64,000 bases of DNA from Vicinamibacterales bacterium (GTDB lineage Bacteria; Acidobacteriota; Vicinamibacteria; Vicinamibacterales; UBA8438). Position 1 is the stretch's first letter. Each line of letters starts with the position of its first letter. Made by a program: the position numbers and the translations under genes. The notes beneath the pieces are model-generated. The model was not told the origin of the DNA. It did no database searches and saw only the letters and a list, made by a program, of their open reading frames with translations. This document shows positions 1-64,000 of the stretch, one piece after another. The DNA lies in NCBI GenBank assembly GCA_965218825.1, contig OZ244656.1, positions 836,965-900,964 of the forward strand, read 5' to 3'.

Positions 1-953
1 GAACGATCGATCGCTCCGGCGGCACGGTGCTGCACACCAGCCGCATCAGTCCGTCGCGCATCCGCCGACTCCCGGAGTTTATGCGCACGGACGGCGTTCC
101 GCGAACCGGCGAAGGGTTCGACTTGACCCAGCACGCCGTGAGCAACCTGGACCGGTTGGGCATCGACTATCTGATCGCGATCGGCGGCGACGGTACGCTG
201 GCGACGACGCCGAGTGTCGAGAAGCTGGGCGTGAAGGTGATCGGCATTCCCAAGACGATGGACAACGACGTGCGCAACACGGAGTACTGCATCGGATTTT
301 CGACAGCGATCACGCGCGCGACAGATTCCATTCAACGGCAGCGGACAACGGTGGGTTCACATGAACGCTATGGTGTGTTCCGGATCTTCGGGCGTGAATC
401 AGGATTTACGGCACTGTATGCCGCGTACACGTCGATTCGATGCTGCATTCCGGAGTACGACGTGTCGCTCGACCGTCTGCTTGAACTGCTCGCTGAGGAG
501 AAGCGCAACACGCCCAGCAACTACGCGCTCGTGGTGTTGTCGGAAGGCGCGAAGTGGCAGGGGTACGTACCGGCGTTCGAGCGATATGACGCGTCGGGCC
601 ACGTGCGGCCACCCAGCATTGCCGAAGCGCTCAAGACTGAGATCGCCGAGCGTCTGGGCGAGGAGAGCATGGCCAGCGACCTCACCTACGAGCTGCGAAG
701 CGGCGAGCCAGACTTCGTGGACAAGCTGGTGGCGACGACGTTCGGCAACATCGCCACCGACGCGATCCTGGCCGGCAAGCACGGGCTCATGACGGCGGTG
801 GTCGGTGGCAACTACACGTTGGCGTCGCTTCCCGACCCGACGCTGGGTCCGCGCACGGTCGATCTCGACTCGCTATACAACGTGCCGCGCTACCGGCCCA
901 AGGATGCCGACAGGCTGGGGTTGCCGATCTTCCTGACCAGCGTGGAGGGCTGA
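1..953 (+). CDS. pfk: 6-phosphofructokinase, C-terminal ~310 aa (5' end lies outside the window)
   Basis: The frame is open to the window edge. Translated motifs IAIGGDGT, IGIPKTMDNDV and FGRESGF are typical of the PFK family. Stop at 951-953. Confidence 0.85.
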   Translation, partial: TIDRSGGTVLHTSRISPSRIRRLPEFMRTDGVPRTGEGFDLTQHAVSNLDRLGIDYLIAIGGDGTLATTPSVEKLGVKVIGIPKTMDNDVRNTEYCIGFSTAITRATDSIQRQRTTVGSHERYGVFRIFGRESGFTALYAAYTSIRCCIPEYDVSLDRLLELLAEEKRNTPSNYALVVLSEGAKWQGYVPAFERYDASGHVRPPSIAEALKTEIAERLGEESMASDLTYELRSGEPDFVDKLVATTFGNIATDAILAGKHGLMTAVVGGNYTLASLPDPTLGPRTVDLDSLYNVPRYRPKDADRLGLPIFLTSVEG

Positions 954-1081
954 CGGCCCGAGCACCCGGCCGGAGGCTCGCGCGTGCTGCGAGGGTGCGC
1001 TCGGCCGCCGCCTTCTTTCCGGGCATGGTTGCACGAATCGTCACGGGCCCGCACGATGCCAACCGACAGGATCCTCACCTG

Positions 1082-1300
1082 CCGATACGATATGACAACT
1101 GGTCGGCCGAACTCGGTCATCCGATTCAAAATCTCACAGCCGAGGACAACCTCACTCCCCTGCCCCGCTGGACTCCGGGCGCGAAGGCCATCGCCAATGA
1201 TGGACGTGTCGCGGAAGCACGTGTTCTCCACCCGGCCCTGACGATGGTGACCCTGACGCCTTCTTCCAGCGGCGCCGTCCGAGCGTCTTCACCAACGTGA
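1082..1300 (-). pseudogene. IS5-family (IS903-like) transposase C-terminal remnant
   Basis: Translation ..GRVENTCFRDTSIIGDGLRARSPAGQGSEVVLGCEILNRMTEFGRP aligns by eye with the C-termini of the two intact IS5-type transposases in this window (..MENAFFRYKLIIGESLRARSRAGQETEAILACNILNQMTQLGRP). There is no N-terminal part. Confidence 0.6.
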
Positions 1301-1556
1301 TCGTCCGATCCCGCGTGGGTGACCGCAGGCCGTGCCCAGAGACGTTCGCTGTCCCGAACATGCGGCCGAACTGGTCAGCAACGAAACGACCTCGACGCCC
1401 GCCGCGGCCGCGAGTGTGGAGGTATCGACACCAACGGGTCGGCGTGCGCCGTCCCCCCCCACCCCCGAATCTCGTCCAGCTGCGCGGCCTGACCGTCCGC
1501 CCACCTTTACGCGCAGTTTCGCAAAATTCGATTTTCTAATTTTAGGACGACCCCCT

Positions 1557-1913
1557 ATGAACATTGACGAAAAGCCCGAGATCCCGGCCATGTCGATCCG
1601 GATCTGGCTGGAAACGACGGTCATTTCGCGCAAAACGATCCCCGAGCGGACCCTCCGCCGCAGCCGCGCCGCAGCCCGCGCGAAGTGGCCGGTGTATCTG
1701 CCCGACGTCACCTACCGGATCGAACGGCTCCCGCAGCCGCGCCGCGCCTACGGGCGGACCTGGACACAGCTCGCCCGCGACAACTTTCTCGCCAGTTTCC
1801 CCCCCGGCATTCCGCCCTGGGCCTGTGAAGCCCTGAAACCCGCGCACCGCCCGCGCACCGCGACGCTCGAGGAACTCCTCGCGACCTATACGGAGGACGA
1901 ACGTGCTACCTAA
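1557..1913 (+). CDS. orfA family small protein (118 aa), possible DNA-binding/regulatory protein
   Basis: Conserved start MNIDEK. Conserved core ..TxISRKTIPERTLRR..RAKWP.Y..DV.YRIERLP..RR..GRTW.Q.ARDNFLASFPPGIPPWA.EALKP. Paralogs at 9007, 12515 and 50540. Confidence 0.7.
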   Translation: MNIDEKPEIPAMSIRIWLETTVISRKTIPERTLRRSRAAARAKWPVYLPDVTYRIERLPQPRRAYGRTWTQLARDNFLASFPPGIPPWACEALKPAHRPRTATLEELLATYTEDERAT

Positions 1914-1969
1914 CTACACCTAAGATCGGCGACCTCTCGGCCCTCAAGGCCACGGCCACGATCCTCACC

Positions 1970-2137
1970 ATGGCCTCGGAGCTGCACAGCGCCACCGCCC
2001 GCGCCGCCGAGATCGCCATCAAGACCAAGAACGCGCGGATCATCCGGCAGCTCGACCACCTCTTGAAGACGATGACGCGGGAGCTTAACGAGATCCCGGC
2101 TCCGCCACCTCCGCCACCCGAGCTGGTCGAATCATGA
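1970..2137 (+). CDS. orfB family small helical protein (start uncertain; no canonical start further upstream in frame)
   Basis: ..ATATILTMASELHSATARAAEIAIKTKNARIIRQL.. is homologous to orfB at 9353, 12043 and 12861. Its stop TGA overlaps the next ATG (ATGA). Confidence 0.45.
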   Translation: MASELHSATARAAEIAIKTKNARIIRQLDHLLKTMTRELNEIPAPPPPPPELVES

Positions 2138-2349
2138 GCGGCAAGACGGGGACGCCGATCGCCCTCGATGCGGTCGTCCCGGGCGGCATCTGGCCCATCG
2201 ACCACGATCCCGGGTACGACGAGACCTGCAGCCGATGCCGCCGTGCGATCCCGGAGGACGAGGTCCCACTGCTGCTCTGGCTCCCGCCCGACCAGACCCG
2301 GATGCTCGCCTACTGTGAGCGCTGCCTCGCTGCCATCGGGATCGGATGA
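2134..2349 (+). CDS. Small zinc-ribbon-like protein (71 aa), present only in copy 1
   Basis: Two Cys pairs (CSRCRR ... CERC). ATGA start/stop coupling to both neighbours. Confidence 0.5.
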   Translation: MSGKTGTPIALDAVVPGGIWPIDHDPGYDETCSRCRRAIPEDEVPLLLWLPPDQTRMLAYCERCLAAIGIG

Positions 2350-2786
2350 GCGGCCGCCAGCACAAAAAGAAACGCGCCCGCGAGCGGGCAGGCTACGTGC
2401 GCCGCTTCCTGACGAGCTACCTCGCCGTGCTCCGCCAGATCCTCAAGCGCGCCTGGCCCGACTATGAGCGCCGCCATCCGGGCACGCCGGGTCCCGGCCA
2501 CACTTGCGCGTTCAACCCGAGCACCGACAGCTGGCCAGGATTCGAAAAGGCCGCGCTCGGTCTCATGGACGCGATCCGGGAGGACAAACCGTTCTACTGC
2601 CACGAGCGCCTCCCCACGAGACCCAACGGTGACTGGTATTGGGACCCGACGCTCCCGCCGCCGGCCCGCTGCCGTGGCTGGGAAGCGATCGCCGCGCACC
2701 CCGAGACCAAGGGCGCCGCGTTCACTGCCATCAAGGGACTGGGTCCCGTCCCTACCAGATCCAGGCGCCGGGAACTGCCGCGATGA
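2346..2786 (+). CDS. orfC family protein (146 aa), unknown function, Cys/His-containing
   Basis: Paralog of 13127..13570. Shared motifs include RQILKRAWP.YERRHPGTPGP.HTCAFNPSTD and KPFYCHE ... ARCRGWEAIA. Confidence 0.65.
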   Translation: MSGRQHKKKRARERAGYVRRFLTSYLAVLRQILKRAWPDYERRHPGTPGPGHTCAFNPSTDSWPGFEKAALGLMDAIREDKPFYCHERLPTRPNGDWYWDPTLPPPARCRGWEAIAAHPETKGAAFTAIKGLGPVPTRSRRRELPR

Positions 2787-2870
2787 AACACAACCCGAAC
2801 AAGGGCACGCCCCGCGGCCGCAAGGCGATCCGTGCCTCGCTGGTGACCGCCGGCCGCTCGATCGTCGTCG
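2783..2870 (+). pseudogene. orfD (ParB-like nuclease) truncated after ~28 codons
   Basis: MKHNPNKGTPRGRKAIRASLVTAGRSIVVD matches the N-terminus of 13587..14141. Similarity then stops at the IS3 fragment. Confidence 0.7.
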
Positions 2871-3067
2871 ACCGGGTGGACATCGTCACGAGAGGCCAGC
2901 TCCGCCATCGTCACCTCTTCCCGGAGCGCCTCCCGCGCTACTGTTGCCTTCAGCTCAACCGGATAGCTCCGTCTCTTTCGTGGCATTCCAGATTCCTCCT
3001 GTCGGATCTGGACTCCACCTTAACAACCTGTCTGAAAATCGGGGTCCACCTCTGTCGTCCACAGTGA
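2870..3067 (-). mobile_element. IS3-family fragment (left end plus first ~39 codons of orfA)
   Basis: MPRKRRSYPVELKATVAREALREEVTMAELASRDDVHPV is a typical IS3 OrfA N-terminus. The upstream end reads tgtggacgacagaggtggaccccgattttcag (TG-initiated IR-like). Confidence 0.6.
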
Positions 3068-3071
3068 GCTA

Positions 3072-4175
3072 TCAGAAGCGGTTCGCAGTGATGATCAGTG
3101 ACGTTCGATGACCGGCGAAAAACGCCTCGCGGTCGATGACCACGTGATCATCCTCCACCATCACGCCCGGACCAGTCGCAGCAGAAGTCAGTTCGCACGC
3201 CGCAATCACGCTACCAGGCCCGTTGGGCAGCACGGTCTCGATTGCCTCACCGGGTGTGACCGTCACGTGCTTTCGTCCGGCTGCTGAAATCATCATTCCT
3301 CGGCGGAGAGCAAGCGTGTGCTCGAGGAGCCGTGGATCGGAGACCGGCCGGCCTCCTTCGAGACCAAGCGATGTGCGCGTGGCAACTGACAAGTCGATCA
3401 ATCCGTCCGGTCGTACTCGCCCACGAAGGTCAGCCGCAACCCTCAAGGTCACCTCACAGGTGGTCCCCGTGATTGGCCAGGAAAAAGGGACGAAGTCAGC
3501 CGATGCCAGCTTGCCGTGTCGGGCGGTGGTCTTCGCGACTCTCGTCGTACGCGCGCCGCTTGCATCCTCGTGCACAGCCCAGATCTCGTACGCGAGCGGT
3601 TCGTTGGCGAGATCTCGGTCGTCGACCGGCGAGGCCTCCACCTCAACCGTCATTGACACAATGTCAGGGCGGCCCGTCGGGCAGGTGCCAGGAGTCGCGG
3701 CGACGTAGTCAAGCACATGCCGGTCGTCCTCCGTAAGCGTGATTTGCCGCTCATCGCCCGCAATCATCTGGGTGACGCCGTCCGCGTCTCGGCGGTGGCG
3801 GCGCCAGTCGAGTTCGAAGGCAACGGCGTCGGTCACGGTGGACACGAGGCGGATATCAAACGTCCACAGGTAGCCGTCAGTGGACATCGTCTCGAACAGT
3901 GGCGACCCAGGTGTTGGGAACTCGCCGAAGTGGGTGTGCCACGTGCAGAGCGTGTCAGCAGACCATAGCCAGACGCTATTGGACTCTCCGGGGTCAAAAA
4001 ACACCCCTATGCTCGTCATCCTGCGGGCGGCGCCCTCCCGCCAGGTGACCATACCGTTGATCATGACCCGGGCACGCGTGGACTCGGCTTGGGACGTGGC
4101 GACCTGCGCGAGCCCGTCAGGCACGAGCCAGAAACTGAGCGTGAGGACAAGCATGAATCGACGAAATGGAGACAT
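3072..4175 (-). CDS. Secreted protein of unknown function (367 aa)
   Basis: N-terminal signal-peptide-like MSPFRRFMLVLTLSFWLVPDGLAQ. Lies downstream of the sigma/anti-sigma pair. Confidence 0.6.
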   Translation of the reverse strand: MSPFRRFMLVLTLSFWLVPDGLAQVATSQAESTRARVMINGMVTWREGAARRMTSIGVFFDPGESNSVWLWSADTLCTWHTHFGEFPTPGSPLFETMSTDGYLWTFDIRLVSTVTDAVAFELDWRRHRRDADGVTQMIAGDERQITLTEDDRHVLDYVAATPGTCPTGRPDIVSMTVEVEASPVDDRDLANEPLAYEIWAVHEDASGARTTRVAKTTARHGKLASADFVPFSWPITGTTCEVTLRVAADLRGRVRPDGLIDLSVATRTSLGLEGGRPVSDPRLLEHTLALRRGMMISAAGRKHVTVTPGEAIETVLPNGPGSVIAACELTSAATGPGVMVEDDHVVIDREAFFAGHRTSLIITANRF

Positions 4176-4180
4176 CTGAG

Positions 4181-4567
4181 CTACCTCGGAAGAGAGATCG
4201 ACTCGGTGGACTGCCAGTCCACGCCGGGCTCAAATTCGACAATCCGTACGGGTACCGGTGGGCCGTCAACGGGTGGTTCCACGAACGTCGAACCAGCCCA
4301 TAGACCCACGGCGGCCGAAAACACGAGCCCGGCAGCGAATCGCCAATTGATCCAGTGGCCGACACGGGGCCCTCGTTGAATTAGCAGCGGCCTTACGCGC
4401 CCATAGAACGCCTCACTCGGGTGGGCATCGCTCTGGGTGGCGGCCCGGAGGCGCAGGAAATCGATGGCCGCGTGCTGACCGCTAGGAGTGTCAAGCAAAC
4501 CGAGAATCGCGGCCGTGCGCACCTCTTCGCCGTCAAAAAACGCCGACAACAGGTCTTGCTCGTTCAT
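4181..4567 (-). CDS. Putative anti-sigma factor (single transmembrane segment)
   Basis: N-terminal MNEQDLLSAFFDGE (zf-HC2-less anti-sigma style). Hydrophobic segment WRFAAGLVFSAAVGLWAG. Sits 10 bp downstream of the ECF sigma gene. Confidence 0.6.
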   Translation of the reverse strand: MNEQDLLSAFFDGEEVRTAAILGLLDTPSGQHAAIDFLRLRAATQSDAHPSEAFYGRVRPLLIQRGPRVGHWINWRFAAGLVFSAAVGLWAGSTFVEPPVDGPPVPVRIVEFEPGVDWQSTESISLPR

Positions 4568-4576
4568 GGGTCACCT

Positions 4577-5122
4577 TTATACGAAATGTACGGAGAAGGG
4601 TTGCAACGCTGCCCGTAGTGCGGCGCGCATACGGCAGATGCGGGACCGGACCGCCGCAGGGGTCAGATTACAGACCGTGGCGATCTCCGCGTAGCTGAGC
4701 CCGGCGATTTCCCGAAGAAAGAAGACCTCGCGATCGATCTCGCCGAGTTGATCGAGTGCTTGGTCGATCGCCACAGATAGTTGTTGCACGGGCGGTGTGG
4801 CCGCGTCACGGTCGGTTAGTTCAGCCACGGCACCGCGACGGCCGGTGGTTCGCTGGTGATCGAGCAGCAGACGCCGCGCGATTTCGAACAACCATGCCCG
4901 ATCCCGATTCCTCGGTTCGTAGTTCCCCAGGCCGCGTACAGCCCTGACGAACACGTCCTGCGTCAGATCCTCGGCAACGTCTCGCCGGCGTGTCATTCGC
5001 CAGAAGTAGCGGAAGATGACGAGATGGTGCCGCTCAAACAGCACTGCGCCTGGATGCTCGCTCCCCACCTGTCTCCTCACCGCGCTACCTCTTATAACGC
5101 CGGGAGGGGCGAAAGCTCTCAT
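4577..5122 (-). CDS. RNA polymerase ECF-type sigma-70 factor (181 aa)
   Basis: Region 2 ..DVAEDLTQDVFVRAVRGL..F.....AWLFEIARRLLLD and region 4 REVFFLREIAGLSYAEIATVCNLTPAAVRSRICRMR. The start was chosen at the internal Met MRAFAPP; the longer 272-aa ORF runs into IS debris. Confidence 0.85.
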   Translation of the reverse strand: MRAFAPPGVIRGSAVRRQVGSEHPGAVLFERHHLVIFRYFWRMTRRRDVAEDLTQDVFVRAVRGLGNYEPRNRDRAWLFEIARRLLLDHQRTTGRRGAVAELTDRDAATPPVQQLSVAIDQALDQLGEIDREVFFLREIAGLSYAEIATVCNLTPAAVRSRICRMRAALRAALQPFSVHFV

Positions 5123-5186
5123 GATGGGACTGTCGGCCGAGCCGGCCGGCCAGCTCGGCGGGATGAGCGTCTCCGGGGCCGGTGGT

Positions 5187-5732
5187 CGGTATATCCCAAG
5201 CTGCTCTGCGCGCGGACGGCGTTGTAGTGGCGCCGCCAGTCTTCGATCAGGACCTGGGCCTCCTGCAGGGTGTAGCAGATCTCTCCATCGAGGAGTTCGT
5301 CGCGCAGCCGCGCGTTGAAGCTCTCGATGTGGCCGTTCTCCCACGGCGAACCGGGCTCGATGAAGGCCGTCTGGGTCCCGACTGCGGCGATCCATTGCTG
5401 GACGGCCTCGGCCACGAACGCCGGCCCGTTGTCAGACCGGATGTACGCCGGGATACCGCGCAGGATGAACAGGTCGGTCAGCACGTCGATGACATCGGTC
5501 AACGAGAGCTGCCGCCGAACCAGGATCGCCAGACGCTCGCGGGGTCCATTCCGGGGACATGGGTACCGCTACGCCGGCCAACCGGTGCGCTGAATCTCGG
5601 CTCAGACTCCTCAAGATACTTCCGTACGGTGTTGCGGCTGACGCCGAGCTCCAGCGCGACAGACCGACGGCTACGACCCTGCTTCAGAACGGCGTGGCAA
5701 CCACCAGGCCCTGCATAACCAATTGAAAACAT
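5187..5732 (-). pseudogene. Juxtaposed IS remnants: an HTH N-terminus (IS21 IstA-like) and an rve-domain C-terminus (IS3/IS481-like)
   Basis: LKQGRSRRSVALELGVSRNTVRKYL (HTH). A different frame gives IRSDNGPAFVA...IEPGSPWENGHIESFNARLRDELL...RAQSSLGY (integrase core end). No continuous ORF. Confidence 0.6.
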
Positions 5733-5966
5733 GGGTGAAGTCGAGACAAAAACGCCCTTAGCTAGGACAGCCCCATAAAGATTGACTCGCCCGCCCGCCT
5801 GAGCTAGCCTTTCCTTGCCAAGCAACTCCACAGATGACTCGACATCGGGTCGCCCGTGGAATAGCACACCCCGTCAAGGGGAAATACACGGGAACCTCAG
5901 CACATCTGTGGGTTGTTTGGCAACGGGCCCGGTGACCACTTCCGGTCACGGGCGAAGGAGGTTGCC

Positions 5967-6428
5967 ATGAAGAGAGCCCTCGCGACCGTCTGCCTGCTCG
6001 GGATGATCGCGGCGAGCCTGCCAGCCGCAGACACGATTGAGTTTCGGAAGGTCGACTACTTCGAGGCCGTCACCAACCGCGACGGTGAGCCAGACGAGAA
6101 AAAGCGCGACGCCCGCATGGAGATCGATCCAGACGCGCAGCTGATCTGGATCGTTCATGAGAAGGACGGCGCGGAGAAGGCCACCTATGCGGAGATTCCC
6201 TTCGCGGCCGTGACGAGCATCGTCTACGAGCGGGCGAAGTCCCCGCGGGTGAAGACCGCCATCTTCCTCTCCCCGCTAGCCCTCTTCTCCTCTGGCAAGA
6301 AGCACTGGCTCACCATCGAGTATGAAGGTGGCTATGCCTATATGCGGCTCGACAAGAAGAACCAGCGTCAACTTCGGGCCGCGTTAGGGGCCGTGGGATT
6401 CGAGGTCGAAACGATCATCGAGGACTGA
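5967..6428 (+). CDS. Small secreted protein, unknown function (153 aa)
   Basis: Shine-Dalgarno gaaggagg lies 6 nt upstream. Signal peptide MKRALATVCLLGMIAASLPAAD. Confidence 0.6.
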   Translation: MKRALATVCLLGMIAASLPAADTIEFRKVDYFEAVTNRDGEPDEKKRDARMEIDPDAQLIWIVHEKDGAEKATYAEIPFAAVTSIVYERAKSPRVKTAIFLSPLALFSSGKKHWLTIEYEGGYAYMRLDKKNQRQLRAALGAVGFEVETIIED

Positions 6429-6440
6429 AGACCGCTAGAT

Positions 6441-6990
6441 CGGCGAACATGCGGCCGAACTGGTCAGAAACGAAACGACCTCGACGCCCGCCGCGGCCGC
6501 GAGTGTGGAGGTATCGACACCAACGGTTCGGCGTGCGCCGTACCCCCCACCCCCGAATCTCGTCCGGATGAGCGGCGTGACCGTCCGCCCCCCTTCACGC
6601 GCATTTTCGCAGAATTCGATTTCGAAAATTTCGGACGACCCCCCATGAACATTGACGAAAAGGCCGAGATCCCGGACATGGCGATCGCCACGTGGCCCGA
6701 AAAACCACTCATTTTGCGCAAAACGATGAGCGCACGCCACCTCCGCCGGCGCCGCGCCGCCGCCCCGCCGCCCCTACGGACGGACCTGGGCACAAGTCGC
6801 CCGCGACAACTTCCTCGCCAGCTTCCCGCCGGGGATTCCGCCCTGGGCCTGTGAAGCCCTCAAACCCGAGCACCGCCCGCGCACCATGACGCTCGCGGAG
6901 CTGCTCGAGCCCTACACGGAGGACGAACTTGATGCCTACTACTACTGACACCCCCGTCGATGCCCTACTGGCCGCAGCCACGATCTTGAT
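6441..6990 (+). repeat. Modular repeat unit, copy 2 (R leader without L; frameshifted orfA; first ~15 codons of orfB)
   Basis: Homology begins at cggcgaacatgcggccgaactgg and ends shortly after ..ctactactactga.. within orfB (..AAATIL). Confidence 0.8.
6645..6948 (+). pseudogene. orfA family, disrupted by an internal ~60-nt deletion causing a frameshift
   Basis: MNIDEKAEIPDMAIATWPEKPLILRKTMSARHLRRRRAAA is followed by out-of-frame sequence. The segment encoding REKWPMYMADVAYRIERLP is missing. The C-terminal ..TMTLAELLEPYTEDELDAYYY* is readable in another frame. Confidence 0.75.
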
Positions 6991-7070
6991 GGGCTGGACG
7001 CAGCAGCGTAGAAGTGATTACCTTCAAACCACTGTCCAAGAACCCTGGGGCGGTACATGAGGTACTAACG

Positions 7071-8492
7071 ATGGAGTTGATGGAGTTGATCGCCCGCGCG
7101 CCGTGGCGCGAGGCGGTGACGTACCGCGAGACGTGGCCACACGAGTATGTGCTCATCAAGCAGGACAAGCAGCGGGAGCTGCTTGCCGCGATATGCGCCA
7201 GAATCGCGAATGGCGAGGGGATCGAGGGGCGATTCTTCAGCCGGACATCCGCATACCTGTTCATCGGCGGGTACAAGTACTGGCCCTACACGCCGTGCGA
7301 CGAGATCGACCTCGACGCCACCGAGGACGAGGTCGTGCTCAACCGCGCGCCGCTGTACCGGGACCGCCGGGACTTCGTGATTCGGGCGGGCGATACGGGG
7401 ATAAGAGAAGAGGGTGAGGAGGACGAGCCGATGACGGAGACGCGCGAGCCCGACACGCTGCTGGCCCATCTCGCGGAGAAGCTCTCCCATCGCCACGAGG
7501 ACATTGCTGTTGAGGCCCTCGGGTACATCTTCCAGTCCAGGGCGGCACGCCGTGTCATGGAGGAGGTGTTGCGAGACGGCGGCGCAGAAGTTGGACCGAT
7601 CGAACAAGTGCGGACCCAGGTCAGTGAGGGGCAGACGCGTCCAGACCTCGTTGGTGTTGATCAACACAACAAGGAATGCCTGTTCATCGAGGCGAAATTC
7701 TGGGCCGGACTCACCGAGCAGCAGCCCACCGCCTATCTCGATCGGCTGCCGCCACACACGGCGCTCTTGTTCGTCGCGCCCGCCTCGAGGATCGAACTGC
7801 TCTGGGCTGAGCTGCGCCGCCTGGTCGGAGCCGACGGCCCGCGTCCCGCGTCTGAGACGGCGGCGGTCAGAAGCGTCCCGACGGCCGGCGCGCGGCACCT
7901 GATGCTGACCAGCTGGGCGCACCTGCTCGAACGCCTCGATGGCGCCGGCGACTCGCACACCACAATCGCCGTACAGCAACTGCGAGGGCTGACCAAGATG
8001 AAGACTGAGGAAGCATTCCACCCGCTCCATCCGGACGAACTCGACCCCAAGGTCCCGCGTCGGTTGCTCAGCCTGCAGCGGCTCGTCGACGACGCCACAA
8101 ACCGCGCAGTCGATGACACAGCTGGCCCAGTCACGACGACGTCCACTAGTTATGGTCGGTACTTGTCTATTGCCGACGCCGCTGCGTGGTTTGGCATCGA
8201 ATTCGATTGCTGGGCTTATCCCTCGTATCCCAATACGCCCCTTTGGCTGTGTTTCCAAGAAGAATGGCGTTCAGAGGAATCGCGCCCATTCGGCGAGATT
8301 CGCCGTGCGCTTGAGCCACTTAAGCAGAAAGCCTCCAAGGAATGTTTCGAGGAGGACGGGGCGTTGTATGTCCCTATCGAGCTCAAGGTACGAGTCGAGT
8401 ATGACGCGGTGCTCGAGGCCGTGGTCACACGTCTCCAGGAGGTCTCGGATCTGATCAGCGCGGCCGGGGGCGCGTCGAGCCCAACGGGGTAA
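7071..8492 (+). CDS. Hypothetical two-domain protein with a PD-(D/E)xK-like nuclease motif
   Basis: The central RPDLVGVDQHNKECLFIEAKFWAG fits D...(D/E)xK. The N-terminal ~130 aa (..ETWPHEYVLIKQ..) is unassigned. Start chosen at ATG 7071; the ORF track starts at 7014. Confidence 0.5.
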   Translation: MELMELIARAPWREAVTYRETWPHEYVLIKQDKQRELLAAICARIANGEGIEGRFFSRTSAYLFIGGYKYWPYTPCDEIDLDATEDEVVLNRAPLYRDRRDFVIRAGDTGIREEGEEDEPMTETREPDTLLAHLAEKLSHRHEDIAVEALGYIFQSRAARRVMEEVLRDGGAEVGPIEQVRTQVSEGQTRPDLVGVDQHNKECLFIEAKFWAGLTEQQPTAYLDRLPPHTALLFVAPASRIELLWAELRRLVGADGPRPASETAAVRSVPTAGARHLMLTSWAHLLERLDGAGDSHTTIAVQQLRGLTKMKTEEAFHPLHPDELDPKVPRRLLSLQRLVDDATNRAVDDTAGPVTTTSTSYGRYLSIADAAAWFGIEFDCWAYPSYPNTPLWLCFQEEWRSEESRPFGEIRRALEPLKQKASKECFEEDGALYVPIELKVRVEYDAVLEAVVTRLQEVSDLISAAGGASSPTG

Positions 8493-9006
8493 GGCGTCGT
8501 ATCGAGCGTGGATCTACAAAGAGCGGGTGGGCCAGCAATGCGTTTCTCTTATTTGGACAGAAGTCACGAATACCTGGCTGCGTTCGATGAGGCCGCAACG
8601 GAAGGTCGGTGAAACCGCTGGCGTAGCCGGTCACGCGGCCACGCATTCCACCCGAAGCTGAGGACTGCAAGGAAGGTGTCCCACAGCCACCGGGCGGCTT
8701 CACCAGCGAGCCGAAGGATACGATAGAGGTCGATGCCAAAGGTTCATCTCTAGGAAAATCAACATCTTATTTCTGAGTGTGCCTCGGGTCACGTTGTTCT
8801 CGTCGGCGAACATGCGGCCGAACTGGTCAGCAACGAAACGACCTCGACGCCCGCCGCGGCCGCGAGTGTGGAGGTATCGACACCAACGGCTCGGCGTGCG
8901 CCGTACCCCCCCCACCCCCGAATCTCGTCCGGATGAGCGGCGTGACCGTCCCCCCTTGCGCGCAGTTTCGCAGAATTTGATTTCGAAAATTTCGGACGAC
9001 CCCCCT

Positions 9007-9372
9007 ATGAACATTGACGAAAAGGCCGAGATCCCGGACATGGCGATCGCCACGTGGCCCGAAACCACGCTCATTTCGCGCAAAACGATGACCGCGCGCC
9101 ACCTCCGTCGACGCCGCGCTGCGGCCCGCGAGAAGTGGCCGATGTATATGGCCGACGTGGCCTACCGAATCGAACGGCTCCCGCCGCCCCGCCGCCCCTA
9201 CGGACGGACCTGGGCACAAGTCGCCCGCGACAACTTCCTCGCCAGCTTCCCCCCGGGGATTCCGCCCTGGGCCTATGAAGCCCTGAAACCCGAATTTCGG
9301 CCGCGCACCATGACGCTCGCGGAAATCCTCGAGCCCTACACGGAGGAAGAACTTGCCGCCTACTACTACTGA
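9007..9372 (+). CDS. orfA family small protein (121 aa)
   Basis: MNIDEKAEIPDMAIATWPETTLISRKTMTARHLRR...EILEPYTEEELAAYYY*. Intact paralog. Confidence 0.7.
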   Translation: MNIDEKAEIPDMAIATWPETTLISRKTMTARHLRRRRAAAREKWPMYMADVAYRIERLPPPRRPYGRTWAQVARDNFLASFPPGIPPWAYEALKPEFRPRTMTLAEILEPYTEEELAAYYY

Positions 9373-9574
9373 CGAGTCGCTTCGGAGCGCCGAAGCCGAA
9401 CTTCAGGTCACGCTGGAAACCAATCACGCCGTCTCCAGGCTCTTCAGCGCGATCGCCATGCATAACAAGGCCATCGGGCTCGCCGCCGGGAGCGCCATCG
9501 AGAGCAAGGACCTCGCGATGATCCAAAATCTTCGGGGCCTCCTGGTCCTGATGACCGACAGCCTCGATCTCTAG
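9353..9574 (+). CDS. orfB family small protein (73 aa; TTG start overlapping the orfA end)
   Basis: (M)PPTTTDESLRSAEAELQVTLETNHAVSRLFSAIAMHNKAIG.. The stop codon TAG is supplied by the L junction gatcTCTAGgaaaatc. Confidence 0.55.
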   Translation: MPPTTTDESLRSAEAELQVTLETNHAVSRLFSAIAMHNKAIGLAAGSAIESKDLAMIQNLRGLLVLMTDSLDL

Positions 9575-9955
9575 GAAAATCAAAATCTCATTTCTGAGGT
9601 GCCTCGGGCCACGTTGTTCTCGTCGGCGAACATGCGACCGAACTGGTCAGAAACGAAACGACCTCGACGCCCACCGCTGCCGCGAGTGTGGAGGTATCGA
9701 CACCAACGGCTCGGCGTGCGCCGTCCCCCCCACCCCCGAATCTCGTCCAGATGAGCGGCGTGACCGTCCGCCTACTTTTGCGCGCAGTTTCGCAAAATTC
9801 TATTTTCGAATTTTCGGACGACCCCTTATGAACATTGACGAAAAAGCTGAGATCCCGGACATGGCGATCACCACGTGGCCCGACACAACGCTCATTTCTC
9901 GCAAAACGGTCACCGCGCGCCACCTCCGCCGGCTCCGCGCCGCGGCCCGTCGGCG
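9566..9955 (+). repeat. Modular repeat unit, copy 4 (L, R, orfA truncated after ~42 codons)
   Basis: Head-to-tail with copy 3. orfA starts at 9828 (MNIDEKAEIPDMAITTWPDTTLISRKTVTARHLRRLRAAAR). Similarity is lost near 9955. Confidence 0.8.
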
Positions 9956-10358
9956 TCCAGACCCAGGCCCGCAAGGCGTCGCCGTGGGGCGCCAGATCCG
10001 CCATCGGGACCCGGATCGTCCCCGGGCGCTCGACCCGCGCCTCGACCGTGGCGATCAGCCGCGCGATCCGGTCTGGGTCGAGCGTGCAGCGATAGACGTC
10101 GCGGAGCGTCACCCAACGGGCCGCGGCCATCCGGTGCAGCTCGAGAATCCAGCGCACGAGATTGACGTACGCCTGCCAAAACGGTTCTTTGCCCTTACCG
10201 AAGAGCTGGTTAATCAGGGAGATATTGCCAAATGTTGTGTCATGTGCGACCGTTGGTGATTGTCGGCGTCGCCCGGTCGGTCTGATCCGCCGCCGCGGCC
10301 GCGAGGTCGTGCATCCGCGCTTGGGGTGGAACGCATTGGCCGGGTGAGGGGCCTAATC

Positions 10359-10826
10359 ATGAAGAAATCCATTCTTGAAATTTACGCTTTAGCGGTCTGT
10401 TTTGTGGCTCTGGTATGCTTTGTCATTGCACTGGGGATCGGAGTGTACGACCTGATACAAATCGCCAACCCGGTGTTTACGATCAATGCGTACGAATACG
10501 ATCGACACCAGTCTAATGAAGCCTTTAGAAGGTTTCCGGGGCTGCATGGAATGGTAGGACCACGCCATCTGGCCTTCGGTTCCGGCGGGACCACTGGCGA
10601 AGTTGTTATCGAACCTGGAATTCCTATAGAACCTACGGCACCAGCAGCAAAAGAAGAGGTCACTCGACAGCGGGAAGAGAGCTACCAAGCGGCACTTCGG
10701 TCAGAGCGAAGGCGAGGGATGCAGAGTGTTCTACGGGTCGTGATTATCCTGGTGATCGATGTGCTGGTGTTTGTGCCTCATTGGTTCTTGGCCAGGAGAA
10801 TAAGAGATGCAAGCATGGTCAGCTAA
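10359..10826 (+). CDS. Small membrane protein, unknown function (155 aa)
   Basis: Hydrophobic N-terminal (ILEIYALAVCFVALVCFVIALGIGVY) and C-terminal (VLRVVIILVIDVLVFVPHWFL) segments. Locally AT-richer than the flanks. Confidence 0.55.
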   Translation: MKKSILEIYALAVCFVALVCFVIALGIGVYDLIQIANPVFTINAYEYDRHQSNEAFRRFPGLHGMVGPRHLAFGSGGTTGEVVIEPGIPIEPTAPAAKEEVTRQREESYQAALRSERRRGMQSVLRVVIILVIDVLVFVPHWFLARRIRDASMVS

Positions 10827-11185
10827 CGCACTTGTTCTCGCCATTTACCCAGGGCGCCACGCATACTACGTCAGGCCCTATGCATCCACCCAGGAGCCTT
10901 CGCCATGATTGGCACCCTCACAAGGAGCTCATCCAGGAGGACTGCCGCGGATAGAGATGGCACACCGGTCGGACCGGCGCGGGGACACGCCGCCCCGAAG
11001 CGTGGCCAGCAGGGCCATACGAACGATTGGCATCCCCCCCCGCGACTTCCATCGTGGCCCGGAACACTGAGCGTTCCACCGAGGGGCCGAAGATACAACT
11101 GCAGTCTGATTACTGTGCCGTCTCGACGCGAACGATACACTTGACGGGAGAAGCCCAGATACGCTTCGGCTACCGACAACCTCGA

Positions 11186-12005
11186 TCAGAGATCGTCGAT
11201 CGTTGCCCCTATCGCCGCGGTCTCTCCATGCGTTAGGCCGTCGTTCCTCCCCTCGAACGCTCCGCCAGTGTGCATCGCAAACTGCGACGCTGCTCGGTTC
11301 TGAAACTCTCCCTGCACCGTTCGGCGACGCGCGAACGAGAGAATGCAGGCGGCGCGCGCCCTCGTAATTGAGACGTACAGTAGGCGCGTCGCCTCAAGAA
11401 GCTGGGCAGGATAAGGTGTCTGGTGTTGGTTCGGCAGAAGGCCGTGCTCAAGCCCGGGGATAAACACGACGCGCGCGGACAGGCCCTTGGCTCCGTGCAT
11501 CGTCATAACTCGCACGCGATCCAGCTCCGGTGGCACATCCGCCGGGTCCACGCCCAAGCGCGTCGCCACTGCGCGGAGCACCTCGTTGCGCTGTTGCGCG
11601 TTATCGACCCAGATGTAGTCCCGCAACTCTGAAAGTAGCATGCCGTCAGCGAGTGGCGCGGCACACGCGTTCCACGCGGCCGACGCATCTGCGTCAATCG
11701 TCGATTCCACAATCGCACGCAGAGCGTGACGCCGCTGGCCGAGCGTATCCATAGGCGCCCAAGTGGCAATGGTGGCGCACGTCTGTCTCGCATCGTTAAG
11801 CGCATTCACTGAGCGCGTCGATAGCACTCCGTCCGGCAACTGGTCGTAATACAACCCACGAAAACTCGTCTGCGGCGTCGCGACAACGGCGGCACGTATG
11901 CTGTTACAGGTGCCGATGCCGACACCGCTCTTGAGTCCTAGCAACGTGCGGTGGGCGACAAGATCAGCCGGAATGCCGTTCTCGTCACGAGAGCCGATGA
12001 TGCGC
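11186..12005 (-). pseudogene. UvrD/Rep-type SF1 helicase, C-terminal fragment only
   Basis: VRVMTMHGAKGLSARVVFIPGLEHGLLP and LLYVSITRARAACILSF (helicase motifs V/VI). The reading frame continues upstream without a helicase N-terminus and abuts a partial modular repeat at ~12005-12011. Confidence 0.7.
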
Positions 12006-12010
12006 GACGA

Positions 12011-12251
12011 GGAGATCCTCGAGCCCTATACGGAGGAAGAACTTGCCGCCTACTACTACTGACGAGACCGACGACGCCCAAGGAATCCTCAAGATCATCA
12101 AGGCCACGGCGACCCTGCTCGCCGCGTCCGCCGAACTGCACAGCGCCACGTCCATCGCGGCGGAGGTCGCCATCAAGAGCAACGACCAAGGGAACATCCT
12201 GCAGGCGCAACACAGAATGCGCGTGATGGCGGAACAGCTGCGCAAACTCTC
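12011..12251 (+). repeat. Modular repeat unit, partial copy 5a (last 13 codons of orfA plus orfB)
   Basis: gagatcctcgagccctatacggaggaagaacttgccgcctactactactga, then orfB (ORF 12043..) ..ATATLLAASAELHSATSIAAEVAIKSN.. This orfB is out of frame with the L-junction TAG and reads through to 12441. Confidence 0.7.
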
Positions 12252-12514
12252 GATCTCTAGGAAAATCAAAATCTCATTTCTGAGGTGCCTCGGGCCACGT
12301 TGTTCTCGTCGGCGAACATGCGACCGAACTGGTCAGAAACGAAACGACCTCGACGCCCACCGCTGCCGCGAGTGTGGAGGTATCGACACCAACGGCTCGG
12401 CGTGCGCCGTACCCCCCCACCCCCGAATCTCGTCCGGATGAGCGGCGTGACCGTCCGCCTACCTTTGCGCGCATTTTCGCGAAATTCGATTTTCAAAATT
12501 CCGGGCGACCCCCG

Positions 12515-12880
12515 ATGAACATTGACGAAAAGTGCTCCACCCCGGCCACGGTGGCACAGATTTGGCCCGATACGACGCTCATTTCGCGCAAAACGATCCC
12601 CGAGCGGACCCTCCGCCGACGCCGCGCCGAGGCCCGCGCGAAGTGGCCGATGTACATGGCCGACGTGGCCTACCGGATCGAACGCCTCCCGCCGCCGCGG
12701 CGGCGACACCGACGGACCTGGGCCGAGCTCGCCCGCGACAATTTTCTCGCCAGCTTCCCCCCCGGGCTTCCCCCGTGGGCCTGTGAAGCCCTGAAACCAG
12801 AATTTCGGCCGCGCACCATGACGCTCGCGGAGATCCTCGAGCCCTACACGGAGGAAGAACTTGCCGCCTACTACTACTGA
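12515..12880 (+). CDS. orfA family small protein (121 aa)
   Basis: MNIDEKCSTPATVAQIWPDTTLISRKTIPERTLRRRRAEARAKWPMYMADVAYRIERLPPPRR...AAYYY*. Confidence 0.7.
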   Translation: MNIDEKCSTPATVAQIWPDTTLISRKTIPERTLRRRRAEARAKWPMYMADVAYRIERLPPPRRRHRRTWAELARDNFLASFPPGLPPWACEALKPEFRPRTMTLAEILEPYTEEELAAYYY

Positions 12881-13130
12881 CCCCGACGCCGAGTCGATAC
12901 GGCTCACCGCAGCCGAACTCCAGTTCGCGATGGAAACCAACCAGGCCGTCGCCCTGCTCTTTGGCGCGATCTCCATGCATCACCAGGCCATCGGGCGGGC
13001 CGCCGCGCCCGCCATCGCGAGCGAGGACATCGCGGTGATCGACAAGCTTCGGCACGTCCTGGTCGAGATGACCAAAATCCTCGAGGAGCTCGCGCAGCCC
13101 GCCACGGCCGCGCCGACGGTCGAATCATGA
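12861..13130 (+). CDS. orfB family small protein (89 aa)
   Basis: (M)PPTTTDPDAESIRLTAAELQFAMETNQAVALLFGAISMHHQAIG.. The end overlaps the orfC start (ATGA). Confidence 0.55.
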   Translation: MPPTTTDPDAESIRLTAAELQFAMETNQAVALLFGAISMHHQAIGRAAAPAIASEDIAVIDKLRHVLVEMTKILEELAQPATAAPTVES

Positions 13131-13570
13131 GCGGCCGCCGGCAGAAGATGAAACGCGCGCTCGAGCGCCAGCGCTACGTGCAGCGGTTCATGGCGACCTA
13201 CATCGCCGCGTTGCGCCAGATTCTGAAGCGCGCCTGGCCGGCGTACGAGCGGCGCCATCCGGGCACGCCCGGCCCCTGCCACACCTGCGCGTTCAACCCG
13301 AGCACGGACGCCTGGCGCGGATTCGAAAAGACCGCCTTCGGGCTCATGAACGCGATCCGGAAGGGCGAGCCGTTCTACTGCCACGAGGGCCTCACCAGGA
13401 GCTCCACCGGCGAGTGGTACTACGACCCGGCGCTCCCGCCGCCCGCCCGCTGCCGAGGCTGGGAGGCGATCGCCGACGAGCCCGAGACCGCCGGTGCCGC
13501 GGGCGTGGCCGCCAGGAAGATTGGTCCCGCCCCGACGTGGCCCTGGCGCTCGAAGCCGGAGCCCCGATGA
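13127..13570 (+). CDS. orfC family protein (147 aa), unknown function
   Basis: Paralog of 2346..2786 along its full length. Confidence 0.65.
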   Translation: MSGRRQKMKRALERQRYVQRFMATYIAALRQILKRAWPAYERRHPGTPGPCHTCAFNPSTDAWRGFEKTAFGLMNAIRKGEPFYCHEGLTRSSTGEWYYDPALPPPARCRGWEAIADEPETAGAAGVAARKIGPAPTWPWRSKPEPR

Positions 13571-13586
13571 CGGGAGTCTGCGGCCT

Positions 13587-14141
13587 ATGAAGCGCAATCC
13601 GAACAAGGGCACGCCCCGCGGCCGCAAGGCCATCCGCGCCTCGGTGGCCACCTTCGGCGCCGGCCGATCGATCGTCGTCGACAAGGACGGCGAGATCATT
13701 GCCGGCCATCATACCGCCGAGGCCGCCGACGCCGCCGGCCTCAAGCGCACGGTCGTCGACACGACCGGCGAGGAGCTCGTCGTCGTCCAGCGGACCGACC
13801 TCGAGGCCGGCGATCCCCGCGCCACCGGACTCGCGCTCGCCGACAACCGCACCGGCGACCTGAACCGCCGGTGGGACGCCCGCCAGGTCCAGGACGACGC
13901 CGGGCTGCTCGACGCCTCGACGCTCCAGATCTTCGCCCCCGTCGAGATGGCCGACTTCGCCGCGGAGCTCAACACGCCCGCCGCGGCCGCCGAGCCCGCC
14001 GACGATGACCACACCGTGCGACTGACGTTCGAAACGACGGACCAGGCCGCCCGCTGGGCCGCCTGGCTCGCGCGCCTGGCCGCACTCTTCCCCGAGGAGA
14101 CGACGCATGAAGCACGCATTGCCCGCGCACTTGATCTCTAG
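13587..14141 (+). CDS. orfD: ParB-like nuclease domain protein (184 aa)
   Basis: MKRNPNKGTPRGRKAIRASVATFGAGRSIVVDKDGEIIAGHHTAEAA..GL resembles the ParB/Srx N-terminal domain of phage ParB-like nucleases. Start taken at the internal ATG of ORF 13494..14141. Stop TAG lies inside the L junction. Confidence 0.65.
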   Translation: MKRNPNKGTPRGRKAIRASVATFGAGRSIVVDKDGEIIAGHHTAEAADAAGLKRTVVDTTGEELVVVQRTDLEAGDPRATGLALADNRTGDLNRRWDARQVQDDAGLLDASTLQIFAPVEMADFAAELNTPAAAAEPADDDHTVRLTFETTDQAARWAAWLARLAALFPEETTHEARIARALDL

Positions 14142-14453
14142 GAAAATCAAAATCTCATTTCTGAGGTGCCTCGGGCCACGTTGTTCTCGTCGGCGAACAT
14201 GCGGCCGAACTGGTCAGCAACGAAACGACCTCGACGCCCGCCGCTGCCGCGAGTGTAGAGGTATCGACACCAACGGATCGGCGTGCGCCGTACCCCCCCC
14301 CACCCCCGAATCTCGTCCGGATGAGCGCCATGACCGTCCGCCGCCCCTTGCGCGCAGTTTCGCAAAATTCGATTGCGCTATTTTCGGACAACCCCCCATG
14401 AACACTGACAAAAACGCCGAGATCCCTGCCACCGAGATCGCGATCTATCTCTA
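14133..14453 (+). repeat. Modular repeat unit, copy 6 (L, R, orfA reduced to 18 codons)
   Basis: Head-to-tail after copy 5. The mini-ORF 14398..14454 (MNTDKNAEIPATEIAIYL*) ends where a further L motif begins. Confidence 0.8.
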
Positions 14454-14479
14454 ATCTCTAGGGAAATCAAAATCTCATT
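14454..14479 (+). repeat. Isolated L junction motif (atctctagggaaatcaaaatctcatt)
   Basis: Same ~26-nt motif that opens copies 3-7. Here it is followed by unrelated sequence leading to the 3' end of the IS91-family transposase gene. Confidence 0.75.
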
Positions 14480-14750
14480 GTTGGTGGGTCCAGACACGAA
14501 TCGAGCAGAGTCCGCCGGCACGCGATAAACGAGGTGCGGCGGTAGGTGCGCTGTCATGGTGCCGGAGACGATTCTCCGACGGCCCTGAAGCGTGCCCTTC
14601 AGTGTGCGGGACGAATCTTGCGCCCCGGAGGGCGTCAAATCTCTTGAGGCTGACGGTTCGGGAGACCGCTGGGGAGGCGTTCTCGCGCGCGAGCAGCCAA
14701 TCAGTTCGAGGGCGGGTCAGCTCGTGGCGAGAGCCGGCACCGGCCCCTAG

Positions 14751-15863
14751 CTAGGCGCCAGTTCGTGCGGGGGACACCCGACGAGTCCAGCGCATCCGCT
14801 GGCCGGCGCGGTCGAGGAGGGGATCGACGCCGAAGCACTTTTGCAGTGACGTCGCCCACCGCAGTGGTCTCGGCTTCCCCAGCCGCTGCTGCCCCAGGAG
14901 CGCGAAGACCGCATCGTGGGTCTGCCCCTTCACGCGCGGCGCGAGGAGCCCAAAATACCGAATACCGTGGCGGTAGCGGTCGGGGATGTGATCGGCCAAG
15001 GTGGCCAGGAACACCGCTGGCGTGTACGTGGTCTCGACCACCCGTTTCGTGCGGGTGTCCTTCGTCATAAAGCATATTTCTTGACGGCCGATCGTGCGAA
15101 ACCGGTGTTGCGCGATCGGGGGGCGTCGAGCATACCGGCCCGCATATCCGAGGAACTGCTGCTTGCTCCGAAACCGTCGGATGTGGATATTCCACCAGCG
15201 CTCTGACTGTGCGGTGAGCAACTGTCGCAACGCGGGGCGAGACATGTCAGTGTCGAGCACCCTCCGCCGCGCGGCCTCCCGCAGGAACGTGATGACCGCG
15301 TCGCGCCACATCGCCATCAGGGCCTGCCGGTTCAATGGGGCTCGCGGCCGCCAGCCACGCCCATCCTCGTGGAGGCCGCCCTCGGAGACGAGGATATGCA
15401 AATGACAGTTGAAGTTCAGGTGGCGGCCAAAGGTATGGGGAATGACCATGATCATCAGGCGGATGCCGTATGTCTGCCGCGCCCACAGCTGGAGCACCTG
15501 CGCGCCCAGGACGGGCAGATCGTGCAGGAGATGCCGATTGCGCCGGAACACCGGCCACAGCACATCCGGCATGGTGAAGCACACGTGCGCGTAGGGGACG
15601 TCGGGGAGTTCCCGCCACTGGTCCCGCTGCCACGCGCGGGTGGCCTGATGCCCGCAACTGGGGCAGGCCCGTGATTTACACGTGTGATACACAACCCGCT
15701 CCTCCCGCTCGGAGGCAAAGACCTCCGCGCCGAGAGCTGCAGTGCCGCACGTGAGGACCTTCGCGAACGCCTTCCGCGCGTCGGGGCGGGTCTCGTCGCG
15801 GTCCCAGAGATCCTGATGTCGCTCGAGGAGCTGTCTGAGCGGGCGCGGGCTACCGTGGGCCAT
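14751..15863 (-). CDS. IS91-family Y2/HUH rolling-circle transposase (370 aa)
   Basis: Zinc-binding N-terminus YHTCKSRACPSCGHQ. HUH-type IPHTFGRHLNFNCHLHILV. Tyrosine motif GYAGRYARRPPIA. Confidence 0.85.
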   Translation of the reverse strand: MAHGSPRPLRQLLERHQDLWDRDETRPDARKAFAKVLTCGTAALGAEVFASEREERVVYHTCKSRACPSCGHQATRAWQRDQWRELPDVPYAHVCFTMPDVLWPVFRRNRHLLHDLPVLGAQVLQLWARQTYGIRLMIMVIPHTFGRHLNFNCHLHILVSEGGLHEDGRGWRPRAPLNRQALMAMWRDAVITFLREAARRRVLDTDMSRPALRQLLTAQSERWWNIHIRRFRSKQQFLGYAGRYARRPPIAQHRFRTIGRQEICFMTKDTRTKRVVETTYTPAVFLATLADHIPDRYRHGIRYFGLLAPRVKGQTHDAVFALLGQQRLGKPRPLRWATSLQKCFGVDPLLDRAGQRMRWTRRVSPARTGA

Positions 15864-16776
15864 TGGGGCGCGACTCCCGCAGCTCGTCGTACAGTGCCCG
15901 CGTCACCACCACGGCGCGCCCCGGCACGTCCGCGATCACGACGGTGAGGTCGGTCGGGCTGCAGGTCACGAGCCCACCCAGCACGGTGTTCGCGACGTCA
16001 GTCGGTCGACCGGGAAGACCAGATTCGAGGTGCGCCCCGATGAGCTGCCGGATCGTCTGCGTGAGGGCCCCGTGATGCTGATGCACCCGCAGGGCCGCGC
16101 GCTGCTGCTTCGGGCTCAGCGTGCGCCACTGCCAGGCCTTGTGGATGCTCACCGCACCCTGGAGAAGCCCGTCCCGGATCTCGGGGATCACGGTGCCCAG
16201 GAGCTGTTTGACCTTCGTGACGTTCCCGGTCGACACACGCGCCTCGCGGGCGATCTGCTGTCGCACGTCTGTGCGCTCGGCGTTCGTCAACTTTGACGAC
16301 AGCCTCGAGTGGCCCGCCGCTGGCTGTCGTCGGGTGCGTGCCCTGAAGGACGATTCCAGCCGTAAGGCCAGCACGATGCGGCAGAAGGCATTGAGCCCGT
16401 TGGAGATCCCGTGTCGTTCGATCACGACCCGCAACGCGTCTGCCTCGGTCAGGTCGCGTTCGAGACACGGCAAGCTCCGCCACCCCTGGTCTTTCGCCAC
16501 CTGCCATCGCGCGTGACCGTCGAGAATCGTGCCGTCGGGCGTAATTAAGAGCGGCTCGCGCCAGACCGCCGCTGACTGCTGCGCCACGCGGCGCACCCGC
16601 GGCGCCATGAGTGGCCCACACAACTCCAGATAGGTCGGATGCGGCCGCAACGTCGCGACCGGGCGAGAGACCAATCGATCGAATGCCAGCGAACTCTCGG
16701 TGAGGCTCGGCTCATGCCCCGTGTCACCCAGCGTGCCTCGCTCGACACGCAGACGCTTGCTGGCGGCGGGCCTCAC
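15850..16776 (-). CDS. ParB-like N-terminal domain protein (308 aa)
   Basis: LLITPDGTILDGHARWQVAKDQG (ParB/Srx core), followed by an HTH-like ..IAREARVSTGNVTKVKQL. Overlaps the upstream HTH gene by 4 nt and the downstream transposase gene by 14 nt. Confidence 0.7.
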   Translation of the reverse strand: MRPAASKRLRVERGTLGDTGHEPSLTESSLAFDRLVSRPVATLRPHPTYLELCGPLMAPRVRRVAQQSAAVWREPLLITPDGTILDGHARWQVAKDQGWRSLPCLERDLTEADALRVVIERHGISNGLNAFCRIVLALRLESSFRARTRRQPAAGHSRLSSKLTNAERTDVRQQIAREARVSTGNVTKVKQLLGTVIPEIRDGLLQGAVSIHKAWQWRTLSPKQQRAALRVHQHHGALTQTIRQLIGAHLESGLPGRPTDVANTVLGGLVTCSPTDLTVVIADVPGRAVVVTRALYDELRESRPNGPR

Positions 16777-16988
16777 CGCCCGCCCTCCGGGCGCTCACTC
16801 GTATGCTGGCGTGTTTGCTGGGCCAGCCAGCGTTCGAGATCGGAGCGCCGATAGGCGACACGTCGGCCAACCTTGACAAACGAGGGCCCGGTGCCGGTCG
16901 ATCGCCAGCGCTCAAGCGTCCGCGCGTTTGACTTCAGGAGGCTGGCGGCCTCCTCAGGGACATACAGCGGATCGGGCAGGTCAGGCAT
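16773..16988 (-). CDS. AlpA/excisionase-type helix-turn-helix protein (71 aa)
   Basis: LYVPEEAASLLKSNARTLERWRSTGTGPSFVKVGRRVAYRRSDLERWL. Start at the internal Met of ORF 16773..17186. Confidence 0.7.
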   Translation of the reverse strand: MPDLPDPLYVPEEAASLLKSNARTLERWRSTGTGPSFVKVGRRVAYRRSDLERWLAQQTRQHTSERPEGGR

Positions 16989-17091
16989 ACGGTTGGTCTC
17001 CCGCGGCCTCTCACGGAGCCGATGGGGCAAAGCCTGCCAGAATGAGAGCCTAAAGTGTGGGGACCAATCAGCGGCGTTTTGGTCCCCACTC

Positions 17092-17838
17092 TCAGCGCCG
17101 GCGAGCGTGCACCTCGGCGGCGAGTTCCGCCGGCGACAGATGTGCCAGGCGCCGGGGACGCGAGTGCCATTCGCCGCGACGGTCACCCTGTCGGTCGGCG
17201 TTGACGATCCACCAGTGGCACCGGGGCGAGTCCGCGTACACGACGGGGTCGAGGCGGGACATCACCCGCGTGTCCCAGGTCGTGGGCAGGCATTGAAACC
17301 AGCCCTGTTTCGCCCGCCGCCGCGCCCGGCGGCGGGCCTTCTTGAGCGCCTCTGGCGTACCGGCAAGGGCCGTGCCGCGGAAGGCGCACGAGGCTTCGTC
17401 CAGCGCCTCGTCCCAGGTCAACCCGTAGGCGCGGCGATTCGCCTCGAGGCGGTCCGCGATCAGCCAGTCGTGACACGCCCGCCTGTGCGCCCGCGCCCAC
17501 GGTTGAAACCGGGCCGGGGCGGCAGGCCGCGTGCCCGTCGGCGGCGTGGCCCCCGGCACGAACTCGGAGAGCCAGCGCTCCAGCGCCGTCACGACCCAGG
17601 CCGGTACCGGGTCGCCATACTGAGAGCAGTGGCGCACGGCTTCCACCAGCGCCGCGGCGTCGCCGATCCGCCTGACGCCCCGCCGATACCCGGCGAGACG
17701 CCTGTGCTCGGGCACCCACGGCAGCCCAGCCCCGAGATTGGTCGTCCACCCCGTCTTCATCACGCCTCGTGTGCCGGTCTTCTGCCAGGGTCGCCCCCCA
17801 CGGCCACTGGGCGGGCGTGCCGCGCGCCGACGCGTCAT
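17092..17838 (-). CDS. Hypothetical protein (248 aa) co-oriented with and overlapping the integrase gene by 4 nt
   Basis: No motif recognised. Its position (int stop/start overlap) suggests co-transcription. Confidence 0.45.
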   Translation of the reverse strand: MTRRRAARPPSGRGGRPWQKTGTRGVMKTGWTTNLGAGLPWVPEHRRLAGYRRGVRRIGDAAALVEAVRHCSQYGDPVPAWVVTALERWLSEFVPGATPPTGTRPAAPARFQPWARAHRRACHDWLIADRLEANRRAYGLTWDEALDEASCAFRGTALAGTPEALKKARRRARRRAKQGWFQCLPTTWDTRVMSRLDPVVYADSPRCHWWIVNADRQGDRRGEWHSRPRRLAHLSPAELAAEVHARRR

Positions 17839-19025
17839 GGTCTACGCCCCAGCGCCGCCTGGATGGACGCGGCCGTCGCGTTGCTCGCGGCGCGCAGCGG
17901 ATCGTCCATCAGGTGGGCATACCGATGAGTGGTCGCCGCCTGCGTGTGGCCCAAGAGGGCCCCGATGACCGGTAAGGTGTGTCCGCTCGAGACCGCCACC
18001 GAGGCAAAGGAATGCCGCAGGTCATGGAGGCGCACATCCGCCAGGCGCGCCCGACGGCGCACCCACGCCCAGGGGGCGGCCAGGCTCACCCGGTGCTGCC
18101 CTGCGCGGACGCCGTGGCCCTCGCCGGGAAACACGAACGGCGAGGTCGCGAATCGCGGCCACCGCGTCAGCACGTCGACGGCGGGCGGGGACAGCAGAAT
18201 CGTCTTGCGGCCGGTCTTCGAATCGGGGAGGTGCAGCGCCCCACCCGCGAGGTCGACATCCGCCCACCGCAGCGACAGGATCTCCCCGACGCGCGCGCCC
18301 GTCAGCAGCAAGAGCCGAATCGCCGTGATAGCCGACGGCGGGATCGCGTCGTACCGCTCGGCGATCCGCAGCGCGGCACCCAGCCGCTTCAGCTCCGCCG
18401 GGCTCAGATAGCGCTGCCGCGCCGGCTCTGGATACTTTTCGACGCCTCGGCACGGATTCGAGCCGCCCGGCCGGTAGCCGGCATCCTCCGCCCAGTTCAG
18501 CAGCTTCGACAGCACGGCCAGCACCCGGTTCGCCAGATACGGGGTGGCGCGCAGGCGATGGTGCAACCGGAGCACGTCGGCCCGACGCAGGTCGGCGATG
18601 GCGAGGGGCCCAAACGTCGGCCGGATGTGGGCGTCCAGCGCCAGCCGATAGAGACGGCCCGTGGATGGCTTCCGCCGGGCCTCGACGTGCTCGCGCATAA
18701 AGCGGTCCCCGACGGCGGCCACCGTCGGGGCCTCACGGTCCACGTCCTGGCGCTCGAGCGGGTCGTCGCCGCCAGCCACCACGCCCAACAGCTGGCGCGC
18801 CCGGCGGCGCGCCTGGTCGAGCGGGATGACGCCCACCCGATCGATCGAGGCCCAGCGGACCCGGCCGGTCGCGAGGCGGTACTTGACGATGAACGCTTTG
18901 GTGCCCGCCGGCGACACCCGGACACCGAATCCGCGAAGCTCGCCGTCCCACGCCACGTACTGCCGCCCAGGCCGGGGTCTTAGGGCCTCGATCGTCCGCT
19001 GCTTCAGCCGACCTGCTGATTGCAC
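17835..19025 (-). CDS. Tyrosine integrase, P4-like (396 aa)
   Basis: N-terminal DUF4102-type LKQRTIEALRP..YVAWDGELRGFGVRVSPAGTKAFIVKYR. Catalytic end HDLRHSFAS...LLGHTQAATTHRYAH. Confidence 0.9.
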   Translation of the reverse strand: MQSAGRLKQRTIEALRPRPGRQYVAWDGELRGFGVRVSPAGTKAFIVKYRLATGRVRWASIDRVGVIPLDQARRRARQLLGVVAGGDDPLERQDVDREAPTVAAVGDRFMREHVEARRKPSTGRLYRLALDAHIRPTFGPLAIADLRRADVLRLHHRLRATPYLANRVLAVLSKLLNWAEDAGYRPGGSNPCRGVEKYPEPARQRYLSPAELKRLGAALRIAERYDAIPPSAITAIRLLLLTGARVGEILSLRWADVDLAGGALHLPDSKTGRKTILLSPPAVDVLTRWPRFATSPFVFPGEGHGVRAGQHRVSLAAPWAWVRRRARLADVRLHDLRHSFASVAVSSGHTLPVIGALLGHTQAATTHRYAHLMDDPLRAASNATAASIQAALGRRP

Positions 19026-19172
19026 CGCCGTGTCCTGCCCCCGCGCATCTAGCTACCGTATAGCTACCACGTGGACGCGGATTCACGCGGAGCCATGCGG
19101 GCATATTACCATGATAATTCCCATGTAATGGACTCATGCGGGAGTATGCGAGACGACGCGGACAAGACGATA

Positions 19173-19221
19173 TTGATTCGTAATCAGCAGGTCCGCGGTT
19201 CGAGTCCGCGCGCCGGCTCCA
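19173..19221 (+). other. Orphan 3' half of a tRNA-Thr(CGU) gene (att-like remnant)
   Basis: ttga-TTCGTAA-tcagc / aggtc / CGCGG-TTCGAGT-CCGCG / cgccggc-t-cca corresponds to anticodon loop (CGT), variable loop, T arm, acceptor 3' strand and CCA. No complementary 5' acceptor strand (gccggcg) or D arm lies upstream. Confidence 0.65.
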
Positions 19222-19390
19222 CTGTTTGCAATAATTTACAGAAACAAGGCATGTCGCCAGAAGATACAGTGTCACCACTGTGTCACCACGCCGACGGGGC
19301 CCGATCGCGCCCCCTCCGCGCGCCTGTGCGTCACCCGTCAGACCCGCGCACGCCGCACCGAGGCGTGAGAGACACCCGCCCATCCCGCCC

Positions 19391-19467
19391 GCGCCCGTCG
19401 CTCAGCTGGACAGCGCATCGGCCTCCTAAGCCGAGGGTCGCAGGTTCGAATCCTGCCGGGCGTGCCA
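19391..19467 (+). tRNA. tRNA-Arg (anticodon CCU)
   Basis: Cloverleaf by hand: acceptor gcgcccg/cgggcgt, anticodon arm tcggc-CTCCTAA-gccga, T arm gcagg-TTCGAAT-cctgc, discriminator G, encoded CCA. 77 nt. Confidence 0.85.
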
Positions 19468-19785
19468 TTTTCCTAAAGAATTCGCCGATTGTGCCCTCTG
19501 CCTCGGCACCAGGGGCGAAGGTGTAGGCGAAAAAAGTGACCGGTCAGGCTCGAAGATTGGCTGACTGAAGTACGCCGAGTGCCACCCCCGCGCTTCCCAA
19601 CGGCCTGCGCCGATGGCATGGTGTGACGTCGGCGGGCGCGTCCTTCTCGACGGCACGTCGGGCGGCGGCTGACGCCGCCGGCCGCGCCCCGACCGCCCCC
19701 GCCGGCTCACGGCGCGGTCGGCGCGCCGAGCATCGAGGAGTGCCTGCATCCCACCCTCACACGCGACGGCTGCCGGCACCGCGTC

Positions 19786-20940
19786 TTACCAGCCCAGCGC
19801 GGCCCGGCCGAGCACCCCCGTGTCCACGCCGCCCTGCGTCGGACGCTCGCGGCGGTGGGCGTCGACGCCCAGCTCGACGTGCATGGCGCCGCGCTGCGCC
19901 ACCGTCAGGCCATAGCCCAGCCGGTAGGCGTGCCCGTATTCGGAGGTGCTGACGCCGACCCGCGGCGTCCCCACGAGCCGGCTCCCCACCGGTAGCCCGT
20001 AGCCGACCTCGCCGTCGAACCGGTTGCCCTGCGCGACGCCGCCGTGCGCCATGCCCGCCATCGTCTCCCGGCCCCACAGCGCCTCGGCGCCGCTGGTCGC
20101 CTGCCCGCCCCACGACGGCGCCACTCGCGCCACCAAGCCCAGCGGCGTCTGTGGCGTTGGGTTGTAGCTCAGCGACACCGCCACGCCCCGCTCGGAGAAG
20201 TCCTCGTCCTGGTGCACCAGCAGCATCCGCACCCGCACGTCCACCGCCAGCCCGGTCCCCGCATCCGACACCACCAGGCCCGCGCCCACGTCCATGCCCG
20301 CGCCCGTCTCGGCATCCCCGCCGTCGTGCCGCAGCCCCACCTCGACGCTCGGCGTCAGCGACAGCCGGCCAGCGAGCGTGTAGGCTCGCGAGCCTTCCAG
20401 CCCGGTCCGGAAGCGGGTGACCGCCGCGTCGGTCGCCTTCAGGCGTCCCGCCGGGCCGTCCACCCCGTCGATGGCCGTGCCGACCCATAGCGCGTCGGCC
20501 TTGAACGCCAGCGCGAAGCCGCTCGCGCCCCCGGCCACCAGCTCGCCCCGCGTGCCCGCCGCCGCCATCGCCATCGACAGACCCGACTCGAGCGCCTGCC
20601 CGCTGTCCGGCGTCAGCCGCAGCCCGCCGGTCCCGTAGCCGGCCACGCCCCACACCGTCACGCGCTCGGTCATCTTGTAGCCCAGCCACGGGTAGCACAC
20701 CTTCGCTTCGAAGCTGGTGCCTTCAGCATCGGCGGATACGACGTCGACGCTGCTCAGGGTGTAGCCGGTCGCATGCGGACCGGTCGTGAACCTCTGCGCG
20801 CCTCGGGTACTGAACTCACCGGTCAAGGTTGAACCCTGGCCGATGTTGCTGACCAGGGGGGTGACGCTCTGCGCCTGGGCCGTCGTCGGCAGCAGCAGGG
20901 CGAGCGCGCCAAAGAGTACGAGCAGCGCCGCGCCGGCCAT
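19786..20940 (-). CDS. Autotransporter-type outer-membrane beta-barrel protein with a short passenger (385 aa)
   Basis: Signal peptide MAGAALLVLFGALALLLPTTAQAQ. Alternating beta-strand pattern. C-terminal ..VLGRAALGW with a terminal aromatic residue. Start set at the internal Met, because the longer ORF begins inside low-complexity Pro/Arg sequence. Confidence 0.7.
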   Translation of the reverse strand: MAGAALLVLFGALALLLPTTAQAQSVTPLVSNIGQGSTLTGEFSTRGAQRFTTGPHATGYTLSSVDVVSADAEGTSFEAKVCYPWLGYKMTERVTVWGVAGYGTGGLRLTPDSGQALESGLSMAMAAAGTRGELVAGGASGFALAFKADALWVGTAIDGVDGPAGRLKATDAAVTRFRTGLEGSRAYTLAGRLSLTPSVEVGLRHDGGDAETGAGMDVGAGLVVSDAGTGLAVDVRVRMLLVHQDEDFSERGVAVSLSYNPTPQTPLGLVARVAPSWGGQATSGAEALWGRETMAGMAHGGVAQGNRFDGEVGYGLPVGSRLVGTPRVGVSTSEYGHAYRLGYGLTVAQRGAMHVELGVDAHRRERPTQGGVDTGVLGRAALGW

Positions 20941-21090
20941 CGCGCGGGACCCGGCCGGCCGTCCGGCGGCGGATGCGGCATATGTAGAAGGAGAAGGAGA
21001 AGGTAAGGAACCGCCGCCCCGGCGGGGCGGCCGGCGATCAGGCGGCGATGGCGGGCGGCGTTGCTCCCGCGGCCGAGGCGCCGTCATGGC

Positions 21091-21175
21091 CTCGGCTCGG
21101 CTCGGCTCGGCTCGGCTCAGCTCAGCTCAGCTCAGCTCAGCTCAGCTCAGCTCAGCTCAGCTCAGCTCAGCTCAG
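21091..21175. repeat. Pentanucleotide tandem repeat (CTCGG)x5 followed by (CTCAG)x12
   Basis: Read directly: 17 perfect 5-nt units over 85 bp. It lies in the divergent intergenic region between the autotransporter gene and the RHH/PLD-helicase genes. Confidence 0.95.
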
Positions 21176-21518
21176 AATAGCCGACTCAAAACGCTCGCTG
21201 GATGTCAAGTCTTTTGTCGAGTCGTCCATCCCTGTTCTTCCTCCGCGCCGTTCCGACCGGAGAAATCGCGCGCGCAAGGCGACGGCTCCGATCGTGCTCA
21301 CCGTCTCGTTCTCACCGTCGTCCCCTGCCGATTTCAGCCGCGCCCCATGACACCGGCGTCTCGGGCGTCGTCGAGGTGTCGAACGACACTTGACCGCCGA
21401 GCGTCCGTCCGGAACGTCGAACGCACCCATAAGCCCACATACCCTTGCTACCACGCAGCTTACACGCGCCTCACTGATTCGGAAAACTGAAAGAATTTGC
21501 CCTCTGGCACAATATGAT

Positions 21519-21791
21519 TTGGCCAAATGCGCGGCCCAGAAAATCAGCGATCGTCGCCTTTCGGTGGCTCTCGATGAGAGAGAATACGAGGAACTGGCGC
21601 GCCTCGGCGCAGAACTCAACCTGTCGGCTGCGTAGTTGATCCATCTGGCCGTCCAGGAGTTCGTGGCGCGGCACGGCGACGGCATCGTGCCCGACCTGCC
21701 GTTGCGCCACCCCAGAAACCGAAGCGGGCGACGGCAACAAAACGGAAGGATCGCATGGCGCATGACCCACCAGTGCAGGACGACCTCGTAA
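21519..21791 (+). pseudogene. Ribbon-helix-helix (CopG-like) regulator interrupted by an in-frame TAG
   Basis: ..RRLSVALDEREYEELARLGAELNLSAA*LIHLAVQEFVARHG. The TAG at 21633-21635 sits where RHH proteins usually carry Trp (TGG). TTG start proposed at 21519. Confidence 0.5.
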
Positions 21792-22751
21792 ACGTCGCAC
21801 CGGAACTAACGCTGCGGTCGCTGAAGGGAGTCCGGCCACTCTACATGCTGCCAGCCGACCCGCTGGCCGAGGAAGTCCTGATTCCCGGATTCCAGTCTGC
21901 CGGAAAGGTCGACTGCATGGTGGGCTTCTTTTCAAGCGAGGTGCTTGCCTCGCTTGCGCCAGGCCTCGCCACCTACATCTCCGGCTCCGAAAACAGCTTC
22001 CGGCTCATCATCAGCCCTCTGCTCCGGGCCGAGGACCAGGTCGCCATCGAGGACGGGCTGAACTCCGCGGAAGAGACCGCGGACAGAATTCTCGAAGAGC
22101 TGATCGTCACCGAAGACCTACTCCAGCGGCATACTTTGAAATGCCTGTCGTGGCTCCTACGCGAAGGGCGAATCGAGATCAAGGTCGCCCTGATGAAAGA
22201 CGCGCTCTTTCATCCGAAGGTGTGGCTCTTCGAGAACGGCAGCGATGTCGTCGCCGCGCACGGTTCGAGCAACGTGACCTATGCGGGCATACGGAAGAAC
22301 ATCGAGCAGATCGCGATCTCGAGATCGTGGCAGGACGCGAACCAGCGCTACATCACTGACAAGCTGGGTTACGAATTCGGCCGCCTGTGGGAGAACAAGG
22401 ACGATAACTGTCTCGTCATCGGCATGCCCGAGGCGGTCCGTCAACGGCTGTTGCGGACCTACAGCTCGGAAACACCTCCGACCGAAGACGATCTGAGAGC
22501 TTTGTACGGCCGCGCGGCAGGGGTTCCGGAAGAGCCGGAGCCTTGCGAACCGGCTTCTGTTCAGCACACAGGATTCGCCATACCGGGCTGGCTGCAATAC
22601 GAAGACGGCCCGTTCGAACACCAGAGCAAGGCCGTCGCGGCGTGGTGCGCAGCCGGACATCGCGGCGTGCAGGAAATGGCGACGGGCTCGGGCAAGACGA
22701 TCACCTCGATGATCGGCGCGCACCGTCTCTATGAACAAGACAAGCCGCTGC
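21755..22751 (+). pseudogene. PLD-family nuclease domain fused to an SF2 (type III restriction Res-like) helicase, truncated after helicase motif I
   Basis: HKD-type FHPKVWLFENG...AHGSSNVT, then EMATGSGKTITSMI (Walker A). Similarity ends at ..YEQDKPLL, where IS-derived sequence begins. Confidence 0.7.
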
Positions 22752-22990
22752 TAGTCCCCGAGGGGATCGACAGACGCGGCAGTCGTACTACGATGCCGAG
22801 CATGCGAGGAGACGACCGCCAGCCTGACGCTCTGTTTAGTTACGTGTCCGCCGAACAGCGGGTCCCGAAGAATCATCCGCTGCGCCGAATTCGCGCGCTG
22901 GTCGACGAGGTCCTGCACGACATGAGCCGGGAGCTCGACGGGCTCTACACCCCGCTCCGCTGGGCCCCCAGCGTGGTTGAGAATCCGTCC
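22752..22990 (+). mobile_element. IS1182/IS5-superfamily fragment (5' region and first ~45 codons of the transposase)
   Basis: ALFSYVSAEQRVPKNHPLRRIRALVDEVLHDMSRELDGLY (DUF772-type N-terminus). The upstream gaggggatcgaca...gtcgtactac resembles the left end of the IS at 48838. Confidence 0.6.
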
Positions 22991-23101
22991 ATGCACTAAC
23001 ATGCCAACTGGACCACCCGATGGGAGCTGGTCAAGTCTCTTGGCCCTGTCGTGTACCCTCCATTTCACCCGCGTTGCGGTGAACACGACGCACACTAGGC
23101 G

Positions 23102-26100
23102 GTGAGCACGATGCGACACGTTACAGGTTCCATCAGGTGGTTGCACTTGTCCGATCTACACATCGGGCACAAGGAACACGTAGGGCGACTGCCGAACCTT
23201 CGGGAGATCTTTTTCAACGATCTGCGTGAGCTTCACGACTCGTCGGGACCTTGGCACCTAGTCCTGTTCTCGGGGGATATCGTCAACACAGGCACGAAGC
23301 AGGAGTTCGACGCTGCCACGGAGTTCCTAACCGAAGCGTGGGAGGTTATGAAGTCCCTCGGCTCCACACCGCGTCTTGTCGCATCACCAGGCAACCACGA
23401 CATCCATAGGCCACGAACCAAGAACAACCCATCATTGAGGGCATTCCGTAACTGGCACGCGGATCACGAACTTAGGCAGGAATTCTGGACTTCCTCTAGC
23501 AGTGCCTACCGAAAGCTAGTTGAAAGGGCATTCGCTTCCTACTGTGAATGGTACGATAACCTCCCGCTTCCAAAGCTCTTGGACGTGAGTCAGGGCCTCT
23601 TACCTGGCGACATGGCGGCTCGGGTCACGATTGACGGCCTGCGTGTTGGCGTGGTGTGTCTTAATTCTTCGTTTCTCCAACTAACTGGCGACGATTATAA
23701 ACGTCGACTGGACCTAGACGTCAGACAATTGGCGAACGTCTGCCAACTGAATCACATTAGGTGGCTGGAGGAAGTCGACCTTGCATTCCTATTGACGCAT
23801 CACAGCCCGGCCTGGCTCGAACCCGATAGGCGACGTGAGTTCGATGCTGAGGTCTACCCTCCTGGGCGTTTCTACTCCCACATTTGTGGACACCTGCATG
23901 AACCCGAAGCCACGGACCACAGTGTTGGTGGCGCCGAGGTTCGTCGTACTCGTATAGGGGCGTCGCTCTTCGGATTAGAGCGATCTGCTAAAAATGTGGG
24001 AAGACGGCATGGCTACTCTGCCGGCCAGATCACCTTGACCCCCAGTGGAGAACTACTTGAGAGCATGTGGCCACGGCTGACAAAACAAGGCCAAGCTGGA
24101 AACGTGCGCTTCGTCCCGGATCACCAGTATCAACTTGATAAGAACCAGGCAGTCACATGGTCATCACAACGACTAGTGCCCCCGCCTTCAGGGTCAAATG
24201 CTGCTCCATCTCAGTCCGACAGCGTGGAAGGTGAATTCTCGCTCCTCGCTGACGTGTCCGAGGCGGCGGCCACGACAGCGCTACAAATGGTACCCCGCAC
24301 TCGGCTGGAGTACGGGCCGCAGCATCGTAGGATCCGCCGCCAGGAACAATTAACAGCAGAGCAGCTGCTCCATGAGAAACGGCACGTCTGGGTGATTTCG
24401 GACTGGGGCTTGGCAACCCGTGAGTTCGTTGCCTCGTTCGTTGCTGCGTTTGGGGAATACAACGATCTGAGCTCCAACGACGTCTTCTCTGTCCAATGCG
24501 ACGAGGTCGTCAGCACTCATGCTCTTCGGGAATCAATCCACAAGCAGCTCGGTGTGACGGCACAGCAGCTTTTCAGCCGTGCTGCAGGATTGCCGTTTTG
24601 TCTGCTCGTGCTTGAAAACCTGTCCTTGGAATTGACAGGTGACGCTCCTGTTGCCGCAGACAATGACATCCGCTCAGTTCTTCAGTCGTTTCTCGACTAT
24701 TGCCCGTCTCTTCATATAGTTCTCACTGCTAGGTACTCGCCACAGTGGGATGTGCCTGTAGTCGAGTTACGGGCGCTCGAATTGCCAGATGTGAGGACCT
24801 ATGTTCAGCATCACCCGACCGGAGGTGACTCCCTCACCGACGTCGAAACGATAGAGATTCTGCATCGTTGTTCAGCTGGATTGCCAGTTCATCTTGATCG
24901 CTTGCTTGACTCACTGCGCTATGTGGGGCGAGAAGAACTGGGAGAGTTCGAACTGGATACGCAAAGTGACGCTCACGAGGAGGTGCCACACTCTCTAGAA
25001 CGTGCCGTGACGGAACTTGCGAATTCACCGGCTCGGTACTCCAAGCGCAGCTATCGTCTACTGAAGATTCTTACGCTCCTACCGGACGGCGAAAGGCTAG
25101 AGCAGCTCAAGCATTTCGACGGGACCGAGCCGCTCTTTCCAAGGAACGCTGCCGAATTGGAGGATCTCTCGCTGCTTCAGGTCGTGCAAGATACAGACTT
25201 GCTGTTGGCTCGGTCCACATCCTCGCAAGCGGTTCCTGGTCCTACGAAACGCCTTCTCGTTCCTCGACAGGTCCGCGATTTCGTCCGGACACTGATGTCG
25301 GATGCGGAGCAAAGAGAGATATACGAACGAGCTGCTGAGATTGTGTTCGGCGCAGACTGGCGGAATGGAAACCTGAGAAGCAGATACTTCGCCGAGTCTG
25401 CTGTGGGCAGACGCAATGAGAGCGTCATATTCAAGCGCCTGCTGGCGGACGCAATTGAAATGGCCGATCAGACTCGGGCCCAACGGATAACGCAGTTGAT
25501 TGCCGGTGTAGTCGATGGACTGGATGGCAAGGATAGATATCGAGAGGCGAGCGTAATCATCAAAGAGCTGCTGCCGCTGGTGCGCAGGGTGGACGACAAG
25601 GCATCTGAGAGTACGATCTTGAAAGTCCACGGATCATCGCTACGAATGCTAGGTCACGCGGACGATGCAGCAACCGTGTTGGAGCAGCTTCTGAACGATG
25701 GGGAGATGGAACTGGAAAAGCAGGAACTCCTGAGCGTACAGACGGATCTGGCCTTCATATATGAGCGAAGGAAGAACAAAAAGCACGCGGTGCGAGCAGC
25801 GCAGGAAATTCAACGCTTGTCGCCACGGAAGTCATCAGGCAAGTATCTTGAAGCGGAAGCCATCATTGCAAACATGACTCTCGAGGACGCAGAACGCGTC
25901 AACAAATTGAAGAGCGTAGAGCGACGGGCAAGACAACACGAACGTACAATGGTTGCGAACAACACCGCTTTGACGTTGTCGCGCCTTAAGGAAGCGGGTC
26001 CCGCTGAGTTGTGGCAGCAGCGTGTGATCGACTCAAAGGGCAACCAGTACAACCGTCTCAGGGCTATAGTGGCGAAGGCCAATCGGTTGATAGCTCTTGG

Positions 26101-26416
26101 CAAGAGCTCATCGCTGTCCCCCGAAGAGCACGGAGTATTGGTGATGGGCTACAGCTACTTGTACGCGCAACGCATGACGAGTTTGTTCCGAAGATGTCAC
26201 GGTGCATTGTGGAAAATATTGATGAGTGAACGGCGACTGGGGGACTTGTTGAGGATCTTTCGCCATAGTTCCTTCTTGTGGCGGTTGTATGGCGAGGTGG
26301 ATACTGAACGGCAGTACTACAACGAGCTGGAACGCTTGGAGCTTGACGATATCACCCGCTCTGGAGGTATTGATGCAGTGTACTTCGAAGCCAGGAGACT
26401 GGAACTGAGGGCGTAG
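23102..26416 (+). CDS. Large metallophosphoesterase-domain protein with a helical/TPR-like C-terminal two thirds (1104 aa)
   Basis: Calcineurin-like motifs LSDLH, FSGDIVNTG, SPGNHD, LLTHH, ICGHLHE in the first ~300 aa. The central region has STAND-like strand/helix spacing, but I could find no Walker A. The C-terminus is repetitive helical. The region is AT-richer than the flanks. Confidence 0.75.
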   Translation: MSTMRHVTGSIRWLHLSDLHIGHKEHVGRLPNLREIFFNDLRELHDSSGPWHLVLFSGDIVNTGTKQEFDAATEFLTEAWEVMKSLGSTPRLVASPGNHDIHRPRTKNNPSLRAFRNWHADHELRQEFWTSSSSAYRKLVERAFASYCEWYDNLPLPKLLDVSQGLLPGDMAARVTIDGLRVGVVCLNSSFLQLTGDDYKRRLDLDVRQLANVCQLNHIRWLEEVDLAFLLTHHSPAWLEPDRRREFDAEVYPPGRFYSHICGHLHEPEATDHSVGGAEVRRTRIGASLFGLERSAKNVGRRHGYSAGQITLTPSGELLESMWPRLTKQGQAGNVRFVPDHQYQLDKNQAVTWSSQRLVPPPSGSNAAPSQSDSVEGEFSLLADVSEAAATTALQMVPRTRLEYGPQHRRIRRQEQLTAEQLLHEKRHVWVISDWGLATREFVASFVAAFGEYNDLSSNDVFSVQCDEVVSTHALRESIHKQLGVTAQQLFSRAAGLPFCLLVLENLSLELTGDAPVAADNDIRSVLQSFLDYCPSLHIVLTARYSPQWDVPVVELRALELPDVRTYVQHHPTGGDSLTDVETIEILHRCSAGLPVHLDRLLDSLRYVGREELGEFELDTQSDAHEEVPHSLERAVTELANSPARYSKRSYRLLKILTLLPDGERLEQLKHFDGTEPLFPRNAAELEDLSLLQVVQDTDLLLARSTSSQAVPGPTKRLLVPRQVRDFVRTLMSDAEQREIYERAAEIVFGADWRNGNLRSRYFAESAVGRRNESVIFKRLLADAIEMADQTRAQRITQLIAGVVDGLDGKDRYREASVIIKELLPLVRRVDDKASESTILKVHGSSLRMLGHADDAATVLEQLLNDGEMELEKQELLSVQTDLAFIYERRKNKKHAVRAAQEIQRLSPRKSSGKYLEAEAIIANMTLEDAERVNKLKSVERRARQHERTMVANNTALTLSRLKEAGPAELWQQRVIDSKGNQYNRLRAIVAKANRLIALGKSSSLSPEEHGVLVMGYSYLYAQRMTSLFRRCHGALWKILMSERRLGDLLRIFRHSSFLWRLYGEVDTERQYYNELERLELDDITRSGGIDAVYFEARRLELRA

Positions 26417-26449
26417 AGCGTCCAAAGCCTGTTTCTTGCGGTACGCTGC

Positions 26450-26700
26450 CCCTGAATCCGGACCATAGGATGGTGGACGTTCGAGCGCTTTGGAAGGCGC
26501 TGCCATGCAGAAGTCGTTGGTTACGGAGCGTCAGATCGTTGGCATCCTGAAGAAAGGTGCGAGGCGGGCGTTCCGATCGCGGACTTGGTGCGCCAGCACG
26601 GCATCAGTCGCGCGACGTATCTCAACTGGCGGTCGAAGTACGCGGGGGTAGTGTTCCCGAAAAGTAGACGGCCGGTAGCTGGATCTTCAGCGCCTTGACG
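26450..26700 (+). mobile_element. IS3-family left-end remnant with a frameshifted orfA
   Basis: tgaatccggaccatagg.. (TG-start IR-like). ATG at 26505: MQKSLVTERQIVGILKK, then a frame change to ..VPIADLVRQHGISRATYLNWRSKYAG. Confidence 0.55.
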
Positions 26701-27164
26701 CACCGGGCTGCGGAGGCTATCCGGGTTTTTTCCGGTGCGCCTGGGTGCTGGTTTTCCACACGCACGACCGAGCTACTACTTGTACGTAACTACTTGTACG
26801 TGAGGCGCTCCCAGTTTTCTTGGACACGGATTAAGGGAGAATCCGATGTCAAAGGAGATGGGGGGCATGGTTGGGTCGAGGCGAGTGAAGGGAGCTGTGT
26901 CGGCGCCGACCAGGACGGCAACTAAGCCAGCGCGGTGATGCTCCTATTCCTGAACCGCTCTGGGTCGCGGCCGGCCGTCGGCTGCTCTATGTCGGTGGTG
27001 GAAACCGGACGGCGGACGCCCGGACGGCTGTGGTCTTGACGGGCAGAAAGGCGTGCTCAAGCAGGGCGGAAGAGTTGTAGAGGTCTTGTAATGACGAGAC
27101 TCAACACCTAAAACCTGAATCGAACCGTATTCATCAGCGAAAACCTGTTTGCTTCGATACGACC

Positions 27165-28121
27165 ATGTTTAAAACACGAAACCTGTTGGATGCCATAGGC
27201 GCATCTGGACATGCGACGATGCAAAAAGAGTTTTGGCGTGCACGCCTAATGGACCCAGACCAAACGTTCTTTGACCAGTTTTCACAACCACCACAGGTGC
27301 TTTACAAATACATCCCTGCACATCGATTGGACGATGCTCTGCCTGACGAGAAGCCGTGTTCTTTCTGCGCTACGCCGCCCAACGAATTAAACGACATCAA
27401 TGAGATCAATTTTAAAACCTCGTTCGTTGATGACGAGAGGAATCGCGAGAACATCAATCGAGAGTACGCTTTAACCCTGACCGAACTATGCCCAACATCG
27501 CCAATCTCTGTCGATGATGTGGAAAGATATCGCCAGAAACATCCTCTTGGGTATGGAGCCGAACTGACCTGCGACCAGTTGTCGAAACGATACGGAGTCA
27601 CATCATTTTCGACTAGTAAAAATGATGTGAAAATGTGGTCGCATTACGCTGACGATTGCAGAGGCGTTGTCATTGGCTACAACGTCGACCGTTGGGTGAG
27701 GCACCTATTCGGCACTTCGATAATCAGACAGGTGAAATACGCGGATGACCTTCCTATAGTTATAGGCCCGCGCGTTGTCAACCAAGAAAACGCATATGCA
27801 TTCATGGCTAGCAAAGGAGCCGCTTGGGAGTATGAACAAGAGTGGCGCTTGATTACCGAATTGTCGAAAACACAGCAGTCTGGAAAGGATATTGCGGTCA
27901 TTACCGTCCCTCAAGAATCTGTGTCGTCCATCCTTATCACTGATCGCACTTCGCAGGACACAGTGGACATCATTGTTCGGCGGCTGAACAATCCGTCGAA
28001 CGACTATCGAATATGGTGGATTGACAAGATGCAAAGAGGGCGCGATGCGACCACATTAACCTTCATGGGACAGATGAAAACGCGCGCATCGAGCACGATA
28101 AGGCCTTGCTCCGAGTCATGA
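27165..28121 (+). CDS. DUF2971-like protein (318 aa)
   Basis: LYKYIPAHRL, KMWSHYADDCRGVVIGY and GAAWEYEQEWRLI match my recollection of DUF2971 hallmark motifs. Markedly AT-rich. Confidence 0.6.
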   Translation: MFKTRNLLDAIGASGHATMQKEFWRARLMDPDQTFFDQFSQPPQVLYKYIPAHRLDDALPDEKPCSFCATPPNELNDINEINFKTSFVDDERNRENINREYALTLTELCPTSPISVDDVERYRQKHPLGYGAELTCDQLSKRYGVTSFSTSKNDVKMWSHYADDCRGVVIGYNVDRWVRHLFGTSIIRQVKYADDLPIVIGPRVVNQENAYAFMASKGAAWEYEQEWRLITELSKTQQSGKDIAVITVPQESVSSILITDRTSQDTVDIIVRRLNNPSNDYRIWWIDKMQRGRDATTLTFMGQMKTRASSTIRPCSES

Positions 28122-28285
28122 CGGCGATAATGAAGGACGACACCCAGCTGTTCAAGCAGTTCCAGGACAACGAAGGTTTCAAGCGGTGGATGACCGATAC
28201 GGCATACGAACTCGTGCCTCGGCCTGTACAAAAGGGGGATTCCATGCCTTCGCACGATCGAGGGGCATATGGGAAGAATACCTGA
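28073..28285 (+). pseudogene. Type I restriction enzyme HsdR C-terminal tail remnant
   Basis: DENARIEHDKALLRVMTAIMKDDTQLFKQFQDNEGFKRWMTDTAYEL resembles the extreme C-terminus of HsdR proteins. No helicase or nuclease part is present. It overlaps the end of the DUF2971 ORF in another frame. Confidence 0.45.
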
Positions 28286-28425
28286 ATCGATATGGGGCAC
28301 GGCCCCATATTGTTCGGGACGTGGCGGCGACCGGGTGAGCGGCTCGAGGAATTCAATGAGCAACGAACAAGCAGCAAACGACACTTCCGCCAGCGCGTCG
28401 GGAGAGGCCAACCGACCGTTATTAC

Positions 28426-29589
28426 CTAACGATCCACACCTCTGCCTCGAATCACATTTGACAATCCCTCTTCGAGCCGACCGAGGCCAAAGAAGAAGTC
28501 GTCCGACTCCTCGTCTTCGTCCGGGGCCATGCGAGCATTCAGGACGGCTCTGAGCGCCAGGTTGTAGACGACGAGCGCCAAGTCAACCAAACGTGCTCGG
28601 TTGGCAGACCGGCCGAACCTAAGGTCAAGCTGCTCTACCGGATTGCCGTGGAGGAAGAGATTTCTCGCCCGGTACATGTTGTCGTAGATTCTCGCGGGCA
28701 GGGCTACCTTGTAGCTGTGGCTTCTGTGTTGAACGTTGAACCGCTTGCGTGTCAGTCTGGAGTTTGAAAGCTCGACTGCACCAATTGCCTCTTGCACTAG
28801 CCGCTTGTCGATGTTGTCTGTGTCGGAGCGGAGAAGCACTTCACATGCGCTGACCCAGAGGCCGATTCGAGTACCTATGTCGTTGATACTTGATAAGCCA
28901 TCACTCGGGAATCGGCCAGCCTGAAACCCGACTTCCAGCGACCGAAACAGCCTGAGCCACGGCTGCTGCGCTGGCTGTTCCAGGTAGTTCTCCTCCCACG
29001 CCCGGAGTAGTCGCTTCAAGAGCACCAGATCGACGTCAAGCGAGAACCCATCCGGCAGACCAATCTGGCTTGAGCACTGACCGGCGAAGTGTTCTACATC
29101 GTCATCCATGCCCCCGACGGGACCATCAAGGTTCTGGATCCACCCGTTCTTGGCAGCAACGAAGGATGAAAATAGGAAAAAGTCGCTGTAGAGGGGACGC
29201 CATTGCCCATTCCCCTCGCTGGCAAGCGCCAGGGCCATGGTGTGAGTAATGGTGGAAATCGCGCAAACATTTCTGAATGCGCGAAGCGCGTCAGCGGCGA
29301 GCAAGGGCCCTGGCGCGTCATGGCGAACCAGCAAGCATCCTGGCGAGTACGGTTTCTGAAACCAGTTCCGATACTGCGCGAGCATTCTCCGAGCCGTGTT
29401 GTCCGCCGGCGAATCGGCAACCATACTCAGACGCGGATCTGTCGCTGAACACAAGCACAGGTAGTCGGAGACGAACGGACTGGGGACGGGCGGATTCAGA
29501 TTCGGAAGAATGAAGAAGATGCACCATTCCGCGTCCGTGTGAGGCGATGTCTCCGGAACGACCTCAGCCATGAATGCTGTGTTGGTCAC
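28426..29589 (-). CDS. Hypothetical protein with a C-terminal HEPN-like Rx4H motif (387 aa)
   Basis: ..IYDNMYRARNLFLHGNPV.. (R-N-x3-H) in a predicted helical C-terminal region. No other motif recognised. Confidence 0.45.
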   Translation of the reverse strand: MTNTAFMAEVVPETSPHTDAEWCIFFILPNLNPPVPSPFVSDYLCLCSATDPRLSMVADSPADNTARRMLAQYRNWFQKPYSPGCLLVRHDAPGPLLAADALRAFRNVCAISTITHTMALALASEGNGQWRPLYSDFFLFSSFVAAKNGWIQNLDGPVGGMDDDVEHFAGQCSSQIGLPDGFSLDVDLVLLKRLLRAWEENYLEQPAQQPWLRLFRSLEVGFQAGRFPSDGLSSINDIGTRIGLWVSACEVLLRSDTDNIDKRLVQEAIGAVELSNSRLTRKRFNVQHRSHSYKVALPARIYDNMYRARNLFLHGNPVEQLDLRFGRSANRARLVDLALVVYNLALRAVLNARMAPDEDEESDDFFFGLGRLEEGLSNVIRGRGVDR

Positions 29590-29803
29590 ATTCCAAGGTC
29601 ATCAACCAGTTTTTTCGGAGTTCCTCCGAAGTACATCGTCGCATTACCGACTCCCCCATCAGTAGTACTGCCGGCTGTACCCGTAGGCCTTCTCGAACAG
29701 CTCCTGATCTTCTACGGTCGCGGGGGTGTGCCCACTTCAACGTCACCCGAGAGAGGGTTGAGTTCAGAAGGGACCGCTGACGACCAACAACAGAGCCGTC
29801 GCA

Positions 29804-30424
29804 TTATCGCTTATCCGTGAGACGCCAGAGAAACCACGCGGCGACGCTCCGAAGTGGACGCCACACTTCGGAGCGGGTCATGAGGAACTCCGGCGTTGGA
29901 CGCTCATCGAGCCCGTCCAGGACCCGAAGACCCTCCTGAACCCCGAGGTCGCCGCCAGGCATCACGTCGAGTCGACCAAGCTTGAAGATGAGAAACATCT
30001 GTGTCGTCCATTCTCCGATGCCCCAGACCGTTGTGAGCCTCCGGGTGACCTCATCGTCCGCAAGGCGCCCGATACTCCTCAGTCCGAGCTCCCCCCTCAC
30101 GGTCTTCTCCGCGAGATCCTTCAGCGCTCGCGCCTTATGCCCCGAGAGGCCAGCCCCTCGCAGCTCTTTGTCAGACAACGCCAATACGTGCTCGGGCACA
30201 GGGAAGCGGGGCCCCGGCGCCAGACTCCTGACACGACCGTAGATGGTGGCGGCAGCCACAGTCGCAAGCTGTTGGTAGATGATGGAACGGGCCAAGGCGT
30301 GGAAGTGCGAGCCGCGGAGCTTCCCGACCGGAAAATCTGGAAAGGGCGGGAGACCATTCATGGCCTTCGCGAGAACAGGATCCCGGCGCTTCAGCGCCCT
30401 CATCTCGGCCGTGGTTGGTTTCAT
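29804..30424 (-). CDS. DNA-3-methyladenine glycosylase II-like HhH-GPD protein (206 aa)
   Basis: LSGHKARALKDLA, TVWGIGEWTTQMFLIF, DVMPGGDLGVQEGL (HhH plus Gly/Pro-rich loop and catalytic Asp). Confidence 0.8.
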   Translation of the reverse strand: MKPTTAEMRALKRRDPVLAKAMNGLPPFPDFPVGKLRGSHFHALARSIIYQQLATVAAATIYGRVRSLAPGPRFPVPEHVLALSDKELRGAGLSGHKARALKDLAEKTVRGELGLRSIGRLADDEVTRRLTTVWGIGEWTTQMFLIFKLGRLDVMPGGDLGVQEGLRVLDGLDERPTPEFLMTRSEVWRPLRSVAAWFLWRLTDKR

Positions 30425-30969
30425 GACTCGCCGAGTTGCGTCAGGGGCACGACGTCCCCCCGTCTTCAGTAGCGGATCAGTCTAGGGAGCCGTTCGCCTT
30501 TGAGACGCGGGCGCGGACGCCGTCGGGCGCGCGCCGCTGTGTGTCGTATCCCGTGTCTGATTCTATGTCTTCAAGACGTCAAGCGAACGAGCATGGCACG
30601 GAGACCCGTTCTGGCAAGCCGGCAGCGGTCGACCCTGTTTTCCCTTCCGCCACGTGAGGCGGACCTGCGGCGTCACGACACTCTGCCTCCGACGCCAAAG
30701 GCGGAAGGAGGATTCCCCCGCAACCTATCTACCGAAGGTATTCTTTGGCGAGATATCCAATCTCACCGCAGGCTTGCGTCATTTCGGATGAGCCGGGGGG
30801 AGCGCGCCGAGCAGATCGACCTGCGTGTTGAACGCCCCACGATCAGATCGGCGAGCGCGCCTCTGGTCGTTGCTGGCGGTGCGCGCCTCCCCGAGAAACC
30901 GCGCCCACGCCCAGTGCCGGGCCTCCAGCGTGATGATGCTGTCGGTTCTTCGGGCAATATCGTGCAGGG

Positions 30970-31542
30970 TCATTTCACGACGCCTCTGCCGGTGAGCCGC
31001 GCCCAACGGTCCACCGACCCAGGTGAGGCCTCGACGGCGATCAGGCGCTGATGAATGCGCCCAACCGCCCGGCGCGCAGCGGCCGGCTTGGGATCGCCCG
31101 CCCAGAACAGCGCCTGATCGATGATGCTCTCCCAGCCCTCGAACAGCGTCATGCCTATGCCGAGGTCCCGCGACCACTCCGCAAGACTGGCACGGTCCAG
31201 CGGCGTTTGACCATCGGCGACCGCGACCACCGCGGCCTCGCGAACTCCCATGCTCACGCACTTGCTGCCGAAAATCTGAACGTCCGACATGGAGACGGGC
31301 TTGTCCCTGATCTCGAACGCCTTCTCCCAGACATCCGCAGCGTCGACCGCGCGCACGCAGACGTCTCCGGGATGCCTGCGGCTGGGATCGTTGACGCGTC
31401 CGCTCTCCACGCGCTCGGGACTCGCGAACGTGTCCATCAACCCGGCCACGACCGCCTGGGCGAGGCGCCCGCCCTCCGCCCCATCCCGCACAAGCGATTG
31501 GGAGCCGTCCGCCTCTGAGACGCGGGCGTAGCCGATCAGCAT
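30970..31542 (-). CDS. Hypothetical protein with a serine-recombinase-like first 17 residues (190 aa)
   Basis: MLIGYARVSEADGSQSL mimics a resolvase N-terminus, but the remainder shows no resolvase motifs. Confidence 0.4.
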   Translation of the reverse strand: MLIGYARVSEADGSQSLVRDGAEGGRLAQAVVAGLMDTFASPERVESGRVNDPSRRHPGDVCVRAVDAADVWEKAFEIRDKPVSMSDVQIFGSKCVSMGVREAAVVAVADGQTPLDRASLAEWSRDLGIGMTLFEGWESIIDQALFWAGDPKPAAARRAVGRIHQRLIAVEASPGSVDRWARLTGRGVVK

Positions 31543-31709
31543 GTGTCGTAAACAGTCGTTGGACTAAACCGCTTCGCGGTAGACGGTAAATCGATAACCC
31601 GATCGTAAGACGCGCATCCGGGTTGTCCTTCCGACTCGGCATCTCTACTCCTCCCATACGCTCCTCACCGACGTCTGGCATCCACCAGGCCCTTTCGAGA
31701 GGAGCCGTC

Positions 31710-32579
31710 ATGACCGCCCTTCGCCGACGCATGCTCGAGGACATGCAAGTTCGCCATCTCTCCGCAGGGACGCAGCAGGTGTACCTGCAGCACATGGCCC
31801 GCTTCGCGCGCGACTGCGGCCGATCACCCGCGGTGTTGGGACCGGAGGAGATTCGGGCCTACCAGCTCCATTTGACGAACGAGAAGCAGCTGACGCCGGC
31901 GACCCTGGTCATCGTGGTCTCGGCTCTGCGCGTCCTTTCTCGGGTCACGCTGCACAAGACGTGGTCGATCGAGGCCGTCATTCCTGCACCGAAGAAACCG
32001 CAGACGTTACCGGTCGTGCTCAGCCCGGCCGAAGTGGTGCGGCTACTCGATAGCGTGAAGAACCTCAAGCATCGCACCATCCTGACGACCTGCTACGCCG
32101 CCGGCCTTCGCATCTCGGAAGCCGTGCGGTTGACCGTGTCGGCGATTGACAGCCAGCGGATGGTGCTCCGCATCGTCCAAGGGAAAGGGCAGCGGGACCG
32201 GTATGTAATGCTCTCCCCGAAGCTGCTGGCGATGCTGCGCGACTGGTGGCGAGTCAGCCAGCCTCAGCACTGGCTCTTTCCCGGTCATCACCCCGAGCGC
32301 CCGACGACGAGCCGGGTCGTCGACCGCGCCTGCCGCCAGGCCCGTCGTCGCAGCGGTCTCTCTAAGCCGGTGACGCCGCATTCGCTCCGACACGCCTTCG
32401 CCGTGCACCTGTTGGAAGCCGGCACGGACGTCCGCACCATTCAACTGCTGCTGGGGCATCGCAGTCTGGCCACGACGGCCCGCTACCTGCGCATCGCCAC
32501 GACGACGGTCTGCTCGACTTCCAGCCCGCTCGACCTGCTCCCCCGTCCCGGGGCACACACTCCGCCGCCAACCGACTGA
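31710..32579 (+). CDS. Tyrosine recombinase (XerC/D-like), of the type found upstream of some IS91-family transposases
   Basis: RBS gagaggag upstream. LTTCYAAGLRISEAVRL, HSLRHAFAVHLLEAGTDVRTIQLLLGHRSLATTARY. Confidence 0.85.
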   Translation: MTALRRRMLEDMQVRHLSAGTQQVYLQHMARFARDCGRSPAVLGPEEIRAYQLHLTNEKQLTPATLVIVVSALRVLSRVTLHKTWSIEAVIPAPKKPQTLPVVLSPAEVVRLLDSVKNLKHRTILTTCYAAGLRISEAVRLTVSAIDSQRMVLRIVQGKGQRDRYVMLSPKLLAMLRDWWRVSQPQHWLFPGHHPERPTTSRVVDRACRQARRRSGLSKPVTPHSLRHAFAVHLLEAGTDVRTIQLLLGHRSLATTARYLRIATTTVCSTSSPLDLLPRPGAHTPPPTD

Positions 32580-32588
32580 GGGTGGCTC

Positions 32589-33797
32589 GTGGATCGTTCG
32601 ACGCTGGACGTGGCGGACGTCTTCCGTCAGTACGGCGACACCTCTCGCGCCGAGGCCGGGGGCTCACTCTCGACGGCCGAGCGACGCGTCATGACCGCGA
32701 TCGAGGAGTGCCGGACTGCCGCCCTGGGTGGCCACGTCGAGCCGTGTGACCAATGCGGGCATCAGCGGGTCTGGTACAACTCGTGTCGTAATCGCCATTG
32801 CCCGACGTGCCAGTCCCTGGCACGCGCCGCGTGGATCGACGCCCGCCGAGCGGACCTGCTCCCCGTCGACTACTTCCACGTCGTCTTCACGGTCCCCCCG
32901 GCGGTCGCTGCCATCGCCTACCAGAACAAGGCCGTCGTCTATGGCCTCCTCTTCCGGGCGGTCGCCGAGACGTTGCGGACCATCGCGGCGGATCCCCGCC
33001 ATCTGGGCGCTCAGATCGGGTTCTTTGCGGTGCTCCACACCTGGGGGCAGACCCTGGTGCATCATCCCCACCTCCACTGCGTGGTCCCCGGCGGGGGGCT
33101 CTCGCCCGATGGCACGCAGTGGGTGTCGTGCCGCCCCGGGTTCTTCCTCCCGGTCCGGGTGTTGTCCCGGCTCTTTCGCCGCCGGGTCTTAGACGCCGTG
33201 TGCGACGCGTTCGAGACGGGACAGCTGCACTTCGCCGGCTCGCTCGACGCCCTCAACGATCGGCAGCACGTTGCCGACCATCTCCAGCCCACCCGGCAGA
33301 CCGAGTGGGTGGTCTACGCGAAACCGCCCTTCGCCGGGCCCAACCAGGTGCTCGATTACGTCGGCCGGTACACGCATCGGATCGCCATCTCCAACCAGCG
33401 GCTCCTCGCCCTCGCCGCGGGACAGGTCCAGTTCCGCTACACCGACTACCGCCGTCCCCACGCACCGGGTCAGAAGACCATGACCCTGGCCGCGACGGAG
33501 TTCATCCGGCGCGTCCTCCTGCATGTGCTCCCGCGCGGCTTCCACCGCATGCGGTATTACGGCCTGCTCGCGAATCGGACACGGCACCAGCACGTGGCGC
33601 AGTGCCGACAGCTCCTCGGCGCTCGGTCAGCGACCCGGCCGGACGCCACCCCGGTGTCCATCGACTATCGGGATCGCTATCACGCCCTGACCGGACGGTC
33701 GTTGCGCCTCTGTCCCCGGTGTCACGACGGGCAGATGCAGCTCGTCGACGGCCTGGTCGCCACCGCTCGTCGCCCCGCGATTCTGGATTCGTCATGA
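32589..33797 (+). CDS. IS91-family Y2/HUH transposase (402 aa)
   Basis: CDQCGHQRVWYNSCRNRHCPTCQ, FAVLHTWGQTLVHHPHLHCVV, YVGRYTHRIAISN. Confidence 0.9.
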   Translation: MDRSTLDVADVFRQYGDTSRAEAGGSLSTAERRVMTAIEECRTAALGGHVEPCDQCGHQRVWYNSCRNRHCPTCQSLARAAWIDARRADLLPVDYFHVVFTVPPAVAAIAYQNKAVVYGLLFRAVAETLRTIAADPRHLGAQIGFFAVLHTWGQTLVHHPHLHCVVPGGGLSPDGTQWVSCRPGFFLPVRVLSRLFRRRVLDAVCDAFETGQLHFAGSLDALNDRQHVADHLQPTRQTEWVVYAKPPFAGPNQVLDYVGRYTHRIAISNQRLLALAAGQVQFRYTDYRRPHAPGQKTMTLAATEFIRRVLLHVLPRGFHRMRYYGLLANRTRHQHVAQCRQLLGARSATRPDATPVSIDYRDRYHALTGRSLRLCPRCHDGQMQLVDGLVATARRPAILDSS

Positions 33798-34511
33798 CCG
33801 CACACTTTTCGACGGCCGCCCGTGCCGACTTCACCGCGGCCAGCACCCGTGTCAGGAGTCGTGTGCGCGTTTCATCCACCACACCGGCACGGGCGGTCCG
33901 GCCACACCCCCTCGTCGGCTCCGCCCACGCACCCAGGGTCCACCGCCGTGCCACACGACCTGCTCACGGCATGCCTCCGACGATCGAATCCCCATAGACG
34001 GATCTCGCTGCGGTTTCGTCCAACCCGTTTTTTGTCTACCGTCGCGGCGGTGATCAGTGGGCCTCACCCCGGCGCCCTCGCGCCGCGGCGCCACACAAAA
34101 AACGCTCTGCGTTTGCGACACACCGGCAAAGACCCCTTCCAGCCAGCGCTGCTGTGTGTCGTATCCCGTGTCTGATTCTATGTCTTGCAGACGTCGAGCG
34201 CGTGTGCCCCCGACTGGGCCATGTTGCAGAAATATCTCGGGCGTGCCATCTAGATCCTGCGTGAGGGGGGCGGAGCGTTTTGAGCGGGCTTCCTCAAGAA
34301 TGGACTTGAACGACTTGATCAGGATCTCCCGCTATGCCTCGGCGGTGCCGAGGGCTCGCTGAATTACGTAACGCGCTCCCGGCTGAGCATTCTACTTCTG
34401 GTGGACTGATTGTAGACGGCCGGTCAGCCGAAGGTGGCATAGGACCAGCGTTGTGCACGACGCCACGCCCTCCGAGAAAGCCGCCACGCTCGAGGCAACT
34501 TCAGTCGAAAT

Positions 34512-35360
34512 CTAGTTTGCCAAGAACCTATCGATGGCCGAATGTGTCACTACTCTCGGAGCGGTTCTTCGCACGAGTCGCCGTTGACTTTTCAACCGAC
34601 CACTATCGTTCGCAAGGCCACTGAGCGCAAAGCACTCCAGCTTCAACACGCGGGCAAACGTCATCGCCAAATCGACCATTTGCTCCGTAGTTTCCAGCTG
34701 CTGACGCAAGTTGCCAGAAATCGAGGCCGGGAATTTCGTTGGATCCAAAGCAGCAGGAAAGGCCTGTGATGTCTCGAACGCGCAGAACATGTCATAGGTG
34801 ACTGCGTTCCTTGTGGTCGTTTGCCACACCAAGTCGGTCGGTGGCGTAAGGGCTCCAGCAAGACCCAGTGGGGCCCAAGGCCTGACCTTCGCCGCCGAAT
34901 CGTAAAAGAACGCCCAGAAAGCGCCGTGAGTCCCTGGTGCATGAGCCGGCAGTGGAGGGTTACGGGTGATCAGGAATTCTTGGCTATCCGGCATTTGCGC
35001 GAGAACGTCAATCACTGTTCTTTTGCCCTCGGTCTTCACATACCCACCAAACATCCCAAGAATAGCGTTTGCAGCGAAGAACGAAGAGTAGTACAGAGTC
35101 ACGTGTGCCCACGGCGCGGCTACAGGTACCAACATATCAAGGGCACGCCGATAATTGCTAGCTGAGTAGAGAAGCCAACGTTCAACGGAGCTCAATAGTG
35201 CGAGTCGGTAGGTATCAAAACGCGGCTCACCCTCACGAAGATGGGTCACTCTCTTGAAGTCCTCTACCACTACCTTTACAGAACGTGGGACGCCAGTCGG
35301 AGGCGTCGACAACGGTCTACAGAAATGCTCAGAACCAGGGTCTAGATCAAATAAGTTCAT
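34512..35360 (-). CDS. Hypothetical protein, possible degenerate HEPN-like partner of the DGQHR protein (282 aa)
   Basis: Helical pattern. ..HVTLYYSSFFAANAILG.. and ..TTTRNAVTYD.. (RN-x3-Y instead of RN-x3-H). Sits 9 bp downstream of the DGQHR gene. AT-richer than the flanks. Confidence 0.4.
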   Translation of the reverse strand: MNLFDLDPGSEHFCRPLSTPPTGVPRSVKVVVEDFKRVTHLREGEPRFDTYRLALLSSVERWLLYSASNYRRALDMLVPVAAPWAHVTLYYSSFFAANAILGMFGGYVKTEGKRTVIDVLAQMPDSQEFLITRNPPLPAHAPGTHGAFWAFFYDSAAKVRPWAPLGLAGALTPPTDLVWQTTTRNAVTYDMFCAFETSQAFPAALDPTKFPASISGNLRQQLETTEQMVDLAMTFARVLKLECFALSGLANDSGRLKSQRRLVRRTAPRVVTHSAIDRFLAN

Positions 35361-35369
35361 AGAAACCAG

Positions 35370-36350
35370 TCAATCGATAAAGACTTGCTTTGCAATCTCC
35401 TTGTAAAGGTCTCTCACACCAGCTGTGCCTTGCGCCCTGCGAACCGCCTCATCGGAAAGCGTCTCGGGTTTGATTTGTTTAAACATTTTTCGCAACGCTC
35501 GTGTTGTCAGTGTCTCGATCGGTCTGTCTTGCATCATCTTGTCGAGCACACGAATCATCGCCCGCAGGACACGAGCTCGGAAAAATGGTGATTTCGCATC
35601 ATCCCACTCATCTGGATTGAGCGATCGAATGGCCGTAAAGAATCGCACAAACAGAGCCAAGTAGTCGTCAAAGCCAGTGTCAGGAATCCTCTTCAGATGT
35701 CTCTTTAGAAGAGTTCTGATTTCAGGCGCCAACGAACCCTGCCTTATCGTCAGCGACCTACGTTCCGTATCCTCCCCCGTCAGATCGATCTGTCTCTCGG
35801 CAGCAAACGGACTCTCGTCTTCTGTCGCCAACGCGTAGACGATATCCGACGTCATTACCGTGGCCTGATCTTCGCTGCGGCGAGCAAGACGGTACAGGTC
35901 CCATCTCAGTGACGACGGAACTCGCCGTTGAGTGGCATTGATCTCCAAAAATAGCTCTGCCATCTGAGCTTCACTACGATTCATGTGAATCACACATGGG
36001 TAGAGACCTTCCACCTCAGAGTACTCCTGTGCGTACAGACGATGCTGACCATCTACAACCAGGAACTTCGAAGTCTGCGGTAGCATGAGGCAATTACTGA
36101 CCTGCTTAAACGTCTTTGCGGTGGTTGCAAGCACAATCGCGTTTGGAAAAGCTCTGCTCTCGTCCAACACCGTATGTGCGATCGCCTTCGCACGTGTTTT
36201 ATTGACGATGCGTTGAAAGCCCTTTTTGGGCTTCTTTATGCGCCAAGATGGCGTTGCATGGTCCAGGAGCCATTTTCCCGGCAGGGCAGTCAGGTAGATG
36301 TCTGGATCTGTCCGCAAGACAATAACCTGAGAATTCTTTGGGGGCGTCAT
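35370..36350 (-). CDS. DGQHR-domain (DndB-like, ParB/Srx superfamily) protein (326 aa)
   Basis: Literal motif FLVVDGQHRLYA. Upstream ..GFQRIVNKTRAKAIA.. as in DndB-type proteins. Confidence 0.75.
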   Translation of the reverse strand: MTPPKNSQVIVLRTDPDIYLTALPGKWLLDHATPSWRIKKPKKGFQRIVNKTRAKAIAHTVLDESRAFPNAIVLATTAKTFKQVSNCLMLPQTSKFLVVDGQHRLYAQEYSEVEGLYPCVIHMNRSEAQMAELFLEINATQRRVPSSLRWDLYRLARRSEDQATVMTSDIVYALATEDESPFAAERQIDLTGEDTERRSLTIRQGSLAPEIRTLLKRHLKRIPDTGFDDYLALFVRFFTAIRSLNPDEWDDAKSPFFRARVLRAMIRVLDKMMQDRPIETLTTRALRKMFKQIKPETLSDEAVRRAQGTAGVRDLYKEIAKQVFID

Positions 36351-36613
36351 CGAAGTGTCCTGCTCATCCCTACGTCGTTCGTCCTGATGCGTTCTGCTCT
36401 CACGGAATCTTCCTATTTCTGGATTATCAACGGCTGGCCAGTAGCACTTGGCCCACTCAAGACCGACGACTTGCTGACCACCCGAGAACTCACTCCTCGT
36501 CTACCGAGCTTCGTCTCAATCGCTCCGGCCGAGAATTGATGATCGCGACCCATTTCAACCGGGATTTCCTTTTTGCTCATCCCGGTCGGCACCGTTATAC
36601 ACCAACCGACTTC

Positions 36614-37440
36614 TGAACCGTCCCGGGTTTCTCGGAGACCTCATTGCTTAATCGGAGACCTCATTGCTTAAGAGGATGGGGTCTATGGGACGTTCAAGTC
36701 GGTTTTCCCAGGAGGTGCGCGAGCGTGCCGTCAGGATGGTCAAGGAGCACCGGGAAGCCCACGCCTCAGAGTGGGCGGTGCTGCGATCGGTGGCGCCGAA
36801 GCTCGGCTGCACGGCGGAGACGCTGCGGAAGTGGTTGCGGCAGGCGCAGCGTGATGCTGGGCATCGGCCGGGCCAGACGACGAGCGAGCGGGAGCGGTTG
36901 CAGGAGTTGGAGTGCTTGGTCCGCGAGCTGAAGCGGGCGAACGAGATCCTGCGGAAAGCATCCGCGTATTTCGCCCAGGCGGAGCTCGACCGCCGGGGGA
37001 AGTAGCCAGGATGGTCCAGTTCATCGACGACCATCGCGCCAGGCTCGGGGTCGAGCCGATCTGCGCCGTGTTGCCGACCGCCCCGTCGACGTATCATCGC
37101 CATCGGCACCAGCGGACCGATCCGACGCGCCGGTCCGCGCGGGCGCAACGCGACGATCAGCGCTGCGGCGAGATTCAGCGGGGCGATGCCGAGCACCAGC
37201 AGGTCTACGGCCCCCGGAAAGTCTGGCAGCAGCTGCGGCGGGACGGCGTCTGCGTGGCACGTTGTACCGTGGCGCGCCTGATGCGCGCGATGGGCCTCGC
37301 CGGTGCGGGCGGTCGCCCCGTGGACCTCGTCGACCGCCAATTCGTGGCCACCCGTCCGAATCAGCGCTGGGTCTCCGACTTCACATGTGTCGCGACCTGG
37401 GGCGGCGTCGTCTACGTCGCGTTCGTCATCGAGCGGAGCA
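36614..37440 (+). mobile_element. IS3-family remnant: left IR, intact orfA (about 36673..37005), orfB truncated after ~143 codons
   Basis: tgaaccgtcccgggtttc.. at the left end. OrfA ..SRFSQEVRERAVRMV...LKRANEILRKASAYFAQAELD. OrfB from 37011 MVQFIDDHRARLGVEPICAVL...NQRWVSDFTCV. A 20-bp tandem duplication tcggagacctcattgcttaa lies at 36632-36671. Confidence 0.75.
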
Positions 37441-37685
37441 ACAACGGCTCTGGAAGGCGACCGCCCGGGGGCTGTCGAGTGAGGAGGCCGCTGTGTCATG
37501 TGGCGTGTCTCCGCCCGTGGGTGGTCGTTGGTTCCGTGAGGGCGGTGGGATGCCGCCGATCAGCTTGGCGCCGCCGTCGGCTCGTTACCTGTGCTTTGAT
37601 GACGTCTCAATGAGGATCTCGCACGAGGCTGTCTACCAAGCGCTGTACATCCAGGGGCGGGGGGGCACTGCGACCGCGAACTGAC
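37441..37685 (+). pseudogene. IS30-family transposase fragment
   Basis: ..GLSSEEAAVSCGVSPPVGGRWFREGGGMPPISL...RISHEAVYQALYIQGRG resembles the N-terminal third of IS30 transposases, with a frame break. Confidence 0.5.
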
Positions 37686-37712
37686 GGCCTGCCTGCGCAC
37701 CGGTCGTGGCGT

Positions 37713-38999
37713 CTACTGTGATTGGTTCGCTCGTGCGACTTCGCACTTCTTTTTCTTGCGGCCATGAATCTGAACGAGGTTGTCTGGAATAGGTACCGGG
37801 AACTGATGATCTTGGCCCATCTCAATCAAATCCCACGCGAACTCGCGCAACTCGAAACCATCAGAGGATTTCTTTTCTTTGCGGACAACCGGTATCTCCG
37901 GGTACTGCCGCGTGTCCGGGCGGTCGCGTAACTGAAACGCCTCATGGAAGCCACTCGCGTCAAGGAATTTTTGGACGAGCCCCGCGTACGGTGGGAAGGC
38001 GCCACCGTAGCCGATCACCCGCCGTGCGGCTGCCACCATCTCCAGCTCTTCTTTCGTCCACGTGGGGGCGACGTAGGAGTCCTTCTCAAAGGCATGTTCT
38101 CCGCTTAACGGCTGGTACCGCATCGGGTACGCACTCACGCCCCACGCGAGGAGGTCGCTCACGCGCTTATAGAGATCCGCTGGCGTGTCTTTGTAGTTGT
38201 AGAGGACATAGCAGCAAATGTGACGGAATCGGCGGTTCGTCAGTCCAGCTTGTTTCAGCAGCAGAACGGCCCTCTTGACCGCCTTCTCCATTTGAGAAAA
38301 ATCGTACGCCAACCGGATCGTCGGCAGCTTCAACCCCTTGAGCGCCTCCGCAACATTCTCAGTCACCAGTCGTGCATCGAGGCCCTGGTTGAAGTCCACT
38401 TCGACATTCAGTTCCTTCAACTCAGCGATTACGTCGCTCCATGCCGATTCGCCAAGAATGTTGTTGTCCCACAGAATCACGCGCTTGTGGTCCGGATGCA
38501 CAAGATGTTTCACGCGCGTGGTAGGCCGCGCCTGGAACGGCTTGCCCTCCAAGGCGGGAACGGCACAGAACGCACAACTCCGGATACACCCGCGATGACT
38601 AAAGAGGATCGAAGCGGCGCGTTCACCTTCAGCCCATTCTGGCACGAGCGAATAGTCTGGCATCAGGTCTTCAGCTTCATGAACGAGACCCGCGACAACC
38701 TCGTGAGCGCCGCTCTGCTGCGCGTGTTCCGGAGTCAATGAGGCATAGATACCACCGAGCGATACCTTCGCTTGCGGAAACAGAGCCTTGTAGAAGGCCA
38801 CGGCTTCCCACACTGGCTTCCATGCCCAGGTAAACAGGCTCGTGACTTTGATCTGGTCTGGCACGAACTTCGTCACGAGCTTCAGCCCATTGACGAAGTG
38901 AATGTCGTGCCCCTGTGACTTGTAGAGCGTGGACAGTTTCAATAGGCCGAGCGGCGGATACTGTGAGTAGTAGCTTGGTTCTACGAGGAGGATCTTCAT
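37713..38999 (-). CDS. Radical SAM enzyme with a B12-binding-like N-terminal domain (428 aa)
   Basis: MKILLVEPSYYSQYPPLGLLKLSTLYKSQGHDIHFV (class-B-like N-terminus). CxxxCxxC cluster in SHRGCIRSCAFCAVP. Confidence 0.8.
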   Translation of the reverse strand: MKILLVEPSYYSQYPPLGLLKLSTLYKSQGHDIHFVNGLKLVTKFVPDQIKVTSLFTWAWKPVWEAVAFYKALFPQAKVSLGGIYASLTPEHAQQSGAHEVVAGLVHEAEDLMPDYSLVPEWAEGERAASILFSHRGCIRSCAFCAVPALEGKPFQARPTTRVKHLVHPDHKRVILWDNNILGESAWSDVIAELKELNVEVDFNQGLDARLVTENVAEALKGLKLPTIRLAYDFSQMEKAVKRAVLLLKQAGLTNRRFRHICCYVLYNYKDTPADLYKRVSDLLAWGVSAYPMRYQPLSGEHAFEKDSYVAPTWTKEELEMVAAARRVIGYGGAFPPYAGLVQKFLDASGFHEAFQLRDRPDTRQYPEIPVVRKEKKSSDGFELREFAWDLIEMGQDHQFPVPIPDNLVQIHGRKKKKCEVARANQSQ

Positions 39000-39286
39000 T
39001 GCACGGCTACTGTGCTGGCATCAGTGATAGGAGCGGACGGCTCGATGGTCCGATCCTTCCATGCACGGATGCGCTCAATGTCCGCATCAGTATAGAAGCG
39101 GTGGTTGGAATGGGCGATGCGAGGAGGCGCGGGAAAGTCAGCGTAGCGCGGGTCGCCACTCGCCTTCTTCTTCTCCCATCGGAAGAGCGTGTCTTGGTTG
39201 CGCCGGTAAGTTTTGGCACTTTAGCGTTTCGATGCGGGCTCGCCAGTTCTTCTCCCCTTGCGACCACGTTCAACCCTGACCACCAT
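38996..39286 (-). pseudogene. AlpA/MerR-like HTH gene with an in-frame TAA, coupled (ATGA) to the radical SAM gene
   Basis: MVVRVERGRKGRRTGEPASKR*SAKTYRRNQDTLFRWEKKKASGDPRYADFPAPPRIAHSNHRFYTDADIERIRAW.. TAA at 39221-39223. There is no alternative start downstream of the stop. Confidence 0.45.
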
Positions 39287-39436
39287 GACAGGAGAGGTCG
39301 CTACTCGCTGCTGGAACTACGTTGGTCCATATCGATTTCCGTGCATAGAATAGCATCGATCGAATCAGTACCGGGCAATACTTATCGACTTGAATTAATC
39401 AAGACGGTACCTGTCGGTACCATAAGGGGAAGTGTG

Positions 39437-40507
39437 ATGGAGACGATAATTGAAGTGGAAGAGGTGATGGTCGGCGGGCAGATGCTGCGGCTCAAGCACG
39501 AGAACATCCCGATCGATCAGTTGGAGTTGGACCCGGACAACCCACGCATTAGATACCGGCTCCAACACCAGAAGCCTGGCGGCGAACAGGAGCAGGAACT
39601 GCTCGGCTGGCCGGACGTGATCAGGCTCCGCAAGGACATCGAGAAAAGTGGTGGCCTGCGTGAGCGCATCATCGTCCAGTGGGACCCGAGAACGAAGAAA
39701 TACAAGGTCATCGAAGGCAACTGCCGAACGGTGTCCATCCGCCACCTAAACAGCAAGAATCCAAGCGACCAGAAATGGCAAACGGTCATCGCCAAAGTGT
39801 TGCCGCCCGACGCTGACAGGCGGGCCGTCGCCATTCTGCTCATGGATTTCAACGTCGTCGGCAAGATCCAGTGGAAGGCTCATGAGAAGGCGGCGCAGGT
39901 CTACCTGATGCACACCGATCTGAAGATGACCCTCGACGAGATCGCGCTGTACATGAGGACCAGCAAGACGACGGTGCAGCGGCTCCTACATGCCCACAAG
40001 GCGATGAACGAACTGTTCCTAACGATGGACGACGGATTGTACGAGAAGAAGGGCGAGGGTGCGTGGAGTTTCTTCGATGAACTATATAAATCCCCTGAAC
40101 TGCGGAAGAAGATGAAGGCTGAGCCTGAGTTCGTTGAGGATTTCTGTCGGTGGGTCGGCGACGAACGGCTGACGGCGGGGGCCGACGTGCGCATGCTGCC
40201 GAAGATTCTCAAGGACCCGGTGGCCGTGAAAAAGTTCACGATGGGACCGGCTAATACGGCGTTTCAGGACGCCAAAAAGCTCGTCGCGCAGGCCGAGCCG
40301 GAGATCGGAAGCGACTTCTTTAAGCTCCTAGAAAAAATGCGGCAGGCCTGCACGGACGCGGCGCATGTGAAGGAGATCCTGAAGATCCGCCGCGACAGGA
40401 TCGCGCGCCAGCGATTGATCGATACGTACGATGCACTTGTCGGGTTCATGCAACTAGCGGACGTGAACCCAGAGAAAGTCACAACTAAGCAGAATAAGTC
40501 CTCCTAG
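39437..40507 (+). CDS. ParB-like N-terminal domain protein P1 (356 aa)
   Basis: RBS aagggga. IPIDQLELDPDNPRI, KVIEGNCRTVSI, KIQWKAHEKA, HTH-like LDEIALYMRTSKTTVQRLL. Start taken at the internal ATG of ORF 38915..40507. Confidence 0.7.
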   Translation: METIIEVEEVMVGGQMLRLKHENIPIDQLELDPDNPRIRYRLQHQKPGGEQEQELLGWPDVIRLRKDIEKSGGLRERIIVQWDPRTKKYKVIEGNCRTVSIRHLNSKNPSDQKWQTVIAKVLPPDADRRAVAILLMDFNVVGKIQWKAHEKAAQVYLMHTDLKMTLDEIALYMRTSKTTVQRLLHAHKAMNELFLTMDDGLYEKKGEGAWSFFDELYKSPELRKKMKAEPEFVEDFCRWVGDERLTAGADVRMLPKILKDPVAVKKFTMGPANTAFQDAKKLVAQAEPEIGSDFFKLLEKMRQACTDAAHVKEILKIRRDRIARQRLIDTYDALVGFMQLADVNPEKVTTKQNKSS

Positions 40508-40750
40508 CAGCCCGTGGTGAAAGTAAGGGACCGACACGAGATCCGCTGTACTACACTCTGCGCGGCCACCCGTTCTACCAGCGCTGGAAATCAGGTACAT
40601 GACGCGCACTCCTCCGACGAGCTCGTCGAGAGCCAGTGCGTCCCTTTCTACGCGGACGGGGTTGGTCGGCCGAGTCTGACATCGGGCACGTACTTCCGCC
40701 TCCTGTTAGTCAGGTGCTTCGAAGGCATCGATTCGGAGCGCGGCTTCCTC
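40506..40750 (+). mobile_element. IS1182-like left-end fragment
   Basis: agcagcccgtggtgaaagtaaggg.. equals the IR at 48838. Translated FYADGVGRPSLTSGTYFRLLLVRCFEGIDSERG parallels FYAPVMGRPSLAPGRYFRLLLVGYFEGIDSERG of the 48909 transposase. Confidence 0.65.
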
Positions 40751-40856
40751 GGCCTGAAGCCTCGACGAAGCGCCGCCTGAGCACTCGACGATCTCGCGCA
40801 CGCATCTGGCCCTGAAAGCAGCACGGTCTTCTTGGTCACTGCGTCGAGAACTCGGC

Positions 40857-41873
40857 CTAAGGGGTAGTGGACTTCCCGGCGAGTTCGGCGTCGACCATTT
40901 GGGAAACACGTCTCAGGCGCCGGCTGATTTGCCTGACGACCTGCTGCACGGCCTTCACTTGGTTGCGCTCCAGGGGGGCAAGGTCGTCCAGCTCGATGTC
41001 GTCCAGACCCTCGCGGATCTTCTTGAGTCGCTGTTCGGCACCGCTGATCTTTGCGCGGTCATGGGCATCCTCGAGAGTCACGTCGCCCTTCTCGTATTTT
41101 CGAAGGATTTTAGGCTTTGCGATAATGGTGGGTAGGCGTTCGCGCATCTCTTGAGCAGTGAAGTCCCTTGTCTTGATCTGGGACAACAATGTGCCTCGTA
41201 GTGGTCTGCTACCTTCGATTGCAGACGAGATGGCCCGGTTTCGAACAAGGACGTAGTAATAGCTGAAGTTGGAGAGAGTGTTGTCGTCGTTCTCCTGCAT
41301 GAACTCGATGGTCTTGACGTTCTTCTTGATCTCGGCTGTCGTGAAGCCGGACAAGTCCGCCAAGGTCGAGATGTCTTGTTGTTCTTCGACCGCCCAGCGG
41401 AAGCAAAACAGCGCCTTGGCGTACGGGGACCACTCGGTTTTCCCGTGAAGATGTGACTGGCCAAGAAGGCGTGTCTGTTGATCAGCGCTAAGGGTCTTGA
41501 CGACAAGGCAGCGGATCTGTGTCCAGGTCTCGTCGGCGGGGTGTTCATCATCGAGCTTGCGGTAGGCCGCCAGGCGGGAATTGCCTTCGATGACTTCCTG
41601 AGTGTCCCAGCGGACGATGATCGGATCTTGTAATCCACCGTCTCGTTGAATTTCAGGTATGAGGTTCTTGACGCTCGACTCGTGGAGCAGGCGCTCGTAT
41701 ATGCGACGCTGCTGCTCTTCGGGGGTGAGGCCTGGGAAATCCGCCATTTCTCTGATGGCGGCGTATACGCGGGGGTTGCCAGACAGGAAGCGGAGCTTAT
41801 GGATCGGGATTAGCTGGTGGTTGGCGGGAACGTCCTGTCCCATTATGGCGATGGTCGTCTTGTCGAGGTTCAT
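40857..41873 (-). CDS. ParB-like N-terminal domain protein P2 (338 aa)
   Basis: IPIHKLRFLSGNPRV, EVIEGNSRLAAY, KTEWSPYAKA. Start at the internal Met MNLDKT, 30 nt after the SNF2 stop. Confidence 0.7.
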   Translation of the reverse strand: MNLDKTTIAIMGQDVPANHQLIPIHKLRFLSGNPRVYAAIREMADFPGLTPEEQQRRIYERLLHESSVKNLIPEIQRDGGLQDPIIVRWDTQEVIEGNSRLAAYRKLDDEHPADETWTQIRCLVVKTLSADQQTRLLGQSHLHGKTEWSPYAKALFCFRWAVEEQQDISTLADLSGFTTAEIKKNVKTIEFMQENDDNTLSNFSYYYVLVRNRAISSAIEGSRPLRGTLLSQIKTRDFTAQEMRERLPTIIAKPKILRKYEKGDVTLEDAHDRAKISGAEQRLKKIREGLDDIELDDLAPLERNQVKAVQQVVRQISRRLRRVSQMVDAELAGKSTTP

Positions 41874-41902
41874 CGGTCTGTAGTCTTGGATTCTTCGGAA
41901 GA

Positions 41903-43372
41903 TTATTGGTTGGAGGTGACTCGATCGGGAAACAGGACGCCTTGGAGCACCTCGGATATGTCCGTGCGGAAGGAGTCGCGGAAGGCGACGGCGGCAATGT
42001 CGCCCTGGGCGAGTTGCGCGGCCCGGTACTTCGCCATGAGCAGGACGTCGACCCATTCGTCGATGGTCTCATTGGCAATGAGATTGTGGATGAAGCACTC
42101 GCGTGTCTGGGAGATCCGGTGGATGCGGTCTTGTGCCTGCAGATAGTCGTCGAGGCTGAAGCCGCGATCGTAAAAGATGGCGTGGTTCGCGACGGTCAGC
42201 GTAAGGCCCTCCTTGGCGGCGCCTGGCGTCGCGATGAGGACTAAGTTGGATGAGTTGGTGAAGGACTGCACCGCCTGGTTTCGCTGGTGCATGGGCAAAG
42301 AGCCGTGTATGCATACAGGGTCAAATTCGGCGAGCTTCTCGGCTAGCCAGTTGACGTTGTCGACGAATCCAGTCCAGATGATCAACTTGGATCCGACGGT
42401 GAACTCCCAGCACATGTCGAGGAGCAGAGGGAACTTCGCAGGGTCGTGCTCGTAGCGCCCATCAATAAGCGCCGGGTTCGAGGCGCATTGGACGAGGCGC
42501 AGGAGTCGCTTGAGAATGCTGTCAACGTTGTCGATTTCGACAACGCCGTCGGTGTCGTACTCGTAGGCGAGTTCGTCGCGGTAGGCGGCGTACTTCGCCA
42601 TCTGCCAGGGGGGCAAGTCCACATGGTGGAAAGTTATGGTTTTCTCAGGCAGGTGGATGCCCGCGGTGTCCTTGGTCTCTCGGACAGTGAACTGGGCGAG
42701 GCGTTGATGGATCGTGGCCAGGCGGTTGCCATAGTCAGACGCTGCCGAGTGCCTGGCGGGCAAATCCATTTGCTGCCTGAATGCGTCGAAGGTGTCGCCG
42801 AGCGCTTCGCCGCCGTCCAGGAACTTGATCTGCGACCAGATGTCGTACGGACGGTTCGCGGCAGGGGTGCCGGTCATGATGATGCGCCGCTCGAAGGACG
42901 AGGCCACGTCGTGGAACGTGCGCGTCAGGGCGGCTTCGGGATTCTTAATTTTTTGGCTCTCGTCTAGGATGCAGCCGACGCGGCAAGTCTGCAGGAACAG
43001 TCTAATGACTGGGCCGTTGGCCGCGATGACTTCGTAGTTGGTGATGTAGAGGAGTGCCGGCGAGTTGAGGGACGCGCTATTCTGGACTCGATTGCCGGAC
43101 AGAATGTGTGGCGTGATATGGCAGTGCCGCGTAACTTCGTTGCGCCAGTTTTCCACCAGCGACTTCTTGGTGACGACGAACACGGTATCCACGGCATCGC
43201 TCTGTAGCCATTGCAGGGCGAGGTCGATCGCGATCTTCGTCTTTCCGAGACCCTGCTCATGGAAAATGGCGGCGTACGGAAGATCCTTGACGGCGCGGAA
43301 GGCGTCGAGCTGGTATGGATACGCCGCGTGCTTAGGCGACAGTTCAGGCTGGCGTCTCAGCACAAACGCCAC
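41903..43372 (-). CDS. SNF2-family helicase/ATPase (489 aa)
   Basis: HEQGLGKTKIAI (I), CILDESQKIKN (II), IIMTGTPAANRPYDIWSQIKFL (III), ATPGAAKEGLTLTVANHAIFYD (V), QAQDRIHRISQ (VI). Confidence 0.9.
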   Translation of the reverse strand: MAFVLRRQPELSPKHAAYPYQLDAFRAVKDLPYAAIFHEQGLGKTKIAIDLALQWLQSDAVDTVFVVTKKSLVENWRNEVTRHCHITPHILSGNRVQNSASLNSPALLYITNYEVIAANGPVIRLFLQTCRVGCILDESQKIKNPEAALTRTFHDVASSFERRIIMTGTPAANRPYDIWSQIKFLDGGEALGDTFDAFRQQMDLPARHSAASDYGNRLATIHQRLAQFTVRETKDTAGIHLPEKTITFHHVDLPPWQMAKYAAYRDELAYEYDTDGVVEIDNVDSILKRLLRLVQCASNPALIDGRYEHDPAKFPLLLDMCWEFTVGSKLIIWTGFVDNVNWLAEKLAEFDPVCIHGSLPMHQRNQAVQSFTNSSNLVLIATPGAAKEGLTLTVANHAIFYDRGFSLDDYLQAQDRIHRISQTRECFIHNLIANETIDEWVDVLLMAKYRAAQLAQGDIAAVAFRDSFRTDISEVLQGVLFPDRVTSNQ

Positions 43373-43809
43373 AGGGGTGCTCCAAGGGGACCCAGGGTCC
43401 AGAAGTCGAGGCCGTCGAACAGTTTTACGTGGAGTCGGGACGACACGCGTTGGCGGCAGGCGAAGCGGAGTACCGTCCTTGCTGAATATGCGACGTGTCC
43501 GTTGACGGCCAAGATGAAGGTGCCGGTGCCTGTTGTCATGGCGTCAAGGTGGTCCACGAAGGCACCGATCTGACTCCGAGTATGTCGGTTGTCGATGTCA
43601 CCGTCGGTCTTGGCTTCCGCGATGACGAACTGGAGGCAGGCGGCGGTGCATCGGGCGATGATGTCGGGACGGTGGGCGCCGATGCGCTGGGGCACCGGGT
43701 CGCCGGGAGCGTCGAGGAGGTCCGTTGTGACGTGCATCGCCGGATGACGCTGTTGTATGGCTTGTGCGGCGGCGATGACTAGCCGACGGTGCGCGTTACT
43801 TTGAGACAT
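43357..43809 (-). CDS. Small PD-(D/E)xK-type nuclease-like protein (150 aa)
   Basis: ..IGAHRPDIIARCTAACLQFVIAEAKTDGD.. (PD ... ExK). Overlaps both neighbours (14 nt and 16 nt). Confidence 0.55.
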   Translation of the reverse strand: MSQSNAHRRLVIAAAQAIQQRHPAMHVTTDLLDAPGDPVPQRIGAHRPDIIARCTAACLQFVIAEAKTDGDIDNRHTRSQIGAFVDHLDAMTTGTGTFILAVNGHVAYSARTVLRFACRQRVSSRLHVKLFDGLDFWTLGPLGAPLWRLC

Positions 43810-44830
43810 CTTGGAGCAGGTCGCGAAGATGGTCGGCGAGGTCGCTCAGCGTATCTACGTCTTGGTCCGCGGTCTCGTATTGCCGGTCGCGGAGGGCAAG
43901 GTAGTCCCCTCGCGGCAGGGCTTTGATCCTCTGAAGCAGCACCTCAGCCAATACCGCCATGCTGGCATTGGCGACAGTGGTGTCGATCGACGAAGGATTC
44001 ATGTCCTTTTGACGGTTGGCCTCGGCAACGGCGATGGCGTCTTCGATAGACCGGATGCCGCCGTTGACAAAGGTGTCTTTCGCCTCGTCGTCGGCAAGAA
44101 CGCGGGGTAGCCTTCGAACGTCGGCCAGTCGGTATATCTGGCCGTCGCGTATCCAGCGGCCGAAGTCGTGGAGGTCAAAACCCGCGCTGTAGATGGAGTC
44201 CTTGACATCCCTGTTCTGGAGCTCGACAAAGCCGCTGAATCGATCGACCTTGAACGCGTCGTCGCTGTTGACGTCGCGGTAGAACTCGTTCATGTCGTGG
44301 TAGGCGTCGATTTGCTGGGTGATCGTCTTCTTGTTGCCCCCGCACCGGGCGATGAGCTCGTCGTAATCCATGAACTCGACGTTGCGCAGGTGGTGAAGGT
44401 ATCGGGCCTTCTCGTAGGCGGGCCATTCGCGTGCGCCGACGAGGTGGGCGGTGACCCGAATCGTCTCAATGTCCCGCTGGTCGGGATTGTCGAGCACGAG
44501 GCAGTTGATGGCGGTCCAGTCGCCTGGAGCGCTCTCCTCGTCGAGCTCATAATAAACGGCTAGTCGGGTGTTGCCGTCGACGCACACGAATCGACCGTTG
44601 TCGGACCAGACGACAACAGGTACCGAGATGCTTCCAGCCGCTCTGATGGAGTCCTTTAGAGAGCGGTAGGAGGAAGCGCTGGCGGATCCTTCCGTGGCGG
44701 TCTGTAGTGCAAAGCGGATGCGTTGATCGTCGAGCTTGTCGCCGTACTTCTCCAGAGCAACCTTGATCCTCGGGTTCTGCCGGTCGAAGTCAATCTGGCT
44801 GGTGGGGATGAGGTGGTATGTGCTCTTCAC
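43796..44830 (-). CDS. ParB-like N-terminal domain protein P3 (344 aa; GTG start)
   Basis: IPTSQIDFDRQNPRI, FVCVDGNTRLAVY, AREWPAYEKA. Same architecture as P1 and P2. Confidence 0.7.
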   Translation of the reverse strand: MKSTYHLIPTSQIDFDRQNPRIKVALEKYGDKLDDQRIRFALQTATEGSASASSYRSLKDSIRAAGSISVPVVVWSDNGRFVCVDGNTRLAVYYELDEESAPGDWTAINCLVLDNPDQRDIETIRVTAHLVGAREWPAYEKARYLHHLRNVEFMDYDELIARCGGNKKTITQQIDAYHDMNEFYRDVNSDDAFKVDRFSGFVELQNRDVKDSIYSAGFDLHDFGRWIRDGQIYRLADVRRLPRVLADDEAKDTFVNGGIRSIEDAIAVAEANRQKDMNPSSIDTTVANASMAVLAEVLLQRIKALPRGDYLALRDRQYETADQDVDTLSDLADHLRDLLQDVSK

Positions 44831-45160
44831 GATAGTCTCACGTCGCTAGATGTCGTGGCGTCGTGGGTCTAACAGCCCGTGGAAGAAGTCTGTTCGCTGA
44901 GCCAGCCCGGTCAGGCAGCTTGGCAATGAGCGATTGAGCCGACGAACGCCGCCGGTGTCTATTTGGACCCCCAAGCGAAAGTCAGACGCCCCCAGCGGTC
45001 GATCCTCCACGTCTTCGATGTGAACAGGTATCCGTCATCGCGAACGACCAGCCGCCGCCGCAGGTTTACAGCCGACCACATAGAGTAACAAGAATTGCGC
45101 GCGGATACCCCCGTTGCTCCGCCTCCCCGGTCCCTCGCCGGCCGTCAAATTGGTGCGTGA

Positions 45161-45289
45161 TCAGATCCGCCAGAGCGCATCGGGGCTGCGCGAGACACCG
45201 ACCACGCTCTCGCCACGGGCGACGAGGGCGGCGGTCGTTGCCGCACCGATGCCGTCAGAGTTTCCGACGATCAGAATCCGCTTCGCCAT
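45161..45289 (-). pseudogene. Short-chain dehydrogenase N-terminal stub (42 codons)
   Basis: MAKRILIVGNSDGIGAATTAALVARGESVVGVSR (Rossmann TGxxxGIG-like), then an early stop. Confidence 0.45.
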
Positions 45290-45447
45290 GAATTACCTGG
45301 AATTTCCGTTTTGCCTGCCCCGGATGGCCCCTTTCATACACCCGAAGGCCGCAGTACCCACGAAAAGCTTCTTCATCGCACCATCGTCCAGGTTCTGAGG
45401 CCGTCACTCAGCTCGCACTGCCGTCTTGCGGGCTGAATCCTGGGCTT

Positions 45448-46155
45448 TTAGGGTATTCCTTCGACACCACTCCGCACTTGTGTCCTCGCTTTGCCAAGCC
45501 GGCGTTCTTGCACTCGCCGCACGTCAACCCCTGCCGGGACCGGCAGCGCCCAGATCCGCTGGAGCATCGCCCCGAACAGGTGTCGGGTCAGGTGACTCTC
45601 TGCCAGGAACAGCCAGTAGTAGCGCGCGTGTTTTACCAACCGCCCGCTCGTTTTGACCAGGCGCTGCTGCAGGCTGGTCAATGACCAGCGCTCGATGCGC
45701 GTGGGCAGGACCAGCCGCCGCCACAGATTCCCCACGTTGTACGCGAGTACGCTCAGCTGCAGCCGGACCTCGTTCGCTCGAAATCGATGGCACGACAGCC
45801 GCGTCCAGTGCGTGGCCTGCTTGCCTTCCTTGATCCATTGCTCGGCGGTGCCGCGCTTGTTGGAGAACCGCACGACGGCGCGATTGTGGATCGGGAGATT
45901 CGTCACGATAAAGCCGACGCGCGGGAACAGCTCGCCGACGTGGTGCTCGACTTTTGCCACGACCCGCCGGGGCGTGGTCCAGCTGTCCGCCTGGTACTGG
46001 AAGCGCTTGTACCGAATGAGCGGCGTGAGGCTGGGCCGTCCCGGTGACCGAAACAGGAGGTCTTCGATCGCCAGCTCCAAGTTCTTGTTTGCCGGTATCC
46101 GGATCGGGTACCGGACGCCGCGCGCATCCGGATCATGACCGCGATCCGGCATCAT
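45448..46155 (-). pseudogene. IS1380-family transposase, C-terminal ~235 aa only
   Basis: ..FSNKRGTAEQWIKEGKQATHWTRLSCHRFRANEVRLQLSVLAYNVGNLWRRL...WSLTSLQQRLVKTSGRLVKHARYYWLFLAES. Confidence 0.7.
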
Positions 46156-46161
46156 CTGCCG

Positions 46162-46609
46162 CTAGTGCATGCGCTTTCGACGTCGTCGCCGTTTCACGCC
46201 GGCCGCGAGACCGGTTTCAAGTCCTACCGGCTGAGCATCATGGATGCACTTCCGCGCACCAGCCTTCCCGCCCCGCTGTTGTCTCAGGTGGATTACGACC
46301 GCGTCGTGGCGGCCTATCAACGCATGAAGTTCATCGAAAATAGCAGTGAATTGTAGTGGGACGTCCGCCCCTCGCACCGCTTCCCGACGGTAGAGATGCG
46401 GATCTGCGACGTTTGCCCGTGTCTCGACGATGCGGTGAGCATCGTCGCGCTCTATGCCCGTCAGCACGGGCGGAACTGATGACGTAGAACGGCGACAGAG
46501 CGATGAAGTTGCAGCAGTGGAGGTCCAGGTGGTCCAGGACCTTGAGACCGGCCAGCGCGGCGGGAGGAGGATAGACCTGACGAAGCTTCGCCATGGTGTC
46601 GATTGTCAT
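46162..46609 (-). pseudogene. Pyridoxamine-5'-phosphate-oxidase-family gene, frameshifted
   Basis: [47 protein letters not shown], then a frame change (..[15 protein letters not shown].. in ORF 46162..46467). Confidence 0.35.
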
Positions 46610-46719
46610 TGCTACCTCCTTACATGCGGCCGCATGAAACATACCATCACGCAACTCTCACGGGAACCGCAAGTGCTGCGCGCCAACCATGTGAACGGTC
46701 ATCGGCGTACCGAGACCAC

Positions 46720-47462
46720 CTACCGGGAATCTCCACCGAGATACTCGGCCCAGTCGTCCATCAGGTGCCGGCGGCGCTCGAACAGGTCCGAGCGCGCGTA
46801 GGCCGCCTCGACCTTGTTCTGGACGACATGCGCCAGCGCCGCCTCGATGACCTCACGCGGGTGATTGGTTTCTTCGGCCGCCCAGTCGCGGAAGGACGAC
46901 CGGAACCCGTGCGGGACGGCCGCGATTTGGTGCGTCCGGAGTAGCTGGACCAGCCGCTGGGCGTCCAGGGGCTTCCCGCGCGGCGTGGGAAACACGAGCG
47001 GGCTGCGGCCGTCACCGATCGTTCGCGTCGCCGCGAGGATCTCGAGGGCCCGCCCACACAACGGCACCCGGTGCTCCCGGTTCGCCTTCATCCGCGTGGC
47101 GAGAATGGTCCAGACGTGGTCCGTCGTGTTGATCTCGTCCCACGTCGCCAACCGCACCTCGCCCGATCGTGCCGCGGTCAACACCAGGAACTCAAACGCC
47201 AGTGTGACGACTGGCGCCGTGTCCGACGCCCGCACAGTCGCCAGCGCCGCCGCCACCTCTCGATGGGGCAGCGCCTGTCTGTGCTGCACGTGGTCCTGCT
47301 GCGGACCCAGCACCGGCCCGAGCCGGTCGCACGGATTGTCCGCACGATAGTGCATGGCGATGGCCCACTCCATCACGGCATGGATGCGTTGCTGGATGCG
47401 CCGCGCTGTCTGCCGCTTCACGTGCCAGATCGGGGCGAGGATCCGCACGGCGACATCTCGGT
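46720..47462 (-). pseudogene. P4-like tyrosine integrase, C-terminal catalytic half only
   Basis: ..ILAPIWHVKRQTARRIQQRI..., LTAARSGEVRLATWDEI, HRVPL, HGFRSSFRDWAAE, LAHVVQNKVEAAYAR. The N-terminal 150 aa of the 406-aa ORF is antisense to cas1. Confidence 0.75.
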
Positions 47463-47910
47463 GTTGCGCGGCATCGAGGGCGCCAAGATGAAGGCAACCT
47501 ATCGTCTGGTGGCGATGCAGATTGGAATCACTTGGCAGGGACGGCGCTACGACCGTGCCCGGCCGATGGCGACCGACCTCCCAAACCAGGCGCTGAACCA
47601 TGCGGCGAGCGCAGTTGAAGCCGCCGCAGCCATCGCCGTTGCAGCAACGGCCACCGTCCCGCAACTCGGCTTCATTCATGAAGATGCCGGACAATCCTTC
47701 GTACTCGACATCGCTGATCTGTTTCGCGACTCCGTCACCATCCCCACGGCGTTCCGCGCGGCCAAGAAAGCCCTGAGAGACACGGCCAGTGAGAACATTG
47801 AACGCGTGACACGACGAGAGACCGGGCGCACGCTCAGCCGGGAACGGACGATTCCGAAAATGATCGAGCGGATCAAGGATCTGTTCGAGGATCCGGCGGC
47901 GAAAGCGTAA
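47461..47910 (+). pseudogene. cas1: cas1 (type I-E), C-terminal half only
   Basis: LRGIEGAKMKATYRLVAMQIGITWQGRRYD...LGFIHEDAGQSFVLDIADLFR parallels E. coli Cas1 from about residue 130 onward. The upstream half is replaced by the integrase fragment. Confidence 0.8.
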
Positions 47911-47917
47911 GTTTGCG

Positions 47918-48235
47918 ATGCCCACGACCGTGGTCGTCACGCGTGACGTCGAACGGAGATATCGAGGCTTTCTCGCCTCAGTGATGCTTGAGATTGCACC
48001 CGGCGTTTATGTGTCGCCAGACCTCTCAGCTGGGGTGCGCGAGCGTATCTGGTCGGTGTTGGAGGATTGGTTCGGCGCGCTCGGCAACGGTGCCGTTTCT
48101 ATGATTTGGCGCGATGGTTCCGCCGATGGCGGCTTGGCACTCCGCTACCTTGGAGATCCGCCAAAGGAGATCTGCGAAGCCGACGGGGTCCTCCTCGTCA
48201 GGAGATTGCAAGGCACTGACGCTGGGTCTTGTTGA
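47918..48235 (+). CDS. cas2: Cas2 (type I-E)
   Basis: TTVVVTRDVERRYRGFLASVMLEIAPGVYVSPDLSAGVRERIW.. resembles E. coli Cas2 ([32 protein letters not shown]). Sits immediately upstream of the array. Confidence 0.85.
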   Translation: MPTTVVVTRDVERRYRGFLASVMLEIAPGVYVSPDLSAGVRERIWSVLEDWFGALGNGAVSMIWRDGSADGGLALRYLGDPPKEICEADGVLLVRRLQGTDAGSC

Positions 48236-48293
48236 TCAGATCATTGACAACTAAATACTGAAGAGAGCCGCACCTTTGTCAAATATTTGACAG
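48236..48293 (+). promoter_or_regulatory. Putative CRISPR leader (short, AT-rich)
   Basis: tcattgacaactaaatactgaagagagccgcacctttgtcaaatatttgacaga lies between the cas2 stop and repeat 1. Function is inferred from position only. Confidence 0.4.
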
Positions 48294-48810
48294 AGGCTTC
48301 CCCGCACACGCGGGGATAGACCTGGAGGCCCGTGACGATCCCAAGGCCAGCGACGGGCTTCCCCGCACACGCGGGGATAGACCCAATTGGAGCTGCCGCC
48401 GCCCCTGTGGCGCCTGGGCTTCCCCGCACACGCGGGGATAGACCCCAGCGCAGCGTCGATGCCGATCGGATCGGGGTGGCTTCCCCGCACACGCGGGGAT
48501 AGACCCCTCAAACAGCATCCTGGGCGCAATCAGTGGAGGGCTTCCCCGCACACGCGGGGATAGACCCGTCATCACTTGCTGGCCTTCTTCCTCGAGACCG
48601 GCTTCCCCGCACACGCGGGGATAGACCCTTCAGCCCGTCACCTCTGGGTGGTGGGCTGGCGGCTTCCCCGCACACGCGGGGATAGACCCTAGTTGACGAA
48701 GGTGAACGCGATCCCGACTTCGGCTTCCCCGCACACGCGGGGATAGACCCAGTTCAAGGTATGGCCCTGGGCTCACGCGTTCGGCTTCCCCGCACACGCG
48801 GGGATAGACC
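48294..48810 (+). CRISPR. Type I-E CRISPR array: 9 repeats of 29 nt, 8 complete 32-nt spacers, 61-nt period
   Basis: Repeat GGCTTCCCCGCACACGCGGGGATAGACCC starts at 48294, 48355, 48416, 48477, 48538, 48599, 48660, 48721 and 48782. Repeat 1 ends in T. A ninth spacer (48811-48837) is cut by an IS end. Confidence 0.95.
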
Positions 48811-48837
48811 CGTCTCAGGTAGACGTGGAAGCGCTCT

Positions 48838-50275
48838 TAGCAGCCCGTGGTGAAAGTCGAAGTTATGAGGGATCGACACAATCGATCCGTCGTACTACAC
48901 TGACGCGCATGGCTATGGGAACGCGCGAGACGGATCAACCGCCGCTGTGGATCGCGACGTCGGACCTGCCCACCTCGCCGGGCCATCCGTTCTACGCGCG
49001 GCTGACGACGCTGCTCGACGGGCACCCCTTCGATCGGTTCGTCGAAGGCCTGTGTGACCGGTTCTACGCGCCCGTGATGGGCCGACCGAGCTTGGCACCC
49101 GGGCGCTACTTCCGCCTGCTGCTGGTCGGCTACTTCGAAGGCATCGACTCGGAACGCGGGATTGCGTGGCGCGCGACGGACTCGTTGGCGGTCCGCAGCT
49201 TTCTGCGGTTGGCCGTGGACGAGGCGCCGCCCGATCATTCGACGATTGCGCGCACGCGGCGCTTGATCGATCTGGAGACGCACCGGACCGTCTTTACGTG
49301 GGTGCAACAACGACTCGTCGAGGCCGGCCGTCTGAAGGGCAAGACCATCGCGATTGACGCCACGACGCTCGAGGCGAACGCGGCGATGCGCAGCATCGTC
49401 CGCCGGGACACCGGCGAGAGCTACCAGGCGTTTCTGGCGGGTCTCGCGACGGCCTCGGGGATCGAGACGCCCACGCGCGAGGGTCTGGCGCGACTGGATC
49501 GGAAGCGGAAGAAGAAGACCTCGAACACAGACTGGACGAACCCCCACGATCCCGATGCGAAGGTCACGAAGATGACAGATGGCCGCACGCATCTGGCGCA
49601 CAAAGCCGAGCATGCCGTCGACATGGAGACCGGCGCGATTGTCGCGGTGACACTGCAAGGTGCCGATGTCGGCGACACCACGACGATCATCGAGACCGCC
49701 ATCGCCGCGACCGAGCAGGTCGAAGACGCGCAGGCCAACGTTGACGATCGGCAGTCTCTGGAAGAGATCGTCGGTGATAAGGGGTATCACAGCAATCAGA
49801 CCCTGATCGACCTGGACGCCGTGGGTATCCGGTCCTACGTGTCCGAGCCGGACAGGGGGCGACGTGATTGGTCGAAGGATCCCGCGGCCCGGGCGCCGGT
49901 GTATGGCAATCGTCGCCGGATGCGGGGACGACGCGGCCGCCGCCTGATGCGCCAACGCGGCGAACGGATCGAACGCTCGTTTGCGCATCTCTACGACACG
50001 GGCGGGATGCGGCGCACCCATCTGCGCGGCCACACGAACATCCTGAAGCGCCTCCTGATTCATGCGGGTGGCTTCAATCTCGGGCTCGTCATGCGTCATC
50101 TGATCGGGATCGGCACGCCGCGCGGGCTGCAGGGCCGCGTGGCCGCTGTTCTTGCGACGTTAGGGGTGCTCATGGGCGTCGTCCGACGTCGGCTCACCAC
50201 GATTTCGTCGTCGCATCGACTCATCCCGGCCGTGCAAGGTCGGCTCGCGTCACTGGCCACGTTTGCCGTCAACTC
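48838..50275 (+). mobile_element. IS1182-like (IS5 superfamily) element, right end missing
   Basis: Left IR agcagcccgtggtgaaagt. No inverted copy of it precedes 50276, where the modular-repeat L junction starts. Confidence 0.75.
48909..50275 (+). CDS. IS1182/IS5-superfamily DDE transposase (3' end replaced; the ORF reads through into repeat copy 7)
   Basis: GRPSLAPGRYFRLLLVGYFEGIDSERGIAW, IAIDATTLEANAA, GDKGYHS, RSFAHLYDTGGMRRTHLRGHTNILKRLLIHAGGFNLGLVMR. Confidence 0.8.
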
Positions 50276-50914
50276 GATCTCTAGGAAAATCAAAATCTCA
50301 TTTCTGAGGTGCCTCGGGCCACGTTGTTCTCGTCGGCGAACATGCGGCCGAACTGGTCAGCAACGAAACGACCTCGACGCCCGCCGCGGCCGCGAGTGTG
50401 GAGGTATCGACACCAACGGCTCGGCGTGCGCCGTACCCCCCCCACCCCCGAATCTCGTCCGGATGAGCGGCATGACCGTCCGCCGCCCCTTGCGCGCATT
50501 TTCGCGAAATTCGATTTTGGTTTTTTCGGACGACCCCCTATGAACATTGACGAAAAGTGCTCCACCCCGGCCACGCCGATCCAGATCTGGCCCGAAACGA
50601 CGCTGATTTCGCGCAAAACGATCCCCAAGCGGACCCTCCGCCGCTGGCGCGCCGAGGCCCGCGCGCGGTGGCCGATGTATCTGGCCGACGTCGCCTACCG
50701 GATCGAACGCCTCCCGCAACCCAAACGCCGCCACGGACGGACCTGGGCCGAGGTCGCCCGCGATAACTTCCTCGCCAGCTTCCCCGCCGGCACCGGCATC
50801 CCGCCGTGGGCGGGTGAAGCCTACCGACCCGAACACCGCCCGAAGGTCATCAGCCTCGAGGAGATCCTCGCCGAGTACACGGAAGAAGAACTCGCTAGGT
50901 ATTACTACTAAGCA
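50276..50914 (+). repeat. Modular repeat unit, copy 7 (L, R, orfA only), 36 kb from the main array
   Basis: gatctctaggaaaatcaaaatctcatttctgaggtgcctcgggccacg... is near-identical to copies 4-6. Similarity ends just after the orfA stop. Confidence 0.85.
50540..50911 (+). CDS. orfA family small protein (123 aa)
   Basis: MNIDEKCSTPATPIQIWPETTLISRKTIPKRTLRRWRAEARARWPMYLADVAYRIERLPQPKRR...EEELARYYY*. Confidence 0.7.
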   Translation: MNIDEKCSTPATPIQIWPETTLISRKTIPKRTLRRWRAEARARWPMYLADVAYRIERLPQPKRRHGRTWAEVARDNFLASFPAGTGIPPWAGEAYRPEHRPKVISLEEILAEYTEEELARYYY

Positions 50915-51289
50915 CGGGCACACGCCCGAGGTCCTACGGTGACCGGGCTGTTCCCGCGGGCGGCGCGATCGCCCGTGTGCGATGGAGAGATGCCGTCGTT
51001 CACGGCTCATCGGCGCCGGGGTGTGGCCCACCGTCGGCTCGGACTGTCATCCGTGGGAGCGCGGGCGGACGTAGCACGAGTACTCCCGCACGTGGCGGCG
51101 CCGCGTGGCCGCTGGACCGTCGTGGCCCGGTCGCCGCGGTGTCCCTCACCGGCGAGCCCGCCGGTTCGACCGGGCCACCCCCATCCGCATGGGACGAATC
51201 CGACCCGGATGGACAACGGGTCGTTCACCGCATCGGTATTCGCGTCCGGCTCCCGGCTGAGGTTCGCTTCAACCGCCTCGGGATCGATC

Positions 51290-51867
51290 AGATTCGGTTC
51301 CGGCTCGGAGATGCCCGGCGTGCGCACCAGATAGTCGTAGTCGATGAATCCGGAGTCGGTGTAGCGATCGACGGAGCCGCGCAGCGCCCCAGCTTGCGCG
51401 AGATGAGCGGCAGGTTGACGGTGACGTCGGCCTCGGTCCCGGGCGCGCCACCGTGCGCCAGCCCGAACAGGTCCCCGCGCACGTCCAGCGTGCGGTGCCC
51501 TGATCGACCACGGTCAGGCCGGGTGTCCAGTGCGACAACGCCGTCAGGTTGCCGATCGCCCGCCGCTCGATGTCCGGCAGCGCCACCGGATCGGCCACGA
51601 CCACGATGTCGTCGACCGTGACCTCGCCAAAGCCGGCCAGGAAGACGGTGACCGTGTAGACGCCGGGAGCGAGACCGGTGAACACAAACCGGCCGTGCGC
51701 ATCCGTCTGCGCGGGCAGCGGGCTGCCGCGGATGCCGCGTGCACGAACGTGACCGGTCCAGAATCGGATCGTCGCCCCCGTGGCCCCGGAACGCAGGGAT
51801 GGACGGACAGGTGGCGACCACGCCCACCCAGGGAGCACAGCCCGTGCGCTTAGGAGACGGTCTCCGC
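51290..51867 (-). pseudogene. Fragment of a CarboxypepD_reg-domain (TonB-dependent-receptor-type) gene, frameshifted and cut by IS
   Basis: ..PAQTDAHGRFVFTGLAPGVYTVTVFLAGFGEVTV.. is the carboxypeptidase-regulatory-like fold signature. Downstream sequence changes frame at least twice. The upstream part is replaced by the IS at 51868. Confidence 0.45.
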
Positions 51868-52960
51868 GCTGCCTTGGTGCACAACTCGCGATCTCGGTCA
51901 ATAATTGCCCTCCACCCCGAGATCCGAGGTCCCGCATGACGAGTTTCAAGCGCACCCAGCGGAAGTACGTCCAGAAGGCCTACCGTGTCCGGAATTGGCG
52001 GGAGTACGAGACGGGTCTCCGCGCTCGCGGGAGTCTGACCGTCTGGCTCGGACTCACCGATGGCAAGCTCGCCAACTGGAACTCGCCGAGGCCGACGCGC
52101 AGGAAGCCAGGCCGACAACGCAAGTACTCGAACCACGCCATCGAGACGACGGTCACCTTGGGCTTGGTGTTTGGCCTGGCGTCCAGGCAGACTGAGGGCT
52201 TCCTGCGCTCGCTGCTGACGCTCCTGAATCTGGACAACGACGTGCCCGACCACAGCACGATCTCGAGGCGCAAGGCGAGGCTGGGGAAGGTTGCTTCCTC
52301 CGAGAGGCGAACCGTGAAGCCCGTCCACCTCCGCATCGACAGCAGCGGTCTTTCAGTGCACGTCGGCCAGTTGCGCACTCCGCCGAAAGCCAGGGACTAC
52401 CGCAAGCTGCACCTCGCTGTGGATGAGCAAACCAGTGACGTGGTCGCCTGCGAGCTCACGAGCAAGCGGGCTCGAGACGCTTCCCGGGTGGCGTCACTCG
52501 TCGGCCAGATCGAGCGTCCCATCGCCTCGGCCAAGGCCGACGCCGCGTACGACACCGGCGACGTCTATAAGACGCTGGAGAATCACCGTGCTCATCGATC
52601 GCCGAAGGTGCTGATACCGCCACGAAAGGGCGCTCAGCTCGCGCTCGACTTCGCGGGCACGCGACAGCGGAATCGTAACATCCGAGCACGATCACGTGTT
52701 GGGAAACGGAAGTGGTACGTCGCATCGGGCTACAGCAGGCGAAGCAAGGTGGAGACGACGTTCCACCGCTACAAGGCCATCCTGGGCTCAGCGATGCGAG
52801 CGAGGGGACTGGCGTCCCAGAGAGTCGAGGTGAGGTTGGGGTGCAAGATCCTGAACACCATGACGGCGCTCGGGATACCCGATGGCGAGATGATCGGATG
52901 ACCGGCAGGCGGAGTCACGGGAGACTCTCAGCCCTCAATGGAGTTGTGCACCAAGGCAGC
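51868..52960 (+). mobile_element. IS5-family (IS903-like) element, copy A
   Basis: Perfect 20-bp inverted repeats: gctgccttggtgcacaactc (51868-51887) and gagttgtgcaccaaggcagc (52941-52960). No matching 9-bp flanking duplication. Confidence 0.85.
51936..52901 (+). CDS. IS5-family DDE transposase (321 aa)
   Basis: YRVRNWREYETGLRARGSLTVWL, HLRIDSSGL, KLHLAVDEQT, ADAAYD, SKVETTFHRYKAILG...LGCKILNTM. Confidence 0.9.
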   Translation: MTSFKRTQRKYVQKAYRVRNWREYETGLRARGSLTVWLGLTDGKLANWNSPRPTRRKPGRQRKYSNHAIETTVTLGLVFGLASRQTEGFLRSLLTLLNLDNDVPDHSTISRRKARLGKVASSERRTVKPVHLRIDSSGLSVHVGQLRTPPKARDYRKLHLAVDEQTSDVVACELTSKRARDASRVASLVGQIERPIASAKADAAYDTGDVYKTLENHRAHRSPKVLIPPRKGAQLALDFAGTRQRNRNIRARSRVGKRKWYVASGYSRRSKVETTFHRYKAILGSAMRARGLASQRVEVRLGCKILNTMTALGIPDGEMIG

Positions 52961-53310
52961 GTCGCGCCGGCGGCTTCAATGGCGGTCTGGACCCCGTCGA
53001 CCTTGTGGGCGGCGAGATTGTCCGCAATCACGATGTCGCCGGGCTGCAAGGTCGGCACGAGGATCTGTTCGACGGAGGCGAGGAAACTGGCCCCGTCCAT
53101 CGGGCCATCGAGGACCCCGGGGGCGGTGAGCCCGGTCACCCGCAGCGCCGCGATGAAGGTACTGCTCTCCCACCGGCCTTGGGGGACGTCCGCTCTCGAC
53201 CGCAACGCGTTTCGGTCTTTGTTGGACCGGGCCCCGGCTCTTGGCCTGCCGGCGCCCGGTCCTGGGTGGGTCACAGGTACGCGGTGACCGGGATCGTCGT
53301 CGGTCAGGTT
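52961..53310 (-). pseudogene. IS630-family transposase fragment
   Basis: [74 protein letters not shown]. The C-terminal DDE_3 end is cut by IS copy A. Confidence 0.65.
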
Positions 53311-53701
53311 CTCGTCCGGCTCCCCGCGGGCGTCGCTGCTGTTGCGGTTCCAGGTGGCCACGTGGCTGCCCTTTCCTTGCCCTGGCACGCTCTAGCGCCT
53401 GTTCGTGTCCTTTTCGCGCCCCTCCCGGTGTTGCTCGGTTCCCGGTCCGTCGTCCGCAGGTCTCGGGTTACAATCCCGCGACCGCTCTGGAGACCGAATC
53501 GTTGACCGACCCCCGACCTGATCGTTCTGACCCTGCTACCGACTCGGCCTTGGAGCTGTTCTACCAGCAGCCGAACAAGGCGGGAAGCTGACTTGAGTCG
53601 GCGTTGAGCATCCAGCCCAGCGAGTTGACGGTGTTTTCGCGGCCAGAAGAGCGGGACGCGACTCAGACGGTGATTCGCATGCTCACCACACGGAAGCACC
53701 A

Positions 53702-56487
53702 ATGACGAATGAAGTTCGCGAGGCACTGAGAGAGATCGAATCCCACGCCGAAGACAGCGGGGACGGCGGATGGTTCGAAACGCTCGTGCGTACGCACGGC
53801 CCGGCCATCAGACACTGGAACGTCGACGCCGTCCACAAGTGGGATAAGTGGCCGGCACGGACGACGGTTTTTCCCGACAGCTCGCCCGACGACATCGCCA
53901 TCGACCTCGTGGCCGAAGACGTAGCCGGCAAACGGCTGATCGCCATCCAGTGCAAGGCTCGGCGTGAGGGAAGTGCAATCACGCACGCAGACGTCGATGG
54001 ATTCCTCAGCGCGGCAGCGGCGCCCGAGTTCAATGAGGCATGGATCGTCGGAACGACCGGGTCGAGCGAGGGGCTCCGGGAGCAGCTGAACAACCGGGGG
54101 CTCACCAAGGTTCGGTGCCTGCGGCTCCAAGACGAGTTGCTGCAGTCGGCGCAGGCCGCGGATGACGCAGACTCCGACCCGCGGGACGAGATCCAGCGCC
54201 GAGTCATCGACGCGTCGCTCAAGGGACTGGAGAACGTCCGCGGACGGACACACGACGGCTGGCGCGCGACCGACGCGCGTGGACGCATCGTGATGCCGTG
54301 CGGCACCGGCAAGACGCGCGTCGGCTACCGGATTGCCCGCGAACTCACCACGCCCGGAAAGACGCCCGACGGCACCGACCGGCTGACGATCGTCCTCTGC
54401 CCGAGCATTGGACTCGTGCGCCAACTCAAGACCGCGTACGAAATCATGGCCGGGAGCGACGGCGTCGCGCTCCGGACTCTCGCTGTCTGCTCTGACCGAA
54501 GCGGCGACGGCGCGAAACGGCGGAAGCCGAACGTTGACGAAGCGATCGCCGACGACCCGACAACAGACCTGAGCGGAATCGACGGGTCCGAGATCACGGG
54601 GGCGGTGCGGCGCAAGGCCCAGGACATCGCCGACTGGATCGCGGAGTGTGGCCGGGATCCAGTCGGGTGGCCCGTGATCGTCAGCACCTACCAGTCCGGC
54701 CCCACGCTGGCCGAGGGAGTACGGCACGCCGGGGCGGACGCCGCCGTCCTCATTTGCGACGAAGCGCACCGGACCGCCGGGCTCAAGAAGACGCCGAAGG
54801 TCAACGAGGAGACCCTCCGCAACTTCACCGTGTGCCACGACAACGCGCTTCTGCCAGCTCGCAACCGCATCTACATGACGGCAACGCCGAAGACGTTCAC
54901 GCGGGGCACGGCGGAGGCCCACGACGAGGGCTATGTCGTCGTGTCGATGAACGACGAGGCGACGTTCGGACCGAACTTGGCCGAGGTGTCGTACCGGGAG
55001 GCGGTCGAGCAGGAGGCGCTCACCGACTACCGGATCGCGGCGATCGTGCCGCATAACGAGAGCTACGAGTTCGCCGACAAGCGCGCGAGGAAACACGCCC
55101 GGGACGCGAAGAAGAAGGACGCCGAAGGCGCATCGTCGAAGAAGAGCGGAGACCGGTCGACGTCGATTCTGGTGCGCCAAATCGCGTACGGCGCAGCCCT
55201 CGCCGCAGGCATCGACGAAGGCGACGGGGGAGAGAAGCTGGCCGTGCCCTCGAGTATCGCGTTCTGCAACCGGACGCGTACGTCACGTGAGATGGCGGAC
55301 GAGCTCGACGACGCGGCGGTGCGGAAGCACATCGCCAGCGTTACGGGCCAAGGAACGGACGGACCAGCGAAGCGCTACGAGGTACACCACCGGGACGCCA
55401 AGAGCCGCGCCGGCGCGCGCCACACGGCGCTGACGAAGCTGGCCGGGGCCGACCCCGAGAACCCGGTCGGCATCAGCAACGTCGGCATCTTCGGGGAGGG
55501 CATCGACACTCCGGATCTTGCAGCGATCGCGTTCATCGAACCGCGCAAGGGTCCGATCGATGTGATCCAGGCGGTGGGGCGGGTCATGCGCCGCAGTAAG
55601 GCCAAGAACATCGGCCTGATCCTCGTCCCGCTTGAGATCCCGCCCGACGAGGACGCCGAGGCGTGGCTCGAGAGCCGAACGAGCGAGAACCAGTTCAAGG
55701 AGCTGGGACAGATCCTGCAGGCGCTCCGAGCCCATGACGCCCGCATCGAGGACCGGCTGCAGCACCTGTTGAAAATCTACGAGCCCAGCGGGAACGGCCG
55801 TGCCGAGAAGACCGGCTACCACCTGCTTACTGCTCGCGAGCCGGAAGGCGTGAAAACGTACGTCGTGATCGGACGGGACGGCGTGATCGAGAACGCGCTC
55901 GCGGAGGCGGACAGGAAGACAACTGTAGTCCAGCTGCTGGAACGATCAGCGGACAAGGTGACCGAGGTCACGAAGACGGAAGGCGAGGAGAGCCTCCCGG
56001 AAAAACCCCGCAGCACGTGGGTGGCCGACTGCCGTCGGCGATCGAAGCCGAAGATCGCCCCGGTCGACGTGAGCGCTGCCCAGGACCGGCGCGAGAGCGA
56101 CGACCGCTACCCGGTCGCCCCGATCTCGGAGGCACAGCGCACGCTCCTGAGCGGAGCGATCGTGGACAAGCGGAAGGGCCGGAACCAGAACACGGTGTTC
56201 CTGCGCGCGCCAGTGCGTCGGGAACTCACGAGACCCGGCGGGAAAACGCCGGCCAGCTACGGCCTGCTCGGATGCATCCTCGAAAACAATGAGCGCGGCC
56301 GGTCGATCCGCATGCGGATCCTGCGGAACAGCGGCCTCAAGACGGAGTCTGAGCGGCACATGGACGTGCTCTACTCGACGGTCGAGCGAGCCGCCGGAAA
56401 GCTCAAGGCCGACGACCTTGAGGAGCAGCTCGCGGCACTCCTGAAGATGGACCGCACGACGGCGGCGAAGGGCGAGCAGGGAAACGC
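53702..56487 (+). pseudogene. Mrr-like restriction endonuclease domain fused to a DEAD/DEAH SF2 helicase, 3' end cut by IS
   Basis: DDIAIDLVAEDVAGKRLIAIQCKAR (D...QxK nuclease core), MPCGTGKTRVG (I), LICDEAHRTAG (II), YMTATPK (III), GIFGEGIDTPD, QAVGRVMRR (VI). The listed 1159-aa ORF continues as read-through into the IS from 56488. Confidence 0.8.
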
Positions 56488-57560
56488 GGCGTTGTTGCGC
56501 GGTTCGAAAACTGACCCGCAACGCCCCCTACCCACAGACCCGTTAACGACCGATAGCGTACGACGCCGGCCTACCAAGCTGAGTCATCTGATTGAGGATG
56601 TTACATGCGAGGATGGCCTCCGTCTCTTGCCCCGCCCGACTGCGCGCTCGAAGGCTCTCCCCGATGATCAACTTGTACCGGAAGAAGGCGTTCTCCATAC
56701 GGGCCTGCTGATGGTAGCCCGAGTCCTTCTTCCACTGTCGCCGTCCAGCCTGCTGCACCTGTCGGATCGTGCGGTCGCGCGCGGGCGATCGTGGTCGCCG
56801 TCCAGACACGGTGGCTGTCCTGGTCGGTGGAATGACGACCGTCGCGCCACGCGCACCCGCAGCCTCGTAGATGCCACGCGTGTCGTAGGCCGCGTCCGCC
56901 GTGAGGCAGGAGACGTCGCCTTCGACCTTGTCGATCAGATCGAGGGCCGTCGTCGCGTCGTCAACATGCCCGCCGGTCAGGGCGTGAGCGACGATCACGC
57001 CCGATCCGTCGACGCCCAGATGAAGCTTCTTCCAGCCGCGTATCCCGCGTCCGCCATGTTTCACGGCCGCCCATTCACCTTCACCCACAGTCGAGAGCCC
57101 GGTACTGTCGACGATGAGATGTATGCCTGCGCCCGCGGGGAGGCGGCGAAGTGCAAGGTCGAGGTGCTGACCACGCCGTGAGAGAGTCGTGTGATCGGGC
57201 GCGGACAGGGCGAGGCACAGCATCCCGAAGATCGACCTCAGAAAGCCCTCCGTCTGACGAAGGGGCAGGTGAAAGATCAGGCGGAGCGTCAGCGCGGTTT
57301 CGATGGCAACCTCGGAGTACTGCAGCTGCCCTCCGCGCTTGCCGACGCCCACGGCCTCCCACGTGGCGATCGCTTCCGGCGTCAACCACAGGGTGACGTC
57401 GCCTCGCTGGACCAGGGCTCGGTCGTACGCCGGCCAGTTTCCGACGCGGTATTTCGTTTTGTACCTGGGATGCACTCTCGACTTCACGTCGAGATCATGC
57501 CCCTTCGGCCGTCACGATGGCCAGGGCCGCGACGAATACTTGTTTCCGCGCACCAACGCC
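56488..57560 (-). mobile_element. IS5-family (IS903-like) element, copy B
   Basis: Ends ggcgttgttgcgcggttcgaaaac (56488-) and ..cttgtttccgcgcaccaacgcc (-57560) form imperfect inverted repeats resembling the IS903 GGCTTTGTTG.. terminus. The flanking 9-mers differ. Confidence 0.7.
56543..57487 (-). CDS. IS5-family DDE transposase (314 aa)
   Basis: YRVGNWPAYDRALVQRGDVTLWL, HLIVDSTGL, KLHLGVDGSG, ADAAYD, RMENAFFRYKLIIG...LACNILNQM. Confidence 0.9.
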   Translation of the reverse strand: MKSRVHPRYKTKYRVGNWPAYDRALVQRGDVTLWLTPEAIATWEAVGVGKRGGQLQYSEVAIETALTLRLIFHLPLRQTEGFLRSIFGMLCLALSAPDHTTLSRRGQHLDLALRRLPAGAGIHLIVDSTGLSTVGEGEWAAVKHGGRGIRGWKKLHLGVDGSGVIVAHALTGGHVDDATTALDLIDKVEGDVSCLTADAAYDTRGIYEAAGARGATVVIPPTRTATVSGRRPRSPARDRTIRQVQQAGRRQWKKDSGYHQQARMENAFFRYKLIIGESLRARSRAGQETEAILACNILNQMTQLGRPASYAIGR

Positions 57561-58101
57561 CTGCGGCGAGCACTCCCGCGAGCGCGGCGGTCCCGACCGC
57601 GCGGGTCTCCAGGAAGCGCAGCAGCGCGAGCAGGTGAACGACGAACACCGCCGTGAACAAGGTTTCCACCAGGAGCAAACTGGGATACAGGATCGACAGA
57701 GGATCCAGCGCGTAGGCTGCTGCCGCCCAGAGGCTGAAGCGAGACGCGTCCCCTGTGCCAGCGCCGATAACACGCCGCGCGAGCAGGGCGACCATCCACA
57801 CGGTTGCCATACCGAGAAGAATCTGCACGGCAATCGTCACCGCCGCAATCCGGTCCGCCAGCACCCCAAGCGTGAGCAGGAGCGGATACCCTGGCGGGCG
57901 GCGAATCTCCACGCTTCCACCTGGCGTTGTCGTGAAACTACCGTGCTCAACCAGCGCCTGAGCAGGCCGTACGTACGAATTGGTATCCGGTGAGAAGAAC
58001 ACCTGCGGGTTGCCGTGTACGGCAAGTGCGCTGAGCGGTACGATCAGCCGAACAACACCAGCCAGGAGAACGATGGCCAAGAGGCTTCTGTGTCGATTCA
58101 A
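57561..58101 (-). pseudogene. GT39/ArnT-like glycosyltransferase, N-terminal ~180 aa only
   Basis: Multiple TM segments and RRPPGYPLLLTLG (PMT_2-type loop). TTG start proposed at 58101. The 3' part is replaced by IS copy B. Confidence 0.55.
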
Positions 58102-58149
58102 CGGAACTGCTCTTCGTTCAGGTGCGTGAACGGTGATGAACCAGGGTTT

Positions 58150-59083
58150 GCCCCCAGGTGGGCATTGACGCCCGGGCCCATCGAGGCGTTCGGCATCGAA
58201 GGCACTGGCAGCTACGGCGCCGGCCTGGCCCGGCACGGTGCGCCAAGCGGGGCATCGTGTCGTGGAAGTCAATCGGGGCGACCGGCGTACACGTCGCGCC
58301 GCCGGCAAGTCCGACACGGTGGACGCCGAGGTGGCCGCGCGGTCCGTGTTGGCGGGCCAGTCGACGGCGACCCCGAAGACCGCGGATGGCGCCGTCGAGA
58401 TGATGCGCCAACTCAAGGTCGCGCGGGATACCGCGGTGAAGGCGCGCACCACGGCGATGATCACCCTGAAGCAGATCGTCGTGCACGCGCCGCCCCCGCT
58501 GCGTGAAGCCCTCCACGCCCTCCCCGATCACGGGCTCCTCACCCGCTGCGCCGGACTCCGACCAGGCCCCCTTGACACGCCGACCGCAGCCGCCAAGCAT
58601 ACCCTCCGGGCGCTCGCCCGCCGCTGGACCGCCCTGGCCGAAGAAATCGCGACGCACGAGCAGCACCTCGCGCGACTCACCACCACGACGTCGCCCACCC
58701 TCCGAGCGGGCTTCGGGGTGGGGCCCAATACCGCGGCGGCGATGTTGATCCTCTTCGGCGATAACCCCGACCGGATTCGCTCGGAAGCCGCCTTTGCGAA
58801 ACTCTGTGGCGCGTGTCCCATCCCCGCTTCGTCTGGGGTCACCACCGGCTGGCACCGCCTCAATCGGGGCGGGCACCGACAAGCCAATGCGGCCCTCTAT
58901 CGCGCCGTCATCGTCCGCATGCGGTACCACCAGCCGACCCTCGACTACGTCGCGCGACGGACCGCGGACGGTCAGACCAGACGCGAGATCATCCGGTGTC
59001 TCAAACGCTTCCTCGCCCGCGAGATCTACCACCGTGTCATGACAGACTTCCGCACGCGCCAAGCCATCACGCGTGCCGCCTAG
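58150..59083 (+). pseudogene. IS110-family transposase lacking its N-terminus (frameshift near 58240)
   Basis: ..IEAFGIEGTGSYGAGLARH.. then QAGHRVVEVNRGDRR...GFGVGPNTAAAMLILFGDNPDRIRSEAAFAKLCGACPIPASSG...GGHRQANAALY. Confidence 0.75.
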
Positions 59084-59163
59084 AGGAATGTCTTGACATA
59101 TAGGGGCGTCAATACCTCCGCTACACACCTTCGTGACTGAACGGCCGACGTTTCAGGGGCGGC

Positions 59164-60738
59164 TCAATTACGTTCCGCCTGAATCTCCACGTCGTCCTCG
59201 ACGTAAAAAACCAGAGCTTGCCCCCAGACAGACGCATCGTCTATTTTCCAGGGGCGACGGCTTTGCGTTTCCTCTCCGCCAACGACTTCCACGGAGATGA
59301 TCTGTCCATGAAAATAGCGTCCTGTGTACTCGTCTCCATGCTCTTGACCGTCGACACGGAGTCTGACTCCCACCGGCGCGTGAACGCGGACGGTGTGGGG
59401 ACGAGGTTCATCGATCGCGTCTGCGATGGCATCAAGGACGACGTCGCCTCGGCGTTCGAAGAACGCTTCCAGGTCGAAGCCAACGAAGGGAACCCGGTTG
59501 ACCGAAAGCTGCGCGTACTTCCGAACCAGCCCCCGGAGATAGGCTCTGGTTAGTAGATGGTTGATCGTCTCGCTTGCAGTCGTCGTGAAGTAACGCTTGA
59601 ACTGCAGATCCTCCCGAAGCAGTCGCTGGAAGATGACCAAACGGATGTCATCTGTCGGACCGGGCTGAAACGAAACGTAATTCCGAATCGATGGTCGCCT
59701 CCATGACTCGTGAGGAAAGCCAAAGCTCAGGTCGAGATCCCAATGAACCCAGAACCAGCGCGGTTGCCCGGAACGTAGATTCAACACTGCTGCACCCTGC
59801 AGGGAGTCACCCGTGCCACAGTACATGAGGGTAAACAGATTACGAACGAAGTTGTCCAGGTCTATCTTCCCCTTCACGTCCTCCATTCGGAGTGGCGGCG
59901 GTGTCGAGTTAAGGAAGTCCCGTACCTCACTGTAGGCCGTTTCGTCGCTTGGCAACTGAGACCCCGCACGAGACCGATAGAATCGAAAATCATCGTGACC
60001 CAGGTATGATCGGCCCCAACCAGCGCGGTCGACGTATTCGGTGAGTTCGTAGGCATGCGACCGTAGCGATCCATTGAACACGAAGCGCACCGGGACCGCG
60101 GCCGGAGCTAGCGCGCCGATGCGTCTCGAGATTTCGAACGCCATCGGCTGCGAATGCGACATCTGTTGAGACTGCCGTACGACGAATCGGTTCGGAGGCA
60201 GCCGGGCCGTCGGCAGCGGTCCGCCGGAAGGCATGTGTGGGAGGCCATACTGCGGTCGAAAGATCAGTCGGAACGCCTCGCGTCCGCTCCTCCGACCGGA
60301 GCCGCCATGAACCCGCACCCCCATTCTCGTGGTAAACACCAACTCCTCGCCGAAGTACAGCGAGGCCCACCCCACTCGTTCCCAGTCGCGGCCTCTCGCC
60401 TCCCGATTGGCAAGAATGCCGCGCGCCGGGTCGTTTAGCTCCACTTCCGGAATGGCCAGCGACAGCAACCACTGGCCGGGCGCGAGGAATTCCTCTCGGA
60501 CCGCCTGCGAGCTCGGCGAATCGGTCCCGCGGGGAACGCGTACGTCATTTCCGAAGGCGGAGGCGTCGATCTGCTGCAACAACAGGGCGCTGCGTCCGTC
60601 GGCGGCTCCTTCTGGCCCGAAACCGTCCCGGAGTTCGCTGCGAGCCGGACCGAAGCCGGGATAGGATTCCAAGGCGAGAATGACGCTCGCCAGCACCAGC
60701 CCGGCTACCCACGCTCGCCTGACCGCGTAGGCCGTCAC
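59164..60738 (-). CDS. CotH-family (spore-coat-protein-H-like kinase) protein
   Basis: ..WFWVHWDLDLSFGF.. (CotH WDxDxSFG signature). GTG start at 60738 overlaps the upstream stop (GTGA). Confidence 0.7.
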   Translation of the reverse strand: MTAYAVRRAWVAGLVLASVILALESYPGFGPARSELRDGFGPEGAADGRSALLLQQIDASAFGNDVRVPRGTDSPSSQAVREEFLAPGQWLLSLAIPEVELNDPARGILANREARGRDWERVGWASLYFGEELVFTTRMGVRVHGGSGRRSGREAFRLIFRPQYGLPHMPSGGPLPTARLPPNRFVVRQSQQMSHSQPMAFEISRRIGALAPAAVPVRFVFNGSLRSHAYELTEYVDRAGWGRSYLGHDDFRFYRSRAGSQLPSDETAYSEVRDFLNSTPPPLRMEDVKGKIDLDNFVRNLFTLMYCGTGDSLQGAAVLNLRSGQPRWFWVHWDLDLSFGFPHESWRRPSIRNYVSFQPGPTDDIRLVIFQRLLREDLQFKRYFTTTASETINHLLTRAYLRGLVRKYAQLSVNRVPFVGFDLEAFFERRGDVVLDAIADAIDEPRPHTVRVHAPVGVRLRVDGQEHGDEYTGRYFHGQIISVEVVGGEETQSRRPWKIDDASVWGQALVFYVEDDVEIQAERN

Positions 60739-61442
60739 GCCAGCGCCGCTCCCATGTATATCGTCGTTCGCGCTGACTGGCTGATCTCCTGGACCTGCCA
60801 TTGAAGGCGCACCGCCTTGTCCCGGTCGCGGGCCGCAAACCTATAGGTGATGACCGCGGCATCGTCGCGGTTCGTGATGCTCTCGAGGTCGTCCGGGGAA
60901 AACGTCTGAGACAACAGCTCGACCAGAGCCTCGCCCGAGGCCGCGTATTCGTCGGCCGGTACAGACACGATGGCAATCCCGTCGGTCGAGCGGCGCCGCA
61001 GCGGTCCCCTGGCGGCGCGCAACAGAAACAGTCCGGCCACAGCCACGGCGATCACCAGAGCCAAGAAGATCAAGCTGAACGTGGCCACGCAGAGCGACGT
61101 GGCGATGACAAGAAGAATGAAACCGATTTCTTCAGGCTCCTTGATCGGTGTTCGGAAGCGGACAATCGACAGGGCACCCAACAGTCCCAGCGAGAGCGGC
61201 AGCGAGAACTGGACCGCCAGGAAGATCGCGGTGACGGACACGCCGATCAAGGGAAACGCGCGATGAATCTGACTGCCCGTTCCGCGACCCTGGTAAAAGA
61301 CGACATACAGCTGGGCCATCAGCAGCGAGCTGAGCAGCGATACCACCATCAGCAGGGCCAACGCCGCGACTCCCACGTCGGCAAGGCGACCGTCCAGATT
61401 CCAGAGTGACTCGATGGTCTCAAGCCAGAAGTTCTCTGTCAA
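60735..61442 (-). CDS. DUF4956-like membrane protein
   Basis: Four hydrophobic segments plus ..LSIVRFRTPIKEPEEIGFIL.. Positioned between VTC and CotH genes, as in the known VTC-DUF4956-CotH association. Confidence 0.6.
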   Translation of the reverse strand: MTENFWLETIESLWNLDGRLADVGVAALALLMVVSLLSSLLMAQLYVVFYQGRGTGSQIHRAFPLIGVSVTAIFLAVQFSLPLSLGLLGALSIVRFRTPIKEPEEIGFILLVIATSLCVATFSLIFLALVIAVAVAGLFLLRAARGPLRRRSTDGIAIVSVPADEYAASGEALVELLSQTFSPDDLESITNRDDAAVITYRFAARDRDKAVRLQWQVQEISQSARTTIYMGAALA

Positions 61443-62193
61443 AGCTCGTCTCCCCCGTCGGCCGCCCTTTCACCAGCAGCTGCGCGTAGCACTCGGAGTA
61501 CTTGCAGAAGGATGTCTTGTGGGCGCCGAACCTCGTGATCAGGCGCACTATCGATGGTACCTCGCGGTCGTGACCTTTGAACTCCAGGACGCCCACCCCC
61601 AGCTCGAAGGATCGGACCGGCACCGAGCCGCGGCCTCGCACCCACGTGGGCTGGATATTGCGGTCGAGAGCGATGCGCATACCGGTTTGCACCTCGACCC
61701 AGCGGTCTCGTGAGTAGCTCAGGGCCAGGCTCGGCCTCGTCGACGACGGAACATGTATGCCCTCCGCTCGCACCAGGTGAATCACGCGATCGATATCCAC
61801 CCCGTCGGGACCGACCTCGTCGACTTCGTGCGCCCAGGATTCGATACGGATTCTCGTCTTGAACCGGCGGGGCCCGACTTTTTGCTTGACCTCGACCCAC
61901 GCGCTTCCCAGCGCGGTCGAATCAGCGCTCGGGGCATACCAACGAAGACGAATCTTGGTCTTGTGCAGATCGCCGCCGGTCTTCTCCGCAAGTGATTGCA
62001 GGTCGATAGTATCGAAATACAGAGTCCGGACATGGCCATGCGCGTACTCGGCGTCCGGGACGCAGCGTGCATCCAGCCACGACGTCAGCGGACGAACTCG
62101 CCAGCGTGGAAGCACGTACTTCGTCTCGTACGTCGGCGGATCGTGGGCCGATCCGAGATTCTCCATGGGGTCCGTGGGGGCTTCCGCCATCAA
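61420..62193 (-). CDS. VTC (polyphosphate-polymerase-like) domain protein
   Basis: YETKYVLP...VRTLYFDT.DL......G..HKTKIRLRWY pattern. Confidence 0.6.
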   Translation of the reverse strand: MMAEAPTDPMENLGSAHDPPTYETKYVLPRWRVRPLTSWLDARCVPDAEYAHGHVRTLYFDTIDLQSLAEKTGGDLHKTKIRLRWYAPSADSTALGSAWVEVKQKVGPRRFKTRIRIESWAHEVDEVGPDGVDIDRVIHLVRAEGIHVPSSTRPSLALSYSRDRWVEVQTGMRIALDRNIQPTWVRGRGSVPVRSFELGVGVLEFKGHDREVPSIVRLITRFGAHKTSFCKYSECYAQLLVKGRPTGETSFDRELLA

Positions 62194-62307
62194 CTGTTGC
62201 TACCCCGCCCTTATCTCGTTCTAACCAAACCGCTTAGACTAGATATTACAGTGCCAGAGAGCTGCCAGCGTCAAAATCGGCTGGAAGTATCTGGATGATT
62301 AGGGCTT

Positions 62308-62635
62308 AACAGCCCGTGGTGGAAATGCGGTCTTCCTATGCGGCTTTCGGGATGAGTGATCGATCGTGATCGCCGACCCCGATCGTGGAACGCGCGGGGT
62401 ACTCGGGCTCGCGAACGGTCCAGACATGTACGAGGCGCCGCCAGGAGGACACAAGGACCATCAGCGCGGCGAGACAGCGCCCCTGCAGGCTGCGCGGCGT
62501 GCCAACGCCGATCAGCTGCCGGAACAGCACGCCGAGGTTGAAGCCCGCGAGGTGAATCAAGAGGCGCTTCAAGATATTGCGATGCCCCGCCTTTCTGAGG
62601 TTGTCCAGGATCATGGTGGCGAAGTCCTGCTGCGC
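62308..62635 (-). mobile_element. IS1182-like right-end fragment (last ~85 codons of the transposase plus IR)
   Basis: GHRNILKRLLIHLAGFNLGVLFRQLIGVGTPRSLQGR.. plus the terminal aacagcccgtggtggaaatgcgg on the + strand. Confidence 0.65.
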
Positions 62636-62890
62636 ACGGTGGAAGACGAGCGGGCTGTCGGGGTCGCGGCGTGCCCGCCGTCGCGCTATGGCCTCGGCAA
62701 TGGGTTGTGAGATGGGGAGCACCCGCCCCACCAGGGTCTTCGAGCGGGCGGGCGAGAGCCGGATGACGCCGCCAGCCTCGTCGATCTCCTCCCAGGTGAG
62801 GCCGAGGATCTCCTGCTTGCGCCAGCCGGAGTAGTAGGCGAGGTCGAGGATGGGCGAACTACTCGACCTGCGCAATGAGGTCTTTCCGTA
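62636..62890 (-). pseudogene. Tyrosine recombinase internal fragment
   Basis: ILDLAYYSGWRKQEILGLTWEEIDEAGGVIRLSPARSKTLVGRVLPISQPIAEAI.. It is fused in-frame to the IS fragment in ORF 62336..62875. Confidence 0.6.
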
Positions 62891-63428
62891 TCTCCACTAC
62901 AAGAGCCGTGCGACGCTCACGATCATCCACGAGGACGAGGTGCTCGCGCACGGGCCGGTCCCACCGAGGCGACCTGGCGTGGATGCCCGGCAGGTCATCG
63001 CTGCCGCCCGCGAGTTCATGGGTGGGGTACAGGACGAGCTTCGGGCCGGCGTCAACGCGCTGCAGGCGGGCATGTGGCACCCCTTTGGCCGTCAGGGACC
63101 GGCGCCGCCGTGGTCGTTTGAACGGGGCGACGACGGGGCGATCGTGCGTGCCTACATGGGGGGGTGGCGCACCATCACAGTCGCGTCAGCCTCAGACGTG
63201 TTGGTGCGATGGTGGCCGGAACTCCGGCGCTGCAAACACGAGCCGTGCGGCGTGTGGTTTCTGCCGACGCACGGGCGTCAGCGTTATCACGACGCCCGGT
63301 GTGCGTCGACGGCCCGGTATCAACGATTCAAGCCGACGCGGGACTACAAAGCCGAATACGTGCGCCGACACGACAGCACACGCCCGCCCGCTCGGCACCA
63401 CCCATCAGGAAGGAGGACGCGGCGCTGA
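62850..63428 (+). CDS. Hypothetical protein with a C-terminal zinc-ribbon-like motif (192 aa)
   Basis: CKHEPCGVWFLPTHGRQRYHDARC. The start overlaps the integrase fragment on the other strand, so the real start is uncertain. Confidence 0.35.
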   Translation: MGELLDLRNEVFPYLHYKSRATLTIIHEDEVLAHGPVPPRRPGVDARQVIAAAREFMGGVQDELRAGVNALQAGMWHPFGRQGPAPPWSFERGDDGAIVRAYMGGWRTITVASASDVLVRWWPELRRCKHEPCGVWFLPTHGRQRYHDARCASTARYQRFKPTRDYKAEYVRRHDSTRPPARHHPSGRRTRR

Positions 63429-63555
63429 CACGCGGCAGTGCCGTGGACAGGCGGCGCTGGTCGACGGAGGTGTGGGTGGCGAATTACTACTCAGCCCGCA
63501 ATCCGTTGAGATTATCAAGTTTGGTGATCCTGGGAGTGGTCGCTAGGATGTTCCG

Positions 63556-64000
63556 ATGCGCGACCCGATCATCCTGCTGGTGCACCTGATCGCCACCCTG
63601 GCCCGGCTGATGGGCCCCGGCGGCCTGCGGTCTGTCGTGGCTGAATCGGTCTTGGTCAAGCAGCAACTGCTCATTCTGAATCGCTCGCGGCACCGGGCGC
63701 CGAATCTCTGCGCGTCGGATCGGATCCTCGCCGGCGTGTGTGCACTGTTCATGCGCCCGGCCCGGGTGATTCGCTCAGCGATCGTGCTGAGACCGTCGAC
63801 GATCCTGGAGTTCCATCGGGCTCTATCGAGGAGCGCTGTGCGACGGTCGATCACTGGCAGAACTCAAGTCAACGCCAGCGCTGGCTGGCCACTGCGCTCC
63901 TGGACATCGAGCCACGCCTGCGCAAGGTGATGGGCTACCGGCACCTGCCCAGGCTTCGTGACGCATTGAAGCGAGAGCTGAAGATCGACACGACGACGTC
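63556..64000 (+). mobile_element. IS-derived fragments in two frames (family not assigned); runs off the window
   Basis: MRDPIILLVHLIATLARLMGPGGLRSVVAESVLVKQQLLILNRSRHRAPNL..STILEFHRAL is an N-terminus I recall from DDE integrase/transposase genes. From ~63860 another frame gives ..RQRWLATALLDIEPRLRKVMGYRHLPRLRDALKREL, a transposase C-terminus-like tail. Confidence 0.4.

Follow-up and report, generated by a model that had tools for sequence, protein, structure and literature searches.

The segment 37713-44830 of the window (the whole stretch of 64,000 nucleotides that was analysed) consists of two separate damaged gene cassettes joined via insertion sequences (IS), and is not the single locus of the original prediction. 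Both are mobile, independent of each other, and belong to one uncharacterised superfamily that centres on a B12-binding-like radical SAM (rSAM) enzyme paired with a ParB-superfamily protein. This superfamily is widespread among bacteria yet unnamed, with intact copies in culturable bacteria, and by analogy with known systems its cassettes probably serve to mark DNA or to attack it.

Unit A (40816-44830, minus strand) comprises the first four genes of a six-gene cassette of 7.1 kb, and Unit B (37713-40507) is a three-gene cassette in which P1 points away from a pair formed by a MerR-like HTH gene and the gene of a 428-aa rSAM (Table 1). In the window the two are linked solely through an IS fragment, and in L022, a near-identical contig, Unit B is present and Unit A is not adjacent. 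The rSAM/ParB-like pairing recurs, in two independent cassette families. When start and stop codons were checked, the six open reading frames that had been predicted were found at the same positions and strands. The block is AT-richer than its flanks (GC of 56-61% versus 63-69%) and IS-bounded, with the IS motif at 40508 and 44873, also in line with the prediction. The window as a whole is a mosaic of defence genes and IS that adjoins cas1-cas2 and a CRISPR array; its other genes include Mrr-helicase, PLD-helicase and DGQHR genes.

Table 1. Features of the two units and of the adjoining IS fragments, with positions in the window
Feature	Position	Strand	Basis
P3, ParB/Srx-fold (predicted), 344 aa, first gene of Unit A	43796..44830	-	ORF; NPRIK, DGNTRL and REWPAYEKA motifs
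PD-(D/E)xK-motif protein, 150 aa	43357..43809	-	Invariant motif residues (alignment A9)
Minimal SNF2-family ATPase, 489 aa	41903..43372	-	Pfam SNF2-rel_dom, Helicase_C
P2, full-length ParB-like paralog, 338 aa	40857..41873	-	PIIVR...VIEGNSRLAAYR; alignment A2; hhalign
Remnant of Unit A rSAM gene, 8 codons (MTKKTVLL)	40816..40839	-	Match to L001 rSAM start
Truncated IS5/DUF772 left end	40506..40815	+	Terminal motif at 40508; transposase N-terminal fragment readable
P1, ParB-like paralog, 356 aa	39437..40507	+	Alignment A4; hhalign versus P2, P3
MerR-like HTH pseudogene	38996..39273	-	Frameshift versus L022; family alignment A8
B12-binding-like rSAM enzyme, 428 aa	37713..38999	-	CxxxCxxC, residues 138-145; Foldseek
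Solo IS5-like end fragment, ~40 bp upstream of P3	44873..45105	+	Motif match at 44873

Unit A is the remnant of a six-gene cassette

The full order of the large cassette is P3, a 150-aa PD-(D/E)xK (PD-ExK) protein, an SNF2 ATPase, P2, a B12-like rSAM of ~548 aa and a GHKL ATPase. Of the 17 GTDB species genomes recovered, 12 have all six genes in this order; they come from a wide range of bacterial phyla and classes (Vicinamibacterales, Binatia, Alpha- and Gammaproteobacteria, Bryobacterales, Poriferihabitaceae and Pseudomonadales), and a protein look-up gave an additional complete copy on a Palauibacter contig. Three further copies are broken by insertions, probably IS, and in L013 and L017 the cassette blocks stand in rearranged order. 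Homology between cassettes begins ~10 bp upstream of P3 and stops at the GHKL stop codon, with unrelated flanks on either side. The minus-strand operon that had been proposed holds for its four coupled genes, but is incomplete, the GHKL gene being gone and the rSAM gene reduced to its remnant; these four genes are conserved together across genomes within the six-gene cassette, but not with the rSAM gene and P1 of Unit B.

The rSAM gene of Unit A is interrupted after codon 8 by an IS fragment (40506-40815), which occupies the place of the remainder of this gene and of the GHKL ATPase gene. The open reading frame 40648-40839 starts with the same residues as the remnant, the 548-aa rSAM of L001 starts with MTKKNVLL, and the collinearity of the window with L001 stops at 40817. 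The IS fragment is 75% identical to the full copy at 48834-49159, and the motif CAGCCCGTGGWRRAAGT has 4 occurrences in the window, versus 0.07 expected, one of which is the left end of the full IS5/DUF772 element (48838). The rSAM and GHKL genes of the large cassette were lost here by an IS-associated deletion, and Unit A, as a relic, has most likely lost its function wholly or in part. Its upstream limit is the second IS fragment (44873-45105): the homology of the window to other cassettes ends at 44848-44872, and L014 alone, which carries IS5/DUF772-type transposase fragments upstream of its cassette, continues to 45105.

P3 has more than 800 homologues, the best 120 of them at 76-96% identity, and the C-terminus of P2 agrees with that of the L001 protein. 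The SNF2 protein, 93% identical to the L001 copy, matches Pfam SNF2-rel_dom (PF00176, E 8e-28, 97.8 bits) and Helicase_C (PF00271, 3e-15, 56.9 bits) above cut-off, and its translation shows GLGKT, DESQ, TGTP and QAQDRIHRISQ, with motifs I-VI of the SNF2 family present as predicted. It is separated from P2, as described before, but by 29 and not 30 nt. In the PD-ExK protein the N-terminal MSQSxAHRxLV is kept in 12 homologues, including Rhizobium, and the 12 aligned sequences (A9) all have M1 and H7 as well as D30, P48-D49 and E65-A-K67, the last three forming a putative D...(P)D...(D/E)xK catalytic motif; the protein has no sequence match in Pfam, PADLOC, NCBIfam or PDB. Gene callers elsewhere give a shorter 126-aa form. 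Judging from this conservation the 150-aa version is the real one, and because of this the overlaps of 14 nt with P3 and 16 nt with SNF2, noted at the outset, are real as well.

Three ParB-like paralogs

P1, P2 and P3 are full-length paralogs of one architecture, as had been proposed (hhalign probability 98.9-99.6%; the P2 family, alignment A2, gives 98.9% against P3, A3, and 99.6% against P1, A4). The AF2 model of P3 (pLDDT 72.7, medium confidence) matches ParB-CTP, Noc and KorB in Foldseek (E 1.5e-6 to 1e-4) and, with E values to 4e-3, PadC and sulfiredoxin. Like the ParB/Noc/KorB CTPase clamps, P3 is predicted to have the ParB/Srx fold at its N-terminus and a helical HTH-like region after it, and [DE]GNxR, the candidate GxxR nucleotide-binding loop of this fold, is invariant in A2-A4. 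Similarity to ParB boxes II/III is seen in PIIVR...EGNSRLAAY and K/RxxWxxYxKA, whereas the GERR box of ParB is replaced by [DE]GN[STC]R, nearer to the DGQHR/DGQQR type, and the cassettes, unlike those clamps, have no ParA partner. P1-P3 gave no Pfam ParB_N hit, and the P2 sequence profile no significant match to canonical ParB or a DGQHR protein (hhalign probability of 2% for the canonical ParB of L021), because of which the ParB assignment depends on one medium-confidence model and weak HMM hits.

Among the PADLOC models, PD-Lambda-5_A is matched by P1 only over the N-terminal domain (E 2.5e-9). Identity with PD-Lambda-5 or PDC-M38 was rejected, since the matches (E 2.5e-9 to 1.9e-7) cover ~100-180 N-terminal residues of models of 430-715 residues; no match to the B protein of these systems was obtained in the PADLOC scan.

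Unit B and its radical SAM enzyme

The layout of the three-gene cassette is identical in all seven loci examined, and in six loci other than the window it is self-contained, occurring without Unit A. A P1-type gene is found at the same position in L021-L023 and L026-L028, with only 215 aa (truncated) in L026. The predicted ATGA coupling, in which the HTH gene stop overlaps the rSAM start, is present, but the HTH gene itself is a pseudogene in the window: relative to the 97%-identical locus L022 it has a 1-bp deletion and an ATG to CTG change, with an in-frame stop and no usable start. It matches Pfam MerR_1 (E 6e-4), as do its homologues. An IS1595 transposase gene adjoins the cassette in four of the seven loci, on a side that varies, and its subfamily tracks the cassette lineage. 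As the three-gene cassette has neither nuclease nor helicase, its role may differ from that of the large form.

The description of the Unit B enzyme as a B12-like rSAM was borne out. It carries a CxxxCxxC motif (GCIRSCAFC) with C138, C142 and C145 invariant in alignment A6, and fold matches to AprD4, MgmA, BlsE and SuiB place it in the radical SAM superfamily, the best Foldseek matches being AprD4 (7.9e-8) and MgmA (1.2e-7). With these two it shares an rSAM barrel with CxxxCxxC and a Rossmann-type B12-binding-like N-terminal domain; the latter scores 22.6 bits in Pfam, under the cut-off of 32.1, and is recognised by a Rossmann-type fold match. AprD4 carries such a domain without using cobalamin. 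The likeness is at the fold level only, these nearest solved structures being ~13% identical to the enzyme, and their substrates are a sugar (AprD4) and a protein (MgmA), not DNA. NCBIfam matches are confined to the cluster-binding loop, and a sub-threshold Pfam Radical_SAM hit was obtained on the 548-aa paralog of Unit A type, to which the Unit B enzyme is ~30% identical.

At E<=1e-30 the Unit B rSAM family comprises 183 clusters (50% identity), and it matches phrog_9298 with an E value of 8.5e-62. Family members occur in phage genomes, three of them near or beside DNA methyltransferases, and at one of these three a PAPS-reductase gene lies two genes further upstream. This phage and methyltransferase neighbourhood hints at a DNA or nucleotide substrate.

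Modular organisation and genomic context

The large form is built of three modules. Module M contains a ParB-type partner of the DGQHR type, an rSAM of ~540 aa and the GHKL ATPase, with P2 adjacent in some arrangements; module R contains P3, the PD-(D/E)xK protein and the SNF2 ATPase, with P2 at the junction; and the third, seen in four loci, contains a PIN-like protein and a second GHKL ATPase. The small form has P1, the MerR-like HTH gene and the 428-aa rSAM. The core of ParB-superfamily (DGQHR type) protein, rSAM and GHKL ATPase recurs on plasmids from cultured strains of Rhizobium, Novosphingobium, Roseomonas and Bradyrhizobium, two of the four with P2, and P3-nuclease-SNF2 is an add-on module. 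Roseomonas p2-AD3 and Bradyrhizobium p187_1 have the modules on opposite strands, pNL1 has DGQHR-rSAM-GHKL alone, and R. leguminosarum WSM1325 pR132505 has an intact seven-gene form (RLEG_RS34120-34150). The DndB/DpdB domain family includes the DGQHR partners, a further hint at a DNA or nucleotide substrate.

Flanking genes are often known defence genes: the raw listing for 14 loci has NsnA/B, mad3, AriA, AbiLi, GmrSD_N and type II REase genes. Several cassette loci lie among housekeeping genes, and the intergenic space parA|gidB, close to the origin region, has taken up two different cassettes at the same site (L017/L018, L021).

Possible function

We slightly favour an explanation in which the two independent cassettes would act by a Dnd/Dpd-like modification-plus-restriction mechanism, with the rSAM as the putative modifying enzyme. 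On the model of DpdA/DpdB and Dnd, the ParB-like NTPase, once loaded on DNA, would help the rSAM to mark DNA or a nucleotide chemically, with the GHKL ATPase in the role of a clamp or regulator. The mark would then direct P3, the PD-ExK nuclease and the SNF2 translocase in scanning and cutting DNA; the three-gene cassette would be a regulatory or modification-only version. A point against this is that module R, if it cut unmarked DNA, would be harmful without module M, yet its four genes are intact here. A bolder proposal, which we put forward only tentatively, is that the ParB-superfamily/B12-like rSAM/GHKL core installs a new, radical-generated covalent DNA mark that the P3/PD-ExK/SNF2 module reads. 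If true, bacteria of many phyla would share a new epigenetic chemistry for telling self from non-self, which phages would have borrowed.

The cassettes might instead serve mobile elements (IS1595-type transposons, plasmids or phages) and not the host, through anti-restriction self-modification or addiction/maintenance. The amino-acid identity of 70-96% across phyla, together with the unrelated flanks, indicates recent horizontal spread; some copies are carried by conjugative plasmids or by phages, a nuclease is missing from the three-gene form, and the IS1595 association described above points the same way. Defence systems show the same mobility pattern, however, shared terminal repeats are not established for an IS1595 gene that changes sides, and the large form has a nuclease-motif protein and a translocase that pure self-protection does not need, so that we regard this reading as unlikely. 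Improbable, too, and ranked lower, is that the rSAM does not mark DNA but makes a modified nucleotide, in the manner of viperin or oxetanocin synthesis, with SNF2, nuclease and GHKL proteins sensing or carrying out an abortive or chain-terminating response and the ParB-like proteins binding the NTP (CTP/ATP) substrate or sensing foreign DNA. The structures nearest to P3 are those of CTP-bound ParB, Noc and KorB, the phage rSAM works without any partner, and AprD4, the nearest solved rSAM, dehydrates a sugar diol, a reaction formally close to viperin chemistry on the CTP ribose. Set against this, a chain-terminator synthase would be of little gain to phages, whose copies stand near DNA methyltransferases, there is no similarity to the PADLOC viperin/pVip models, and [DE]GNxR, the putative NTP-binding motif, does not have the first Arg found in the GERR box of ParB.

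A ParB-based module for plasmid or chromosome partition, conjugation or chromosome organisation would agree with the ParB fold, with the two insertions at parA|gidB and with a ParA gene ~1.6 kb from the Roseomonas copy. We hold it to be very improbable, as ParA is absent inside every cassette examined, the proteins fall below Pfam ParB_N, and the P2 profile gives no alignment with the canonical ParB of L021. Moreover, the proteins encoded alongside comprise an rSAM, a nuclease-motif protein, SNF2 and a GHKL ATPase, and the majority of copies sit in the chromosome as islets next to IS elements.

Comparison with known systems

The prediction that this composition matches no named system stood up to Pfam, NCBIfam, PADLOC and literature searches: neither the window proteins nor an intact cultured-strain copy matched a Pfam, NCBIfam release 20 or PADLOC-DB 2.0 model of a named system at cut-off or over its full length, and no description of such a system was found in the literature searched. 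ParABS membership was rejected because P1-P3 lack ParB_N and no cassette contains ParA. Zorya and DISARM were rejected as well, since only the helicase core of much larger proteins aligns and ZorABC and DrmABC are absent from the cassette. The SNF2 core matches models of ZorD (PADLOC, E 8e-39), DpdE (PADLOC, 5e-29) and also DrmD, with 63 bits for NCBIfam ZorD against a cut-off of 1500. The SNF2 ATPase core is shared with the Zorya, DISARM and Dpd helicases, whereas the nuclease-motif protein is here a separate 150-aa gene.

The predicted absence of dndA/C/D/E, ssp and dpdA genes also held, none being found at cut-off in the Pfam, PADLOC and NCBIfam scans. Dnd and Ssp were rejected, as the window ORFs and L024/L025 encode no DndA/C/D/E or Ssp proteins and gave only DGQHR/DndB-type domains; the sole Pfam DndB match is a neighbouring DGQHR gene (35370-36350), part of a separate two-gene unit. 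Dpd was rejected because the set of a TGT-like DpdA, DpdB and DpdC is missing from the eight ORFs in 34.5-44.8 kb and from the intact Rhizobium and Novosphingobium loci, with neither DpdA nor DpdC present. The DGQHR proteins reach 53-63 bits with the DpdB model (cut-off 300), and matches of 53.6 bits to DpdB and 31.8 bits to DpdE (cut-off 500) likewise fall far short.

The cassettes share with Dnd/Ssp a two-module logic, in which modification and restriction modules are separable, a DndB-type ParB-like partner, DndB being the ParB-like partner in the Dnd system, and frequent lateral transfer. DpdB is a ParB-like ATPase required for the insertion of preQ0 into DNA by DpdA. The cassettes differ from Dpd in having a B12-like rSAM as the candidate modifying enzyme and a GHKL ATPase within the core, but resemble it as multi-gene islands in which a ParB-superfamily NTPase (DpdB, DGQHR) partners a base-modifying enzyme and SNF2-like helicases stand on the restriction side, and in the cultured-strain cassettes the DGQHR protein is placed directly upstream of the rSAM.

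Two damaged cassettes in the window

Translation of the window, with start and stop codons checked, recovered all six ORFs named in the original prediction, on the expected strands and coordinates. They had been read as one single locus, a reading that did not survive comparison with other genomes, as they belong to two units. Unit A comprises the ParB-like P3, a small PD-ExK protein, an SNF2 helicase and the ParB-like P2, whereas in Unit B the ParB-like P1 is divergent from a MerR-like HTH gene and a 428-aa radical SAM enzyme (rSAM). Unit B is found in six other loci, where the HTH gene always precedes the 428-aa-type rSAM and the P1-type gene is divergent (truncated in L026), and which have no further gene in common; L022 matches the window at 93-97% identity over 34.1-40.7 kb and has no Unit A after its Unit B.

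The relatives of P3 number more than 800, the best 120 sharing 76-96% identity, and the genes around them run in the order P3, small protein, SNF2, P2, a 548-aa protein, a HATPase_c_3 protein of ~490-500 aa. In this order the fifth product, of 548 aa, is a B12-like rSAM (Pfam Radical_SAM match), ~30% identical to the 428-aa rSAM of the window. A survey of one genome per GTDB species recovered 17 loci, 12 of them with the six genes in one piece; in three others insertions, probably IS, interrupt the cassette, one is ended by the contig edge and one holds P3 only. A Palauibacter contig provides an additional complete copy. DNA homology between loci extends from ~10 bp upstream of P3 to the ATPase stop codon (~7.1 kb), with unrelated flanks; conservation is highest for rSAM, SNF2 and P3, and divergence is most rapid in P2, the small protein and the ATPase.

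The window is collinear with the comparison locus L001 (90.6% nucleotide identity), whose intact cassette spans 9990-17130, from 44848 down to 40817, and still has the spacer between P2 and rSAM and codons 1-8 (MTKKTVLL) of Unit A's own rSAM, after which an IS fragment follows. The remainder of this rSAM and the ATPase have left no trace anywhere in the 64-kb window, so Unit A is truncated, a relic without rSAM and ATPase. Megablast of the region against plasmids returned only a 93-bp match, and a promoter/terminator scan performed no better than on shuffled sequence.

The 428-aa rSAM family gave 3137 matches, of which the best 120 share 63-98% identity, and forms 183 clusters at 50% identity (E<=1e-30). 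Compared with L022, a single base pair is deleted from the window HTH gene and its ATG is gone; the Unit B copy is a relic with a broken HTH gene.

An IS1595-family transposase gene adjoins the three-gene cassette in four of seven loci, always oriented towards it. One cassette lineage has it on the P1 side, another on the rSAM side, and in L023 only 12 bp separate it from the end of the rSAM gene at the stop codon. The three-gene cassette may travel as IS1595 cargo. The parA-gidB intergenic site, beside chromosomal parAB, has received a six-gene cassette (L017) and an unrelated three-gene cassette (L021), and holds a P3-only remnant of the six-gene cassette in L018. This site could be an insertion hotspot, or reflect a link to ParB biology.

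The encoded proteins

P1, P2 and P3 belong to no Pfam family. The shared architecture originally proposed for them was borne out, as they are paralogous over their full length (hhalign probability 98.9-99.6%). A Foldseek comparison of the AlphaFold2 model of P3 (pLDDT 72.7) recovers CTP-bound ParB, Noc and KorB (E 1.5e-6 to 1e-4). Weak HMM matches to the N-terminal domain of PADLOC PD-Lambda-5_A (E 2.5e-9) and to PHROG ParB-like families (E 6e-7 to 2e-4) agree with a ParB fold. Hhalign of the P2 profile against one canonical ParB and one DGQHR protein was not significant, and we do not argue from sequence that P2 is close to either clade; phages returned no tblastn match to P2.

The SNF2 protein scores above Pfam cut-offs (SNF2-rel_dom E 8e-28, Helicase_C E 3e-15). 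For the small protein, the 126-aa start chosen by gene callers elsewhere was ruled out by conservation of the longer N-terminus: MSQSxAHRxLV, D30, P48-D49 and E65-A-K67 of the 150-aa form are kept in 12 homologues, one of them from Rhizobium. Because this N-terminus is conserved, the 14-nt and 16-nt overlaps of its gene with its neighbours, noted earlier, are genuine.

The window rSAM contains CxxxCxxC, with a Pfam B12-binding match below threshold and NCBIfam matches restricted to the cluster loop. The structures nearest to its predicted model (pLDDT 73.8) are AprD4 and MgmA; the model settles the architecture and does not determine the substrate. When the P3, small-protein and rSAM families were searched as profiles against PDB sequences, no match was significant, and the GHKL-type ATPases showed weak likeness to the Hsp90/HtpG N-terminal domain only.

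A modular family in cultured strains and phages

More distant copies, from cultured bacteria, were obtained by tblastn against plasmids; the cultured-strain loci include NC_012854.1 13365-21617 and NC_009426.1 114946-125348. Their arrangements, together with block rearrangements in L013 and L017, point to a recurring core, module M, formed by a ParB-superfamily protein, a ~540-aa rSAM and a GHKL ATPase. The ParB-type member is of the DGQHR type in cultured strains and P2 in some MAG arrangements; in L013 the rSAM has no directly adjacent ParB-type gene. Optional parts are module R (P3, PD-ExK protein and SNF2), a large DGQHR protein (three loci), and a ~640-aa PIN-like protein with a ~530-aa GHKL ATPase paralog, which accompany the rSAM core in four loci and are both unnamed by PADLOC and NCBIfam.

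Phages also carry members of the window rSAM family (phrog_9298, E 8.5e-62), the highest identity noted among them being 44%, in Marinitoga camini virus 1. In three cases DNA methyltransferases stand next to the phage rSAM or close to it, and in one there is a PAPS-reductase gene nearby as well. The stand-alone phage rSAMs have no ParB-like partner present there. In Bacteroides phage BI-TP1 DNA methyltransferases flank the rSAM on both sides, each one short gene away, with the PAPS-reductase further upstream.

Genomic surroundings

The IS ends and the AT-rich composition reported earlier were both confirmed: the IS-end motif occurs four times in the window against 0.07 expected, one copy being the end of a complete IS5/DUF772 element within the CRISPR array, and the block has 56-61% GC against a background of 63-69%. 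Defence-type genes of the window include cas1-cas2-CRISPR, an Mrr-helicase, a PLD-helicase and DGQHR. The DGQHR gene and its downstream neighbour look like a separate two-gene unit, also present in L022, and this DGQHR is of a subtype other than those upstream of rSAM in cultured strains. In a plain listing of flanking genes, cassette loci often have defence genes nearby (NsnA/B, mad3, AriA, AbiLi, GmrSD_N, type II REase).

Features of the window, comparison loci, phages and plasmids
Feature	Location	Coordinates	Details
PLD/ResIII fragment, 1104-aa metallophosphoesterase protein, 1159-aa Mrr_cat_2 + ResIII helicase	window	21755-26416 and 53702-57181	IS-rich stretch
HhH-GPD glycosylase	window	29804-30424	
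Integrase + IS91 pair	window	31623-33797	
DGQHR + 282-aa pair	window	34512-36350 (-)	326-aa DGQHR-domain protein (TIGR03187 E 7e-32), unknown 282-aa protein directly downstream
DGQHR + 282-aa pair	L022	13384-15223	
Tyrosine-integrase fragment	window	46720-~47450	opposite strand to cas1, abuts cas1 remnant
cas1, C-terminal part	window	47071-47910	Pfam positions 147-252
cas2	window	47918-48235	type I-E-like
CRISPR array	window	48295-48810	nine identical repeats, 61-bp period
IS5/DUF772 element	window	48838 (insertion)	ends CRISPR array
IS1595-family transposase	L021	7181-8152	beside three-gene cassette
IS1595-family transposase	L023	5111-6052	beside three-gene cassette
IS1595-family transposase	L026	3389-4366	beside three-gene cassette
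IS1595-family transposase	L028	9311-9688	beside three-gene cassette
parA-gidB site	L017	7718-20085	
parA-gidB site	L018	5142-16726	
parA-gidB site	L021	6212-12829	
PIN-like + GHKL paralog	L024	1829-5345	
PIN-like + GHKL paralog	L025	4947-8500	
PIN-like + GHKL paralog	L008	17156-20606	
PIN-like + GHKL paralog	L033	2665-6109	
Stand-alone phage rSAM	L029	4992-6074	Marinitoga camini virus 1
Stand-alone phage rSAM	L030	4001-4876	Clostridium phage phiCT453B
Stand-alone phage rSAM	L031	3974-4891	Bacteroides phage BI-TP1
Plasmid arrangement	R. leguminosarum WSM1325 pR132505		P3, small protein, helicase, P2, DGQHR, rSAM, ATPase; alongside, PIN-like + second ATPase
Plasmid arrangement	N. aromaticivorans DSM 12444 pNL1		PIN-like + ATPase; DGQHR, rSAM, ATPase; 769-aa DGQHR protein
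Plasmid arrangement	Roseomonas mucosa (AD3) p2-AD3		P3, small protein, SNF2, P2 convergent with DGQHR, rSAM, ATPase
Plasmid arrangement	Bradyrhizobium sp. 187 p187_1		PIN-like + ATPase; DGQHR, rSAM, ATPase convergent with P3, small protein, SNF2

Proposed function

What the data establish is the gene content, conservation and modularity of the cassettes, their predicted folds and the damage in the window; the function is proposed on top of this. A nucleic-acid substrate is suggested by the rSAM partners, ParB-superfamily members with the DndB/DpdB type of domain, by the add-on module, which combines a nuclease-motif protein with a DNA translocase, and by the phages that carry this rSAM family, with DNA methyltransferases next to it or close by in three cases. 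DpdB is a ParB-like ATPase needed by DpdA for DNA modification. On these three lines and this precedent, we infer that module M would mark DNA and that module R would read the mark and then cut, an account towards which we lean. That a truly new DNA chemistry is hidden in the system is possible, if doubtful. Among the alternatives, cassettes that serve the mobile element itself are unlikely, production of a nucleotide analogue by the rSAM system seems rather improbable, and a partition function is very improbable.

If marking by module M and cutting by module R is correct, this would be, to our knowledge, the first system to defend or modify at the level of DNA with a B12-like radical SAM enzyme at its centre, implying DNA or nucleotide chemistry not catalogued so far. 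It is spread over many bacterial phyla and phages, with intact copies on plasmids of culturable, genetically tractable strains (WSM1325, DSM 12444 with pNL1, and Roseomonas mucosa AD3). The window chiefly shows the decay of such cassettes inside an IS-rich defence island and, since both its copies are damaged, is a poor cloning source; the interest of the finding lies in the family that it exposes, with intact and testable copies in culturable strains.

Relation to known systems

The observations of the original prediction were upheld, and its interpretation in part: the proteins matched no named system in the databases scanned, and there are two units, both damaged. Scans of the window proteins and of the intact Rhizobium and Novosphingobium loci with Pfam, NCBIfam release 20 and PADLOC-DB 2.0 could name only generic SNF2, DGQHR and HSP90-like domains. 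Identity with Dpd, Dnd, Zorya, DISARM or PD-Lambda-5 was rejected because the matches were partial and fell below threshold, with the genes of the defining partners absent. The literature searched, to which most subscription journals do not belong, yielded no description of the system, an absence that is not proof. Ophion (rSAM, PHP, PRTase) is a different rSAM system, and we rate the cassettes as belonging with the ParB-partnered, multi-module islands of the modification/restriction type.
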